Source of the DNA: an uncultured Candidatus Rokubacteria bacterium
GTDB lineage: Bacteria; Methylomirabilota; Methylomirabilia; Rokubacteriales; DASRDR01
DNA: 64,000 nt
Reading direction: 5' to 3'
Assembly (NCBI GenBank): GCA_963805625.1
Contig: CAWDVE010000019.1
Coordinates: 288,001-352,000 of the forward strand
Each line of letters opens with the position of its first letter. Position 1 is the stretch's first letter. The notes under the pieces are model-generated. The model saw nothing but the letters and a program-made list of their open reading frames with translations. It made no database searches and had not been told where the DNA came from. A program made the position numbers and the translations under genes. Positions 1-64,000 of this stretch are shown here, in pieces.

Positions 1-210
1 CCACGAGCCCTCGGCACGGGCACGAGGCCGGCACCCCGCGCAAGCTCCCGCAGTCCGATCCCGGCCCCGATCCCGCTTCAGACGACCACTAGCTCTCCCC
101 AGCCCCCGTCGTTCCTCGACTGAGCCGCTCCATTCGGTGCGGGCATGGCTTGCCCGCGCCGTGCTCCGGAGCGCGCTCGCCCGTCCCTGTTACCGACAAG
201 GGGGAGAGTC

Positions 211-795
211 ATGGAGAGAGATCGCCAGATCGATGACCGTTCTCGCGTCCCGGGCACCGCCCGGCGTGTCCTCGTCACCGTCCACGGCCGAGAGCCCGCC
301 GGCTGGGAGCTTGAGGTGTGCCGGGCCCTGATGCTGTCGCCGCAGACGACGCTGCGGGTGCTGGCCGTGGCCGATGTGCCGTCGCCTCCGTCCGCAGCCC
401 TCCTCCCATCCGCCCGCCGGACCCGGGCGCGCGCCCGCGCCGAGTGGCAGCGGCTCGAGGAGGCGAACGTCACCCGGCGTCTCGAAGCGCTGCTGGCGGG
501 TCTGTTCGTGGTCCCGGAAGTGGTGTGGGTCCGCGTGGCGGACGCGGATGCCGGCCGGGTGATAGTCGAGCAGGCGGCCGCCTGGGGCGCCGATCTGATC
601 GTCGTCGGGGTGGATGGGACGAGCTGGCTGGAGCGACGGCTCCTCGGCGCCATCCACGAGCGGGTGGTTGCCCGTGCAGGCTGCGCCGTCCTCGTCATGC
701 CGTCGGCGGCGCGGAGCACGCTCCGGAGCTGGGGCGGCGCATCCGCCTCCGGACGCGGCAGACAGCGGGCGGCTACCGCGAAGGGAGGGGCGTGA
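211..795 (+). CDS. Universal stress protein (USP domain)
   Basis: RRVLVTVHG start, ADLIVVG, LLGAIHERVVARAGCAVLVM USP C-terminal motif; ATG at 211 after GGGGAGAG. Confidence 0.8.
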   Translation: MERDRQIDDRSRVPGTARRVLVTVHGREPAGWELEVCRALMLSPQTTLRVLAVADVPSPPSAALLPSARRTRARARAEWQRLEEANVTRRLEALLAGLFVVPEVVWVRVADADAGRVIVEQAAAWGADLIVVGVDGTSWLERRLLGAIHERVVARAGCAVLVMPSAARSTLRSWGGASASGRGRQRAATAKGGA

Positions 796-799
796 CCCG

Positions 800-1843
800 A
801 TGGCCACGCTCTTTCCGTTCGGGGAGTACTGGTGGCTGTACGCGGCCTTCACGGGCGGAGTGCTGCTCCTCCTCTTCATCGATCTCTTCCTGCTGCACCG
901 CGACGCCCACGAGGTGCGGTTCCGGGAGGCGGTGGGGTGGAGCGCGGTGTGGGTGAGCCTCGCCCTGTCCTTCAACGGAGCGCTCTACGCCTACGCGTCC
1001 TGGGCGTTCGCTCAGGATCCTCGGCTGACCGCGATCCCGGGGTTCGACCCCGAGGCGGCCGCCTGGCAGGTCGCGCTCGAGTTTCTCACCGGTTACGTGG
1101 TCGAGTACTCGCTGTCCGTGGACAACATCTTCGTGTTCGTACTGATCCTCGGCTACTTCGGCGTGCCCGCCCGATACCAGCATCGGGTGCTCTTCTACGG
1201 CATCCTGGGCGCGCTGATCTTTCGGGGGATCTTCATCTCCCTGGGCGCGATCCTCATGCAGTTCCACTGGGTGGTGTGGCTCTTCGGGATCTTCCTGATC
1301 GTCACCGGACTGCGCATGCTGCGCGCCACCGAGGAGGGGGTGGACCCCGGTCGCAACCCGCTGATCCGGCTTGTGCGCCGCGCGCTGCCGGTCACGCACG
1401 AGATGCACGGGCAGCGCTTCGTCGTGCGCCAGGACGGGCGGCTCTGGGCCACGCCGCTCCTGGTCGCGCTACTCTGCCTGGAGGCGAGCGACGTCGTATT
1501 CGCGATCGATTCGGTGCCGGCCATCTTCGCCCTGACGCGGGAGCCGTTCATCGTTTTCACGTCGAACGTCTTCGCCATCCTCGGACTCCGGTCGATGTAC
1601 TTCATGCTCGGGGGCGCGGTGGAGCGCTTTCACCTGCTGCGCTACGGGCTGGCGGTGGTGCTGGTGTTCGTCGGGCTCAAGATGGTCTGGCTGGACGCGT
1701 GGTACGGTGGCAAGTTCCCGATCGGGATCTCGCTGGCGATCATCGGGGCCGTCCTCGGCACCTCGATCATCGTGTCGCTCGCGTACCCGCGGCGAGAGGG
1801 AGCAGCCCTCGGAGGGGTACGCTCGGAGGAGGTGTCCCGATGA
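800..1843 (+). CDS. TerC/Alx family membrane protein
   Basis: EFLTGYVVEYSLSVDNIFVF, DVVFAIDSVPAIFA and FTSNVFAILGLRSMYF TerC motifs; RBS AAGGGAGG. Confidence 0.9.
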   Translation: MATLFPFGEYWWLYAAFTGGVLLLLFIDLFLLHRDAHEVRFREAVGWSAVWVSLALSFNGALYAYASWAFAQDPRLTAIPGFDPEAAAWQVALEFLTGYVVEYSLSVDNIFVFVLILGYFGVPARYQHRVLFYGILGALIFRGIFISLGAILMQFHWVVWLFGIFLIVTGLRMLRATEEGVDPGRNPLIRLVRRALPVTHEMHGQRFVVRQDGRLWATPLLVALLCLEASDVVFAIDSVPAIFALTREPFIVFTSNVFAILGLRSMYFMLGGAVERFHLLRYGLAVVLVFVGLKMVWLDAWYGGKFPIGISLAIIGAVLGTSIIVSLAYPRREGAALGGVRSEEVSR

Positions 1844-2295
1844 CGGTCAAGGAGATCATGAGTCAGCCGGTCGTCACGGTGCATGAGGACACGCTGGCCC
1901 CCGAGGTCGCGCGGGTGATGCAAGAGCGAGACATCGGGGCAGTCGTCGTGGTGGACAGCGGCGGCGGCCTGCGTGGCATCGTGACGGAGTCCGACTTCAC
2001 GGGAGTTGGGCGCTGTGTGCCCTTCTCCCTGGCCCTGGCGCCGGTCGTGTTCGGTGCGCGGGCGCCGACGATGTCCGAGCTCGAACGGATCTACGTCATG
2101 GCGCGGAAGCTCACCGCACGGCAGATCATGAGCGATCGCGTGCACACGGTGGAGGAGTCTGAGGAGGTCGGGGTAGTTGTCCACCGCATGCTCCAGCGAA
2201 ACCTCAAGCACGTGCCGGTGGTGCGGGACGGGAAGCCGGTGGGCATGCTCGCGCGCCACGACCTCCTCAAGCTGGTCGCCGCAGCGTCTCCCTGA
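1840..2295 (+). CDS. CBS-domain pair protein
   Basis: MTVKEIMSQPVVTV...GIVTESD...VPVVRDGKPVGML; ATGA overlap with the TerC stop. Confidence 0.85.
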   Translation: MTVKEIMSQPVVTVHEDTLAPEVARVMQERDIGAVVVVDSGGGLRGIVTESDFTGVGRCVPFSLALAPVVFGARAPTMSELERIYVMARKLTARQIMSDRVHTVEESEEVGVVVHRMLQRNLKHVPVVRDGKPVGMLARHDLLKLVAAASP

Positions 2296-2473
2296 CGCGG
2301 GAGGGGGGAGGCCCGGTGGCGGCGTCAGCGGGCGCATTTCGCCCGCCCGTCAGCCCGGCGCGGGATGCGGAGTCCCGGTGGCGGGCATTTGGGCCGGCCA
2401 GACCGGTGGGTCGAGCTCTGCGTCGGTGCCTGGGGCGCACGTGGGAAGCTCAGGGACTCCCGGCGCCGCACAG

Positions 2474-5400
2474 TCACTCGGCCGCGGCGGGCTCCATGAC
2501 GCTGCCGTAGCGGTGTCGTACCCGCGAGACCGTCTGCTCGCGGAGGTACCCGCGGAGCTCGAGACGGCCGTTGGCGACGACAGGGGCGTCGATGACCGTG
2601 AGGCCGACGCCATTGGCAGCGGCGCGGGCTGCGGTCGAGATCGGTTCCCAGACCCTCACGCGCTCCGCATCCTCCGGATGCGCTAGGCGCTCTACGAAGC
2701 CCGCCTCGGCTTCCACCACGAGCCTCACCCCATTGCACTCGGCCAGCCACGCCGCGGGCGGGGAATCCGGGGCGAGGCTAACCGTCAGCGGCACGCCGGC
2801 GACGCAGGCCGAGAGCGCCACTTGCGAGAGCGTGACGGCGGCCGCGGCGGTTCCGCGCACGATGACGCGCCGGCACGGTCGGTAGCGGAACGCGTTCCGC
2901 TCCCCGAGGATCTCGCCGGGATCGTGCTCGCGGCTGAAGTGGCGGCGCCACGCGCCGGCGTAGCTCGCCGCGCTGGCGCGCAGGAGCGCGCGCGCTTCGG
3001 CGTCGCGCACCTCGGCCAGGCATCGCTCCAGCAACTCGGCCAGCGGCTCCGGCAGGGGCTCGCCGCCGACGGACGGCGGCGTCACCTGGCGCCAGCGCCC
3101 GAGCTGCAGCACGTAGTTGGGGCCGCCTGCCTTCGCCCCAGGCCCCACCGAGGAGGCCTTCCAGCCGCCGAACGGCTGACGGCCCACGATCGCCCCGGTG
3201 ATCGGACGGTTGACGTAGAGAGTCCCGGCGTCGAGCCGGTCGACCCAATGCGCGATCTCGCGATCGTCCAGGGTTTGAATCCCGCTCGTGAGCCCGAACG
3301 GCGTGGCGTTCGCGAGGGCGATGGCCTGATCGAGATCCTCGGCGCGCATGAGCCCGAGCACGGGGCCGAAGCACTCCGTGCGGTGGAAGAACGACCCGGG
3401 GCGCACTCCGAGCTTGATGCCCGGCGACCAGAGCTGCGGATTGTCCCGCGCCGGCCGCGGCTCGAGCAGCCACTCCTCCCCCTCGTCGAGGACGGCCAGC
3501 CCGCGCCGGAGCGCCGCGCCCGGGGGCTGAGTGAGCGGAGTGACGCGGCTCCCGAGCTCCCACGCGCTACCCACTGCGAGGCTGGCGGCCGCGTCGCGAA
3601 GCTGGCGCCGGAAGTCCGGGTCCTCGTACACCTCCGCCTCGCAAATGGCGAGACTCGCAGCCGAGCACTTCTGGCCATTGTGGCCGAAGGCCGATCGAAC
3701 GAGATCGCGGATCGCCTGGTCCCGATCCGCGAGCGAGGTGATGATGACGGCGTTCTTCCCGCTCGTCTCCGCGAACAGGGGGAGATCGGGCCGCCAGCCG
3801 AGAAACAGGCGGGCCGTCTCCGCTGATCCGGTCAGGATGACGGCTCCGACGCGGGGATCTGTCACCAGCGCACTGCCGGTGTCGTCGTCGGGGCAGGGCA
3901 GGAACTGGAGGACATCACGCGGGACGCCGGCATCCCACAGACAGCGGGCCAGCCACCAGCCGACGAGCACCGCCTCGGGCGCCGGCTTGAGGATGACGGC
4001 GTTCCCGGCCGCCAGTGCGGCGAGGACCCCCCCGGCGGGGATGGAGAGCGGAAAGTTCCACGGTGGCGTCACGACCACGACGCCGAGCGGGTCCATGCGA
4101 CAGTCGGCGAGCTCAGCGGCCGTCTCGCGCAGCGTGCGCGCGTAGTAGCGCGCGAAGTCGACGGCCTCGGAGACCTCGGCGTCCGCCTCGGTCACCGTCT
4201 TGGCGCCGTCGAGGATCATCGCGCCGATGAGATCGCCGCGGCGCCGGTTCAGTTCGGCCGCGCACGCTTCGAGCCGAGCATCGCGCTCCGTGGCCGGATG
4301 CCCGGCCCACGCCGGCTGCGCGGCCCGGGCGACGGTGAGCGCGCGGTCGACGTCCGCAGGGCCGCCCAGTGCGTAGCGATAGGCGACGCGGCCCGGCCGC
4401 GAGGGATCGCGGCCTTCCGCCTCTCCCGCGCCGGCGCGGAATTCCCCGCCGATCTGGAGCGGGATGACCTCCGGCAAGCGCTCGCGCCAGCGGTCCGCGA
4501 CGCCCTCGATCCACGCGCGGTTCTGCGCGAGCGTCCAGTCGGTGTCGGGATCGTTCTCGAAACGGGCGTCGAGAAGCGGTGCGATGGGCCGCGCGTGTGC
4601 ATCCGTCGATCGATCTTGCGTGCGGCGAGGCGCGTCCGAAAGCGCGGTCTTGATGCCAAACGCGGCCAGGAATCGATCGCGCTCCGTGTTCCATGCCGGC
4701 GAGCCAGGCTCGAGATCGAACACGTGGCGCAGGAAGTTCTCGGGCGCCGTATTCTCGTCGAGCCGCCGGACCAGGTACGCGATGGCGCTGTGGAAGTCCT
4801 CGGCCCGGACCACGGGCGCGTAGAGCAAGAGTCCTCCGGCGCGCGCGCGCACCGCCCGTGCCTGGTGGTTAGCCATGCCCTCCAGCATCTCGAACTCGGT
4901 CCACGGCAGGACGTCGTGGGCCTCGCGCAGCACGAGCCCGTAGGCGATGTCGAAGAGGTTGTGGCTCGCGATCCCCAGGTGGACGGCTTCCGCGTGCTCT
5001 GGTCGGCAGCCGTATTCGAGCATTCGCTTGTAGTTGGCGTCGACCTCGGCCTTTGTCTCGTAGGGCGCCTGGGGCCAGCCATGCGCGGCCGCGTCGATGC
5101 GCTCCATGGCGAGGTTCGCGCCTTTGACGATGCGTAGCTTGACCGGTGCGCCGCCGCGCCTCCGACGCGCGATGGCCCATGTCGTGAGGGACCGCTGTAC
5201 GCGATGCGAGTCTGGCAGGTAGGCCTGCAGCACGATACCCGCGCTCAAGGGCAGGAACTCGGGCTCGTCCAGGACCTCTCGGAATGCCGTCACCGTGAGG
5301 TCGAGGTCTCGGTACTCTTCCATGTCGAGGTTGATGAACTTCGGAGTGACGCGTCCGTCGGGACGACGGTATCGATGGCGGGCGGCCGCCCGGTAGAGCC

Positions 5401-6034
5401 TTCGGAGGCGCTCGGTGACGTGGGCCACGGTCGGGCGAAAGGCGACGAGATCGATCTGGCTGAAGACGGACGAAACCTTCACCGAGATGTACTCGACGTC
5501 GTCGCGGGCGAGGAGCGCGAGGTACGCCTCGAGCCGGCGCGCCGCCTCCGCCTCGCCCAGGATCGCCTCGCCGAGCTGGTTGAGGTTCAGCCTCATGCCC
5601 GCCTGTCGCCGCTCCTCGAGGTATTGGCGGAGATCTTCCTCTTCGCCGGGAAGGATGACGTTCTGGGTCTCGTGGCGCAGTCGGCTCACGATGGGGGGAA
5701 CCACCAGGCTGGGGAGGTAGTGCGCCATGGCTCCGCCCAGGAGTAGCGCGGCCCGCTCCCACCAGTCCATGAACCGGGGCACCCCGTGGCGCTCGAGGAG
5801 GTAGGCGAGCTGGTCGGCAATGCGCTCGGGGCGGCGGCTCCGGAAGGCTTGATCGGCGAGCGCGATCGTCAGCTCCTTGCCATGTGGATCGGCCATCATG
5901 CGGGCGAGCTTCTTGGCCTGGGCGTGCTCTTCCGGGGTCTGCTGCGCGCGCGCCTCGCGGAGGAGTGTTTCGGCGAGCTCGACGGCGCGGTGGGCGAGGC
6001 GCTCTTCGTTCGTCGGGTCGTCCGTCGCGCGCAT
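2474..6034 (-). CDS. putA: Bifunctional proline dehydrogenase / P5C dehydrogenase
   Basis: LDMEEY, RIVKGAN, YLVRRLDEN (PRODH); PPWNFP, ETSGKN, GQKCSA, TECFGPV (ALDH). Confidence 0.95.
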   Translation of the reverse strand: MRATDDPTNEERLAHRAVELAETLLREARAQQTPEEHAQAKKLARMMADPHGKELTIALADQAFRSRRPERIADQLAYLLERHGVPRFMDWWERAALLLGGAMAHYLPSLVVPPIVSRLRHETQNVILPGEEEDLRQYLEERRQAGMRLNLNQLGEAILGEAEAARRLEAYLALLARDDVEYISVKVSSVFSQIDLVAFRPTVAHVTERLRRLYRAAARHRYRRPDGRVTPKFINLDMEEYRDLDLTVTAFREVLDEPEFLPLSAGIVLQAYLPDSHRVQRSLTTWAIARRRRGGAPVKLRIVKGANLAMERIDAAAHGWPQAPYETKAEVDANYKRMLEYGCRPEHAEAVHLGIASHNLFDIAYGLVLREAHDVLPWTEFEMLEGMANHQARAVRARAGGLLLYAPVVRAEDFHSAIAYLVRRLDENTAPENFLRHVFDLEPGSPAWNTERDRFLAAFGIKTALSDAPRRTQDRSTDAHARPIAPLLDARFENDPDTDWTLAQNRAWIEGVADRWRERLPEVIPLQIGGEFRAGAGEAEGRDPSRPGRVAYRYALGGPADVDRALTVARAAQPAWAGHPATERDARLEACAAELNRRRGDLIGAMILDGAKTVTEADAEVSEAVDFARYYARTLRETAAELADCRMDPLGVVVVTPPWNFPLSIPAGGVLAALAAGNAVILKPAPEAVLVGWWLARCLWDAGVPRDVLQFLPCPDDDTGSALVTDPRVGAVILTGSAETARLFLGWRPDLPLFAETSGKNAVIITSLADRDQAIRDLVRSAFGHNGQKCSAASLAICEAEVYEDPDFRRQLRDAAASLAVGSAWELGSRVTPLTQPPGAALRRGLAVLDEGEEWLLEPRPARDNPQLWSPGIKLGVRPGSFFHRTECFGPVLGLMRAEDLDQAIALANATPFGLTSGIQTLDDREIAHWVDRLDAGTLYVNRPITGAIVGRQPFGGWKASSVGPGAKAGGPNYVLQLGRWRQVTPPSVGGEPLPEPLAELLERCLAEVRDAEARALLRASAASYAGAWRRHFSREHDPGEILGERNAFRYRPCRRVIVRGTAAAAVTLSQVALSACVAGVPLTVSLAPDSPPAAWLAECNGVRLVVEAEAGFVERLAHPEDAERVRVWEPISTAARAAANGVGLTVIDAPVVANGRLELRGYLREQTVSRVRHRYGSVMEPAAAE

Positions 6035-6164
6035 CCCTGTTCCCGCACCCCAGTGTACGGCGCTTCAGACTTCGCTGACCGGGCCTTCCGGGCGCGAGGG
6101 ATGCATCCCGGATCCCTTCGGTCGCGGCCACGAGCCTCCCGAACTCTGATATCCTCGGCACACC

Positions 6165-7232
6165 ATGACGGCCCCGACGCCGATCATCGGCGCCTGCGCC
6201 TGGCGTGGCGAGGAGATGGCGCGCTCGACACGATGGGTCCGCCGGCTCGACGCGGCGGCCATCGCCGAGATCGACACGGCTCTCGACGCCGCCCGGTCGG
6301 CTCGGGTCCCTTGGTACGAGACCACGCGGGAGTGCTTCCCGCTCCCGGGGCTCACCGTCACGCTCGCCGAGGTGGCCCGCGAGCTCGAGGACGGCTGTGG
6401 TCTGGTGACCCTACGCGGCCTGCCGGTCGAGCGCTACACGGCCGACGAGCTCCGGCAGATCTGGTTCGGGCTCGGAAGCCACCTTGGCTACCCCGTGTTC
6501 CAGAACCGACGAGGCGAGCTGATGCGCGAGATTCGGGACGAGGGCCAGGCCGTCGGCGAGCGCTACGGTCAGATCCCGTCGGCGAGCGGCGGTCCGGGCC
6601 AGGTGCTCTCCTCGTACGCCCGCACCCTCTCGAACGGACCGCTGCGGTTCCACACGGACCGCTGCGACGTGGTCGGCCTCCTCTGCGCGAGACAGGCCCG
6701 GGCGGGCGGGGTCAGCAAGCTGGCGAGCTCCGTCGCCGTCCACAACGAGATGATCCGGTGCCGGCCGGACCTCGCAGCCCTCCTCTACCGGGACGTCTAT
6801 CGCAGCCGTTTTGGCGAGGAGGCGAGCGACCACGACGTCGTGTACCCCCTGCCGGTCTTCGGCGTGCGCGACGGCAAGTTCACCAGCCACTACTCCTTGA
6901 CCTTCATCGAGGTCGCCCAGATGGTGCCGGGGGTGCCGCCCTTGACCGCCGAGCAGCGGGAGGCGCTCGAGCTCCTGATGACGCTGGCCGACGAGCTGTC
7001 CTTCGCGATGCGCTTCGAGCCCGGCGACATGCAGCTCGTGAACAACCACGTCATCTACCACGCGCGGACCGCGTTCGAGGACGACGCCGGCAGCGGCCAC
7101 GTGCGGCTCCTCTACCGGATCTGGCTCTCGATGCCGAACAGCCGGGCGCTCCCGCCGGGCCACGAGGTGCTGTGGGGGTCGATCGACCCGGGCGCGCTCC
7201 GGGGCGGGATCGGCCAGGTCGCGGCCGTCTGA
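6165..7232 (+). CDS. TauD/TfdA family Fe(II)/2-oxoglutarate dioxygenase
   Basis: FHTD (HxD) and NNHVIYHARTAF...RLLYRIWL motifs. Confidence 0.85.
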   Translation: MTAPTPIIGACAWRGEEMARSTRWVRRLDAAAIAEIDTALDAARSARVPWYETTRECFPLPGLTVTLAEVARELEDGCGLVTLRGLPVERYTADELRQIWFGLGSHLGYPVFQNRRGELMREIRDEGQAVGERYGQIPSASGGPGQVLSSYARTLSNGPLRFHTDRCDVVGLLCARQARAGGVSKLASSVAVHNEMIRCRPDLAALLYRDVYRSRFGEEASDHDVVYPLPVFGVRDGKFTSHYSLTFIEVAQMVPGVPPLTAEQREALELLMTLADELSFAMRFEPGDMQLVNNHVIYHARTAFEDDAGSGHVRLLYRIWLSMPNSRALPPGHEVLWGSIDPGALRGGIGQVAAV

Positions 7233-7265
7233 GACACGCGTCATACCGAACGAATCCGAGGATCC

Positions 7266-7472
7266 ATGGCCGAGATCGTCGCCGCAGCGCTGACGTCCCA
7301 CGCGCCGTTCGTCACCGGGAAGCCCGACATCGGCAAGCCCGAGCAGCGCGAGCGGCTGTGCGAGGGCTTCCACGAGATCCGCCGGCGGCTTGCCGCCGCT
7401 GGCCCCGACCTGATCATGACGTTCGTGAACGAGCCCGGGCTGTCCTTGACCGGTTTCCTGCGGCCGGGCTAG
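7266..7472 (+). pseudogene. N-terminal fragment of a LigB/MhpB-type extradiol dioxygenase
   Basis: MAEIVAAALTSHAP...RLAAAGPDLIMTFVNE matches a class III dioxygenase N-terminus; frame ends after 68 aa. Confidence 0.65.
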
Positions 7473-7573
7473 TCTGACCCACCATCTGGTGATGCCGGCG
7501 CGCCGGTCAGGTTGCGGTCACGGCGCCATCGGTCGCGACAATGCGACGCTCCCCGACCAGTGAGGAAGAGCCC

Positions 7574-8671
7574 ATGGACGCACGCTCTACGACCGCTCCC
7601 CGCCCCGCCCAGGCGTTCTACGAGGCGCTGGAGCGAAACCACCTGGTGGCGCTGTGGAACGTGAACAAGAGCCTCCTCCCGAAGGAGCCGAGGAGCCGCT
7701 GCGTCCCGCATCTCTGGCGGTGGGAGACCATGCTGCCGCTGGTCCGGCAGGGAGCGGAGGTGGCGCCGCTCAGCCGGGCAGCCGAGCGCCGGGTCCTCGG
7801 CTTCATCAACCCCGGCCTGCCGGACCGGTTCGGCGCGACCCATACCCTCTGGGCGGGCTTCCAGTACGTGCTGCCCGGCGAGGTGGCGCCTGCCCACCGG
7901 CACTCGCCAGCGGCCATCCGGTTCGTCATCGAGGGCCAGGGCGCCTTCACCACGGTGGACGGCGACAAGTGCGTGATGGGGCGGGGCGACCTCGTGCTGA
8001 CGCCGCCGTGGACCTGGCACGACCACGGCAACGACAGCGACCGGCCCATGCTCTGGCTCGACGGTCTCGACCTCCCGATGGTCGGCGAGATGGAGGCGCA
8101 GTTCTACGAGCCCTTCGCCGAGGAGGCCCAGGTAATCGGGAAGTCGGTGGGGGACTCCGAGCGCCGGTACGGGATCGGCCAACTCCGGCCGACGTGGGAG
8201 ACCTGGACGGCGGCGCACTCGCCGCTCCTCAACTACAAGTGGGACCGGACAGAGGAGGCCCTGCGCCGCCTTGCGTCCGTCGCCGGCGGCGCCAGCGCAT
8301 TCGACGACGTGGCCATGGAGTACGTCAACCCCAACACCGGCGGGCCGCTGATGCCGACCATCGCCTGCTGGATCCAGCTCCTCCGTCCGGGCATTCGAAC
8401 CAAGGCCCACCGGCAGACAGGCAGCGCCGTCTACCTCGTGTTCGAGGGCCAGGGCCAGAGCGTCATCGACGGGCAACGCTTCGACTGGCGAAAGGGCGAT
8501 CTCTTCGTCGTCCCGACGTGGGCCTGGCACGAGCACGCGAGCGTCGATGGAGAGGCGATCCTCTTCTCGGTGCAGGACACGCCGATCCTGCGGGCCCTCG
8601 GCCTCCATCGCGAGCAGGCCTACCGGGAGCACGACGGCCACCAACCGGTCGCGCGCGTCTTCGAGGGGTAG
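7574..8671 (+). CDS. Gentisate 1,2-dioxygenase-like bicupin dioxygenase
   Basis: AERRVLGFINPG, APAHRH, TPPWTWHDH, WLDGLDLP, YVNPNTGG, AHRQTGSAVY, VPTWAWHEH. Confidence 0.85.
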   Translation: MDARSTTAPRPAQAFYEALERNHLVALWNVNKSLLPKEPRSRCVPHLWRWETMLPLVRQGAEVAPLSRAAERRVLGFINPGLPDRFGATHTLWAGFQYVLPGEVAPAHRHSPAAIRFVIEGQGAFTTVDGDKCVMGRGDLVLTPPWTWHDHGNDSDRPMLWLDGLDLPMVGEMEAQFYEPFAEEAQVIGKSVGDSERRYGIGQLRPTWETWTAAHSPLLNYKWDRTEEALRRLASVAGGASAFDDVAMEYVNPNTGGPLMPTIACWIQLLRPGIRTKAHRQTGSAVYLVFEGQGQSVIDGQRFDWRKGDLFVVPTWAWHEHASVDGEAILFSVQDTPILRALGLHREQAYREHDGHQPVARVFEG

Positions 8672-8676
8672 CGGCG

Positions 8677-9525
8677 GTGCGGCTCGCGGTCTTCGGCGAC
8701 AGCCGGCTTGGGCTCCTGCGGGACGGCGCGATCGTCGACGTCAGTGATCTCGTCGGGGCCGGCGGCTCGGACTGGCCTCCGGTCTTCCTCTTACGCGCGA
8801 TCGCCGACTTCGATCGGCTGGGCCCACGGCTCCTGGACGCGCTCGAGCAGCGCCCGAGCATCCCGCTCGACCGCGTGCGGCTCCAGGCGCCGGCCGTGTT
8901 CCCCAGCAAGGTCATCGCCGCTCCGGTCAACTACCGTCTCCACATCGAGGAGATGCGCCCCCTGATCAAGGGCGAGCTGCACGCGATCGAGCGCTACGGG
9001 GTCTTCCTGAAGGCCCCCTCGTCCATCGTGGGCCCGGAGGCGACCGTCGAGCTGCCGTTCCCGGATCGGCGCACGGACCACGAGGTGGAGCTGGGCGTCG
9101 TGATCGGGCGAACGGCGCGGAAGGTGGCCATGACCGACGCGATGGCCCACGTGTTCGGCTACACCGGGGTGATGGACATCACCGTGCGGGGGGACGAGGA
9201 CCGCTCGACCCGGAAGTCCTTCGACACGTTCACGCCGGTCGGGCCGGTGTTGGTGACGGCCGACGAGATTCCCGACCCGCACGCGCTCGAGCTCCAGCTT
9301 TGGGTCAACGGAGAGCGCCGCCAGCACGGCAACACCCGGGACATGATCTGGAACGTGCCGAAGCTCATCGAGTACGCCTCCCACGTCATGACGCTCAACC
9401 CCGGCGACCTGCTCTCCACCGGGACTCCGGACGGCGTGGGTCCGCTCCGGCCGGGAGACCACGTGACCATGGAGGTCGAGCGCGTCGGGCGGCTGTCAGT
9501 CAGGGTGGAGGTCCGGAAGCTCTGA
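8677..9525 (+). CDS. Fumarylacetoacetate hydrolase family protein
   Basis: FLKAPSS, DHEVELGVVIG, DITVR, KSFDTFTP, TGTPDGVG; GTG start at 8677. Confidence 0.9.
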   Translation: MRLAVFGDSRLGLLRDGAIVDVSDLVGAGGSDWPPVFLLRAIADFDRLGPRLLDALEQRPSIPLDRVRLQAPAVFPSKVIAAPVNYRLHIEEMRPLIKGELHAIERYGVFLKAPSSIVGPEATVELPFPDRRTDHEVELGVVIGRTARKVAMTDAMAHVFGYTGVMDITVRGDEDRSTRKSFDTFTPVGPVLVTADEIPDPHALELQLWVNGERRQHGNTRDMIWNVPKLIEYASHVMTLNPGDLLSTGTPDGVGPLRPGDHVTMEVERVGRLSVRVEVRKL

Positions 9526-9648
9526 AGTCGAGCGCCTCGTCCTGTCCACGGCCCGGTGGGAGTTGGGAGAGAAGCCTGAATCCGTTCGGACCACGCCGCC
9601 ATGAGCAAGTCGGGGGGGCCACGTCAGCGTTGATCGGGAGGTGGTCAA

Positions 9649-10053
9649 ATGACCATTCGCTTGGACCACACGATCGTGCCCGCGAAGGACAAGCTGGCCT
9701 CCGCCGGCTTCTTCGCCGAGATCTTCGGCTTGACGGTCAAGCCGGGCTACTTCGCGCAAGTGCAGGTCAACGAGAGCCTGACCTTGGACTTCGCCGACGA
9801 GCCAGAGCCATGGGGTGGGCCAGGGTTTGATCCCAGGACGGGCCAGAGCCACCACTATGCGTTCCACGTCAGCGAGGCGGAGTTCGAGGCGATCTTCGGC
9901 CGAGTCCAGGCCAAGGGGCTTCCCTACGGTAGCGGACCAGACCGCCACACCGATCGCAAGCTGTACAGCCGCCGGGGCGGGCGCGGGCTCTACTTCGAGG
10001 ATCCGTATGGTCACCTGCTGGAAGTCATGACCGTGCCAGAGACGGGGAGCTAG
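9649..10053 (+). CDS. VOC/glyoxalase family protein
   Basis: LDHTIV, HYAFHV, GRGLYFEDPYGHLLEVMT; RBS GGAGG. Confidence 0.85.
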   Translation: MTIRLDHTIVPAKDKLASAGFFAEIFGLTVKPGYFAQVQVNESLTLDFADEPEPWGGPGFDPRTGQSHHYAFHVSEAEFEAIFGRVQAKGLPYGSGPDRHTDRKLYSRRGGRGLYFEDPYGHLLEVMTVPETGS

Positions 10054-10505
10054 CCGAGACTGACCCGCCACCCGGCACGAGCGATGCTCTGAACCTCCTC
10101 AGGAAGGTCAGCGCTCGGGCGTGAGGCGTCCGGCTGGTACCCTCGGCGGGCGGCGACCCCGGCGATCGGTTTTCCCGATGGTCTCCCGGGCGCTGCGTCC
10201 CTCTTCTCACCTGGGCGCATCAACACGTCGTGACGGGAAGGGACATCTGGTCATGCCGACGCTGACCCTCGGGACGCCCCGCCACATCGATCGTGACCGC
10301 CGTCGGGTCGTGATCGGGCCCGCGGAGTTCCCGGTGGGGACCGGCATCTCTCGCTCGGAGGACTATGAGCCGGCACGCCGATCAAGGTCGTGGCCGCCGC
10401 GCAGGCGGCCACGAATGGGCGACCGCGATCGAGTTCGATCGCTGAGGTGCGCATCTCGCCGGTGGCGTGGGCGACCGGTGTGGGTGCCCGGAGAGGTGGC
10501 ATGGC

Positions 10506-11603
10506 ATGAATCAACCCGTTGACGCGAAGCGCCTGAACCCCTTTGAGCACTACCTCTCCGCGTGGGTGGCGCTCTGTATCGTCGCCGGGGTCGCGCTCGG
10601 CATGATGGCTCCCGGGTTTGTGCACGCGCTGAGCCGGCTCGAGGTCCGGCACGTCAACCTGCCGATCGCCGTCCTCATCTGGCTCATGATCTACCCGATG
10701 ATGCTGCGGATCGACTTCGCGGCGGTCCGCGGCGTGGGCCGGCGTCCCAAGGGCATCCTCGTCGTCTTGTTCGTGAACTGGCTGGTCAAGCCATTCAGCA
10801 TGGCGGTGCTCGGCTGGCTCTTCTTCAAGCACCTCTTCGCGGGACTGATCGGGCCAGAGCTCGGTGACCAGTACCTGGCGGGGGCCATCATCCTCGCCGC
10901 GGCCCCGTGCACGGCCATGGTGTTCGTGTGGAGCTATCTGACCGATGGGGATCCCGCGTACACGCTCGTCCAGGTGGCGCTGAACGACCTCATCATGCTG
11001 GTCGCGTTCGCCCCGATCGTGATCCTGCTCCTCGGGGTATCGAACATCACCGTCCCCTACGACGTCCTGTTCTACTCGGTGGTGCTCTACATCGTGATCC
11101 CGCTGGCGGCGGGGGTCCTGTCCCGCACGGTTGTTCTGCGCGCCCGGGGCTCCGAATGGTTCGATCAGGTCTTCCTTGCGAGGCTGAAGCCCGTCGCGAT
11201 CCTGGCGCTGCTCGCGACCCTCGTCCTGATCTTCGCCTTCCAGGGGGAAGTGATCCTGGGGCGCCTTTCCCACATCGTGCTGATCGCCGTCCCGCTCCTG
11301 ATCCAGGTCTACTTCAACTCCGGATTGGCCTATGGGCTCGCGCGGTGGTTCCGGGTGCCCCACGCGGTGGCGGCGCCAGGGGCACTCATCGGCGCGAGCA
11401 ACTTCTTTGAGCTCGCGGTAGCGACGGCGATCTCATTGTTCGGGCTCACATCGGGGGCGACGCTGGCGACCGTGGTCGGGGTGCTCGTCGAGGTGCCGGT
11501 GATGCTGTCGGTGTGCTCATTCTGCAACCGGACGCGTCCCTGGTTCGCAGAGATCGACGCCGCGGAGGCGCGCGTTGGCCGGGTTGCGGAGGCGCGGCGA
11601 TGA
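10506..11603 (+). CDS. acr3: ACR3 family arsenite efflux pump
   Basis: LIWLMIYPMM, VNWLVKPF, APCTAMVFVW, GASNFFELAVA, GVLVEVPVML. Confidence 0.95.
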   Translation: MNQPVDAKRLNPFEHYLSAWVALCIVAGVALGMMAPGFVHALSRLEVRHVNLPIAVLIWLMIYPMMLRIDFAAVRGVGRRPKGILVVLFVNWLVKPFSMAVLGWLFFKHLFAGLIGPELGDQYLAGAIILAAAPCTAMVFVWSYLTDGDPAYTLVQVALNDLIMLVAFAPIVILLLGVSNITVPYDVLFYSVVLYIVIPLAAGVLSRTVVLRARGSEWFDQVFLARLKPVAILALLATLVLIFAFQGEVILGRLSHIVLIAVPLLIQVYFNSGLAYGLARWFRVPHAVAAPGALIGASNFFELAVATAISLFGLTSGATLATVVGVLVEVPVMLSVCSFCNRTRPWFAEIDAAEARVGRVAEARR

Positions 11604-12040
11604 CACGCCGTCGGATGCTCTTCCTCTGCACCCGCAACTCCTCCCGCGGCCAGATGACGGAAGCATTTCTCCGCACCCAGGCCGGCGACCGCTTCGAAGT
11701 GGCGAGCGCCGGGACCGAGGCCACGCGCGTCCATCCGCGGGCATCTGCGTGATGGACGAGGCGGGAATCGATCTGCGCGGGCACACCTCGAAGATCGTGG
11801 ACCGGTTCCTCCAGGAGCCCTGGGACCATGGCAGCAGCGTTTGCGACAGCGCCAACGAGCGGTGCCCCGTGTTCCCGGGCCGGACGATTCGGGTCCACTG
11901 CAGCTTTGAGGACCCGTCCCAATCCACGGAGCCCGAGGACCAGCGGTTCGATACCTTTCGGCGCGCGCGACCAGCGCGCGCTCAAGGATTGGCTGGCGGC
12001 GACGCGCGAGGTAGCGCCGGACGGTGTGACGTGCGCATGC
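11600..12040 (+). pseudogene. arsC: Frameshifted thioredoxin-type arsenate reductase
   Basis: LFLCTRNSSRGQMTEA in one frame (stop 11752), VMDEAGIDLRGHTSK...VCDSANERCPVFPG...FEDP in a second, tail in a third; end approximate. Confidence 0.8.
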
Positions 12041-12110
12041 AGATGGCCGCTCGCCTTGCCACCCTCGCCGACTCCGATGCGAGCGCGCGTGCCCTCGAGC
12101 CCCTCACGCG

Positions 12111-13367
12111 ATGACGCTGAACCACGGGGTGGCCGCGATGTGCGCCGCGCAGGCCTGCGCTCAGATCGGCGCCTTCAGCGTCGCGGCTCTCTTGCCGACG
12201 CTGATTGCCGCCTGGTCGCTGAGCAACACCGAGGCGGGGTGGATCGGTGGGATCTACTACGCCGCCTACACGCTCGTCGTGCCGCTCCTCTCGTCGCTGA
12301 CCGATCGTGTGGATCCCAAGCGCGTCTACCTCGGCTCGGTCGCCCTGACCGCCATTGCCTTCGCCGGGTTCGCCTGGGTCGCGACCGGCTTCTGGTCGGC
12401 GCTGGCGTTCCGGGCACTGATGGGCACGGGGTGGGCCGGCAGCTACATGCCGGGGCTCAAGGCCTTGAGCGACCTGGCGGAGGGTCCGCAGCAGTCCCGA
12501 GCCGTAGCCGCGCACGCGGCGGCGGTCGGCGTGAGCGGCGCCCTCTCGTTCGGCGTCGCGGGCGCCGTGAACGCCCGGCTCGGCTGGCACTGGGCGCTGG
12601 TGCCTGGTGCAGTCGGCGCCGCCCTGGCATTCGTGCTGGTGCTGGTGGGCCTGCCCTCCCGCCCTCCAAGAGGGGCCGCGGGCCCCGGCAGGGCACTCCT
12701 CGACTTCCGTCCGATCCTCCGCAACCGGTCGGCGCTCGCCTACTCGGTCGCATACTGCATCCACACGTGGGAAATGTCCGCACTGCGTGGCTGGGTTGTC
12801 GCGTTCCTGACGTTCGTGGCCGCCCGGGCGCCCGACGCATGGACGCCGCTGGCGCCCGCCACCGTCGCCAGCGTGATGGGCCTGCTCGGCGTGTGGGCCA
12901 GCGTGTGGGGCAACGAGCTGGCCATTCGATTCGGCCGCCGCCGCTTCATCCTCGGCACGATGCTCGCCTCCGGCGCGCTGGCAGCCGTGATCGGCTTCAG
13001 CGCGGCGCTGCCGTACGCGGCCGCGGCCGCGCTCGTGCTGCTGTACGCGATCCTGATCTGGTCGGACTCGTCGTCGCTGACCGCGGGGAGCGCCGGCAGC
13101 GCTGAACCCGGCCGGCGAGGTGCGACGCTCGCCGTCCACTCGACGCTCGGGTACGCCGGCGGTTTCCTCGGTCCGCTGGCACTCGGCGTGACGCTGGATC
13201 TTCTCGGCGGCGCGAGCGTGTTGGGGTGGGGGGTGGCATTCGGCCACGTCACGGTTGCCCTGCTCCTGGGCGCGCTCGCGTTCGTATGGCTGCGCCCGGC
13301 CGATCTTGCCGGCGATCGTTCGTCAACGCCTGTCACTGCCGCTGCCCCTCCCCTGAAGCTGACGTGA
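12111..13367 (+). CDS. MFS transporter
   Basis: 418 aa, about 12 hydrophobic segments, SLTDRVDPKR MFS motif A. Confidence 0.85.
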   Translation: MTLNHGVAAMCAAQACAQIGAFSVAALLPTLIAAWSLSNTEAGWIGGIYYAAYTLVVPLLSSLTDRVDPKRVYLGSVALTAIAFAGFAWVATGFWSALAFRALMGTGWAGSYMPGLKALSDLAEGPQQSRAVAAHAAAVGVSGALSFGVAGAVNARLGWHWALVPGAVGAALAFVLVLVGLPSRPPRGAAGPGRALLDFRPILRNRSALAYSVAYCIHTWEMSALRGWVVAFLTFVAARAPDAWTPLAPATVASVMGLLGVWASVWGNELAIRFGRRRFILGTMLASGALAAVIGFSAALPYAAAAALVLLYAILIWSDSSSLTAGSAGSAEPGRRGATLAVHSTLGYAGGFLGPLALGVTLDLLGGASVLGWGVAFGHVTVALLLGALAFVWLRPADLAGDRSSTPVTAAAPPLKLT

Positions 13368-13444
13368 CCGAGGGGTACAAGGACTCGCTCTTGCCCAAGG
13401 TGGACGTTTGTCCGCCGGGGGCCCCCGCCCGAATCCAAATCCAC

Positions 13445-13477
13445 TTGACACGCATCCAAGAAATCGTAATATCACGA
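13445..13477 (+). promoter_or_regulatory. sigma70 promoter with ArsR-type operator TCGT-N6-ACGA
   Basis: TTGACA 13445-13450, TAATAT 13467-13472; palindrome TCGTAATATCACGA 13464-13477 directly before arsR. Confidence 0.7.
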
Positions 13478-13480
13478 CCT

Positions 13481-13846
13481 ATGGAAGCCAGAAGTTCGGC
13501 CGTCAAGGCAGCGGTTCGAGTCCAACCGGGGTCAGCCGCACGCGCGGCAGAGCTGGCGGGCCGAGGCTTGGCGATCACCGCGGCCGACGAGGAGCTCGCC
13601 GGCCTCACCAGGGCCCTGGGCCATCCGATCCGGGTGGCCATCGTGCGCTACCTACTCGAACAGGGGGAATCGGTCTGCACCGACCTGTCGGAGGTGGTGC
13701 CGCTGGCCCACTCCACGACCATGCAGCACATCAAGGTGCTGAAGGAGGCTGGCCTCCTGTCGGCCGGTCGTTGTGGCCGGAACGTGCTCTACTGCGTGAA
13801 CCTTGAAGCCTTGCGGCAGTTCCGATCCCTCGTGGGCCGTCTCTAG
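13481..13846 (+). CDS. arsR: ArsR/SmtB family repressor
   Basis: ALGHPIRVAI, ESVCTDL, STTMQHIKVLKEAGL, YCVN. Confidence 0.85.
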   Translation: MEARSSAVKAAVRVQPGSAARAAELAGRGLAITAADEELAGLTRALGHPIRVAIVRYLLEQGESVCTDLSEVVPLAHSTTMQHIKVLKEAGLLSAGRCGRNVLYCVNLEALRQFRSLVGRL

Positions 13847-13851
13847 TTTTT

Positions 13852-13880
13852 TTGACTTGAGAAGTCGTGAAACAACGACT
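13852..13880 (+). promoter_or_regulatory. Second copy of the ArsR operator with a -35-like box
   Basis: TTGACT 13852-13857 then perfect palindrome AGTCGT-GAAACA-ACGACT 13863-13880. Confidence 0.7.
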
Positions 13881-13907
13881 GAACATCGACCAGGAGGAGA
13901 AGAAGCG

Positions 13908-15449
13908 ATGACCCCCCCACCGCGCCCCGTCGCCGTCATCGGCGCCGGCCCCGTCGGGCTGGCCGCCGCCGCCCATCTCGTCAGTCGGGGCGAGATCCCG
14001 ATTGTCCTCGAAGCCGGCAGCAAGGTGGGCACCGCTGTCCGCAAGTGGGGACACGTCCGCGTGTTCTCGCCCTGGCGCTACAACGTCGACCCGGTCGCCG
14101 CCGCGATGCTGGAGAAGACGGGGTGGACCATGCCGGACCCCGAGCACCTGCCCACGGGCCAGGAGCTCGTGGAGGAATATCTGGAACCGCTGGCCACCCT
14201 GCCCGAGATACGGCCGCATCTGCGCCTGCGGACGCGGGTTGTGAGCGTGAGCCGCCGGGGATATGACAAGCTCCGGACGCAAGGCCGAGAGACGGCACCA
14301 TTCGTCGTTCGCGTCCTCACACCCGCGGGAGAAGAGGACATCATCACCCGGGCGGTGATCGACGCCTCCGGCACGTACGGGTCGGCGAACCCCCTCGGGG
14401 CCGACGGCACCCCGGCGCGTGGCGAGGCTGGCATCCGGGATCGGGTGTTCTATGGAATCCCCGAGGTTCTCGGAGCCCAGCGTCCTCGCTACGCGGGCCG
14501 GCGCGTGGCAGTGATCGGGAGCGGCCATTCCGCCCTGAACACGCTGCTCGATCTGGCAGAGCTGGCGGCGGTCGAGCCCGAGACGCGGATCACGTGGATC
14601 GTGCGACGTTCGCCCCCGGCGCGGGTCTTCGGCGGGGGCGCCGCGGACGCCTTGCCTGCGCGCGGCGCGCTGGGACAGCAGGCGCGCGCGCTCCTGGAGC
14701 GCGGCGCGGTCACACTCGTCGTCGGCCGGCTCGCCAGCGTTTCCCAGACCGCCGGCGGCGTTGCGATCCTGGACGAGGCCGGCCGCACCCTCGCCGTGGC
14801 CGACGAGCTGGTGGCGGTCACCGGATTCCGGCCGGACCTTGGTCCGCTCCGCGAGCTGCGCCTCGATCTCGACCCGATCATGGAGGCCCCGCGGGCGCTC
14901 GCCCCGCTGATCGACCCGAACGTCCATAGCTGTGGCACGGTGCCGCCGCATGGCGTGGAGGAGCTGGCGCAGCCCGAGCCCGGCTTCTACGTCGTCGGCA
15001 TGAAGAGCTACGGTCGCGCGCCGACCTTCCTCATGCTGACCGGCTACGAGCAGGTTCGGTCGATTGCGTGTGCGCTGACGGGTGACGTCGAGGGGGCTCG
15101 GAGGGTGGAACTCACGCTCCCGGAGTCGGGGGTCTGCAGCACGCAGCCGATCGGCTCACCAGTTGCACACACGAACACGCTCGAAGGCGCGACCTCGTGC
15201 TGCGGCGGGCCAGCTCCGGCGCACGTGGATGCTTGTTGCGCCGACGATGCCGAGGCCAAAGCGGTCGGGGAGGCAGGATGCGGCTGCGGACCGAGGGGCG
15301 CGGAAGTTGTCGCGGCGCCGGCCGCAGCCGGCCATGCCGGGTCAGCGCGGAGAGCCGCATCGGCCGGTGGACGCGAGCGGCTTCCGCTTCGTCTGGTGCC
15401 CTCAAACACGCTTCGTGAAGGCGAGGGCGCGAGCCGGTGCTGTAGCTAG
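13908..15449 (+). CDS. ars-associated FAD/NAD(P)-dependent oxidoreductase (ArsO-like) with Cys-rich tail
   Basis: VIGAGPVG, GSGHSA, IDPNVHSCGTV, GMKSYGRAPTFLMLTGYEQVRS, LPESGVC, tail SCCGG..ACC..GCGC..RCCS; RBS AGGAGG. Confidence 0.85.
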   Translation: MTPPPRPVAVIGAGPVGLAAAAHLVSRGEIPIVLEAGSKVGTAVRKWGHVRVFSPWRYNVDPVAAAMLEKTGWTMPDPEHLPTGQELVEEYLEPLATLPEIRPHLRLRTRVVSVSRRGYDKLRTQGRETAPFVVRVLTPAGEEDIITRAVIDASGTYGSANPLGADGTPARGEAGIRDRVFYGIPEVLGAQRPRYAGRRVAVIGSGHSALNTLLDLAELAAVEPETRITWIVRRSPPARVFGGGAADALPARGALGQQARALLERGAVTLVVGRLASVSQTAGGVAILDEAGRTLAVADELVAVTGFRPDLGPLRELRLDLDPIMEAPRALAPLIDPNVHSCGTVPPHGVEELAQPEPGFYVVGMKSYGRAPTFLMLTGYEQVRSIACALTGDVEGARRVELTLPESGVCSTQPIGSPVAHTNTLEGATSCCGGPAPAHVDACCADDAEAKAVGEAGCGCGPRGAEVVAAPAAAGHAGSARRAASAGGRERLPLRLVPSNTLREGEGASRCCS

Positions 15450-15454
15450 GATTC

Positions 15455-16687
15455 ATGCGGGCCGCCGGCCGGACGTGGAGGCTCGGACCCGACCAGTATG
15501 GCTGGGTGATCGTCGCGGCCCTCTCCGTGACCGAGACCGTGACATGGGGGATCGTCTACTACGGTTTCCCCGTCTTTCTCCGCTCGATGGAGCAGGACCT
15601 GCGAGCCTCCAGGGTGGCGGTGACGGGCGCCTTCTCGGTCGGACTTGGAGTCTCCGCGCTGGCGGCGCTGCCGGTCGGGCGCTGGATCGACCGACATGGC
15701 GCCCGGGGGCTCATGACGGTGGGCTCATGTCTCGCCACGGTGCTCATGTTTGGCTGGGCGCGGGTCCAGAGCCTTCCCGCTCTCTATGCGGTCTGGTTCT
15801 TGATGGGACTTGCGATGGCGGCCACGCTGTACGAGCCGGCCTTCGCGGTCGTCGTGTCCTGGTTCGAGCAGGGGCGTGCCCGTGCTCTGCTGACCGTGAC
15901 GCTCGTGGCCGGTCTGGCGAGCACGATCTTCATGCCGATCGAGGCGTGGCTCCTCGGCTGGATCGGGTGGCGGTCCGCGCTCACGGTCCTCGGCATCGTG
16001 CTGGCCGTCATCACCATCCCGATTCACGCGGTCTTCCTCCGGCGTGGTCCGGTGGGGATGGTACGCGGGTCCGCGGGGGACACGACCTCGTCCCCGACGC
16101 GCGGCCAGACCCTCGGGGAAGCCGCCGGTACCCTGGTGTTCTGGGTGTTGACGGCAGCGTTCTTCGTCAGCAACTTCGCGACCGCGGCACTCAGCACCCA
16201 TCTCATCCCGTATCTCGTCGGCCTGGGGTATTCGGCGACGATCGCGGCCACCGTGATCGGGTGGATGGGTGCGATGCAGCTGCCCGGACGGGTGCTCTTC
16301 GTCCCGATCGCGGCGCGGCTCGGCGCGCGGTGGATGCTGGCCGCCGTGTTCCTCGCGCAGGGGCTGGGGACCGGCCAGCTCCCTCTCCTCGGGACGATCG
16401 GGACAGTCGTGCCGTTCGTCGTGCTGCAGGGCGCCGCGAACGGTATGGCGACGCTCGGACGCGCTACGTCGCTGGCAGAGATCTTCGGGCCTCGGCACTA
16501 CGGAGCCATCGCAGGTGCCGTCGCGCTCGGGGCCAATGGCGCACGGGCCATCGGCCCGGTCGGCGCCTCGCTCCTGTGGGTCGGACTCGGTTCTTACCCG
16601 TCGGTGTTCTGGGTGCTCGGAGCCTCGTTGACCCTGGCTGCGGTCGCGGTGCTGACGACCGGTGGGGCCATGAGGCGAAAGGAGTAG
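15455..16687 (+). CDS. MFS transporter (ArsK-like, putative organoarsenical efflux)
   Basis: VTWGIVYY, VGRWIDRHGAR, TLYEPAF, TLVAGLASTIF; follows the flavoprotein. Confidence 0.75.
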   Translation: MRAAGRTWRLGPDQYGWVIVAALSVTETVTWGIVYYGFPVFLRSMEQDLRASRVAVTGAFSVGLGVSALAALPVGRWIDRHGARGLMTVGSCLATVLMFGWARVQSLPALYAVWFLMGLAMAATLYEPAFAVVVSWFEQGRARALLTVTLVAGLASTIFMPIEAWLLGWIGWRSALTVLGIVLAVITIPIHAVFLRRGPVGMVRGSAGDTTSSPTRGQTLGEAAGTLVFWVLTAAFFVSNFATAALSTHLIPYLVGLGYSATIAATVIGWMGAMQLPGRVLFVPIAARLGARWMLAAVFLAQGLGTGQLPLLGTIGTVVPFVVLQGAANGMATLGRATSLAEIFGPRHYGAIAGAVALGANGARAIGPVGASLLWVGLGSYPSVFWVLGASLTLAAVAVLTTGGAMRRKE

Positions 16688-16850
16688 CCGAGCTGCGTCA
16701 GGAGCTCGAGCGCCATCGAGTGCACCTGACCCCGGGGATGGCTCCCGCGCTGAGCGCGACGAACTTGCCTGTCCCCCAACGGTTCATGGCGCATTCGGCC
16801 ATGATGCTGCGGGCGGAGTTGAACAGCACGCGGTAGGGTCCCCGGGTGAC
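16680..16850 (-). pseudogene. arsC: Decayed arsenate reductase fragment
   Basis: YRVLF-NSARSIMAE (catalytic LCTG deleted)...KFVALSAG, then GSHPRGQVHSMALELL in another frame; bounds approximate. Confidence 0.7.
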
Positions 16851-16948
16851 CCGACTCGGTAGGACTTTTCCGCTAGCTCCCGCGCGTGCCTTCTCCATGA
16901 CGAGACCTCCAGCTGCTTGGATCGGCTTCCACTTGCCGACCTCCGGTG

Positions 16949-17470
16949 TCAGCCGTGGGCCGCACTCCCCAGAAGCTTCTCGACGATGACGCAGTCGCGC
17001 CACTGGCCCTCGATCTGGCCGTGGCGCCGGTACACGCCGACGACCCGGAATCCAGCGCGGTCGTGAAGGGCGAGGCTTCCCGTGTTTTCGGGGAAGATCC
17101 GCGAGACGAGCTTCCAGAATCCCCGCGCCGCGTACTCGCGGGCGAGCGCGTCGAGCGCGGCCCGTCCGGCGCCGGCGCCGCGCGCGTGGCGGGCCACGTA
17201 TACGGAGTGCTCGGCCACGCCAGCATAGGCCGGCCGCGCCCGGTAGGGGCCGGCACTAGCCCAGGCGACGATGCGCCCGTCCCGTTCGACCACGACCGTC
17301 GGGTACCGGTCTCCCTTCTCGGTCAGCTGAGCTTCGACGTCCTGCGCCGATCGAGGCGTGGTCTCGAAGGTGGCGATCCGCTCCTCGATACCCTGGTTGT
17401 AGATGTCGGCGATGCTGGCGGCGTCGGCCGTAGTGGCGAGCCGAACGCGAAGCTCCGACCGGTTCGTCAT
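16949..17470 (-). CDS. arsN: ArsN1-like GNAT N-acetyltransferase (phosphinothricin/arsinothricin type)
   Basis: IYNQGIEERIATFET, EHSVYV, WKLVSRIFPEN, WRDCVIVEKLL; ars cluster context. Confidence 0.75.
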   Translation of the reverse strand: MTNRSELRVRLATTADAASIADIYNQGIEERIATFETTPRSAQDVEAQLTEKGDRYPTVVVERDGRIVAWASAGPYRARPAYAGVAEHSVYVARHARGAGAGRAALDALAREYAARGFWKLVSRIFPENTGSLALHDRAGFRVVGVYRRHGQIEGQWRDCVIVEKLLGSAAHG

Positions 17471-17577
17471 CGGTCGCCTGGAGCCGACACGTAGCCGGCC
17501 AGGAGAAGCGCGGTGCCGAGACCTTCCGCGACCAGCGATCGAGCGCGGGGGCTCGGCACCGTCGTCTCGGCCGCCCC

Positions 17578-18396
17578 TCAGGCTGCCGGCTTCCTGGCGC
17601 GGACGAAGGCGCTCAGGAACTTCCCGTCGATCTGGGGAGCGATGACGTCGGCGTCCAGCCCCGTGCCGGCCAGGAAGTCGCGGGCGTCCTCGGCCCGATA
17701 GACGCGCGTCGGCTCGAGATCGATCTCCTCGAAGCCCGCTTTGGCCAGCTTCTCGCGGTACTCGTTCTCCTCGAGTGCGCCGGCAACGCAGCCGATCCAG
17801 AGCTCCACGCTTCGCCGGATCGCCGCGGGCACTTCACCTCGGACCACGACGTCGGAGACGGCGAAGCGCCCACCCGGCTTGAGCACGCGAAAGGCCTCGG
17901 CGAGGACGCGATCCTTGTCGGCCGAGAGATTGATGACGCAGTTCGAGATGATGACGTCCACCGTGTCGTCGGGCAGGGGGATGGCCTCGATCGCGCCCTT
18001 GAGGAACTCGACGTTCGAGACCCCGGCCTTCCGCTGGTTCTCACGGGCGAGCGCCAGCATCTCGTCGGTCATGTCCAGGCCGTACGCCTTGCCTGTCGGC
18101 CCGACGCGCTGGGCAGAGAGCAGGACGTCGATGCCACCGCCGGAGCCGAGGTCGAGCACGACCTCCCCGGGGCGGAGCTGGGCCAGGGCGGTGGGGTTGC
18201 CGCAGCCGAGGGAGGCGCGCACCGCCTCCTCGGGTAAGGCCGTCGTTTCCGAGGCGGCGTAGAGGTTCCCGGTCACGGGATCACAGCCGCTGCGAGACGA
18301 GACCGCGCCGCAGCACCCACCCTCGCCGCTCGTCACTCTGAGGGCGGCCTTCGCGTACTTGTCCCGGACGATCTCGGTGATGTTCGGCTTGCTCAT
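17578..18396 (-). CDS. arsM: Arsenite methyltransferase
   Basis: [41 protein letters not shown]. Confidence 0.92.
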
Positions 18397-18438
18397 GGGA
18401 ATCTCCCTCTTTGTCGGATCCGGGGTCCTGGCCTCGGC

Positions 18439-18454
18439 ATCAAGAACGGTTGAT
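18439..18454. promoter_or_regulatory. ArsR-type operator ATCAA-N6-TTGAT upstream of arsM
   Basis: ATCAAGAACGGTTGAT palindrome, same motif as 18812-18827. Confidence 0.7.
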
Positions 18455-18472
18455 ATGTGGACGCAAAAAAAA

Positions 18473-18799
18473 TCACTCGCACCGGGAGGCGATCCGGAGG
18501 CCACGGCTTCTCGGTGCCCCGATGGCCCCCACGACGTCGCGGAGCTCGTCGACCGCCTCGGGTCTGAGCGTGTAGTAGATCCACCGTCCCTGGCGGCGAT
18601 CGGTCACGAGGCCGGCGTCCTTCAGGGTCTTGAGGTGGAAGGACAAGCGAGACTGGCCAGCCTCCAGCGCGTCGGTCAGATCGCAGACGCACTGCTCACC
18701 GTCGGCGAGCTGCTCGAGGATCCTGAGGCGTGTCTCGTCGGCCAGGGCGTGGAAGAGCCGTGCCGTGCGCTGTCCGTGGCGCGCTGTCGCCGTGCTCAT
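18473..18799 (-). CDS. arsR: ArsR/SmtB family repressor
   Basis: [19 protein letters not shown] metal site, [25 protein letters not shown]. Confidence 0.9.
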
Positions 18800-18811
18800 G
18801 GCGGTTATCAT

Positions 18812-18834
18812 ATCAATCTTTCTTGATCTGTCAA
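18812..18834 (-). promoter_or_regulatory. sigma70 -35 box plus ArsR operator ATCAA-N6-TTGAT
   Basis: ATCAATCTTTCTTGAT 18812-18827; TTGACA on minus strand 18829-18834. Confidence 0.7.
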
Positions 18835-19598
18835 GCCCCTGGCCTCTGGCCCCCGGCCTCTGGCTCCGCCATGGGACACGTGAACGCGTCCTTGCCGGCT
18901 GGTCCCGGGTCGGCCAGGCCCTCGAGGCGTGTGGGCGTCGCCCCCAGGGCTGCGACGTCTTCGAGGACCCAGGCGGCAAGGAGCCTGGCGGCGGCGGCGT
19001 AGTACGGGATCGGGGTCGCCACGCGGAGGGCCCCGGTGAAGGCCTCGGCCCAGCGCCCGAGGTGGTCGGTGAGGAACGCCACCTGTGCGGCGCGCGTCAC
19101 AGAGGCGCCGTCCCCATCGCCCTGGGCCAGGACGTAGGCTTCCTTCAGCGTGAGCGCGCTCATGAACTCGAGCTCGGCGGCGATGTGATCCTCCATGTCG
19201 GGCCGTGCCTCGGCGGGCATGAGCCCGAAGGCAGCGTAGAACCCGGCCACGTCGGCGAGCTCAGCAGACTTCCCGGCCATCCGCGGGACGGGGGCGTAGG
19301 CGCTCTCGTAGGGCGGGCAGCGGACCTGCCGATCGAAGAGGAAGACGTGCTCGCCAACGAGCACGCCGGGATCCGTGTCCCGCACGGCGGCGGCGAGGCA
19401 AGTGAGGTGCTGGCGGAGGTCCGGCGTGACCTCCGGGGCCTCCGCGACTTGCTCGGCAAGCGGCGCCAGCTCCGCGAGCACGCTTGGCGTGGGGTATCCG
19501 AATGCCCGCCCGAGGAGCCGGTAGATCCCGCCGCGCGTCAGGGCGCGGACCACCTCCGTTTCCTGGGAAGTTGGATGTCCCGTCGCCGGGGCGATCAT
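18831..19598 (-). CDS. TorD/DmsD family molybdoenzyme chaperone
   Basis: CPPYESAY, LADVAGFYAAFG, EDHIAAELEFM, FLTDHLGRW; ATGA overlap with the upstream gene. Confidence 0.85.
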   Translation of the reverse strand: MIAPATGHPTSQETEVVRALTRGGIYRLLGRAFGYPTPSVLAELAPLAEQVAEAPEVTPDLRQHLTCLAAAVRDTDPGVLVGEHVFLFDRQVRCPPYESAYAPVPRMAGKSAELADVAGFYAAFGLMPAEARPDMEDHIAAELEFMSALTLKEAYVLAQGDGDGASVTRAAQVAFLTDHLGRWAEAFTGALRVATPIPYYAAAARLLAAWVLEDVAALGATPTRLEGLADPGPAGKDAFTCPMAEPEAGGQRPGA

Positions 19599-20437
19599 CG
19601 CGCGATCCAGAGTGGCACCCACGAGGCCCAGGCCTTGCGCGCTCCCACCTCGCCGTGGCCGCCCTCCCACACCGCGAACGCCGCCACCGTCCGGGTGCCC
19701 GGCGTGAGCGGTGGCGCGTTGAGGTCGTCGGAGACCATGGGGCGTGTGATCACCACCCGCCAGAGGCCGTCGCGCCAGACGCCCATGCCGAGAGCGTGCT
19801 GATCCGGTTTGACCGTCATGGAGCCCCATCCCTCGGCCATCTGATCGAGGACCGGGGACGCCCGCCCCCGGGAGATCGGGTTCTCGAGGCCGAGGGCCCC
19901 CGTGTAGGGACGAGCGTCGGCGGCGCCCAGAACCTCGTCGGGATAGACGTCGGCCCAGGCGTTCGGGTAGAGGTCGCGGACCGTCGGGGTCCCGGAGTCG
20001 ATGTCGCGCTGGAAGGCGGCCCGCCACTGCATGATGTTGACCCGTCCGCCGGGGTTCCCCATCATCGGCGCCGGCGGCGAGGCCTTGACGTTGACCGGGA
20101 GCTGCACCGCGACCTGATCGCCGAAGTTGTCGAGGACGATCTTGTCGGACAGCGTGGGATCCTGCCACTCGAGCAGGAAGGCGATCCAGCCGCCATTGTG
20201 GACGGCCCGAACCACCAGTTCCCTCACGGCCGGGTCGGGCTTGTTCGGTAAAGCCATGACCTGGGGCTGCATCGCGACCTTGACGGGCCGCGCCTGTTTC
20301 CAGTAGGAGGCCTGGGCATCGGCCAGCGGTCCCGCGCCGGGGACACGCACCGCGGTGATGGCCGTCTCGGCCAGAGCCTGGGAAACGAGCCCGATGATGA
20401 TCGTTGCGACGAGGGAGAGGGCGACGCGCGCTCGCAT
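19595..20437 (-). CDS. Heme b gamma subunit (EbdC/NxrC-like, EB_dh domain) with signal peptide
   Basis: Sec-type leader, LEWQDPT, FGDQVAVQ, PMMG (Met ligand), FAVWEG..GARK (Lys ligand). Confidence 0.8.
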   Translation of the reverse strand: MRARVALSLVATIIIGLVSQALAETAITAVRVPGAGPLADAQASYWKQARPVKVAMQPQVMALPNKPDPAVRELVVRAVHNGGWIAFLLEWQDPTLSDKIVLDNFGDQVAVQLPVNVKASPPAPMMGNPGGRVNIMQWRAAFQRDIDSGTPTVRDLYPNAWADVYPDEVLGAADARPYTGALGLENPISRGRASPVLDQMAEGWGSMTVKPDQHALGMGVWRDGLWRVVITRPMVSDDLNAPPLTPGTRTVAAFAVWEGGHGEVGARKAWASWVPLWIAR

Positions 20438-20447
20438 GGGTGTCCTC

Positions 20448-21575
20448 TCAGGTGATGTTGGTGCGGTACGCCTTGTGCCTGATGTCGTAGAGCTCGCGCA
20501 CGATCACCGGCTCTCTCAGCGGGACGCGCACGATCTCGGCCTGTTTCGCGTCGTAGCCCACCGCCCAGTCGCCCGCGAGCCGGAAGTAGTGGATGATCTC
20601 CGGCGTCGAACCGAACAGCGTGAACACGGCCAGAAGCTTCTTGTCGTCCTTGGCCTGCCGGTACGTGTCGGCGGCGTGCTCGATCCCCCAGCCGAACATC
20701 TGCCGGAGGTAGGCGGGCGGGACGTGGATCGGCGGGATGTAGTAAGTGTTGGGTTCGAGCCCGAACTGTGGGTAGAGGGGAAGGGCCACCTTCTTGACGA
20801 AGATCAGGTAGTCGAGCGGATTGTCCTCGTTCACGCGATCCGACGGGCTCATGAACCCCTGGATGCGGATCTTGCCGATGCAGCTGATGGTGCACTGGGT
20901 CTGCCGCCCACCCTCGACGGCGGGGTAGCAGCCGATGCACTTCTCGCTCACCCGGGTCTGGGCGTTGAAGTACACCTTCTTGTAGGGACACGCACGGACA
21001 CACTCGCGGTAGCCGCGGCACCGGCTCTGGTCGAGGAGGACGATGCCGTCCTCCTTGCGCTTGTAGATCGACTGGCGGGGACAGGCCGAGAGGCACGCCG
21101 CGTACGTGCAGTGGTTGCAGATCCTGGGCAGGTAGAACATCCACTGCATGTGGGGCAGCGTGAGGTGGGCGCCCTGGCTCATGAGACCGGTACAGTCGTC
21201 CTCGCCGATGTTGGGGTGGGCGTAGTCCAGGTCGTCGGGGAGATACCCGAGGATCACTTCCCCCGTCGGGGCCGCGTCGTAGAGCGTTTTCCCCTGATAG
21301 ACGGGGCCGTCCATCGGCTGCACCCCGAGCCTGTCCAGGACGTTGACGTCCCAGCCGAGGGGATAGAAGCCATAGGGCTTCGTCTCGACGTTGTTCCAGT
21401 ACATGTACTCCTGGCCGCGCCCCGGGGTCCACGTCGTCTTGCACGCCACCGTGCACGTCTGGCAGGCGATGCACTTATTTGTGTCGAAGATCATGGCGAA
21501 CTGCCGGTCGGGACGCGGGGCCTCGTAGGGGAAGTCCATGTCCCGTCCAAGCTGCCAGTTGTAGACCTTGGCCAT
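20448..21575 (-). CDS. nxrB: Fe-S beta subunit of NXR/NAR-type enzyme (NxrB/NarH-like)
   Basis: [59 protein letters not shown]. Confidence 0.85.
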
Positions 21576-21589
21576 GGCGTCTCTCCTAC

Positions 21590-21655
21590 AGGGGGGGAGC
21601 GAGGGCCGCTCCTCCCCCTAGGCCCCCCCACCCTGGGCGAGCCTGGGGCTCGCCC
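21590..21655. repeat. Two adjacent GC-rich hairpins (REP-like) between alpha and beta genes
   Basis: GGGGGGAGCG...CGCTCCTCCCCC and perfect GGGCGAGCC-TGG-GGCTCGCCC (21635-21655). Confidence 0.5.
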
Positions 21656-21680
21656 GAGTGAATCAGTGCGTGATGTCGCA

Positions 21681-24600
21681 TCAAGCCTTACGGAGGACGA
21701 AGCCGCCGCCCAGGTACTGCTTCATCGCCGCGCTCTCGTTGGTGGGCTGGAGCCCGAGGGTGACCGGACGCCACAGCCCCTTGCCGCCGATGCCGCCATC
21801 CTCCGCCTTCAGCACACGGCACATTGCTTCCCGAGGCGCGCCGGTCACGCAATGGACGTCGACGTTGAACCCCTTCGTGACCTCGTGCGTCCAGCTCTTC
21901 CGGGTGATCAGGGACTGCGTCTGGTGCGTCGGCTTGAGCCACGACCGCGTCAGGCTCTGATGGGAGCCGTAGCGGAAGAACGCTTGGTAGTTGGTGTCGG
22001 GGTTCTTGGCCAGGCCGTCGGGACGGGTCTCGTGGCCCCGGACGGAGCCGGGGGTCGCCATGTAGCCGTTGTGCCACATCCGCATGATCCCGCGCGGGGT
22101 GCCCGGGTAGTAGCGCGCCCGGCAGAGCAGGCGCGCGATCTTGGCCTCCGCCTCGCGCCCCTTCGCCTGCCAGCCCTTGAAGGGGTTGTCCTGGGGATCG
22201 CCGTCGACATAGACGTAGTCGCCGTCGTGGATGCCGAGCTCCCGGGCGTCGAGCGGGTTGAGGTCGATGTAGGCCTCGCCGGTATGCGGCGAGCGCTTGT
22301 CGCGCCGATACATGTCGCCGAACGGGCCGAAGAAGTTCGACATGATGTCGGTGTCGATCGGCGTGGTGTGGGAGCCGTGCCGGTACTTCGGCGTGTGGAA
22401 GACGGCCTTGTAGCCGGCGGGAAGGAGCGGGTGCTCGGTCCGGAGCAGCTCCTCCGGCGTCAGGACCACGTTGCGTCCCTGGCGGGCTGACCAGTCGCGC
22501 TTCGCCCGGTCGAACCCGTAGTCCTCCGGGGTCTTCGGCTGGATGGCCGGGTGCGGCCGGGCCACGATCACGTTCGGATCGTAGAAGGTCGAGTCCACCG
22601 GCTCCCGGTAGACGGGCAGGTTCTCCCCGGCCTCGAGGAACTCCGACTCGCCGCGATAGAACTCGAGCCGCCCCGTCTTCGTGTACCAGGGCTTGGACTC
22701 GTGGACCTGCTCCCACGAGAAGGTCCGCGGATAGGTGCGCACGTTCATGAGGGCGGGGATCCCCTGGCTCGCGAGCGCTTCCAGGTCACGGATCTGGTAG
22801 CCGCGGAGGGGTGCGCTGGCGTCGATGATCCGCTGGAGGTAGACCTCGACCTGGTTCTCCCCGACGAGCTTCCAGTAGTCGGTGAAGCGACGGTCGCCGG
22901 TGAGCTGGGCCAGGGCCGTTGCCACCCCCGCGTAGGTGTCCATGTCGCTGACGGTGCCGAAATTGCGGCGCAGCGGCGTTCGCGGGAACACCTGGACGAA
23001 CGGATTGGTGTTGGACGCCGTCAGATCCGGGTACTTGAACTCCATCCAGGAGTCGATGCCGTAGACGACGTCGGCGTATTCGCAGGAGCCGGACCACCAC
23101 CACTCGTTGACGACCACGCACTCCTGGCGGGGGAGTGTATTGAAGACGACGTTATAGTGGTACTTCGTGTTGGCGATCTGAGAGTTCGAGTTGGTGAGCC
23201 AGATCGCCTTGGTCGGGGTCGGCACATGGGCCCCCGTGGTGAACTGCTTCTGGCCCTCCCGGTGGACGACTTCACCGGCCGCATAGTAGTGGAGCGACTC
23301 GGGACGCAGGTAGCTCCGCACCTTCACAGGGCCGGCGGGATCGAGCTGGGCATTGAAGGGATCCTCGGTCGTCCACAAGGGCATGCCGGAGAACAGCGTG
23401 TTGCGGTAGGTCCCGGCGTACGACCCGACGTTACCGCCGTGCCGGCCGATGTTGCCGGTCAGTGCGGCCAGCAGGAAGACGGCGCGGTCCTTGAGGTCGT
23501 TGTTGAAGAACTGGTTCGGCCCCATGCCGATGGCGAAGAGAGTCTTGCCGCCGTTCGCTGCGATCTCGCGGGCGAGGGCCACGATGGCCTCGGCCGGGGC
23601 CCACGTGATCTTCGACACGGTGTCCGGGGTCATGGTCTCGACCAGGTACTGGCGGAGCAAGTCGAAGACCGGCCGGGCCTGGACCTTGGTCCCATCGGCC
23701 AGCGTGACCTCGAAGCTGCCTTCGAGCGCGGGATCGATCCCGGCCTTCGAGAAGTGCTCGCCGACCTGATCGTGACCGACGGCGACGGGTCGGCCCGCGT
23801 GGATATCCCACATCACGAACTCGCCGAACTCCGAGCGCAGCGCCTCGGGGATCTGGATGCCATTCTGCTGCGGCGTGGGCGAAGCCACCTGGCCGGTCTT
23901 CACTACGTTGACCCAGTTCGTGAAGTCGGCCTCCTGGTGGCCTGGGAACACGTCGCGGGCCATGAGCGGTGCGCGCGTGTCCATGCGCACGAGGCGGGGG
24001 AGGTCGGTGAAGCGCTTGACGAACTCGGCGTCGTAGCGCCGCTCGCTCAGGAGTACCTGGGCGAGCCCGAGGGCGAAGGCGGGGTCGGTGCCGGGCCGGA
24101 TGACGATGACCTCGTCGCCCTTGTTGGCCGTCGCGCTGTACTCGACGGTGATGACCACGACCCTCGTGCCCTTGAGGCGCGCCTCGGTCATCCAGTGGCT
24201 GTCGGGCATCTTGGTGGTGATCCAGTTCATCCCCCAGACCAGGAGGAGGTTCGAGTTCTCGGCGTCGAACAGCTCCCAGTCCGAGGTCTGGTCGCCGTGG
24301 ACCATCGGGTGGCCCGGCGGGAGGTCGGTGTGCCAGGAGTAGGAGTCCCAGGAGCCGGAGCCCATCGCCCGGTCAGGGCCGACCCCGCGCACGTGGGCGT
24401 CGAGCAGGGCCAGCATGTTGCCGAAGCGGAAGGTCCCGAAGATGCGCGTCGCGCCGAGCTTGGCCATTCCGCCCCGCACCTTCGAGGTCCGGATCCCGGC
24501 GCCGCCCAGCGCCTCCACCATCGCGAGGTCATATCCCTGGGCCAGGAGGTAGTTACGCCCCTGCTCGCCGCTGTAGGTGCGCGCGATGTTCTCGAGGGCC

Positions 24601-25145
24601 CGGGCGTGGAGGCGATAGGCCTCCTCGAAAGGCACCCGCACGAAACCATCCCACCCCCGCTTCATTGACTCCGCCGGTGCGCGGCCGGTGACCGGGTCGC
24701 GCGGGAAGCCCTGCTCGACCCATTCCTTGAAGCCCTTCCTCACGAACGCGCCCTTGACCCGCCGGTCGCCGTAGAGGCGGCGCCCGAGGACGAGCCCCTT
24801 CTGGCAGCAGCGCGGGTCCCAGCGGTGCGACGCCCGGTTGCCGGCGAGGTCTGTCGCCTTGCCGTAGCCGTACGTCGGCTCGATACGCACCAGGACGTTG
24901 TTCTTCACGAAGCCACGCAGGAGGCAGTTGTGGGTGTCGTTCGGGGCGCACAGGAACGTGAACGTCCGGTCGTGACGGAAGATGTCGCGGTAGATGCGCT
25001 CCCAGTCGCGGTTCGGGTACTGGGCGAGGGGATTCGGGACGCGGACCGGATCGAGGAAGCGGTACTGGGCCAGGAGGTCGCCCGGGCTTGCTACCGCGCC
25101 AAACCCGGCCATTGCCGCCAGTTGGAGAAACCGCCGTCGGTCCAT
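21681..25145 (-). CDS. nxrA: Tat-exported type II DMSO-reductase-family alpha subunit (periplasmic nitrite oxidoreductase / nitrate reductase-like)
   Basis: MDRRRFLQ Tat signal; CAPNDTHNC...C FS0 motif; [20 protein letters not shown] with Mo-ligand Asp; RBS GAGGGGAG. Confidence 0.85.
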
Positions 25146-25204
25146 CGTCGCTCCCCTCAGCGCTCCGGATGGTGGTGCGCGGCTTTCACTTGCCCGGGGC
25201 CTTT

Positions 25205-25220
25205 CGCAAGACGGGTGCCA
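25205..25220 (-). promoter_or_regulatory. sigma54 -24/-12 promoter for the nxr operon
   Basis: minus strand TGGCACCCGTCTTGCG. Confidence 0.85.
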
Positions 25221-25292
25221 CGGTGCACGCACAGAAAGTGCCCGGCGAGAGGGGGCGGCGGCCACCCTCGTGCGAGGAGCCTCATGAGGTCG

Positions 25293-25330
25293 TGGGGCAA
25301 CGATGACGCGGGTGGGGCGTCACCGCCCCA
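25293..25330. promoter_or_regulatory. Tandem upstream activator sites (TGGGGCG-N4-CGCCCCA)
   Basis: perfect TGGGGCGTCACCGCCCCA 25313-25330; weak copy TGGGGCAACGATGACGCG 25293-25310. Confidence 0.8.
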
Positions 25331-25432
25331 TCGTCGCGTGCATCGGCCGGTTCGGAAGGACGTGTGTTACCGGCCCTGGCTCGCCTGCTGCTCGGGTCTT
25401 ACCGTCTCCCTCGCTCAGGTAGGCGGACCAAG

Positions 25433-26374
25433 CTAGGTGGATCCGGGGGAGGGCGGGGCGCTCGGAGGGTCCGAGAAGCCTTGCTCAGGACCGTGTCCGG
25501 CCAGGACTTGCGCGACGAGCCCCCGGAGCTCGCCCACGCTGAACGGCTTCGCGAGGAAAGCCGCCGCTCCGGCTTTGCGAGCCTGATGGGCCGTCTCCGT
25601 GGACCCGTACCCGGTGACGATGACAACCGGGACGTGAGGTGCGACCTGCCGCGCCCGGGTAAGGAGCGTCAGCCCGTCCATCCCGGGCATGCGCAAGTCG
25701 GCGAGGATCAGATCGAGGAGCCGACCGCGGACCAGGGCCAACGCCTCCTCGCCGCCGGTCGCGGTCAGGGAGTCGTGCCCGCTCAACCGAAGAATGCGGA
25801 CGCAGGTCTCCAGCATGTCGGGATCGTCGTCGACGATCAGGATCGTCCGTCGGCCGGCGCGACGCGCCTCCATGCGAGGCGCAAGGGTCCGGACGAATTC
25901 GGCAAGATCGGACGCACCCAGCCGCTCTGCCATCGTTGCGAGCTTCCCGAGGTGCCCTCCTGGGGCGGGGAGGAACGGGCCGGGATCGCGGTCGCGAGGG
26001 ACCGCCCCAACGAGGTCCGCCAGCGCCCGACTGGCTTCTGATGTTTCGATCGCGATCGCCGCCGCCAATGCGTCCGCACTCGAGCTGATCCCGCGCTCGA
26101 TCCGCTGCCGGTGCTGTCGGATCTCCTGGAGCGCGGCCGCCAGGGGTGCGGCTGGGAGCGCCGGCAGGCTGGCGAGGAGCCCCTCGGCGAGCAGAGATCC
26201 CTGGAGGCCGCGCACCCAGCTCGCGTGCTGGCGCTCCTCCTCCGCCAGGTCCGACCAGAGAGCGCGCAGCTCCGGCGGATCGGCGGAGCGGCGGGCGAGC
26301 CCCTCGTAGAAGGCCGCCGTCTCGGTCTCGATCTCGAGGAGGAGCGCGATCGACCGCACGAGCTCGGTGATCAT
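25433..26374 (-). CDS. Ferritin/rubrerythrin-like domain fused to a receiver domain
   Basis: E..AAFY...LAEEERQH (ExxH) N-domain; ILIVDDD, ADLRMPGMDG, LAKPF receiver. Confidence 0.75.
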   Translation of the reverse strand: MITELVRSIALLLEIETETAAFYEGLARRSADPPELRALWSDLAEEERQHASWVRGLQGSLLAEGLLASLPALPAAPLAAALQEIRQHRQRIERGISSSADALAAAIAIETSEASRALADLVGAVPRDRDPGPFLPAPGGHLGKLATMAERLGASDLAEFVRTLAPRMEARRAGRRTILIVDDDPDMLETCVRILRLSGHDSLTATGGEEALALVRGRLLDLILADLRMPGMDGLTLLTRARQVAPHVPVVIVTGYGSTETAHQARKAGAAAFLAKPFSVGELRGLVAQVLAGHGPEQGFSDPPSAPPSPGST

Positions 26375-26546
26375 CCGATTGCGAGCAAGTCGTCCGATGG
26401 GGCGGTTGACGACGAGGGACGTGGCAAGGGAGGCTCCTGCCGCCTAGGGCCGCACGCGACGGGCCTGGCGGCGCCCGCCAGGCCGCCCGCCCTCGAACCG
26501 CGCGCCACGCGCGCGAGCCGCTCGAGCCCGGTGGCCCCGCTCGCGG

Positions 26547-27251
26547 TCACACCGATGGCACCGGCCGTCGCCGATCTCTGGCCAGGCGCTCGGCCCGTTC
26601 CTTGATGCCGAGGAGCATGCGGCGCTCCATGACGAAGTGCGCGGGCTCCCAGAAGAGGTAATGCGCGAGGCGACCCCAGGGGCCGGCGCCCCGGCTTCGG
26701 ACGATCAGCCGCGTGGCGCATTCGCCTCGCGGCTCCAGCACGAAGGCGCCCCATCCCTCCAGCACCAGTGCCCGGTTGGGCTCGATCGCCAGGACCTTCC
26801 AGCCGGCCACGGCGGCGAGGCGGCCGCCGAGCATGTCGGGGGGCGCCGACGGGATGAAGTCCCCCGGACTCAGGCGCTGGTGCTCCGGGAGGATTGTCCG
26901 TGCGGAGCGGTAGCCCGGGGTGCCACGCAGGAGCCGCACGAACAGGTTCTCGAGCCCGTCGTAGCTGTAGAAGCCGCCTCGGCCATAGCCGATCTGTACC
27001 AGCCACGGCCACACGTCCTCGACCGGCGCCCTGATCGTGACGGCGCGGGTCGACCCGACGGCCGAATCCTTCGCGAGGTCGTCACCGGGCAGGCCTCGCG
27101 TGACCTCCTCGTCCGTGGCGCCCCAGCGAAGATACCAGGGGCGTGCGACGAGGGCGAACGCGGCTCCCGCCGCACCGGCCGTCACCAGGCCTCGGAGCGC
27201 GCGCGCAACCGGTCGTGGGCTCGCGGCGTCTGGGACGAGAACTGCCCGCAT
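26547..27251 (-). CDS. SRPBCC-like protein with N-terminal hydrophobic segment
   Basis: [59 protein letters not shown]; start uncertain. Confidence 0.7.
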
Positions 27252-27260
27252 GCCTGGGAA

Positions 27261-27276
27261 AGCAACGGTGATGCCA
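27261..27276 (-). promoter_or_regulatory. sigma54 -24/-12 promoter
   Basis: minus strand TGGCATCACCGTTGCT. Confidence 0.8.
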
Positions 27277-27399
27277 CGTCACGGGACTGGTAGTTTCAGG
27301 TGTGCGCCCGTCCGGCAAGTGCGTTGGGAACCGAAATCAGCTGAATGCCATGGTTCTGGGACGCACATGCCCGCGGGGGCCAGGGCTCGATTGTGCGCT

Positions 27400-27436
27400 G
27401 GTGACTCCGGTGCCCCACTGGGGCGGAATCGCCCCG
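27400..27436. promoter_or_regulatory. Tandem upstream activator sites
   Basis: TGGGGCGGAATCGCCCCG 27419-27436; half site TGCCCCA ending 27417. Confidence 0.7.
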
Positions 27437-27773
27437 CCCTGCCCGTAGAGGTCATTTGAGGGTGGCGGCGAAGCCGACCCTGGTGGTGGTAGTGGGGGGT
27501 GTCAGTTCTGGAGAGCCTTATCTGATGCGGTGGGGATCTTGAGGAGGTCTCAGGCTTCCCGGTTCTCCGGGCTTGCTCACGTCCTCCACGATCGATCCCC
27601 TATCTCAATGCGTTCCTCTCGCCAACACCCCCCTGAACATCAGCATGATTCTCATTCCGGCTCTGATCAATGAGCTGATTGCATCACGACACCCGGTTGA
27701 TCGCCCCAGCTCGCCCCCGGTGGTACCAAGTTGATGGCACCGATGTCGGCGGGAACCCCCATGGCCTAGCAGC

Positions 27774-28232
27774 TCAGGGGCGAGTCGCGTCTCGGTCTGG
27801 ATTGCCAGCCGGGGATCGGTCGTCCGGGGTCTTTCCGGCCACGAAGAGCCTGAGAAAGTCGGTGTCGGTCACGATCCCGACGAGCGCCTCGCCGTCGGTC
27901 ACTGGCAACGCGCCGATCTTGTGCAGGAGCATGAGCCGCGCGGCCTCCTTGACAGGGCAGGTCGGCCTAACGGTGATTATCGTTCGGGTCATGAACTCTC
28001 TCACCGCGAGCCGCTGCACGAGATAGTTCAGCTCATGTACCTCGAGACTGGTGGCCGACGACGCCATGGCCTGCTTGAGGTCCCGATCGGAGACGAGCCC
28101 GACCAGCTTGCCGTCGTGGAGAACTGGGAGGTGACGCACCCCGTGCTCCCTGGTCAGCCGAACGGCTTCAGGAAGCGTCGTGTCAGGGGTGACCGTGAAA
28201 ACCCTTGCTTGCATGACGTCCTGAACCACCAT
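27774..28232 (-). CDS. CBS-domain protein (AcuB-like, no ACT domain)
   Basis: VRHLPV, SDRDLKQAMASSATSLEVHEL, KIGALPV; close paralog of 39521-40159. Confidence 0.85.
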   Translation of the reverse strand: MVVQDVMQARVFTVTPDTTLPEAVRLTREHGVRHLPVLHDGKLVGLVSDRDLKQAMASSATSLEVHELNYLVQRLAVREFMTRTIITVRPTCPVKEAARLMLLHKIGALPVTDGEALVGIVTDTDFLRLFVAGKTPDDRSPAGNPDRDATRP

Positions 28233-28323
28233 CGCCGGCCTCCCATGCGAAAACGTCGCTCTTGAGGCGGCTCACCGTCAGTCCGTTCGCGGCCACGGCT
28301 GGCGGGCGGCCACACAATGCATG

Positions 28324-28340
28324 AGCAACCGCCGTGCCAA
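28324..28340 (-). promoter_or_regulatory. sigma54 -24/-12 promoter
   Basis: minus strand TTGGCACGGCGGTTGCT. Confidence 0.85.
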
Positions 28341-28363
28341 CCGGTTCGGTCCAGGTTTTCCCA

Positions 28364-29674
28364 TTACCGTCCGGCGGCCACCGCAGTGACCTGACCTTGC
28401 CGGGCGAAGTCGATCGCTTCGCCGAGAATCCGGGCGGCTTCCTGCGGCGCGTGGAAGCCCTTTGAGTTCTCGGCCGCCACGAAGTCGAGCCGCCACTGCG
28501 CTTTCCGGTGGAACGCGCGCGCGTCGGCGAGCGCCTCGGGGCGGACGCCGCGCGCGGTCGCCGCCTGCACCGCGTCCATCAGAGCGAGCAGGGCGTTCTC
28601 CGCGAGGCCCATGAGCCGATCGGTCCGGTCCTGAATGGCCTCGGCGCGGGCCAGAATTTCCTGCTCGGAGTAACGGTGGCAGGTCTGGCAGGCGTGGGCG
28701 ACGTTCAGGAGCGGGCTCCGGACATGGTGGTCCGAAACCTTGATCGCTCCCTCGCGCTTGTAGGGCATGTGGCAGTCGGCGCAGGCGACCCCGCTCCGCG
28801 CGTGGATGCCCTGAGTCCAGAGCTCGAACTCGGGGTGCTGGGCCTTCAGGACCGGGGCGCCGGTGTCGGGGTGGTCCCAGTCCTTCCACTTGACCTCGTC
28901 GTAGTACGCCTCGATCTGCTCGACGCCAACACCCTTCGCCCAAGGGTAGACCAGGGTCTTCCCGGATCCCTTGAAGTAGTACTCGACATGACACTGGGCG
29001 CAGACGTACGTCCGCATCTCCTGGCGGGTGGCGTCGCGGTTGACGTCGTAGCCTGCCACGCGCTGGCTGGCCTTGTAGGCGGCGATCCCCGCGAGGAACC
29101 CTGGGCGGGTCACCCGGAGCTGCATGGTAGTCGGGTCGTGGCAGTCACCACAGCTGATGGGATGCGTGACGTGCTGGCGGGCCTCCTTCCAGGGCATCGC
29201 GTTGAGGAGGTCGAAGCCCTTGAGAACGTCGCCGTTCCCGAGCTTCCGATAGGCCGGCATGACCGCCGCGTGGCAGTGGAGACAGGTGCCCGGCTGGGGC
29301 CGCTCCTTCGTGCGCCGGGTTTCGTCTTGGTCCGAGAGCATGTAGGCATGACCGCGCTCCTCGCGGTAATCGAGCCCGAAGGCATAGCCCTTGAAGATCC
29401 GACGCCAGCGGGGGTCCTCGTCGAGCTTCTGGAACGCCTCGCTGCCGCCATGCCGGGTGCGCTGGGCATCGACGGCTCGGCGGTATCCATCGTACTGGCG
29501 GGGGAAGTTCTTGCCCCACTCGGCCGGGTCGATCGTGTCCTCGGTCAGCTTGACCAGCTCCAGGTAGTGCGTCTTCGCCTCGCGCTTCCGCTCGGCGATG
29601 TTGAGGAGGAGCGCGGCGATGCCGGCCATGGTGGCGGCGGCGAGCACCGCGACCGCGATCAGGCGGAGCTTCAT
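28364..29674 (-). CDS. nrfA: Ammonia-forming cytochrome c nitrite reductase (CXXCH active-site variant)
   Basis: RGHAY, five hemes CLHCH/CGDCH/CAQCH/CADCH/CQTCH, HVEYYF, KAQHPEFE, ENSKGFHAP. Confidence 0.92.
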   Translation of the reverse strand: MKLRLIAVAVLAAATMAGIAALLLNIAERKREAKTHYLELVKLTEDTIDPAEWGKNFPRQYDGYRRAVDAQRTRHGGSEAFQKLDEDPRWRRIFKGYAFGLDYREERGHAYMLSDQDETRRTKERPQPGTCLHCHAAVMPAYRKLGNGDVLKGFDLLNAMPWKEARQHVTHPISCGDCHDPTTMQLRVTRPGFLAGIAAYKASQRVAGYDVNRDATRQEMRTYVCAQCHVEYYFKGSGKTLVYPWAKGVGVEQIEAYYDEVKWKDWDHPDTGAPVLKAQHPEFELWTQGIHARSGVACADCHMPYKREGAIKVSDHHVRSPLLNVAHACQTCHRYSEQEILARAEAIQDRTDRLMGLAENALLALMDAVQAATARGVRPEALADARAFHRKAQWRLDFVAAENSKGFHAPQEAARILGEAIDFARQGQVTAVAAGR

Positions 29675-29686
29675 CGTGAGCCTCTC

Positions 29687-30142
29687 TCAGCGCGCGGGCC
29701 CATGGCCCACCTGGGCGTGGCAGATCACGCAGCGGACAGTCGCGGTCTCGGGCTCATGAGGGGCCGCGATCTCGCTCACGAGCTCTCCGTGGCACCGCAT
29801 GCAGTTCTCCTGGAGGATCATGCGGTTCTTGGGCTTGATCCGGATCGGCTCGTGGAAGTCCTGGAACGTGAAGCCCTTCGAGTGCCAGAAGCCGTTCTCG
29901 GCCTTCGCCAGGTACTTGGCGACGAGCGTCGTTGGCAGGTGGCACTCGACGCACGTGGCGACCGCATGATGGCTCGCCTTCTGCCAGGAGTCGTAGGGGT
30001 CGCGCATGATGTGACAGTTGACGCAGGCGCGCGGATCGGCGCTGAAGTACGAGAGTCCCTCGGCGTACCGGAACGTGTAGATGCCGAGCCCCAGGAGCGC
30101 ACCCAGGAGTGTCGCGACCAGGTACGGGGCAGGGGGTGTCAT
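29687..30142 (-). CDS. nrfH: Tetraheme membrane-anchored quinol dehydrogenase
   Basis: N-terminal TM; CVNCHIM, CVECH, CMRCH, CVICH; KAENG. Confidence 0.92.
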   Translation of the reverse strand: MTPPAPYLVATLLGALLGLGIYTFRYAEGLSYFSADPRACVNCHIMRDPYDSWQKASHHAVATCVECHLPTTLVAKYLAKAENGFWHSKGFTFQDFHEPIRIKPKNRMILQENCMRCHGELVSEIAAPHEPETATVRCVICHAQVGHGPAR

Positions 30143-30196
30143 GAGACCCTGTCGCCCTCATCGACGGTCGTCACGGTCGAGCGATCGGCCATTGGC

Positions 30197-32359
30197 TCAG
30201 CGGCCGCCAGGTGGACTGGCGACCGGGGCGCCGGCCGGGTCGGAGGGCGCGTGTCGAGCGAGCCTCGCCCGCGCGTCGACGGCGACGACGCCCGTGGGCG
30301 TCGCCACCAGCGGGTTCAGCTCCACCTCGACGAGCTCCGGGCAGTCCACGACGAGCTGCCCGAAGCGCGAGATGATCTCCGCCAGGGCTTCGAGGTCGAC
30401 CGCCGGCTCGCCGCGCACGCCGTGGAGGAGTGCGGCCATTTTCAACTCGCCCAGCATCCGGAGGGCCTCGGCGGGGGACACCGGCGCGAGGCGGGTCGCG
30501 GTGTCCCGCAGCACCTCGACGTAGATCCCGCCGAAGCCGACCATCACGAGCGGTCCGAACTGCGCGTCGTGGACGGCGCCCAGCAGGAGCTCCTTGCCCG
30601 AGGGCGCCATCGGCTGGACCAGGATTCCCTGGATCGTCGCATCGGGCCGACGGCTGCGGACGCGGGCCAGCATCGCGTTGGCCGCAGCTAGGACCTCGGT
30701 CGGCGAGGACAAGCCGAGCACGACACCTCCGACGTCCGTCTTGTGGCTGATCTGAGGGGACGCGATCTTGAGCGCCACCGGCTGGCCGAGATCCCTCGCG
30801 ATGGCGGCGGCGGCCTCGGAGCTCTCGGCGAGCCGGGGGGTCAGAACGGGAATGCCGTAGGCGGCCAGGATCGGCGATAGCTCGGCCAGGCCGAGCCGCT
30901 CCACGCCGGCGGCCGCGAGACGGGTCATCTCCGCCACGACAGATGCGGAGGGTGCAGCGGCCGGCTCCGTCCACGCGTCGATGCGGCGGCCCTCGGCGAC
31001 GAGGGCCATGCCCGCGAGGGCCGCGACTGCGGGCTCCGGAAAGGGATAGCAGGGAAGCGCCGCCTCCTCGAGGACGCGGACGCCCGGCGCTACCCGGGCG
31101 CCACCCACGAGCGCGGCCACCACGGGGCGCGACCAGCCCCGGGTGGCCCCGAGGACGGCCCGGGCGATCCCGACGGCGTCGGTGGCGGCCTGCGCGGTCA
31201 TAATGACCAGCGCGGCGTCGACGCCCGCATCGGGACCGAGGGCGTGAAGCGCGTTTCCGTAGCGGGCCGCGTCCGCGTCGCCCACGAGGTCGACGGGATT
31301 GCCCAGACTCGCCGTGGGCGGCAGCACAGCGCCGAGTCGCTGGCGGACCGTCTCGGGGAGCGATGCGACCTCGAGCCCGGCGGCGCGCGCGGCATCGGCC
31401 GCCACGACCCCGAGCCCGCCGCCGTTGGTGACGACGAGGAGGCGGCGCCCGCGCGGCAGCGGCTGGCTGGCAAGGCATCGGGCCAGGTCGAACAGCTCTT
31501 CGACGCTCTCGACCCGCACGGCGCCGGCCTGGCGAACGGCCGCGTCGAAGGCCGCGTCGGAGCCCGCGAGGGCGCCTGTGTGGGAGGAGACGGCGCGCGC
31601 CCCTTCGAGCGAGCGGCCTGCCTTGAGGAGCACCACGGGTTTCCGGGGGGTCGTGGCGCGGAGCGTTTCGAAGAAGCGCCGGCCGTCGGCCAGGCCCTCG
31701 AGGTAGGCCACGATGACGCGGGTCTCGGGGTCGTCTGCCACGGCCTCGAGGATGTCGGACTCGGTGAGGTCTGCCTGGTTGCCGAGGCTCGCGAAGAGCG
31801 AGAAACCCAGCCGGCGATCGCGCGCCCAGTCCAGGATGGCCGTCGCCAGGGCACCCGAGTGGGAGACGAATGCGATTCCGCCCGCCAGCGGCATGCCCGG
31901 TGCGAAGGTGGCGTTGAGCCGGCGCGAGGGTCGGATCCAGCCGAGGCAGTTGGGGCCGAGCACTCGGATGGACTGGGTGGCGAGCCAGGCCCGCAGCTCG
32001 GCCTCGCGTGCCCGGCCCGCCTCGCCGGCTTCGCGGAACCCCGCAGAGATCACCACCGCGCCGCGCACGCCCTTGGTGACACATTCCTTCAGGGCCGGCA
32101 GGACGGCGGGCGCCGGCACTGCGATCACTGCGAGGTCAACCGGGCCGTCGATCGCGAGGAGCGACGCGGTCGCGGGCAGCCCCTGGACGACGTCCCCCCG
32201 GGGATTCACGGGCCAGATCCGCCCCTCGAACCCCGCCGCCCGCAGGTTCGCGACGACGCTCCCGCCGACCTTCGTCGGGTCGCGCGAGGCTCCCACGATG
32301 GCGATGCTGCGCGGGTCGAAGAAGGCCGCGAGGTCCCCAGGAGCTGGGGCGCCACTCAT
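30197..32359 (-). CDS. ADP-forming acetate/acyl-CoA ligase, fused alpha-beta
   Basis: PRSIAIVGAS, GPNCLG, SHTGALAG (phospho-His), NPVDL, ATP-grasp HKTDVGGV, ELNPL. Confidence 0.88.
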   Translation of the reverse strand: MSGAPAPGDLAAFFDPRSIAIVGASRDPTKVGGSVVANLRAAGFEGRIWPVNPRGDVVQGLPATASLLAIDGPVDLAVIAVPAPAVLPALKECVTKGVRGAVVISAGFREAGEAGRAREAELRAWLATQSIRVLGPNCLGWIRPSRRLNATFAPGMPLAGGIAFVSHSGALATAILDWARDRRLGFSLFASLGNQADLTESDILEAVADDPETRVIVAYLEGLADGRRFFETLRATTPRKPVVLLKAGRSLEGARAVSSHTGALAGSDAAFDAAVRQAGAVRVESVEELFDLARCLASQPLPRGRRLLVVTNGGGLGVVAADAARAAGLEVASLPETVRQRLGAVLPPTASLGNPVDLVGDADAARYGNALHALGPDAGVDAALVIMTAQAATDAVGIARAVLGATRGWSRPVVAALVGGARVAPGVRVLEEAALPCYPFPEPAVAALAGMALVAEGRRIDAWTEPAAAPSASVVAEMTRLAAAGVERLGLAELSPILAAYGIPVLTPRLAESSEAAAAIARDLGQPVALKIASPQISHKTDVGGVVLGLSSPTEVLAAANAMLARVRSRRPDATIQGILVQPMAPSGKELLLGAVHDAQFGPLVMVGFGGIYVEVLRDTATRLAPVSPAEALRMLGELKMAALLHGVRGEPAVDLEALAEIISRFGQLVVDCPELVEVELNPLVATPTGVVAVDARARLARHAPSDPAGAPVASPPGGR

Positions 32360-32384
32360 TGGCGTCGCGGTACCGATCGGTCGC

Positions 32385-34046
32385 TCACCAAATCCGGAAG
32401 CCAGGCGCGTTGAGCGGGGTGGTGGCGATCAGGTGGGCGAGGGACGGGCCGTAGGCGATGAGGATCAGCACGGCCGCGAGCGCGAGCCACGGCCGCCAGC
32501 GGTCGAGAATGGCCGGCGCGTGGTCCGGCCCGGAGAGCGCCTCCGCGAAGCGCGGCATCTCGGGGGCCGGGCCGCGCGACCACACGAGTGTGCCCACGAT
32601 GTTGAGGAAGTAGAGAAGGGCACTCACGAACAGCCCAGTGCCTGCGATCCCTACCCACATGAGATCCCAGTGCCACTCGGGGCGGACGTACGGAGCGGCA
32701 CTCAGCATCGTGCGCCGCGGCGCACCCAGGAGGCCAAGGTTGTGCTGGGCGTGCGAGAAGACCGTCATCGCGACGAACCAGAGCCAGGCTTGGACGAGCG
32801 CCAGGCGACGGCTCCAGAGGGCGCGGCCCCGAAGGGCCGGAACCAGCCAGTAAGTGATGCCCATGAACGACAGGGTGACGGCGGTGCCCACCGTCAGGTG
32901 AAGATGGCCCGGGATCCAGGCCGTATTGTGGACGACCAGATTCAGGTTGTACGAGGCGTTGATGAGGCCACCCACCCCGCCGAAGACGAAGAGGAGCATC
33001 GCCAGAACCTGCGCGGCGACAGACGGGTCGCCCCAGGGCAGCTTCCCGAACCAGGCCACCCAGCCACGGCCCCCGCGTGTGCGAGCTCCGCTCTCGAGTG
33101 AAGCGACGACGTTGAAGAACGTGAGGAGGCTCGGGAAGAAGACCGCGAACGTGAGGAAGGCATGGACCAGCTTCCACAGGCGATGGATACCTGGATCGGC
33201 GTACTGGTGGTGGAACCCCAGCGGGGTGGAGAGGACCAGGAACAGGATGAACGACGTGCGGGCGAGCGGATCGCTGAAGAGCTTGCCGCCTGCCTGGCGG
33301 GGCACGAGGGTATACCAGGAGATGTAGGCCGGCAGCAGCCAGAAGTAGACGATCGGATGTCCCGTGAACCAGAAGAGCGCACGCGCCAGGAGCGGGTCCG
33401 TACCGCTGACGAGCCCCAGCGACCACGGGATGAGCATGAACAGCATCTCGCTGGCGATTCCCACCGACGCGATCGACCACATGGCAAACGTCACCATCCC
33501 CATGAAGGCCGCCAGGGGGGTGCGTTGCCCGGGATTCCGCGCACGCCAGGCGCGGAGCGTCAGCGCCAGGTTCAGGGTGACCAGCCACGTGCCGACGACG
33601 ACCAAGGTCAGGCCGACGTAGAAGGCCCAGTGTGCCTTGAGGGGCGGGTAGAAGGTGAACATTACGCTGGCGGCGTTGCCCACGAGCGGAATGGCCGCGA
33701 GCACGAGCCCACCCGTCATCAGCCAGAACGTGCGCCAGGCGAGCGGTCGGCTCCAGAGCGGGCGCTCGAGGGCCTTCGCGACCAGGAGCGGCACGAATCC
33801 GCAGATGAAGAACGTAGTGAAGACGAGCACGTTGAGGACGCCGTGCAGCGTGAGGCCATGGTAGTACGATCGGATCACCGGCGAGAGGGCCGGATAGAGA
33901 TTCACCCCCGCGTGCTCGAGGGCTTGGAGAAGGCCCACCGTCACTCCCCCGAAGAGCGCCACGAGGGCCACCGTCAGGTTGGCGCCAGCCGCCTGACGCT
34001 CAGCGGAGAGGTCGAGGACTGCCTCGGGCGACGCGGCGGGAGTCAT
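32385..34046 (-). CDS. cbaA: B-family (ba3-type) heme-copper oxygen reductase subunit I
   Basis: [25 protein letters not shown] (His-Tyr cross-link and K-path Tyr), GFHHQ, PSLLT, GHLH. Confidence 0.9.
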
Positions 34047-34531
34047 GGCCGGGCCTCCACGATCACCTTGCCCCACATCGTGTGGTGCGCAATCCCGCAA
34101 TACTCGTGGCAGACGAACGGGTATTCTCCGGGACGGTCGAAGCGGGCCGTCACGCGCGCGATCTGGCCCGGGAGCAGCATCACGTTGACGTTGTGCCGGT
34201 CGACATGGAGACCGTGGACGACGTCCCGGCTCGTGGCGACGAACGTTACCGTCGAGCCCGCCGGCACGCGGACCTCGTTCGGCGTGAAGCTCCAGATGCC
34301 GGCAACCATCCGGACCTCGAAGCGATCGGGGCCGGTCTGGACCACGCCGGGTTGGTCGAACGGTGGCGTTTGCGCGACCTTCGTGACATCAATGCGCCCG
34401 GCGTCGCTTGGGAGGTGGATTCCGACGCCGAAGGCAGTGACAGCCAGCGCCACCAGCATCCCGACCGGGATGGCGATGCTGGGGAGGATCCATGCCAGCT
34501 CGTACAGGTAGACGGTCGTGCCCTGCTTCAT
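34043..34531 (-). CDS. cbaB: ba3-type oxidase subunit II (CuA)
   Basis: [22 protein letters not shown]; ATG 34531 with AGGAG RBS. Confidence 0.9.
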
Positions 34532-34539
34532 CTCGCTCC

Positions 34540-34647
34540 TCACCGGGTCCAGAGCTTGAGGTAGAGGTTGGTCCACATGAAGGCGAGCAGGGCGAGGTAG
34601 ACGAGCATGAAGAGCAACGCCCCCTTCGGATGGTCGTTCTCGTTCAC
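34540..34647 (-). CDS. cbaD: ba3-type oxidase subunit IIa (35 aa), not a separate entry in the ORF track
   Basis: GTG start after AAGGAGG; MNENDHPKGALLFMLVYLALLAFMWTNLYLKLWTR with the PKGAL motif of subunit IIa. Confidence 0.8.
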   Translation of the reverse strand: MNENDHPKGALLFMLVYLALLAFMWTNLYLKLWTR

Positions 34648-34684
34648 GTGCTCCCTCCTTTCGGGTTGGGTGCCTGCGGTAGAG

Positions 34685-34700
34685 AGCATCCAGAATGCCA
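34685..34700 (-). promoter_or_regulatory. sigma54 -24/-12 promoter for cba-acd-nrf
   Basis: minus strand TGGCATTCTGGATGCT; degenerate activator site AGGGGCGGCGCCGTCCCC at 34800-34817. Confidence 0.75.
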
Positions 34701-35018
34701 TAGGAAGCGCCCCGGGTTGGTCCCGGGCTGGAATGAAGGGGAAGCCGGGATATGACAAGCGATGCGAGGCTGTCGGTCGGCGGGGATGCCGCTTCGGAGA
34801 GGGGCGGCGCCGTCCCCTGCGCCCGGTCGCTCCAAGGGATTCGGCTTCGACAAGCTGGTGCTGGTCCTCGCGATCGGACGCGGGGACTTCCGGCGGACCG
34901 CGGGCCTCGGACTCGGCGTCCTGACCGCTGCGAGTCTCGCGGCGCTCCTGGGCCTCCGTCCGGGATCCTGATTCCTGCAAAGTTGGGATGCGTTCTCGAA
35001 CGCGCGCCCGTGGCCCAG

Positions 35019-35921
35019 TCACCGCGACGCTTCGCCGGGCGGGGCGCCCGGCGTCGATCGCGCCCGGAGGTAGACGAACCAGTAAACCAGACCGACCAGG
35101 ACCGCGCCGCCGATGACGTTGCCGATCGTCACGGGCAGGAGGTTTCGGCTCAGGAAGGCGTTCCACGAGAGGGCCTGACTCGAGGGGGCCTGCGCGCCGA
35201 CCGTGGCGGCGAAGAGCGGGTCCAGGCGGGTGATCAGCAGGCCCAGCGGAACGAAGTACATATTAGCGACGGAGTGCTCGAAGCCCGCCGCCACGAAGGC
35301 GCTGATCGGCGGCACGATGGCCAGGATGCGGTCGGCCGTCGTTCGGGCGGAGAGCGTCAGCCAGACGGCCAGGCAGACCAGCGTATTGCAGAGCACGCCG
35401 AGCGCCACGGCCTGCGTGAAGCCGAGCTCGACCTTGGCGTGTGCGATGGCGAGGGCGGTGACCCCGAAAGCGCCGCCTCCGGCGCGATGCACGCCGCCGA
35501 GATAGACCAGCGCGGCCGTGGCAACCGCCCCCGCCAAATTTCCGGCGAAGACGATCAGCCAGTTGCGCAGGAGCGCCCGGGTGGATACTCCCCCGCTGGC
35601 CCATGCCATGACGATCAGATTGTTTCCGGTGAAAAGCTCGGCCCCGCCCACCACGACGAGGATAAGGCCGACGCTGAATGCCACGCCGGCGAGAACCCGG
35701 ACGGCACCCCAGGGAGCCGAGCCAGCTCCGGCCAGCGCGGTGGTGGCGAAGACCCCGCCGAGCGCGATGAACGCCCCGGCGAGGACCGCAAGCACGAAGG
35801 TGGTGACGGCGTCCATGCCGCACTTCCGCACACCCACTTCCTCGGCCCGGCGCGCCATCTCGGACGGCAGGAGCGCGTCGATCTGCGAGACGCCGCCCGA
35901 CGTCTCATCTGGCGGCCTCAT
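35019..35921 (-). CDS. Formate/nitrite transporter (FNT family)
   Basis: AGAFIALG, GAELFTGN, GNLAG, LCNTLVCLAVW, GFEHSVANM, GNVIGG. Confidence 0.92.
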   Translation of the reverse strand: MRPPDETSGGVSQIDALLPSEMARRAEEVGVRKCGMDAVTTFVLAVLAGAFIALGGVFATTALAGAGSAPWGAVRVLAGVAFSVGLILVVVGGAELFTGNNLIVMAWASGGVSTRALLRNWLIVFAGNLAGAVATAALVYLGGVHRAGGGAFGVTALAIAHAKVELGFTQAVALGVLCNTLVCLAVWLTLSARTTADRILAIVPPISAFVAAGFEHSVANMYFVPLGLLITRLDPLFAATVGAQAPSSQALSWNAFLSRNLLPVTIGNVIGGAVLVGLVYWFVYLRARSTPGAPPGEASR

Positions 35922-35932
35922 GATCGCCGGTC

Positions 35933-36358
35933 TCAGGCCTTGAGGAGGGCCATGATGTCCCGCCGCGTAACGACTCCGACCACCACCTTTCCGCCCGCCG
36001 CGTCGTTCACGACTGGAATGGTGCGGATGCGGTAGTCCACCATCAGGGCCATCGCCCTAATCGCCGGCTCGACCGGATACAGTGTGATCACGCTCGAGCT
36101 CATGATGGCGCCGACCGAGGAGGCCCAGGCGTTCTCCAGGGCAGGGACGAACTGAGGATAGGGCAGGAGGTGGAGCTTGAAGAGGTCCAGTTGCGTCACG
36201 ATTCCCTGGAGAGTCCTGAGGTCGTTCACGACGGGCAAGCCGTTGTACTCGTACTCGGCGAAGAGCCTTGTCAGCTCATCGATCGATGTCTCCGGCTTTA
36301 CGGTGAGAGCCGGCGTGGACATAAGGTCGCCGACGGGGACCCCGATGATTCTGCGCAT
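35933..36358 (-). CDS. CBS-domain protein
   Basis: VGDLMS, NGLPVV, GIVTQLD, GVVTRRDI. Confidence 0.85.
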   Translation of the reverse strand: MRRIIGVPVGDLMSTPALTVKPETSIDELTRLFAEYEYNGLPVVNDLRTLQGIVTQLDLFKLHLLPYPQFVPALENAWASSVGAIMSSSVITLYPVEPAIRAMALMVDYRIRTIPVVNDAAGGKVVVGVVTRRDIMALLKA

Positions 36359-36421
36359 GGATGTTCCCTCCGGGCGGCGGCCGCGTCCCGACCTGCCTCC
36401 GCCGGCGCCGACGCGCCTCGG

Positions 36422-36877
36422 TCACGGGTAGGAGATCACGATGTCCAGTTCGGGGCTCTCGGACACTTCGGCCCCCGCGATGTGACGCAGAACGTCGATC
36501 TCGGTGAGCATCCCAACGACGCGGTGGCCCTGGATCACGGGCAGGCAGCCCACCTTCTCCTGCCGCATCCGCTCGGCGGCTTCCGCCACCTCGGCCGAGG
36601 CCGTGACGCTGCGCACGGGCGCCGACATGACATCGCGGATCGGCGCGTCTCGCAGGAGCGTGCTGACAGGTACCTGGCCGATCTGTCGATAGACGGTGGC
36701 ACCGAACAGGTAGTGGCGGAGATCGCGGTCGGTGACGAGGCCGACGAGCGTGCCCCCCGAGTCGAGCACGGGCAAGTGACGGACCTTCCGCTGACACATC
36801 CGATTGACGGCCTCGAGGCACGTCGCGGCGTCCTCGATTGTGACCACATTCCGGCTCATCAGATCACTGACTCGCAT
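36422..36877 (-). CDS. CBS-domain protein
   Basis: MRVSDLMS, VRHLPV, GLVTDRD, KVGCLPV, GMLTEID. Confidence 0.88.
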   Translation of the reverse strand: MRVSDLMSRNVVTIEDAATCLEAVNRMCQRKVRHLPVLDSGGTLVGLVTDRDLRHYLFGATVYRQIGQVPVSTLLRDAPIRDVMSAPVRSVTASAEVAEAAERMRQEKVGCLPVIQGHRVVGMLTEIDVLRHIAGAEVSESPELDIVISYP

Positions 36878-36979
36878 TGCCTGGCCTCCGGGGTGTCAGT
36901 CAATCACTGGCGGATGGCATGCGCCCGTTGGACGAGGAGCCGGACGCACCCGCAGAATTGGTGCGGCGCTCGCGACACG

Positions 36980-37453
36980 CTACTCTCGCTCCTCGGTCGG
37001 AGGAATGGCGTGCATGGCTGGCGTCCGGATCAAGAGTACGGGCACCGGGGAGGCGCGAAGGACGGATTCAGCGATGGACCCGAACAGAGCGCGGCTGAGA
37101 CCGGACCGGCCATGGGTTGTCATGGCAACGAGGTCGACGGCACTCGTCTGGATGACGCTCAGGATCGCCTCGGCCGGCGGACCCAGAGCGATCCGCGTCC
37201 GAACACGAAGCCCCTTCTTGGACAGCCGTCGCTCCACGTCGTGGAGGTAGCGTTTCGCCTCCATCTCGCGGACCGCAAATGTGTCCGGTGCGACAACGCC
37301 GGCTAGCGCAATCGCCTCGGCGGCGGAGACCGCCTCGACGACACGCACAAGGACAACCTCCGCCTCCAGCGGGCCCGCCACCTGCTCGACGAAAGGCAGG
37401 ATGGCCTCGGCCAGCTCGGAACCATCGAGGGGAATCAGCACGCGCTTGTACAT
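36980..37453 (-). CDS. Universal stress protein
   Basis: MYKRVLIPLDGS, MTTHGRSG, GSIAESVL. Confidence 0.92.
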   Translation of the reverse strand: MYKRVLIPLDGSELAEAILPFVEQVAGPLEAEVVLVRVVEAVSAAEAIALAGVVAPDTFAVREMEAKRYLHDVERRLSKKGLRVRTRIALGPPAEAILSVIQTSAVDLVAMTTHGRSGLSRALFGSIAESVLRASPVPVLLIRTPAMHAIPPTEERE

Positions 37454-37484
37454 AGCACCTCCCAATCGCGGCGGCGTCTACTCT

Positions 37485-37519
37485 CGCAACCGACCTGCCT
37501 ACGTGCAACCCGGATGCCC
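37485..37519 (-). promoter_or_regulatory. Two tandem sigma54-like -24/-12 boxes
   Basis: minus strand GGGCATCCGGGTTGCA (37504-37519) and AGGCAGGTCGGTTGCG (37485-37500). Confidence 0.65.
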
Positions 37520-37597
37520 TTCCGTCGATGTGGCAGGAACAGGCCGAGTTCTGGGGCTCAGCCGGGCCGCCAATCCCCTCCGGCGGACGGCCGGTGG

Positions 37598-37635
37598 TGG
37601 GGCGACGACGCCCCGGTTCGGGCGACGGCGCCCCA
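37598..37635. promoter_or_regulatory. Tandem upstream activator sites
   Basis: TGGGGCGACGACGCCCCG 37598-37615 and TCGGGCGACGGCGCCCCA 37618-37635. Confidence 0.8.
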
Positions 37636-37639
37636 CGGC

Positions 37640-37930
37640 GAGCCCGACGATCGCAAGGCCCCCGGCCACGGCCAGGCTCCACCATCCCGTGTGGAAGAGC
37701 AGCCACCCACACATGAGAAACGCCAGCGAGGGCAGAATCAGGTCCAACAGCCGTCGAGCGAGGCGAGATGGGCATCTCCATCAGCTCGGCCATTCGCGGT
37801 CCGAACCGCGGAACGGCCCAGAGGATGCGGATGGGGCCGAGGACGAAGCCTGCCACGAACACGATCGCGAAATAGAGCGTGCTCGCCTTCAGGGTGTGCA
37901 CGGCCGGGTGCGACTCAGATCTGCTCATCC
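37640..37930 (-). pseudogene. Fragment(s) of small membrane protein genes
   Basis: LKASTLYFAIVFVAGFVLGPIRILWAVPRFG..AELMEMP then a frame change into another hydrophobic stretch; bounds approximate. Confidence 0.4.
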
Positions 37931-38025
37931 GGCTCGCTGGACTGGGGCAAGCCGCGTGCTGGCTGGACTCGAGGATCCGTCGCAGCAGAGCGCCGGAAGG
38001 TCCGCGGCCTGGAGCGAAACCCGCG

Positions 38026-38229
38026 CTATCGCTTCTTGAACTTCGGCTTCGCGGCTGGCCAGCGCGCACGCGTGTCCTGGGCCGGCTGGAGCAACATGGT
38101 GTCCTTTCGCACCGCGGCCGTCGCCGTCTTCTGTCGACGGCGCACCCGCGGGGCGATCGGGCTCGGCTCGGGCGGCCGGCCGGACTTCTTCGACCGGGTG
38201 GGTTTGATCGGGCTTCCCCGGCGCGGCAT
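38026..38229 (-). CDS. Small highly basic protein (67 aa)
   Basis: AGGAG RBS, ATG, Lys/Arg/Pro-rich; follows the USP pseudogene closely. Confidence 0.55.
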   Translation of the reverse strand: MPRRGSPIKPTRSKKSGRPPEPSPIAPRVRRRQKTATAAVRKDTMLLQPAQDTRARWPAAKPKFKKR

Positions 38230-38247
38230 GGTCAGTTCTCCTGTGGT

Positions 38248-38692
38248 CTAGTGACCCCGGACCGTCAGAACCGGGCAGGGGGCGAAGCGGACGACGCGCT
38301 CGGCGACGCTGCCGAGGAGAACCTTCGACACGCCCATGCGCCGTGAGTTCCGATCACGATCAAGTCCGCGCGCATTCGCCGGCGTCGCGCGGGACCTGCT
38401 CGTGTGGTAGGCCGTCGAGCCGGATGCCCGTCGTCCGGGCGCCGGCCTTCTTCGCGCGCGCGGTGAGCGCCGCCAGCTGCTTCTTTGCGTGATCGTGGGC
38501 GCCCCGGTCGCTCGCCTCGTACGTCGAGGGCGACACGAAGCCCTCGCCGAAGGGGACGACCAGCGGCGACACCGCATGAGCGATCGACAGCCTTGCGCGA
38601 TCTTGCCTGGCGAGCGCGATGGCCCGGGCCGGCGCCGGACGTGAGGCTTGGGAGAAATCCGTCGCGAGCAGGATCTGTCGGAAGACTCTCAT
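38248..38692 (-). pseudogene. Frameshifted universal stress protein
   Basis: FRQILLATDFS N-half stops at 38360; LLGSVAERVVRFAPCPVLTVR C-terminus lies in another frame. Confidence 0.8.
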
Positions 38693-39165
38693 GACGTCTC
38701 CCGGGCGTTGGGCTGGCTGCTCGGGGGCTGAACGGGAGCGCCCTCCGCCCTGAGCAACAAAATGGGGGTGGTGGTGCCGCGCAGGACCGACTCCGCCACG
38801 CTCCCGAGGAGGAGTCGCCCCAGACCGCTCCGCCCGTGGGTGGTCATCACGATCTCGTCAGCCTTACGGACCCGGGCCGCCTCCACGATCGCATAAGCGG
38901 CGGGACCGTACCAAACCGCTGTCTCGACCTTGACGTGACCCTGCCGGGCCAGGCGCTTCTGGATCTCGGCGAGGTAAGCTTCCGCCTCGCTCACTACTCT
39001 CACCTGGGCCTCGGTGGGATCGACCCCGGGTAGTGTCTGGGCCTGGGCCGCCCGGAGCAGGAGGATGTGGGCACCGGACACCTCCGCCAGCTCCACAGCC
39101 TTCGGCAGGGCCGCCTCGGCCAGGGCCGAGCCGTCGAGGGGAACGAGGATGGTGCCGAACTTCAT
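38689..39165 (-). CDS. Universal stress protein
   Basis: MKFGTILVPLDGS, MTTHGRSG, GSVAESVL. Confidence 0.92.
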   Translation of the reverse strand: MKFGTILVPLDGSALAEAALPKAVELAEVSGAHILLLRAAQAQTLPGVDPTEAQVRVVSEAEAYLAEIQKRLARQGHVKVETAVWYGPAAYAIVEAARVRKADEIVMTTHGRSGLGRLLLGSVAESVLRGTTTPILLLRAEGAPVQPPSSQPNARETS

Positions 39166-39179
39166 GCTGGACTGCGCTC

Positions 39180-39524
39180 TCAGGGGAGCGAGGCCAGGAA
39201 GGCCGCGAGGGCGCTCGCCTCGGCCTCGCTCAGCTCGAGATTCGGCATGTGGCGAGTCGGCTCCTGGGCGGCAGGGTCGCGCAACCACCGCGCCAGGGTC
39301 GCTTCCGGATACCGGGCGGCCGCGCGCCGGAGGTCCGAGGCGATGGGTGTCCCCGCGGCCCCGATCGTGTGACAGCCATAGCAGCCCTTGTCGGCGAAGA
39401 GCCGCCGTCCCTCGGTGACGAGCGCCTCCCGGCTCTGGGCATCGAGCCGGTCGCCGACGAGACCGAGACCCGACGCCAGCAGCCAGATCAGAGCGATGCC
39501 TGCGATTCCCGGTCGCGCCATCAA
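39180..39524 (-). CDS. Monoheme class I cytochrome c
   Basis: signal peptide, CYGCH, distal HMP Met. Confidence 0.85.
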   Translation of the reverse strand: MMARPGIAGIALIWLLASGLGLVGDRLDAQSREALVTEGRRLFADKGCYGCHTIGAAGTPIASDLRRAAARYPEATLARWLRDPAAQEPTRHMPNLELSEAEASALAAFLASLP

Positions 39525-40159
39525 CCCCGCCAGATTCCCCGGGCGGTGAACCCCCGGGCCTCGAGCGCCCAGATCACCGGAGCCGGGTTGATCGTACGGA
39601 CGCGGATGACGGCCTCCTTGAGGCCGCCGCCGCAGGGCAGGGTCACCAGGCTCGAGATATCGCCGCCAGCGGCCTCGACCGTCTGCACGATCTCGGCGAG
39701 CCCGTGCGGCCGATCCCCGAAGACGACCTCGAACCGGCTCGATGGTTCCGCGGCGCCCAGGGCCCGCACGAACAGGCGTAGGACGTCCGTTTCCGTCACG
39801 AGCCCGACCAATCGCTCTCCCTCAGTGACCGGCAGCGCGCCGATCTTCTCCATGACCATCGTTCGCGCTGCATCCTCGATGGGAAGCATCGGGCTGGTCC
39901 TGATGACCGCTCGGGTCATGATCTCTCCGACGCGCAGGTGGTCGAGGAGGTACCTGAGCTCGTGGACCTCGAGGCTCGTGGCCGGTGACGCCATGGCCCG
40001 TTTCAGATCACGGTCCGACAGGATGCCCACCAACCGCTCGCCTTCGACCACGGGGAGGTGGCGCACCCCGCGCTGGCCGGTCAGCTGGATCGCCTCGGGA
40101 AGGGTCGTTTCGGGCGTGACCGTGAAGAGCTTCGTCTGCATGACGTCCTGCACAAGCAT
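39521..40159 (-). CDS. AcuB-like CBS + ACT domain protein
   Basis: CBS pair (SDRDLKRAMASPATSL) plus DRPHGLAEI ACT motif. Confidence 0.85.
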   Translation of the reverse strand: MLVQDVMQTKLFTVTPETTLPEAIQLTGQRGVRHLPVVEGERLVGILSDRDLKRAMASPATSLEVHELRYLLDHLRVGEIMTRAVIRTSPMLPIEDAARTMVMEKIGALPVTEGERLVGLVTETDVLRLFVRALGAAEPSSRFEVVFGDRPHGLAEIVQTVEAAGGDISSLVTLPCGGGLKEAVIRVRTINPAPVIWALEARGFTARGIWRG

Positions 40160-40217
40160 CGGTCACCAACCTCCTGGCCAGCTGGCCCGCGCGATTATCT
40201 TCCCTACGACTACGAAA

Positions 40218-40233
40218 AGCAACGGCGATGCCA
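40218..40233 (-). promoter_or_regulatory. sigma54 -24/-12 promoter
   Basis: minus strand TGGCATCGCCGTTGCT. Confidence 0.85.
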
Positions 40234-40287
40234 GTGCGAGTTCGCGTTGGAATCGGGAGTTGGGTCCCCATGTCCGCGGGGGGAGGG

Positions 40288-40324
40288 TGGGGCATGGCGT
40301 GCCCGATGGGGCGGCCGTGCCCCA
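40288..40324. promoter_or_regulatory. Tandem upstream activator sites shared by divergent sigma54 promoters
   Basis: TGGGGCATGGCGTGCCCG 40288-40305 and TGGGGCGGCCGTGCCCCA 40307-40324. Confidence 0.8.
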
Positions 40325-40387
40325 GGAGCGCAATCCGCTGAGGGTTCGCGCGGGACTGCCTGTCCACATTCCCGCTCCTCCGACACA

Positions 40388-40403
40388 TGGCACCCCGATT
40401 GCT
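40388..40403 (+). promoter_or_regulatory. sigma54 -24/-12 promoter
   Basis: TGGCACCCCGATTGCT. Confidence 0.85.
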
Positions 40404-40428
40404 GGGGGTTTCGTCAGGGAGAACGGGG

Positions 40429-40812
40429 TTGACCCGAACCATCTTGGTCGTCGACGACGAGCCCGATCTTGTTGCGAACTGCGAGCGTCTACTCCTGCGA
40501 CTCGGCCATGTATCCCTTCGCGCTCATACTGGAACCGAGGCGCTGGCGCTGATCGACCGGGAGAAGCCGGATCTGGTCGTGTCCGACCTCCGGCTCCCCG
40601 GGGCGGACGGTCTGGCCGTGACGCGCCACGCCCGTCGCCACGTTCCGCCCATACCTGTGATCCTGATCACCGCCTACGACTCTCCGGAGGCGAGGCGGGC
40701 AGCCAGCGAGAGCGGCGCCGAGGTTTACCTCGCCAAGCCCTTCTCCAACGCGACATTCCTCGATGCCGTCCAGCGAGCCCTCACCCCGAGGCCGCCCGAC
40801 GGGGATAGGTGA
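40429..40812 (+). CDS. Single-domain response regulator
   Basis: ILVVDDEPD, SDLRLPGADG, LAKPF; probable TTG start after GGGAGA. Confidence 0.85.
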   Translation: MTRTILVVDDEPDLVANCERLLLRLGHVSLRAHTGTEALALIDREKPDLVVSDLRLPGADGLAVTRHARRHVPPIPVILITAYDSPEARRAASESGAEVYLAKPFSNATFLDAVQRALTPRPPDGDR

Positions 40813-40831
40813 GCGCCCTGGCACGCTGGAC

Positions 40832-42397
40832 GTGACCGTGGCGAAGGACCACCAGGTCCGGTCGCTCCTCGATGACCTCCGGCGCCCGGAGGCCTATCCA
40901 ATCCCTCGACCCTCCGAGGTCACGCCGGTCACCACACACATCTCCTGGGTCTTCCTCACCGATCGGGAAGTCTGGAAGCTCAAGCGCCCCGTCGATTACG
41001 GGTTCGTGAACTACGCGACGCTCGAGCGGCGCCGGCGCTGCTGCGAGGACGAGGTTCGCCTGAACCGGCGGCTGGCCCCTGACGTCTATCTCGGCGTCGT
41101 TCCCGTCCGGCTCGGTCCGGATGGCCACTGGTTCGGGGCCGAGGGCGACATCGTCGACTACGCCGTCCGCATGCGGCGACTCGCGGACGAATGCAGTGCG
41201 GAGGCGCTACTCCGCCGGGATGCGCTGACACCGGATCACCTCACGCGCCTGGCGGCACGGCTCGCCCGCTTCTTCGTCGACGCGGTCCCTGCGCCTGAGG
41301 CGGGCGCGGTCGAGGCCATTCGCGAAAACCTCGTCGAGAACTTCGCGCAGGTGGAGCCATTTGTTGGGCGGTTCGTGTCGCGGGGCACGTTCGATGCCGT
41401 GCGGGCATGGCAGTTCGGGATCCTGGAGCGGCAATCGGGCCGGTTCCACGGGCGGGTCGAGCAGGGAAGGATCCGTGACGGACACGGCGATCTCCGGCTC
41501 GAGCACGTGTACTTCGAGAGTGCCGAGCCGATCGTCATCGACTGCGTCGAGTTCAACGAGCGGCTCCGAAGCGGGGACACGGCCGCCGACGTGTCCTTCC
41601 TCGCCATGGAGCTGACCGCCCGTTCGCGATCCGATCTCGCCGAGGTGTTCCTGGCCGCCTTCGCGCTGGAAGCCGACGACCACGACCTCTACGGTGTCGT
41701 CGACTTCTACATCGGGTATCGCGCCTGGGTGCGCGGGAAGGTCGCCGCTTTCCTGGCCGTCGACCCGTCCACGCCGCCGGAGAAGGCGGTCCGGAAGGCC
41801 GAGGAGGCGCGGTCCCTGTTCGATCTCGCCCGGTCCTACGCGGGGGCTCGGACCGGCGCCCCGCCGGTTATCGCGGTCGGCGGGCTGATCGGCAGCGGCA
41901 AGAGCACCCTGGCGGAGGCGCTCGGGCGGTCCCGGGGCGTTCCTGTCGTCTCGTCGGACCGGGTCCGGAAGGCGTTGGCAGGGGTCCGCGCCACCGACCC
42001 TGCGCCGTCGGACGCCTACTCGGCGGCGTTCTCGACGCGGACGTTCGACGAAATGTTCCGAAGGGCCGCCGTGGTACTGGACTCGGGGCGCGGCGTTGTC
42101 CTGGACGCGACGTTTCGCGAGCGTACGCTCCGGCTCCGCGCCCGGGACCTGGCCCGGCGCCACGGACGGCGGTTTCTGTTCGCCGAGACGGTTTGTGACG
42201 AGGCCACGCTCCGGGAGCGGCTTCGCCGGCGGGCAGCCGGCCCGTCGATCTCGGACGCCGGGGAAGCCCTGCTCGAACGCATGCGCGCGGAATTCGAGTC
42301 CGTCACCGAGCTCGGCGTTGGCGAGCACGTCCGCGTCGACACGACGGGACCGCCGGAAGTGGCGGCGCACGCCGCCCTGGGGGGCCTTCCCGCCTGA
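40832..42397 (+). CDS. Aminoglycoside phosphotransferase-like kinase fused to AAA_33 P-loop domain (Rv2004c-like)
   Basis: THISWVFL, EVRLNRRLAPDVY, DGHGDL, IDCVEFN, GLIGSGKST; start approximate. Confidence 0.85.
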   Translation: MTVAKDHQVRSLLDDLRRPEAYPIPRPSEVTPVTTHISWVFLTDREVWKLKRPVDYGFVNYATLERRRRCCEDEVRLNRRLAPDVYLGVVPVRLGPDGHWFGAEGDIVDYAVRMRRLADECSAEALLRRDALTPDHLTRLAARLARFFVDAVPAPEAGAVEAIRENLVENFAQVEPFVGRFVSRGTFDAVRAWQFGILERQSGRFHGRVEQGRIRDGHGDLRLEHVYFESAEPIVIDCVEFNERLRSGDTAADVSFLAMELTARSRSDLAEVFLAAFALEADDHDLYGVVDFYIGYRAWVRGKVAAFLAVDPSTPPEKAVRKAEEARSLFDLARSYAGARTGAPPVIAVGGLIGSGKSTLAEALGRSRGVPVVSSDRVRKALAGVRATDPAPSDAYSAAFSTRTFDEMFRRAAVVLDSGRGVVLDATFRERTLRLRARDLARRHGRRFLFAETVCDEATLRERLRRRAAGPSISDAGEALLERMRAEFESVTELGVGEHVRVDTTGPPEVAAHAALGGLPA

Positions 42398-42470
42398 CGT
42401 TCCCCCGGGCGGGCCGAACCGGCCGCCGCCGGTCCTGGCCGTGCTACCCTGATTCCTCGGTGGGCGCGCT

Positions 42471-43853
42471 ATGAACACGAAACCGCGAGTGCTGATCGTG
42501 GACGACGAGCCCGACGTCGTCGCCAACTGGGCTCGGTTGCTCGGCCGAGAGGACTATCCCTGCGTCACCGCGACCGACGGTGAGCGAGCGCTGGCGCTCC
42601 TCGAGAGCGAGCGCCCGGACGTTGTCCTCACCGATCTCAAGATGCCCCGGGTGGATGGAATGCAGGTTCTCGCCCGCGCCCTCGAGCTCGATCCCGACGT
42701 CGTCGTGATCATGATCACTGGCCACGGGACGGTCGAGTCGGCGGTCGAGGCCATGCGGGCGGGAGCGTTCGACTACCTGCTGAAGCCACTGCCTTCCAAC
42801 GACGTGCTCCGCCTGGCCGTCGAGCGCGCGGCCGAACGGCGCCGTCTGATCGAGGAGAATCGCCGGCTGCGGGAGCCGCTCGCGTCGCGCGCGGGTTTCG
42901 ACCAGGTCATCGGCAAGAGCCCGGTGATGACGGCAGTGTTCGACCTCGTCCGGAAGGCTGCCCGGTCCGAGGCCAACATCCTGATCCAGGGAGAATCCGG
43001 AACCGGGAAGGAGCTGATCGCCCGGGCGATCCACGCCCAGAGCGCCCGGGCCGCCGAGGTGTTCGTTCCCGTGGACTGCGCCGCGCTGCCCGATGCGCTG
43101 CTCGAGTCCGAGCTGTTCGGTCACGAGCGCGGCGCGTTCACCGGCGCGGATCGCACCAAGCCCGGGATGATCGAGGTTGCCGACCGGGGCACGCTCTTCC
43201 TCGACGAGATCGGCGAGCTGCCCCAAGCGCTCCAGTCCAAGCTCCTCCGGGCGCTTCAGGAGCGGCAGATCCGTCGCGTCGGCGGGACCAAGTTCGTCAA
43301 CGTGGACATCCGTCTCGTGTCCGCGACCAATCGAGACACCGCGGAGCTCGTCCGGAAGGGCGAGTTCCGCGACGACCTCTTCTACCGCGTCAACGTGATC
43401 ACGATCATGTTGCCGCCTCTCCGCGAACGGGCGGGTGACGTGGGGCTTCTCGCGCACCATTTCCTTCGCCGCTACGGGCGGAACCGCGAGCAGCCGCTCG
43501 AGGGCATCGAGCCGGAGGCGCTCGCGCGCCTGGAGGCCCACGCGTGGCCTGGCAATGTGCGCGAGCTCCAGAACGTGATCGAGCGCGCCTGCGTCCTGAC
43601 GGACGGACCGATGATCCGCGTCCGGGATCTTCCCGATCACGTCCGCGGGCGAGGTCGTCCGGCACCCGCGATTCCAGGCAAGGACCTACCCCTGGCCCAG
43701 GCCCGCGAGGCCTGGCTCCAAGCATTCGCTCAGGGGTACCTCACCGATCTGCTTCGACGACACGGGGGGAACATCTCGCAGGCCGCGAAGACGGCGGGCG
43801 TCGACCGGAAGACGCTTCATCGCCTGCTGGCCAAACACGGGATCAAGGCGTGA
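42471..43853 (+). CDS. NtrC-family sigma54 enhancer-binding response regulator
   Basis: receiver domain, GESGTGKE, GAFTGA, FLDEIG, WPGNVREL, Fis-type HTH. Confidence 0.95.
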   Translation: MNTKPRVLIVDDEPDVVANWARLLGREDYPCVTATDGERALALLESERPDVVLTDLKMPRVDGMQVLARALELDPDVVVIMITGHGTVESAVEAMRAGAFDYLLKPLPSNDVLRLAVERAAERRRLIEENRRLREPLASRAGFDQVIGKSPVMTAVFDLVRKAARSEANILIQGESGTGKELIARAIHAQSARAAEVFVPVDCAALPDALLESELFGHERGAFTGADRTKPGMIEVADRGTLFLDEIGELPQALQSKLLRALQERQIRRVGGTKFVNVDIRLVSATNRDTAELVRKGEFRDDLFYRVNVITIMLPPLRERAGDVGLLAHHFLRRYGRNREQPLEGIEPEALARLEAHAWPGNVRELQNVIERACVLTDGPMIRVRDLPDHVRGRGRPAPAIPGKDLPLAQAREAWLQAFAQGYLTDLLRRHGGNISQAAKTAGVDRKTLHRLLAKHGIKA

Positions 43854-43997
43854 AGGTCTGAAGCGTCGCACCAGCGATCCCGCCATCCTCTCAGGACGTA
43901 GGCGCTCAACACCCGCATCCAGCTCGCCCGTTCGAAGCCGTCGCGCCGAGGTCATCGCCATCATCGCCTTGGCCGTGCGACGGTACGGCCGGCCGGC

Positions 43998-44819
43998 TCA
44001 GAAGTCGAGCTCGGTGAGGTCGGTCGCCAGCCCGACGGGCCCGCCGAACGCCGCGGCTGCTTCTGCTCGCATGGGTTCCACCAGTGCCTCGTTGGGTATG
44101 TGTGTGAGCACCAGCCGGCCAACCGCCGCCGCTCTCGCGGCGCGCCCGACGTCGTCCGCCGTCGAGTGTCCCAGGCGATGGACCTCGACGCGGTGCTCAT
44201 CCAGCCCCCCTGCTTCGTGGATCAGCACGTCAACACCCTGGGCGACCTCGATGAGCCGGGGAACCGGCCGCGTGTCACCGCTGTATGCGAGCCGTACGCC
44301 ATCGAGCTCGACGAGGCATCCCATCGCTCCGCCTTCGACCGGCAGATGGTCGACCAGGAATGTGGTCAGGCGCGCGCCTCCCCGCAACGGAGCGACGGCC
44401 CCGTCGACCATCGGGACGAGCTGGAGGCTGTCCCCCAGGAGCCGAGGGACCGCACTGGCAACGGCATCGAGCAGCACCCGGATGTCTCCGATGATGCGCG
44501 GCTCCGCGTATACGCGGGTCGGCTCGGTCGGTGCGCGACCGCGTTGACGCAGGCTTTGGATCGCGCTCCACAAGAGCAGCGGCTCGAGGCCCCCCACGTG
44601 ATCCACGTGCTGGTGGCTTACGAAGATGTCCCGGACCTGGTCGGGCGCAAATCCGCTCGCCAGTATTTGGCGGACAACGTCCATGCCGTTGCCGGTATCG
44701 AGGAGAACCCGTCCGCCCTGGGAGTCGTCTCCCCACGTGAGCAGCAGGCACGCCTGATGCCGCTCGGCATTCGCAGCGCCTCCCGTGCCCAGAAGTCGAA
44801 GCGACAGGGCCACTGCCAC
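43998..44819 (-). CDS. RNase Z-like metallo-beta-lactamase-fold hydrolase
   Basis: LLGTG, SHQHVDH, YSGDT, HEA, HST, LTH; GTG start after GGGGAGG. Confidence 0.8.
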   Translation of the reverse strand: MAVALSLRLLGTGGAANAERHQACLLLTWGDDSQGGRVLLDTGNGMDVVRQILASGFAPDQVRDIFVSHQHVDHVGGLEPLLLWSAIQSLRQRGRAPTEPTRVYAEPRIIGDIRVLLDAVASAVPRLLGDSLQLVPMVDGAVAPLRGGARLTTFLVDHLPVEGGAMGCLVELDGVRLAYSGDTRPVPRLIEVAQGVDVLIHEAGGLDEHRVEVHRLGHSTADDVGRAARAAAVGRLVLTHIPNEALVEPMRAEAAAAFGGPVGLATDLTELDF

Positions 44820-45094
44820 GTCCTCCCCTATCGGTCTGGCCGACTGCCGTGGGGCGCGGTAGACGCGAAGCACGCCGGTCAGATACACGGTGGTCGGGCG
44901 ATTGCAGAACCCGGACATGCACGACGCTCGCCTGGCAGCGCCGGCGAGCATGATGACGTCACCGCCAGATCGTCAGCCTGGATCCGGAGCTTGTGTCGGA
45001 GGCTAGCCCGGGGAGTGCGAGCGTGTCAAGCGTGCGTCGGCCGCGCAGATGGTTCGGGCCGTGACGGCATCGTGCCGAGCGGCGGAGTTGGCCG

Positions 45095-46406
45095 CTAGAG
45101 GTTCCCGAGGATCTCGTCGAAGCCCGGCTGGCCTACTTCCTCGACATCGTAGCGCACGCGAACCACCGGCTGACGGAGTGCGAGAACCCGGCCGAGATCG
45201 ATCGGCGTCCCCAGAAGCACGAAATCGCATGGCACCGCGTCGATCGTGGCGTGGAGGTCGGCCATCTGCTGGGCGCTGTAGCCGACGGCCGGGAGGACGG
45301 GTCCGAGCATCGGGTAATCGCGGAACACCCGCTGGATGCTGCCCCGGGCGTACGGGCGAGGGTCGACCAGGATCGCGCCGAATCGTCGGGCCGCCAGCTC
45401 AGCCGCCCCCGCCGGCAGGCCGCCGTGCGTCAGCGTAGGGCCGTCGTCGACGGCAAGCACCCGGCGGCCCCGGAGCCGCTCGGGGGCCTCGACCCGGGGG
45501 GGGGAGCCGAGTGTCGACCAACCGGGCGCGCGGATTGAGGGTTCGGGCCGCCACCTTGACCGTCTCAATTTGACTAGGGTCGGCGCTGTCCTCCTTGACG
45601 ATGACGACGACATCGGCCAGGCGGAGGTTCGTTTCCCCGGGATGGAATCGGGACTCGTGTCCGGCTCGGTGAGGATCGAGCAGGCACAGATGGAGCGTGG
45701 GAACGAAGAAGGGGAAGTCGTTGTTCCCGCCGTCCCAGACGATGACGTCCGTCTCGGCTTCCACGCGCGCCAAGATCGCCGCGTAGTCGACGCCGGCCCA
45801 CACGACGACCCCCGTCTCGAGATGCGGCTCGTACTCTTCGCGTTCCTCCAGCGTCACGCCCGCGCGGTCGAGGTCCGCGAGCGTGGCGAACCGCTGGACG
45901 CGCTGGGCGGCGAGATCGCCGTATGGCATCGGGTGGCGGACGACCCCGACACGCCGCCCCCGCCCCCGGAGGATCTCCACGAGCCGTCGACTCACGGCGC
46001 CCTTCCCGCAGCCGGTCCGGACTGCCGTGACGGCGACGACGGGCCGCGCGGCGCGGAGCATGGTCCTCCGCGGTCCCAGTAGGGCGAAGTCGGCGCCGGC
46101 CGCCAGCGCGCGGCTCGCGAGGTGCATGACCTGCTCGTGACTGACATCGCTGTAGGCGAGCACCACGAGGTCCACGGCGTGCTCGCGGACCAGCCTGTCG
46201 AGGGCCTCTTCAGGCTCGATCGGGATGCCGCCCGGATAGCGCGGCCCGGCCAGCTCGGGCGGATAGCGGCGACCCGCGATGCCCGGGATCTGAGCGGCCG
46301 TGAAGGCCACGACCTCCGTCGCCGGGTCGTCCCAGTAGACGACGTTGAAGTTGTGGAAGTCCCGACCCGCGGCCCCCAGAATCAGAACGCGGATGGGCGA
46401 CGGCAC
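45095..46406 (-). pseudogene. COG2403 cPGS-like P-loop ligase (arginine synthetase ArcE-like), split by a +1 frameshift in a C9 run
   Basis: GAAGRDFHNFN, RTGCGK, RHPMPYG, EEREEYE, WDGGNND in frame 1; DDGPTLTHGG, LPAVGY in frame 2; G9 run at 45496-45504 on the plus strand. Confidence 0.8.
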
Positions 46407-46418
46407 GGATTCAGGCGT

Positions 46419-47564
46419 TCACAAGGCGAATCGCAGGCGCGCGGCGACACCGCCCATCGCCCCCAGCGCCGCGTGCGCGTGAACCATCGTCACGGCTCCG
46501 CCGGCTGCGATCGTGCGGGTCACCATCGTCTCGCCGAGCTCGACCGCAGCGGTGGCCTGGTGGCACAGTCTGCACGTTGCCGCGTGTCCCGGCTGGAGCG
46601 CGGCGCATGCGGTGCAAGCCCGCCCCGGCTCCCGGAAGTCCCGGAGAAGATAGAGCCGGTCGACCGCCCCGCGTTGCACGGCCTCCAGGACTCCCTCCAG
46701 GCTCGCCACGGCACGGCCATCCTTGGCCGCCTCGGTCAGGAGGCCGTCGACGGCAGCCTTAACCTCTTGGTCGGCGACGCGGCCGATCAGCTCCGCGGCT
46801 CGGGCCACGAGCTCGTCCGCCGGCTCGTGCCGCTGCCCTGACACGACTCCCGCGACCCGCGCGGCGACCGTCGCCGGAAGGACCCGCCGGAAAGCGCCGG
46901 TGCTGTCCTGGCTCCCGGCGATGACGATGCGCTCGAGGCCATGCTTCGCCACGAGCCCGCCGAGCGCCTCAGCCACCGCGTCCAGATGCCGGTCGCGGCG
47001 TTCCTCGATGTGGCGCTGATAGTGGGCCAGGGCGAGCTGAGCCCAGCCGCCGCGACGGTGATGACCGGCGACGTCGCTGTCTAAGCGGATCTCCTCGCCG
47101 GGCCTGGCGTCGAGGACGGGGATCAGCCGCGCGCTCTCCGCATCGACGAACACCACCAGCATGGGCGGCGCGTCGGCCAGCGCGGAGGCGAGAGGACCGA
47201 GGAAGGGCCGGTCGCCCACGACAACCAAGTTCTCCAGGGCAGCCCGAACCGGGACCACCTCGCGGAGGCCGAGGCCGGGGCTGGGGCAGACGAAGAGTGC
47301 CACGCCCTGGGCGTCGGCATGGCTTGCCTGGCTGACGACTGCCTCCGCCTGCGCCTCGATCCAATCGAGGGCAGTCGCCAGACCCTCCACCAGGCCACCC
47401 TCGCGCGCCCGGCGGAGCTCGCCCTTGACGAAGAGCCGCGTGCGATCGCGCTGGTGCTCGTCCGTCCAACGCGTATTCAGGTAGACGCTCACCACTGGTG
47501 CACCGGTGTTTTCCAGCTTCGACAAACGGGCGATTCGCTCGGCAAGCGTCATAGTGTGGGGCAC
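46419..47564 (-). CDS. baeRF (bacterial aeRF1/Vms1-like) release-factor homolog with Zn ribbon
   Basis: VSVYLN, HRRGGWAQ loop, CTAC/CRLC insert, GGVAARLRF eRF1 domain-3 end. Confidence 0.8.
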   Translation of the reverse strand: MPHTMTLAERIARLSKLENTGAPVVSVYLNTRWTDEHQRDRTRLFVKGELRRAREGGLVEGLATALDWIEAQAEAVVSQASHADAQGVALFVCPSPGLGLREVVPVRAALENLVVVGDRPFLGPLASALADAPPMLVVFVDAESARLIPVLDARPGEEIRLDSDVAGHHRRGGWAQLALAHYQRHIEERRDRHLDAVAEALGGLVAKHGLERIVIAGSQDSTGAFRRVLPATVAARVAGVVSGQRHEPADELVARAAELIGRVADQEVKAAVDGLLTEAAKDGRAVASLEGVLEAVQRGAVDRLYLLRDFREPGRACTACAALQPGHAATCRLCHQATAAVELGETMVTRTIAAGGAVTMVHAHAALGAMGGVAARLRFAL

Positions 47565-47727
47565 CTTGGGGCCCCTCTTGGCTCGTAAGCGGACGGGCGC
47601 TACCTGTTCTCGACCGTCGGTGCCGACAGGATAGCGGGGAGTGTCCAGCCACCTATGACGATGAAGGGCCGGGACTCACTCCCCGCACTTGCGACCGTCA
47701 TCCCGTCGACACCGCCATGATCGCCGC

Positions 47728-48165
47728 CTACTCGGCCTTGATCGGGATGGTCGTTCCCTTCGCGGTGGGGGCCTTCGGCAAGGTCACCGTGAGAAGCCCG
47801 TTCTTGAAGCTGGCCGTGACCTTCGATCCGTCGACCGATGCCGGAAGCCGGACTGCCCGGACGAAGGCGCCGTATGATCGCTCGGCCCGATAGTAGTGCT
47901 CGTCCTTCTCCTCCTTCTCCTGCCTCTTCTCGCCCTTGAGGGTGAGGAGCTGGTCCTGCAGGGAGAGCTGGATCTCCTTGGGATCCATCCCCGGGACCTC
48001 GGCTTTCACCATCACGGCATCCTTCGTCTCGGAGACGTCCAGGGCGGGGGCCCACTCACCCATCGAGGGAAGCTGTGGGAAGTCCCCCTCCCAGAACCTG
48101 TCGAACAACCGATCCATTTCCTTCTTCATCGTCGACAGCCCCGTCCACGGTGTCAGTGCACGCAT
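47728..48165 (-). CDS. Hsp20/alpha-crystallin small heat shock protein
   Basis: WAPALDVSE, EVPG, ERSYGAF, FKNGLLTVTLPK, IPI. Confidence 0.95.
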   Translation of the reverse strand: MRALTPWTGLSTMKKEMDRLFDRFWEGDFPQLPSMGEWAPALDVSETKDAVMVKAEVPGMDPKEIQLSLQDQLLTLKGEKRQEKEEKDEHYYRAERSYGAFVRAVRLPASVDGSKVTASFKNGLLTVTLPKAPTAKGTTIPIKAE

Positions 48166-48223
48166 GGTCTGCTCCTCCTTCTACTTTGCTACCTTGGTGT
48201 TCTAATCGGTCACTAGGAAACGG

Positions 48224-48239
48224 AGCAACTGCAATGCCA
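48224..48239 (-). promoter_or_regulatory. sigma54 -24/-12 promoter
   Basis: minus strand TGGCATTGCAGTTGCT. Confidence 0.85.
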
Positions 48240-48292
48240 GAGGAGAAGGGCCTGCCGGATCGTGGGTTATGCGGCGGTCCCCCCGCCGAGGG

Positions 48293-48330
48293 TGGGGCAT
48301 CGGCTGGCCTGGTGGGGCGCTCCCGCCCCA
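48293..48330. promoter_or_regulatory. Tandem upstream activator sites
   Basis: perfect TGGGGCGCTCCCGCCCCA 48313-48330; weak copy TGGGGCATCGGCTGGCCT 48293-48310. Confidence 0.8.
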
Positions 48331-48881
48331 TGAGGCCCGTCACCCTGACAGACGGCACCGAGGTCGCCTTACGCCCGATCCGTCCCGAGGACGAATCCGC
48401 CCTGACGGCCCTCTACGAGCGTCTGAGCCCGCAGACGGCCTACCAGCGGTTCTTCACGGTGATGCGTCGGCTGCCACCGGACTGGGCGCACATCCTGGCC
48501 AACGTGGACTACGATCGACGAATGGCGATCGCCGCCATCGGTCCGGAGGGCGACCTGATCGGGGTCGCGCGGTACGCCTACGACGAGCGGGCTCAGGAGG
48601 CCGAGATCGCCATCGTCATCGAGGATCGGTGGCAGGGTCGGGGCCTCGGGAAACGGCTGCTCGGCGAGCTGATCGGCTACGCGGAGGGCATGGGGATTCG
48701 CCGCCTCCGGGCCTATGTCCTCGGCGACAACCTGCGCATGCTCAAGCTCATCCGGCGGGTCACAACGATCGTGGATCGGAAGCTGGAGTCCGGGGTGCTT
48801 TCCTTGCTCTTGGCACCGCTCGGGCGTCCCGAACCGGCCCTCGATCCGGGCGGCGCCTCGATCCCCCCGACGGCACCCTGA
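48330..48881 (+). CDS. Stand-alone GNAT resembling the Pat/PatZ protein acetyltransferase domain
   Basis: LRPIRPED, LSPQTAYQRFF, VDYDRRMA, IGVARY, AEIAIVIEDRWQGRGLG, NLRM. Confidence 0.8.
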   Translation: MRPVTLTDGTEVALRPIRPEDESALTALYERLSPQTAYQRFFTVMRRLPPDWAHILANVDYDRRMAIAAIGPEGDLIGVARYAYDERAQEAEIAIVIEDRWQGRGLGKRLLGELIGYAEGMGIRRLRAYVLGDNLRMLKLIRRVTTIVDRKLESGVLSLLLAPLGRPEPALDPGGASIPPTAP

Positions 48882-48935
48882 CCTCGAGGTGGCCCGGCAC
48901 GCTCGCGTTGCCGGTTCGAATGAGGTGTGGACGCC

Positions 48936-50645
48936 TTATGCGGGTCCTGGGAGGTCCTCCAGGATGGGGAAGCTGAGGGTGAACGTCGCGCCCCGGCCAG
49001 CGACGGAATGGACGTCGATGGTCCCGAGATGGTTCTGGACGATCCCGTAGCTCACCGCGAGCCCGAGCCCGGTTCCCGAGGGCTTGGTCGTGTAGAACGG
49101 CTCGAACAGGTGCGGGAGGTGCTCCGGGGAGATCCCGGGCCCCGTGTCCGTCACGATGAGACGCACCCGCCCGGACCGCACCGGATCGCGTCCAGTCTGG
49201 ATGCAGATCTCCCCTCCGCCCGTCAGTGCTTCCCGCGCGTTCGTCAGGAGGTTCAGCAAAACCTGCTGGAGCGCGTTGGCGTCCCCGGGGAGCGACGGGA
49301 GGGGCTGGTCGAGCAGCGTCGTGATGCGAACGTTGTCCGTGCTCATGGGCTTGCCCACGAGGAGGAGCGTCTCCGCGACGACCGTGTTCAGATCGACCGG
49401 GCGCCGCTCGCCGGTGGACTGGCGGGCGAACGACCGGAGGGCCTGGGCGACGCCCGCCACGCGCAGCACGTTGCGGTGGATCACCTTCAAGTCCTCGAGA
49501 TGCTGGTCCGGGAAGGTGTGGCCCTCCGCCTCGCCCAGCATCAGCTCGATCCGTGACGAGATGATGCCCAAGGGGTTGTTCATCTCGTGGGCGACCCCGG
49601 CCACGAGACGGCCGAGGGCGCTGAGCTTCTCAGTCTGATAGAGTACCTCGCGCTGGTGCCGGAGCTCCACCTCGACGCGTCGGTGAGAGAGGTGCTGGCC
49701 GATCCGGCTGCCGATGTCGGTCAGCATGGCGAGGAGCGCTTCATCCGGCTCACGCGAGTCCTGGGTCAGGAGCACCATGACGCCGGTCAAGGTGTGCTCG
49801 CTCTGGATCGGGAAGGCGCAGCCCGACGTCAGCCCGATCTGGGCCGCCGCCGCCGCGCGGCCGCCGGTGAGGCGATCGCCCGGCGCCGCCCAGCATGCGC
49901 GCCCGGTGTCCCAGGCCCGACCGGCCAGCCCCCTCCGGCGTGACAAGACAGTCTCGCGGCTGACCGCGTCGAATTCCGTTGTGTCCAGGTCCGGGCGATG
50001 CCACCCGGAATCGTACCGGAGGGCATCGCCCTCCACGCGCCACAGCTCGCCAACATCCCAGTCGAGGTTCTCGCACAGCGCCTGGAGGAGGCGCGGCGCG
50101 AGTCCCTCCGTTTCGGAGGGTTCGGCGAACACACGCGTCACCATGAACTCCGCCTGCAGTCGCCGCTCTGCGTTCCTGCGCGGCGTGATGTCGGTGACGA
50201 AGCCGAGTGCGAGACGACCTTCCTCCGCCTCGATGAAGCTCAGGCTGATCTCGACGGGGAATTCACGGCCGTCCTTGCGGCGGGCCATGAGATCGAGGCC
50301 GAGTCCCATGGGCCGGACCCGGGGTTCTATAAAGAAGCCGGCGCGGTGCTGCACGTGACTGGCCCGGATGCGCTCGGGCAGGAGGGTCTCCAGAGGCAGG
50401 CCCGGAAGCTCGCCGCGTGCATACCCGAACATCTGTTCCAGTCGACCGTTGGCCCGCACGATCAGGCCTGCGTGATCGACGATGACGATGCCGAGAGGAG
50501 AACTCTCCAGGACGGCATCGGCCTGCATTGAGGGGTCGTGGAACATCCCCTCCGGAGACGCTCCGGGCTGAGCTCCACTCGCGCCGCGCCGCTGGCGCCC
50601 GGCCGGCCTGGACGCCTCTCGTACCTTCGGCTTGCCGTTAGGCAT
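48936..50645 (-). CDS. Cytoplasmic PAS-GAF sensor histidine kinase
   Basis: PAS (LLPERIRASH...RRKDGREFPVEISL), GAF, AHEMNNPL, N/G1/F/G2 boxes; no TM segment; start uncertain. Confidence 0.9.
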   Translation of the reverse strand: MPNGKPKVREASRPAGRQRRGASGAQPGASPEGMFHDPSMQADAVLESSPLGIVIVDHAGLIVRANGRLEQMFGYARGELPGLPLETLLPERIRASHVQHRAGFFIEPRVRPMGLGLDLMARRKDGREFPVEISLSFIEAEEGRLALGFVTDITPRRNAERRLQAEFMVTRVFAEPSETEGLAPRLLQALCENLDWDVGELWRVEGDALRYDSGWHRPDLDTTEFDAVSRETVLSRRRGLAGRAWDTGRACWAAPGDRLTGGRAAAAAQIGLTSGCAFPIQSEHTLTGVMVLLTQDSREPDEALLAMLTDIGSRIGQHLSHRRVEVELRHQREVLYQTEKLSALGRLVAGVAHEMNNPLGIISSRIELMLGEAEGHTFPDQHLEDLKVIHRNVLRVAGVAQALRSFARQSTGERRPVDLNTVVAETLLLVGKPMSTDNVRITTLLDQPLPSLPGDANALQQVLLNLLTNAREALTGGGEICIQTGRDPVRSGRVRLIVTDTGPGISPEHLPHLFEPFYTTKPSGTGLGLAVSYGIVQNHLGTIDVHSVAGRGATFTLSFPILEDLPGPA

Positions 50646-50654
50646 CCCGCCGCC

Positions 50655-50683
50655 ATTCTTCCGGGTGGCCGGGGCCGCGTCAA
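50655..50683 (-). promoter_or_regulatory. sigma70-like promoter for the kinase
   Basis: minus strand TTGACG-N17-AAGAAT just upstream of ATG 50645. Confidence 0.55.
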
Positions 50684-50719
50684 GTCCGGATGGCTAAGCG
50701 CGGCTCCCATCCGCTCCTG

Positions 50720-50757
50720 TGTGGCATGCGCGCCTCGATCCGGGCGATGACGCCCCA
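50720..50757. promoter_or_regulatory. Tandem upstream activator sites
   Basis: CCGGGCGATGACGCCCCA 50740-50757; weak copy TGTGGCATGCGCGCCTCG 50720-50737. Confidence 0.7.
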
Positions 50758-50818
50758 ATGCTCGGGGCCCGGCATCGGCCGGCCGGGGGGGCGGAGAGCT
50801 GAATGGCCCGATAACCGT

Positions 50819-50834
50819 TGGCACGTCGATTGCG
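50819..50834 (+). promoter_or_regulatory. sigma54 -24/-12 promoter
   Basis: TGGCACGTCGATTGCG. Confidence 0.85.
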
Positions 50835-50859
50835 TCTCGCTCTCAAGAGGTTTTGCATC

Positions 50860-51252
50860 TTGGCTACCATATTGGTTGTGGACGATGAGCCGGACCTGGT
50901 GACGAACTGCCAGCGACTCCTCCGGCCGCTCGGGCACGTCCCTCTGAGTGCGAGCACGGCCGCCGATGCGATCGCTGTTATCGACCAGGAGGCTCCCAAC
51001 CTCGTCGTCACCGATCTACGGCTCTCAGGACCCGATGGACTTACCGTGGCCCGGCATGCCCGTACCCGCGTCCCACCGATCCCGGTGCTCCTCATCAGTG
51101 CCTACGATTCCCTCGGCATGAGGGATGCCGCGAGAGAGATCGGGGTCAACACGTTCCTTGCGAAGCCCTTCGCGAACGCCGCTTTCCGGCAGGCCGTCGA
51201 GCGTCTCCTGGAGGACAGGACCTCCGGATCGACCGATGACGCGGTTCGGTAG
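50860..51252 (+). CDS. Single-domain response regulator (paralog of 40429-40812)
   Basis: ILVVDDEPDLVTNCQRLL, TDLRL, LAKPF; probable TTG start. Confidence 0.85.
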   Translation: MATILVVDDEPDLVTNCQRLLRPLGHVPLSASTAADAIAVIDQEAPNLVVTDLRLSGPDGLTVARHARTRVPPIPVLLISAYDSLGMRDAAREIGVNTFLAKPFANAAFRQAVERLLEDRTSGSTDDAVR

Positions 51253-51258
51253 CGGCCG

Positions 51259-53310
<2,052 letters not shown>

Positions 53311-53339
53311 TCAGGTCGAGCCAATCCGTTCCAGCAGCC

Positions 53340-53528
53340 CTATCCGTAGCCGGGACGGTGGAATACGGTCGCGTTTCCCCCGGCCACGTAGTGCCGGTCG
53401 AGCACGAGGATCGAATGTCCCCGGCGAGCGAGGAGGGCGGCAGTCGTCAATCCACCCATGCCCGCCCCGACCACGATGGCATCGAAGGTGTCTTGCTCAA
53501 GGGTGCGGAAGCGATCCCGCCTGATCAT
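53340..53528 (-). pseudogene. N-terminal fragment of a phytoene-dehydrogenase-like FAD oxidoreductase
   Basis: FDAIVVGAGMGGL...DRHYVAGG..F.R.GY, then stop after 62 aa. Confidence 0.7.
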
Positions 53529-53536
53529 GATCGGGC

Positions 53537-55315
53537 TCAGCTCGATTTAGAGCGCCGCTTCGCTGGGGTCCGGTTCGAACCCCGCCCTTGGGCCGGGCGT
53601 GCCTGCTGCGTCCAGGCGAGCAGCTCCTTCGCTGGTCGCGCGTTCACCACCGCGGACTTCTCGATCCAGCCACGCCGGGCGGTCGCGACACCGAGCTCGA
53701 GGTTGTCGAGGTGGTCCAGGACGTGAGTATCCGAGTCGATCGCGACCAGCGTTCCCAGCTCGTGGGCGCGTCGGGCGTGGACGTCGTTGAGATCGAGGCG
53801 CTGGGGATACGCGTTGATCTCGACCGCCTTGCCGTAGCGCTGGGCTGTCTCGAGGACACGGTCGAGATCGAGGTCGTAGGGCGCCCGTTCGCCGATGAGG
53901 CGGCCCGTCGGATGAGCCAAGATGTGAACCTGGGGGTGCTCGAGGGCCCGGCAGAGCCGGCGGGTCATGTCGGCTCGGCCCTGTTTGAAGGCACCGTGGA
54001 CCGCGGCGACCACGAGATCCAGCTGCGCCAAGACCTCGTCTGGGTAGTCGAGCCGCCCGTCGAGAAGGATGTCGCACTCGCTCCCGGCGAGGATCGTGAT
54101 CTTCGGGTACTTCCGCTGGACGGCCCGGATCCGGGCCACGTGAGCCCGCAGCTCCTCCACGGTGAGACCACGCGCGATTCGAGCCGACGGGCTGTGATCC
54201 GTAATGGCGACGTAGGCGCGGCCGCGCTTCAGGGCGGCCGCGACCAAGGCCTCGATCGTCGCATGCCCATCGGACGCCTTCGTGTGGCAATGGAGATCCC
54301 CTCGAAGGTCGTCGAGCTCGATCAGTCTCGGCAAGGCGCCGCGGAGCGCGGCCTCGATCTCGCCGGTGTCCTCCCGGAGTTCGGGCGGGATCCACGGAAG
54401 CCCCACGGCCGCGTACACTTCCTCTTCGGTGGCCCCGGCCACCCGGCGACCGCTCGTGTCCCGGTAGACGCCGTACTCCGAGAGCTTGAGCCCCTTCTTC
54501 ACAGCCATCTCACGGATCCGGATGTTGTGCTGTTTGGATCCGGTGAAGTAGACAAGGGCGGCTCCGAAGCTCTCCGGCTCCACGACGCGGAGGTCGACTT
54601 GGATCCCTTCCGTGTGTCGGATCGAGGCCTTCGTTGACCCCCGTTCCAGGACCTGTCCGACCTGGGGCAGTCGCACGAAAGCATCCATCACGCGGATCGG
54701 TGTCGTGGACGTGATCAGGAGGTCGAGGTCCCCGACTGTCTCCTTCATGCGCCGCGCCGACCCCGCCAGGCTGATCTGCTTCACTCCGGCGACGGCTCCC
54801 AGTACCCGCACCAGCTCGCGGCCGATGGGGAGCGCCTGTCCGAGCGGCATCCTCTCCTGGCCCTTCCGGACGACCCCGATGCCGGCCAGGATGTTCTGCT
54901 CCGTCTTGGCCTGGATGCCCCGCAGGCCGCGGAGCTTGCCGGCCTTGGCGAGCGCCTCGAGGCGGGCGACGCTGGTCACGCCTTGCTTCTCGTAGAGCAG
55001 CCGGGCCGTCTTGGGCCCGATGCCGGGGATCCCCATCAGCTCGACGACGCCCGTCGGGATTCCGCGCCGGGCGGCCGCCAGGTCCTTCATCCGTCCCGTC
55101 TCGAGGTGTTCGGCGATCTTCGCGGCGAGGTCGGTCCCGATCCCCGGGACCTCCTCGAGGCGCCGCTCGCGAGCAAGGACTTCCACGTCCTCGGTGAGAC
55201 TCTGAAGATTTAGCGCCGCGCGTCGGTAGGCACGGATGCGGAACGGATTCTCGCCTCGGATCTCCAGGAGATCCGCCATCAGATCGAACTGGCGGGCGAT
55301 CTCGAAGTTCTTCAC
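53537..55315 (-). CDS. polX: DNA polymerase X with PHP exonuclease domain
   Basis: ENPFRIRAYRRAA, AGSARRMKETVGDLD, YFTGSK, DLHCHT, TDHS, AHPTGR, SDTH; GTG start 55315. Confidence 0.93.
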   Translation of the reverse strand: MKNFEIARQFDLMADLLEIRGENPFRIRAYRRAALNLQSLTEDVEVLARERRLEEVPGIGTDLAAKIAEHLETGRMKDLAAARRGIPTGVVELMGIPGIGPKTARLLYEKQGVTSVARLEALAKAGKLRGLRGIQAKTEQNILAGIGVVRKGQERMPLGQALPIGRELVRVLGAVAGVKQISLAGSARRMKETVGDLDLLITSTTPIRVMDAFVRLPQVGQVLERGSTKASIRHTEGIQVDLRVVEPESFGAALVYFTGSKQHNIRIREMAVKKGLKLSEYGVYRDTSGRRVAGATEEEVYAAVGLPWIPPELREDTGEIEAALRGALPRLIELDDLRGDLHCHTKASDGHATIEALVAAALKRGRAYVAITDHSPSARIARGLTVEELRAHVARIRAVQRKYPKITILAGSECDILLDGRLDYPDEVLAQLDLVVAAVHGAFKQGRADMTRRLCRALEHPQVHILAHPTGRLIGERAPYDLDLDRVLETAQRYGKAVEINAYPQRLDLNDVHARRAHELGTLVAIDSDTHVLDHLDNLELGVATARRGWIEKSAVVNARPAKELLAWTQQARPAQGRGSNRTPAKRRSKSS

Positions 55316-56267
55316 GGGGCGGGCCCCGCGTGGTTCTGGTCCTGGTACGCGTGGATGACGTACTCCTGGAGCATCCGATGGGCGTTGAAGAACGAGGCGT
55401 TGGGCGCGATGGCCAGCCGCATCACCTCGGCCCAGCTCGCGGGCCGGTCGGCGTGAAGCGGCAGGATCGTCTGCTCGAGCGTCTCGTAGAGATGCCGTGC
55501 ATCGTCCGCGGCCTCGGACGCCCCGTCCCGGCGGCCGCTCGACCAGCCGGTGACCCCTTCGACATGGCCGTCGAGCCACCAGCCGTCGAGGACGCTGAGG
55601 CTGGGGACCCCGTTGTGGGCGGCCTTCGTGCCGCTGGTTCCCGAGGCCTCCAGGGGAGGCCTCGGCGTGTTCAGCCAGAGGTCGACACCGGCCGTGACCT
55701 GCCGGGCGAGCTCGAGGTCGTAGTCGGGCAGGTAGGCGATCCGGACGTCGGGCGCGAGCTCGGTCCTCCGGCTGACGATCTCTTGGATCAGGTTCTTGCC
55801 CTCGGTGTCTTGCGGATGCGCCTTGCCGGCGAAGACCACTTGCAGCGGGCCGCGCGCGGCGGCGAGTCGGCGAAGGCGGTCAGGGTCGCGAAGCAGGAGC
55901 GTGGGCCGCTTGTAGACTGTGGCTCGGCGGGCGAACCCCAGCGTGAAGCACTCGGCGTCGAAGTGTGCGGGCGTCCGCTCGTTCACCGTGTGGACCAGCT
56001 GCGCCTTGGCCTCCCGGTGGGCGCTCTGGATGGCGGTCACGGGAATCCCCAGCGCGTAGCGCAGGGAGAAGCTGTCCCGCCTCCAGTCCGGGATGTAGCG
56101 GTCGTACAGGGCTGCGAAGGGCGGAGCGGTCCAGGTGGTCGAGTGCACCCCGTTCGTGATGGAGCCGACGTGTCTCCGGCCAGCACGCCGAGACCGCCGC
56201 TGTACGTAGGGATGTGGCTCTCGAGGACGATTTCCATGGAGAAGTAGGCAATCACCCCCTCAGTCAT
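55312..56267 (-). pseudogene. glgP: Alpha-glucan phosphorylase with large internal deletion and frameshift
   Basis: [18 protein letters not shown] joined out of frame to ITNGVH; C-half has FARRATVYKR, GKAHP, EASGTSG, LDGWW. Confidence 0.85.
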
Positions 56268-56327
56268 CACGAGGGCCCGAGAGGCTGCTGTCCATCCCGA
56301 GTCGCCCCAGCAGGTCTCCGGTGAGCG

Positions 56328-56756
56328 TCAGATCCGGCTGCGCCCGAGCTCGTTTGCCAGAGTGGAGGCAATGTGGCCCAGCTCGCTGCCGATCAGCATC
56401 AGGAGGTCATCGAGCGAGATGATGCCGACCAGCTTGCCTGACTGGCTCACGACCGGCAGGCGTCGAACCCCCCGGCGGCTCAGGAGCTTGGTGGCGTCGA
56501 GGACTCCCGCGCTCTCGTGAATCACGGTGGGCTTCCGCGTGATCAGCGAACCCACGCGGACGACGGCCGGGTCGCTTCCCTGGGCGACGACCTTCACCGC
56601 GATGTCCCGATCGGTCAGGACCCCGATCGGCTTGCCACGACCGTCGACGACCACGACGGCGCCGACCTTCCGGCTCCACATCCGGTGGGCAGCCTCTCGG
56701 ACCGTGGTGTCGGGTGACGCGGTGACTGGAGGCTTGCTGCAGATCTGTCCGATCAT
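56328..56756 (-). CDS. CBS-domain protein (Hrp1/Rv2626c-like)
   Basis: VGAVVV, GVLTDRDI, VRRLPVV, GIISLDDL. Confidence 0.88.
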   Translation of the reverse strand: MIGQICSKPPVTASPDTTVREAAHRMWSRKVGAVVVVDGRGKPIGVLTDRDIAVKVVAQGSDPAVVRVGSLITRKPTVIHESAGVLDATKLLSRRGVRRLPVVSQSGKLVGIISLDDLLMLIGSELGHIASTLANELGRSRI

Positions 56757-56803
56757 CGTCGATCTCCTCTTGGGCGTGCAGCGTTGTCAGCACTACCGCC
56801 TGG

Positions 56804-56819
56804 TGCAAGGGCCGTGCAA
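56804..56819 (-). promoter_or_regulatory. Variant sigma54 box
   Basis: minus strand TTGCACGGCCCTTGCA (one mismatch in the -24 GG). Confidence 0.5.
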
Positions 56820-56879
56820 TGAGGAGGGCCTCGGCCGGACTGGGCCGATGCCCATCAAGGCCGGAGGACGTGCGAGCCG

Positions 56880-56916
56880 CGTCCCGCCGCTGCCCCAGTG
56901 GGGCGGCGGCGTCCCA
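56880..56916. promoter_or_regulatory. Tandem upstream activator sites
   Basis: TGGGGCGGCGGCGTCCCA 56899-56916; half site TGCCCCA ending 56897. Confidence 0.75.
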
Positions 56917-56979
56917 CCGGAGAGGTGTTCCGGCCTCAGCGCGAGGGAACACCCGCGCCTGGTCCCCGTCTCGGGTTGA

Positions 56980-57165
56980 CTAGCGGGTGATTCGAGCCAG
57001 CAATGACTCGAGCCGCGCTTCCAGGGGCGCGCGCGGCTGCATGCCGACAAGGCGATCCCTCGGGTGGCCGCCTTCGAAGAAGAGCAGGGTCGGGATCCGC
57101 TGGTCGGCGCCCGCAGGACATCCTGCGCCGCAGCCGTCGCACCGGATCTCGGTAGGCGCGCCCAT
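56980..57165 (-). pseudogene. TrxC-like thioredoxin with internal deletion
   Basis: IRCDGCGA Zn-finger start joined to IPTLLFFEGG..DRLVG C-terminus; WCxxC core missing. Confidence 0.65.
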
Positions 57166-57169
57166 CAGC

Positions 57170-59641
57170 TCAGCCAACCCTGGTCGTGGCGGGCCCGGAC
57201 GGCGGTGATGGCAGGGCGGAAGGCCCCTGGCCGCCAGGGAAGGGGGCGGCGGTGCCCCGTTCGGCCTCGGCGATGGCCTCGAGCCCCCGGACCAGCGCAT
57301 CTGGGTTCAGTGAGATGCTCGTGATCCCCCGCTCGACCAGGAAGCGGATGAATTCCGGGTAGTCACTGGGAGCCTGACCGCAGATGCCGATCTTCCGGCC
57401 GGCCGCTCGCGCCGCCTCGATCACCGATGCCACCATCGTCAGCACGGCCGGATTCCGTTCGTCGAAGATCGGCGCGACGAGCTCGGAGTCCCGATCGACA
57501 CCCAGCACGAGCTGGGTGAGGTCGTTGGATCCGATCGAGAAGCCATCGAAGACCCGGGCGAACTCGCGTGCCTGGAGGACGTTCGAGGGGATCTCGCACA
57601 TCACGTAGATCTCGAGATCTCGCTCGCCTTGCCGGAGCCCGTGCTCGGCCATCAAGGCCACGACGTGCTCGCCTTCTTCGGGGGTCCGGCAGAACGGGAC
57701 CATGAGCTTGACGTTGGTCAATCCCATCTCGTCGCGCACCCGCCGCATCGCTCGGCACTCGAGGGCGAAGCCTTCCCGGTAGTGGGGATGCGCGTAGCGG
57801 TACGCACCCCGGAAGCCGAGCATCGGGTTGGCCTCTACGGGCTCGAATGCCTTGCCGCCCACGAGCCCGGCGTACTCGTTTGACTTGAAGTCGGAGAGAC
57901 GGACGATCACGTCCCGCGGGTAGAACGCCGCGGCGATGACGCCCACGCCTTCGGCCAGGCGGTCGACGAAGTACTCCGCGGGATCGGCGTACCCGCGCGT
58001 GAGCGTGTCGATTGCCGCGCGGGCCGCCGGGTCGGAGACCCGCTCCGGATGCAGGAGGGCGAGCGGGTGCACCCGAACCACGCTCGCGATGATGAACTCG
58101 ATCCGGGCCAGGCCCACGCCGTCGGTCGGCAGGACACTCAGGCGAAACGCCTCGCTCGGATTCCCGACGTTCAGCATGACCTTGGTGAGTCGCGATGGCA
58201 GGTTCGCGAGATCGACCGTGCGCAGCTCGAAAGGCACGGCGCCACGGTAGACGGAGGCAAGCTCGCCTTCGGCGCAGCTCACCGTCACGGTCTCGCCTTC
58301 CGGGATGAGCTCCGTGCCCCGTCCAGTGCCGACCACGCACGGGACGCCGAGCTCCCGGCTCACGATGGCGGCGTGGCAGGTGCGGCCGCCGCGGTCGGTG
58401 ACGATCGCCGCCGCGCGCTTCATGACTGGTTCCCAGTCGGGGTCGGTCATCGGGGCCACGAGCACCTCTCCCGGGGCGAGCCGGGCGAGGTCCCGTGGGT
58501 CCCGGAGGCGCCGCGCCCGCCCAACACCAACCCGCTGGCCGATCGCCTTGCCAGAGACCAGCCGCTCGAAGCCCGCCGTCGGGCCGAGCGCGAACACCTG
58601 GATCAGCGGCCGGCGCTTCGCCCCGTGTACCGTCTCCGGGCGCGCCTGGAGGATGTAGAGGCGTCCGTCCGTCCCGTCACGCGCCCACTCGATGTCCATC
58701 GGCGTCGGTCGGCCCGCCTTCGCCGAGTAGTGGGACTCGATCGCGATTCCGAGGCGTGCAAGCTCGATCACCTCGGGATCCGTCAGGCTGAGGCGCGTGC
58801 GTGCCTCGGCTGGAACCTCGACCCGCATGGGCGTCCCGTCGGGGCCGAGCCCGAGCTTCCAATCCTTTCGGCCGAGGGCGCGCTTGAGGATTGCCTGATG
58901 GCCGGCGCGGAGGGCCGGCTTGAAAACCCAGAACTCGTCGGGATCGAGCTGACCCTGGACGATCGCCTCGCCCAGGCCGTAGGCGCTGTTGATCACCACG
59001 ACGTCCGGTGAGCCGCTTTCGGGGTCGAGCGTGAACAGGACGCCGGCCGCTCCGAGATCGGCTCGGACCATGTGCTGGACGCCGACCGAGAGGCGGACCG
59101 CCAGGTGGTCGAAGCCATGCTGGATCCGGTAGACGATCGCGCGGTCGGTGAAGAGCGAGGCGAAACAGCCTCGGCACGCCGCGATGAGGGCGTCGGCGCC
59201 TCGCACGCCGAGGTACGTCTCCTGCTGCCCGGCGAAGCTCGCCTCGGGCAGATCCTCGGCCGTCGCGCTCGAGCGGACGGCGACGCTGGGGTCCGGCCCG
59301 CCCTCTCGGGCGAGGGCGTCGTAGGCTTCACGGACCTGCCGCTCGAGGTCGGCTGGCCAGGGTGCCTCCACGATGAGCCGGCGAAGCGTGGCCCCGGCCT
59401 TGGCGAGAGCGGTCACGTCCTCGCCCGACACGCCCTCTAGAAGCGCCTGCAGGCGGTTCCGGAGTCCGGACTCGTCAAGGAGCGCGGCGTAGGCCTCGCC
59501 GGTGACTGCGAAGCCATTCGGTACCCGCACGCCCGCTGCCGTCAGCTCACCGTAGAGCTCGCCGAGCGAGGCGTTCTTGCCCCCGACCCGTGGAAGGTCG
59601 TCGAGGCGGATATCCCGAAACCACGCGATGTATCCCGTCAC
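57170..59641 (-). CDS. ppsA: Phosphoenolpyruvate synthase
   Basis: VGGKNASLGE, VRSSATAED, DIEWA, GGRTCHAAIVSRE, GFSIGSNDLTQ, GICGQ. Confidence 0.95.
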   Translation of the reverse strand: MTGYIAWFRDIRLDDLPRVGGKNASLGELYGELTAAGVRVPNGFAVTGEAYAALLDESGLRNRLQALLEGVSGEDVTALAKAGATLRRLIVEAPWPADLERQVREAYDALAREGGPDPSVAVRSSATAEDLPEASFAGQQETYLGVRGADALIAACRGCFASLFTDRAIVYRIQHGFDHLAVRLSVGVQHMVRADLGAAGVLFTLDPESGSPDVVVINSAYGLGEAIVQGQLDPDEFWVFKPALRAGHQAILKRALGRKDWKLGLGPDGTPMRVEVPAEARTRLSLTDPEVIELARLGIAIESHYSAKAGRPTPMDIEWARDGTDGRLYILQARPETVHGAKRRPLIQVFALGPTAGFERLVSGKAIGQRVGVGRARRLRDPRDLARLAPGEVLVAPMTDPDWEPVMKRAAAIVTDRGGRTCHAAIVSRELGVPCVVGTGRGTELIPEGETVTVSCAEGELASVYRGAVPFELRTVDLANLPSRLTKVMLNVGNPSEAFRLSVLPTDGVGLARIEFIIASVVRVHPLALLHPERVSDPAARAAIDTLTRGYADPAEYFVDRLAEGVGVIAAAFYPRDVIVRLSDFKSNEYAGLVGGKAFEPVEANPMLGFRGAYRYAHPHYREGFALECRAMRRVRDEMGLTNVKLMVPFCRTPEEGEHVVALMAEHGLRQGERDLEIYVMCEIPSNVLQAREFARVFDGFSIGSNDLTQLVLGVDRDSELVAPIFDERNPAVLTMVASVIEAARAAGRKIGICGQAPSDYPEFIRFLVERGITSISLNPDALVRGLEAIAEAERGTAAPFPGGQGPSALPSPPSGPATTRVG

Positions 59642-59762
59642 GGTACCGTCCTCGACTCCGCCCGAGCTGCCATCCAGCTCACTCGAGAGCCGCGAGATGC
59701 GCCAGCAGAGGCCACGGTCAGCACGATTGGGATCCGAGCCTGAGCCGGCAGCCGTTGGGGCA

Positions 59763-60221
59763 CTATGAGCCAGCTCCCTCCGTCGCTGCGGGCGCCGCCC
59801 GCCTAGTCACGACCGCGCACGGCGCGGCCCGGACGACGCGGTCGGCCACGCTTCCGAGGAGGAAGCGCTCGAGAGCGCCGCGGCCATGGGTGCCCATGAC
59901 GACGAAGGCGGCACCTTCGCGCTTGGCGGTCTCCACGATCTCGTGGTGAGGGGCGCCGGTGACGACGCGGGCGAGCGTGGGAACACCTTGCCCGCGGCAC
60001 TCGGCCGCGCGCTCTTCCAGCGCCTTCCTGGCCCATTCCCGTTGCTCCTCGAAGACACGTTCCAGCTCGCGTGCCCCGGTCAGCCCCTCGCGGAACAGGG
60101 GTGCTTCCACGGCGACGTGGAGCAGCACCAGCTCGGCCCCGAGGGCGCGGGCGAGCTGCACGGCGAGGCCCCGGGCCTGCTCGGCGCAATCCGAAAAGTC
60201 AGTTGGGTGGATGATCGTCAT
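59763..60221 (-). CDS. Universal stress protein
   Basis: IIHPTDFS, MGTHGRG, LGSVADRVVR. Confidence 0.92.
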   Translation of the reverse strand: MTIIHPTDFSDCAEQARGLAVQLARALGAELVLLHVAVEAPLFREGLTGARELERVFEEQREWARKALEERAAECRGQGVPTLARVVTGAPHHEIVETAKREGAAFVVMGTHGRGALERFLLGSVADRVVRAAPCAVVTRRAAPAATEGAGS

Positions 60222-60248
60222 CGCGGCTGCTCCTCCCGGCGGAGAGAC

Positions 60249-60264
60249 TGCAACGACAATGCCA
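60249..60264 (-). promoter_or_regulatory. sigma54 -24/-12 promoter
   Basis: minus strand TGGCATTGTCGTTGCA. Confidence 0.85.
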
Positions 60265-60315
60265 CGAGCAAGGGCCCTCGACCGGCCAGCCAGGGCGCCG
60301 AAACGCGTTCCAGGA

Positions 60316-60352
60316 TGGGGCGCCGATGCCTCGCCGGGGCGATTGCACCACG
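60316..60352. promoter_or_regulatory. Tandem upstream activator sites
   Basis: TGGGGCGCCGATGCCTCG 60316-60333 and CGGGGCGATTGCACCACG 60335-60352. Confidence 0.65.
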
Positions 60353-60504
60353 AATACCCGGTGACGGGTGACCACTCGAGCCGGCCCTGGGGCGATGGAT
60401 GCGCGGCGCAAGCGCCTCCGAGGAGGGCCCGTGGCGACGCGCTTCAGCCGGCAGGGGACGCGAGAATTGTGACCACGACGTGACCACGCGCGTCCGGAAG
60501 CGAT

Positions 60505-61185
60505 CTATTGGGCCTGATCGCGCTCGGACGTGGATGTCTTGGCCTGTTCCTCCTCCGAGTAAGCGGAGAAGACCACGTCGGCGCGCGCCATCTTCCGGTA
60601 GAAGGCATGCTCACGGGCGAGTTCCCGGGTTCCGTAGAACAACTGGTCGAGGCCGAACCACACCGCGAACCACCCAGCCGGCTCCAAGAGCACGTGAAGG
60701 ACGGTACGGGCGACGGTCTCCGGCTGTCGCCTGAGCAGCGCCGACACCGTCATGACGGTGAACCCTGCCACTGCGACGGCCAAGCTTCCCCACACCGCCC
60801 GACGGCGCTCGCTTCTGAGGCGGTCGGCGTGCCTCCGGAAGTGATCGCGGAGACGCTTCCGGATCGTGGCCTCGTCGTTGAGGTTGCGCACGTGGGTCGG
60901 CACCAGAAAGCGGAGCTCGGGCACCTCGTCACGACGATCCCGCACCGCGCGCTTGGCCTCGGCCACGAAGTCCTCGGACAGTGCCCGCTGGCCATAGGGA
61001 CGGGGATCGAAGTCGGAGAAGATGTCCTCGTACGTGTCCAGCCACAGGCTGACGGCGCCGACGGCCGGGTTCGGCTCTCGCGTGCGATCGCTGCCCGGGG
61101 TGGTCTTGCCGGTGGGCGCTCGACCGGGGGTGGTCGCCCCCGATGCTGCCGTCCCCAGACCCGTCCGGCCGGCTTGCCCGGTCAT
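60505..61185 (-). CDS. Hypothetical two-TM membrane protein
   Basis: LDTYEDIFSDFDPRPY..RALSEDF, two hydrophobic helices, EPAGWFAVW; ATGA overlap with the upstream stop. Confidence 0.65.
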   Translation of the reverse strand: MTGQAGRTGLGTAASGATTPGRAPTGKTTPGSDRTREPNPAVGAVSLWLDTYEDIFSDFDPRPYGQRALSEDFVAEAKRAVRDRRDEVPELRFLVPTHVRNLNDEATIRKRLRDHFRRHADRLRSERRRAVWGSLAVAVAGFTVMTVSALLRRQPETVARTVLHVLLEPAGWFAVWFGLDQLFYGTRELAREHAFYRKMARADVVFSAYSEEEQAKTSTSERDQAQ

Positions 61186-62132
61186 GCCCGCGCCGGTGGC
61201 GTCACCAAGTCCACATGCGGGCGCCGTCGACATGAGCGAGCCCGGGCTCGACGAGGGAGCCTCACGCGGAGCCCATGGCACTCCACTTCCCGACCGCGGA
61301 CGACACGCTGACCGGCGAGCGGGCCCTGCGTCTCCGTGACGACCGTGTCCTGCCCTTCTCGATGATCGTGGTCGTAGTGGTAGACCACCACCCAGTCGTG
61401 GGTGCGATCGAGCTCGTGAGCGCGCGCGGTGTTCGAGTAGAGTGCGGTGAAATGCCATCGCCCCCGATGCGTGTGGAGCACGGGCAGCCAGGGCTTTCCC
61501 TCGGGGTTGAACCTTCGGGGTGCGATCATCCGCAGTTCGCCCGCTGCGGCTTTCTCTCGGTACTCGCGATCGACGTCGAGCAGCATCGCCACCCCCGGGC
61601 CAGTCGGTTCGTGATGGACCGTCCGTGTCGAACCGAGCAGGCTCTGCAGCGCGCCGCGGATCGCTGCGGCGCGGCGGGCGCCGATTCCCGGCACCGCCTC
61701 GAGGCGCCCGTCATGTGCAGCGATCTCGAGGCCTTCCAACGTGTCGATGCCCAGCGTGTCGTGGATGCGGTGGGCAAGGCCGGGGCCGATACCGGGGACC
61801 GTCTGGAAGACACGCACCGGATCGAGCGTGCCCCGGAGCCGCTCCAGCTGGCTCCACCGGCCGGTTCGCAGCATCTCGACGATCGCCGCGGCGATGCCTT
61901 GGCCGACGTGGGGTAGCGCGAGCAGCCCCTCCACGCCCTCTCCCTCGAGGACCTGCCGGAGATCGCGATCCGCGTGCGCGACGGGGTCCGCCGCCCGACG
62001 ATACGCGGACACGCGAAACGGATTCGCCCCCTGCTGGGCGAGGAGATCGGCGACTTGGCGAAGCTTGGCCGCGATTCCCTGATTCACCGACGGCAATGCG
62101 GGCGCGTGCGACGGTTCGGGTCCGGGCGTCAT
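61182..62132 (-). CDS. PolX-N-terminal-like helix-hairpin-helix protein with uncharacterised C-domain
   Basis: ANPFRVSAYRRAA, VPGIGP, VPGIGARR; C-domain PRRFNP..WLPVLH..FTALYSNTARAH..DWVVVY. Confidence 0.8.
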   Translation of the reverse strand: MTPGPEPSHAPALPSVNQGIAAKLRQVADLLAQQGANPFRVSAYRRAADPVAHADRDLRQVLEGEGVEGLLALPHVGQGIAAAIVEMLRTGRWSQLERLRGTLDPVRVFQTVPGIGPGLAHRIHDTLGIDTLEGLEIAAHDGRLEAVPGIGARRAAAIRGALQSLLGSTRTVHHEPTGPGVAMLLDVDREYREKAAAGELRMIAPRRFNPEGKPWLPVLHTHRGRWHFTALYSNTARAHELDRTHDWVVVYHYDHDHREGQDTVVTETQGPLAGQRVVRGREVECHGLRVRLPRRARARSCRRRPHVDLVTPPARA

Positions 62133-62491
62133 CAGAACGCGAGCTTCCCCGCTCGCAGCTGCGCCCGCGGACTTCCACCTCCGCGCACCTCGTGGGTGCC
62201 ACGATCCCAGACAACCACTGGGCCAGCGTCGTACTGCCCGGGCGGGATGATCCCCTGGAAGCCGATGTACTCCACGGGATGGTCGGGCACTCTCACTGCG
62301 AGCCGTCGCTCGGCAGGGTTCATGGAGGGGCCCTTGGGCACGGCCCACGACGTGAGCACGCCGCCGAGCTCGAGCCGGAAGTCGTAATGCAGGCGGGATG
62401 CCTTGTGCTCGTGGACTACGAAGCGCCCCCGTACGACGCGGTCGGTCTGCCGTTCGCTCCGGCTTGCGCGCCCGGTGTCAGCGCCGCACAT
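62132..62491 (-). CDS. LigD 3'-phosphoesterase domain, stand-alone and apparently C-terminally truncated
   Basis: [41 protein letters not shown]; ends at GKLAF; start uncertain. Confidence 0.75.
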
Positions 62492-62570
62492 AGACCCAGA
62501 CGATCACCGCGGCGACTAGCACGACGACGGCGGCCACGATCGCCCACTGATCCTGAATGGCCTCGACCAT
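62478..62570 (-). CDS. 30-aa single-TM microprotein (not in ORF track)
   Basis: GAGGAGG RBS, ATG; [30 protein letters not shown]; first ORF after a sigma54 box. Confidence 0.7.
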
Positions 62571-62626
62571 CGGTATCCTCCTCGCTCCGCTCGAAGCGGG
62601 CCGGCGAGCTCATGTGCCGACCACCC

Positions 62627-62642
62627 TGCATCGCGAGTGCCA
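62627..62642 (-). promoter_or_regulatory. sigma54 -24/-12 promoter
   Basis: minus strand TGGCACTCGCGATGCA. Confidence 0.75.
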
Positions 62643-62715
62643 GCTTGGGCCCGCGGTGGCAGCCACGCGCGGCTCGGAGTCGCCCGGCATCGTCCACGGT
62701 CGGATGTGCCCCTGC

Positions 62716-62753
62716 TGCCCTGCTCGTGCCCCACGTGGGGCGGGCAGGCCCCA
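62716..62753. promoter_or_regulatory. Tandem upstream activator sites
   Basis: TGGGGCGGGCAGGCCCCA 62736-62753; half site TGCCCCA ending 62733. Confidence 0.75.
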
Positions 62754-62758
62754 GCCCC

Positions 62759-63943
62759 TCAGATCACTCCATGGGCGCGGCCCACCTTGAGAAATGCCGT
62801 CACCGCATGCTCGAGGTGCTCGCGCGAGTGGGCCGCGCTGATCTGGACGCGGATCCGAGCCTGCCCCTTGGGCACCACCGGATACCAGAAGCCGACCGCA
62901 TAGATCCCCTCACCGAGGAGATCGGAGGCCACGGCGTGCGCGAGCCGCGCGTCGCCGAGCATGATCGGGACGATCGGATGCTCCCCGGGGCGGATCCGGA
63001 AGCCCGCGTGCGTCATCGCCTCCCTGAACCAGCGGGTGTTGGCGGCGAGCCGGTCACAGCGCTCGGCGGTCTGGGACAGCAGTTCGAGGCAGGCGAGGGA
63101 GGCGCACACGACGGCCGGCGCGAGGCTGTTGGAGAACAAGTAGGGACGCGACCGCTGGCGCAACAGCGAGACGATCTCTTGCCGGCCGGTCGTGAAGCCC
63201 CCACTGGCACCGCCAAGGGCCTTGCCGAGGGTCGACGTCACGATGTCCACCCGACCCGACACGCCGCAGTGCTCGGGCGTCCCGCGGCCAGTTGGGCCGA
63301 AGAAGCCGGTGGCGTGGCTGTCGTCGACCATCACGAGTGCCCGATACCGGTCGGCGAGATCGCAGAGCTGGCGCAGCGGCGCGACGTCGCCGTCCATGGA
63401 GAAGACGCCGTCGGTCGCGATGAGTCTTGTCCGCGCTCCGGCCGTCTCCCCGAGAAGCCGTTCGAGCTCGTCCATGTTGCCGTGGGTGTACCGGTGTCGC
63501 TGAGCCTTGCACAGCCGAATCCCGTCGATGATGGACGCGTGGTTCAGGGCGTCGGAGATCACGGCATCCTGCTCGTCGAGGAGCGTCTCGAACAACCCCC
63601 CGTTGGCGTCGAAGCAGGAAGAGTAGAGGATCGTGTCCTCCGTCCCGAGGAACCGCGTGAGCGCCGCCTCGAGCTCCTTGTGGATCGTCTGGGTGCCGCA
63701 GATGAAGCGGACGCTCGACAGCCCGAAGCCCCATCGCGCCAGGCCTTCCTGGGCTGCCCGGACGAGGTGGGGATCATCGGCCAGGCCGAGATAGTTGTTG
63801 GCGCAGAAGTTGAGGACGCTCCGGCCATCGACCGTGATGGCCGCTCCCTGAGGGCCTTCGATCGCGCGCTCGTGCTTCGTGAGGCCGGCGGCCTCGATCT
63901 CGTCGAGCTCGACCTGGAATCGCCGTCGCGCTGACTGGTCCAT
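62759..63943 (-). CDS. kbl: Glycine C-acetyltransferase (2-amino-3-ketobutyrate CoA ligase)
   Basis: [52 protein letters not shown]. Confidence 0.95.
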
Positions 63944-64000
63944 GTCATCCTCCGCCGTAGCGCCGCCGGATGTTAGGCACGAGATACTCGCGCAGCGCTC

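What the first reader, a model, noticed from the sequence alone, without database searches (positions are those of the whole stretch)
18831..25145. Periplasmic NXR-like enzyme with mixed NXR/NAR signatures; catalytic direction is open
Seen: a Tat signal and FS0 motif C-x3-D-x3-C (Asp rather than the His-led motif of NarG). The substrate region Y-x4-D-LPP...G-D-Q-T is NarG-like. The beta subunit begins VYNWQLGR and keeps Cys in [11 protein letters not shown]. The gamma subunit is a heme-b EbdC type and there is no NarI. Established: the Asp-containing FS0 and periplasmic location typify Nitrospira/anammox-type and related periplasmic NXRs. Inference: co-regulation with NrfAH under a putative low-O2 regulon favours nitrate reduction (fully periplasmic DNRA). 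The co-regulated cytochrome c and ba3 oxidase would also allow nitrite oxidation at low O2. The regulon context helps interpret NXR-like genes in uncultured lineages.
Basis: partly seen in the sequence, partly recalled or inferred. Interest (0 to 1): 0.7.

Follow-up and report, generated by a model that had tools for sequence, protein, structure and literature searches.

The report
Periplasmic Nitrotoga-clade nitrate/nitrite enzyme operon
An uncultured bacterium, likely a Rokubacterium, carries an intact four-gene operon for a molybdenum enzyme of an already described, widespread nitrate/nitrite-converting family; the enzyme is predicted to be exported and, from a likely low-oxygen promoter, most likely reduces nitrate rather than oxidising nitrite.

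Summary
The 'mixed' signature is the normal one of a described group, the sister clade of periplasmic NXRs that holds Ca. Nitrotoga NXR and putative periplasmic nitrate reductases (Kitzinger 2018). Two trees place the alpha subunit there, 80-85% identical to rokubacterial proteins, 47% to Nitrotoga-type, and outside the anammox-type clade. It is the genome's only respiratory nitrate enzyme found; RuBisCO and acetyl-CoA synthase were not found. Shared regulation has sequence support: a sigma54 box and a palindrome TGGGGC-N6-GCCCCA lie upstream of alpha and recur before nirK, a Rieske/cytochrome b operon and stress genes. Oxygen control itself is inferred. Best reading: inducible periplasmic nitrate reductase (0.65). 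The scan met look-alikes before in 27 windows of other genomes. New member of a known kind.

The parts
21681..25145 (-). Catalytic alpha subunit (NxrA/NarG-like, 1154 aa): twin-arginine motif, FS0 C66/D70/C74/C114, N69, Mo ligand D274
20448..21575 (-). Iron-sulfur beta subunit (375 aa, 16 Cys, no signal stretch)
   Evidence: (387 bits to Kuenenia NxrB)
19595..20437 (-). EbdC-type haem b gamma subunit (280 aa), one N-terminal hydrophobic stretch, M126/K268 as predicted haem ligands
18831..19598 (-). TorD/NarJ-type chaperone (255 aa)
25206..25220 (-). Predicted sigma54 -24/-12 promoter of the operon (TGGCAC-N5-TTGC)
25313..25330 (.). Perfect palindrome TGGGGC-N6-GCCCCA, candidate activator (enhancer) site about 90 nt upstream of the sigma54 box
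28364..30142 (-). Context: nrfH-nrfA (five CxxCH motifs in NrfA), last genes of the oxidase-ligase-nrfHA run
32385..34576 (-). Context: B-family (ba3-like) haem-copper oxidase subunits I and II; sigma54-like box with one mismatch at 34700
42471..43853 (+). Context: NtrC-type sigma54 activator, candidate regulator of the island (binding not shown)
48936..50645 (-). Context: PAS-GAF histidine kinase, candidate sensor (signal unknown)

Best explanation
The operon encodes a likely Tat-exported, soluble periplasmic molybdenum enzyme of the Nitrotoga/Natronococcus sister clade that most likely reduces nitrate to nitrite when a predicted sigma54 regulon is switched on, probably by low oxygen. Shown from sequence: the four genes, cofactor ligands, clade, promoter motifs, and no other respiratory nitrate reductase found in the genome. 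Inferred: the chaperone loads the cofactor; alpha-beta go out by Tat and gamma by Sec; electrons from the quinol pool pass through a Rieske/cytochrome b complex with the same promoter motifs (contig C13) or another quinol oxidase to c-type cytochromes, then to the Met/Lys haem b, the Fe-S chain and Mo. Nitrite formed outside the membrane would be taken on by NrfAH (to ammonium) or NirK (to NO), with no nitrate transporter needed.
For: Clade placement with support 100 in two trees. Kitzinger 2018 states this clade holds known nitrate reducers and one characterised periplasmic NAR (Hydrogenobacter), and that only Nitrotoga is shown to oxidise nitrite (section read). The query keeps the NarG-like loop (D-LPP..G.QT, as in Paracoccus and Haloferax NarG) where the Nitrotoga-type proteins differ (D-LAPGC..GHQM). 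In G000 (99.9% complete, 6.3% contamination) no NarG passes TIGR01580, none of 11 other molybdopterin ORFs scanned is NapA, and NarK is under cut-off. RuBisCO and acetyl-CoA synthase were not found. Canonical NarG is in 1 of 145 genomes of the order, while 42 of 145 have an NXR-like hit. Eight strict sigma54 boxes lie in the window against a genome mean of 0.82 per 64 kb. The palindrome plus a sigma54-like box also precede nirK and the Rieske/cytochrome b/multihaem operon. The island holds USP, CBS, Hsp20, FNT and B-family oxidase genes, like the hypoxia-induced NmpR regulon of Myxococcus. FNR-type boxes precede 28 of 63 related alpha genes against 0 of 424 control windows. At least six relatives hold both this clade and a near-full anammox-type copy, which fits a division of labour.
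Against: Purified Kuenenia NXR runs both ways, and the clade contains a true nitrite oxidiser. All 4 Nitrotoga-type loci have FNR-like boxes upstream, so promoter type does not fix direction. The Met/Lys haem b is of the high-potential kind, and the same island encodes an oxygen reductase and a cytochrome c. Oxygen as the signal is not shown: no protoglobin kinase was found and the palindrome differs from the NmpR site. The promoter before the oxidase-nrfHA run is degenerate in this genome. nrfA does not co-occur preferentially (5 of 20 against 47 of 145). The operon encodes no quinol-oxidising partner, so the electron route is inferred. The ATP-citrate lyase search had no working control, so autotrophy by rTCA or other routes is not excluded. 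No expression or activity data.
Confidence: 0.65

Rival explanations
1. The enzyme mainly oxidises nitrite to nitrate in the periplasm and passes electrons through cytochrome c to the co-regulated B-family oxidase, giving a heterotroph extra energy or nitrite detoxification at low oxygen.
For: Same clade as the Nitrotoga-type NXR, with identical FS0 motif and FNR-like boxes before those loci. High-potential-type Met/Lys haem ligands. Oxidase, cytochrome c and an FNT channel sit in the same island. The genome has alternative complex III-like genes, two A-type and two B-type oxidases and an alt-NxrC/bd-like module. Becraft 2017 notes nitrite oxidoreductases in Rokubacteria (one passage).
Against: Only 47% identical to the Nitrotoga-type proteins, with a different substrate loop and a 280-aa rather than 371-aa gamma. 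One copy only, where Nitrotoga has two or three. RuBisCO not found. The alt-NxrC module is in 101 of 145 genomes, including all 15 other members of the family, most without any NXR, so it is no sign of nitrite oxidation. NrfAH and NirK in the same regulon would consume the nitrite.
Confidence: 0.17
2. The enzyme is used both ways in vivo: nitrate reduction in anoxia and nitrite oxidation when traces of oxygen return, direction being set by the redox state of periplasmic cytochromes.
For: Kuenenia NXR is bidirectional in vitro. The predicted regulon holds both quinol-side modules (NrfH, Rieske/cytochrome b) and an oxygen reductase. Kitzinger 2018 raises this possibility for the clade.
Against: No direct evidence; it needs high-potential carriers that were not demonstrated.
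Confidence: 0.13
3. The physiological substrate is another oxyanion (chlorate, selenate or arsenate/arsenite), suggested by the arsenic-resistance genes directly downstream.
For: arsR and arsM begin right after the chaperone gene. Type II enzymes often have side activity on chlorate (own knowledge).
Against: 905 bits to NxrA against 194 to perchlorate reductase and 139 to ethylbenzene dehydrogenase. The ars genes have their own sigma70-like promoter with an inverted repeat. An arsM-like gene lies near only 1 of 70 related loci.
Confidence: 0.05

Closest known systems
Sister clade of periplasmic NXR/NAR enzymes (Ca. Nitrotoga fabula NxrABC plus chaperone; Hydrogenobacter thermophilus periplasmic NAR), Kitzinger et al. 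2018, PMC6050957
   Same: Alpha-beta-gamma-chaperone operon, Tat alpha, soluble haem gamma with Sec-type N-terminus, Cys in beta where Nitrospira has Asp, same clade in two trees.
   Different: 47% identity to Nitrotoga-type alpha; loop ends QT not QM; gamma 280 aa not 371-372; single copy; RuBisCO not found in the host. No Hydrogenobacter sequence was in hand, so that comparison rests on the paper.
Kuenenia stuttgartiensis NXR-ABC (PDB 7B04; Chicano et al. 2021, PMC8387239), Nitrospira/Nitrospina/anammox clade
   Same: Best solved relative of all three subunits; 3Cys/Asp FS0, Asn, Mo-binding Asp, Met/Lys haem b.
   Different: Different clade: 905 bits against 1768 for an anammox-type rokubacterial protein; loop D-LPP..GDQ against D-QAP..GLQ; shorter beta; four-gene operon, not a 15-gene cluster.
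Respiratory NarGHJI (Escherichia coli, Paracoccus) and haloarchaeal periplasmic NarG (Haloferax mediterranei)
   Same: Y-x4-D-LPP..G-x-Q-T loop, Asp-ligated Mo, likely the same reaction.
   Different: About 24-28% identity over the best local alignment; His-led FS0 absent; no NarI; TIGR01580 score 164.5 against cut-off 1084.
Myxococcus xanthus NmpRSTU oxygen-limitation regulon (McAllister et al. 2025, PMC11841059)
   Same: NtrC-type activator with sigma54 promoters driving CBS, USP and high-affinity oxidase genes.
   Different: Site is GCGCA-N5-TGCGC there and TGGGGC-N6-GCCCCA here; no protoglobin kinase found here; orthology of the activators was not tested.

Membership tests
Nitrotoga/Natronococcus sister clade of periplasmic NXR/NAR | Alpha subunit branches with Nitrotoga NxrA, apart from Nitrospira/anammox NXRs | tested here: met
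   Support 100 in IQ-TREE (47 rows) and FastTree (73 rows). The Nitrotoga references are unnamed metagenome loci identified by the QM motif and subunit lengths 1169/385/371-372 aa.
Nitrotoga/Natronococcus sister clade of periplasmic NXR/NAR | Tat alpha, Fe-S beta, soluble haem gamma and chaperone in one operon | tested here: met
   export signals read by motif and hydropathy only
Nitrotoga/Natronococcus sister clade of periplasmic NXR/NAR | Nitrate/nitrite interconversion | not testable with these tools
   Active-site residues conserved; no assay
Ca. Nitrotoga NXR in the strict sense | Y-x4-D-x11-QM loop, about 371-aa gamma, at least 98% mutual alpha identity | tested here: not met
   QT, 280 aa, 47% (paper values)
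Nitrospira/Nitrospina/anammox periplasmic NXR | 3Cys/Asp FS0, Asn and Mo-binding Asp, Met/Lys haem b | tested here: met
   not diagnostic, since FS0 is Asp or Cys in both clades
Nitrospira/Nitrospina/anammox periplasmic NXR | Branches within that clade | tested here: not met
   AU test p=4e-5 (groups chosen after seeing the tree). The clade was represented by proxies scored against Kuenenia, not by named Nitrospira sequences.
Cytoplasmic NarGHI and Nitrobacter-type NXR | His-led FS0, no Tat signal, NarI anchor, TIGR01580 cut-off | tested here: not met
Perchlorate, selenate, chlorate, ethylbenzene and DMS enzymes | About 900-980-aa alpha above TIGR03479 cut-off and closest by score | tested here: not met
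   301.8 bits against cut-off 984.75; 194 and 139 bits to PcrA and EbdA. No Ser, Clr or Ddh sequence was in the trees.
Chemolithoautotrophic nitrite oxidiser | CO2-fixation pathway in the genome | tested here: inconclusive
   RuBisCO and acetyl-CoA synthase not found with working controls; ATP-citrate lyase search had no positive control; other pathways not searched
NmpR-type oxygen regulon | GCGCA-N5-TGCGC site and protoglobin sensor kinase | tested here: not met
   Different palindrome; protoglobin 0 matches with working control

The most novel reading that the evidence does not exclude
Rokubacteria run an undescribed sigma54 regulon marked by TGGGGC-N6-GCCCCA that switches on this enzyme together with a high-affinity oxidase, so that a heterotroph oxidises nitrite at trace oxygen and reverses the same enzyme to respire nitrate in anoxia: an overlooked guild of non-autotrophic nitrite oxidisers in soils and aquifers.
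Probability: 0.15. Interest if true: 0.7.

Novelty: new member of a known kind. Interest (0 to 1): 0.3.

Why it matters
Genes of this clade are counted as nitrite oxidation in some surveys and nitrate reduction in others. In this order canonical NarG is nearly absent (1 of 145) while NXR-like genes of two clades are common (42 of 145), so the choice changes the predicted nitrogen role of the whole group. The enzyme itself adds little: hundreds of relatives are on record. The usable additions are a concrete promoter-plus-palindrome signature that can be tested, a same-genus genome with the island but without the operon, and the caution that low-oxygen-type boxes also precede Nitrotoga-type NXR genes.

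Tried and rejected
FNR, CRP and Rex box scans upstream of alpha in the window found nothing. Conserved nrfAH linkage: rejected. Arsenic substrate from neighbouring ars genes: rejected. The alt-NxrC/bd-like module as a sign of nitrite oxidation: rejected, it is core to the family. FNR boxes as proof of reduction: rejected by the Nitrotoga-type control. Protoglobin sensor: not found. ATP-citrate lyase search uninformative. A first DNA pattern for Nitrotoga found 0 matches; the looser one gave 101 stretches, 7 of which matched alpha (4 long loci, 3 fragments). Searches with the query, 50% representatives and the Natronococcus protein returned no named Nitrotoga, Nitrospira or Hydrogenobacter sequence. 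The mixture-model tree did not finish; one search left out 26 of 73 rows, one search used all. Fifteen RNA runs held only 0.05-0.12 of the sampled words; none was laid, so they are no evidence and expression stays open. The Hydrogenobacter enzyme paper was not held under the DOI I recalled. No structure or complex prediction was run: a close solved structure exists and a model would not decide direction.
Full report
Observation. The stretch holds four minus-strand genes: alpha 25145-21681, beta 21575-20448, gamma 20437-19595 and a chaperone 19598-18831. Against Kuenenia NXR (PDB 7B04), alpha scores 905 bits, beta 387 and gamma 70; the next family, perchlorate reductase, gives alpha 194 bits. 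C66, N69, D70 and D274 fall on the FS0 and active-site residues described by Chicano 2021, and gamma keeps the Met/Lys haem ligands (first part of the main section read). Gamma has one hydrophobic stretch at its N-terminus, read as a Sec signal (inference).

Host. The named close homologues are mostly Rokubacteria/Methylomirabilota, so I infer that lineage. G000 is 99.9% complete with 6.3% contamination and has one copy of the gene. Of 16 molybdopterin-domain matches, one is this gene and 11 other ORFs were scanned against NCBIfam; none is NapA or NarG. The other four matches (three pieces on C11, one on C21) were judged from the ORF listing only. NarK is under cut-off, NirK is present, RuBisCO and acetyl-CoA synthase were not found, and the ATP-citrate lyase test was uninformative.

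Clade. Kitzinger 2018 (section 9 read) describes a sister clade to the Nitrospira/Nitrospina/anammox NXRs that holds Nitrotoga NXR, known nitrate reducers and the characterised Hydrogenobacter enzyme; Microflora Danica counts 581 such sequences (passages). No named Nitrotoga protein came back from my searches, so I scanned metagenomes for the published QM motif. Four loci have subunits of 1169, 385 and 371-372 aa, the lengths given by Boddicker and Mosier (passages); I treat them as Nitrotoga-type. Two trees put the query in a clade with support 100 with these, Natronococcus occultus, Inmirania, Magnetominusculus, Thioalkalivibrio and Thiomargarita, nearest to rokubacterial proteins at 80-85%. 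A separate clade of 41-43% rokubacterial proteins is anammox-type: one scores 1768 bits to Kuenenia. AU tests reject joining the query group to the anammox-type clade or directly to the Nitrotoga-type rows (groups chosen after seeing the tree, simple model, 26 rows). The 'mixed' signature is the clade norm: D-LPPGH..G.QT dominates the clade's sequences in hand, FS0 is Asp or Cys in both clades, and the Nitrotoga-type rows are the ones that depart in the loop. Boddicker and Mosier note that the last loop residue varies among nitrite oxidisers, so it does not tell direction.

Regulation. There is no FNR box before alpha. There is a sigma54 box at 25220-25206, one of 8 strict boxes in the window against 0.82 per 64 kb genome-wide. 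I spotted the palindrome TGGGGC-N6-GCCCCA by eye in these promoters, so its presence at 7 of 8 window boxes is partly circular. Independent checks: 15 of 85 boxes elsewhere have it within two mismatches against 2.5% of random windows; perfect copies number 9 at spacing 6 and 0-3 at spacings 4, 5, 7 and 8; orthologous promoters in G137 keep it; and 7 of 17 close relatives have it before alpha against 8 of 417 control windows. A genome scan gives 37 sites with both motifs, including ones before nirK and before an operon of EbdC-like haem protein, multihaem cytochromes, Rieske protein and cytochrome b; some of the 37 will be chance. An NtrC-type activator and a PAS-GAF kinase sit in the island. 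The gene content (USP, CBS, Hsp20, B-family oxidase) resembles the hypoxia-induced NmpR regulon of Myxococcus (abstract, passages and section 22 read) and, from my own knowledge, the mycobacterial DosR set. The site differs from NmpR's and no protoglobin kinase was found, so oxygen as the signal is inferred. One paper search for the palindrome's letters with sigma54 terms returned one paper on another subject, seen only as a listing; a search of this scan's notes found none. That is thin ground for 'not in print'.

Link to NrfAH. nrfHA ends a run that starts with the oxidase genes; its sigma54 box has one mismatch and its palindrome is degenerate in G000, while both are intact in G137. G137, same genus and 98% complete, has the island up to the response regulator just upstream of alpha but not the enzyme. 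Of 9 other genomes of the genus, 1 has an NXR-like hit, of the anammox type. The operon is therefore a variable module at the island's edge; gain or loss was not resolved. nrfA/H are in 0 of 70 related loci (39 long enough), and 5 of 20 genomes with the close type have nrfA against 47 of 145 overall (kin are not independent). A fully periplasmic nitrate-to-ammonium route is possible in this genome but is not a property of the clade.

Direction. For reduction: nitrate reducers in the clade, the NarG-like loop, no other respiratory nitrate reductase found, two carbon-fixation markers absent, quinol-side modules and two nitrite reductases under or near the same motifs, and FNR boxes before 28 of 63 relatives against 0 of 424 controls (all 28 among the 46 more distant relatives). 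Against certainty: the enzyme type is reversible in vitro, an oxidase and cytochrome c share the island, and all 4 Nitrotoga-type loci have FNR-like boxes too. The alt-NxrC/bd-like module that Luecker 2013 ties to nitrite oxidation (passages) is in G000 but also in 101 of 145 genomes of the order, so it does not help. Expression was not assessed. I put reduction at 0.65, oxidation at 0.17, use in both directions at 0.13 and another oxyanion at 0.05.

Verdict. Real, intact and correctly read; a new member of a described, widespread and mostly untested clade. Becraft 2017 already mentions nitrite oxidoreductases in Rokubacteria (one passage; its supplement, not opened, may say more). This scan found look-alikes in 27 windows of 27 other genomes. 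The candidate sigma54 enhancer and the Nitrotoga control are the useful additions. Interest 0.3.

Noticed in passing
window 25200-62800; G000 C19 to about 394000, C13:318963, C17:600165, C17:772862: Candidate sigma54 regulon marked by TGGGGC-N6-GCCCCA about 60-170 nt upstream of -24/-12 boxes; 37 predicted sites in the genome, conserved in G137 and before alpha in other relatives.
   Followed up: partly
L130, L151, L185, L192, upstream of alpha: Nitrotoga-type nxr operons carry an FNR/DNR-like box roughly 250-280 nt upstream of the start codon.
   Followed up: partly
L003, L004, L006, L021, L024, L035, L036, L037, upstream of alpha: A Crp/Fnr-like box of the form (T/A)TGAC-N4-GTCATA precedes 8 of 17 close relatives (2 of 417 controls); ATGAY-N4-RTCAT occurs five times on G000 C14, the contig with a second B-type oxidase cluster and a Crp/Fnr regulator.
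   Followed up: partly
L223:630-9627 (G000 C13): Cluster of tetrahaem cytochromes, EbdC-like haem protein, 9-haem cytochrome, Rieske protein, cytochrome b, c7-like and NapC-like cytochromes, most of it behind a perfect palindrome and sigma54 box.
   Followed up: partly
L085:6357-13965 and L086:2799-4679 (G000 C21): Nitrospira-like bd-like protein, dihaem cytochrome and trihaem/EbdC fusion next to an A-type oxidase; the fusion has matches in 101 of 145 genomes of the order.
   Followed up: partly
L087 (G143 C361); also G111, G122, G124, G005, G084: Genomes with both a sister-clade and an anammox-type periplasmic NXR-like alpha; in G143 the two lie side by side.
   Followed up: partly
window 28364-29674: NrfA has CxxCH at all five haem motifs, with no CxxCK.
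   Followed up: no
window 10467-18850: Arsenic-resistance-type cluster (SBF-family transporter, two ArsR-like genes, MFS, flavoprotein, GNAT, arsM); a sigma70-like promoter with an ATCAA-N6-TTGAT repeat overlaps the chaperone stop codon.
   Followed up: partly
window 25433-26374: 313-aa protein with a C-terminal receiver domain and an N-terminal part with no Pfam match, directly upstream of the operon; conserved in G137.
   Followed up: no
window 55312-56148 and 45095-46406: A partial carbohydrate phosphorylase gene and a gene that appears split across two frames; possibly decayed or misassembled.
   Followed up: no
L106:6055-9201: The Natronococcus occultus plasmid copy has no listed CDS under the match and its ORF lacks about 100 N-terminal residues.
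   Followed up: no
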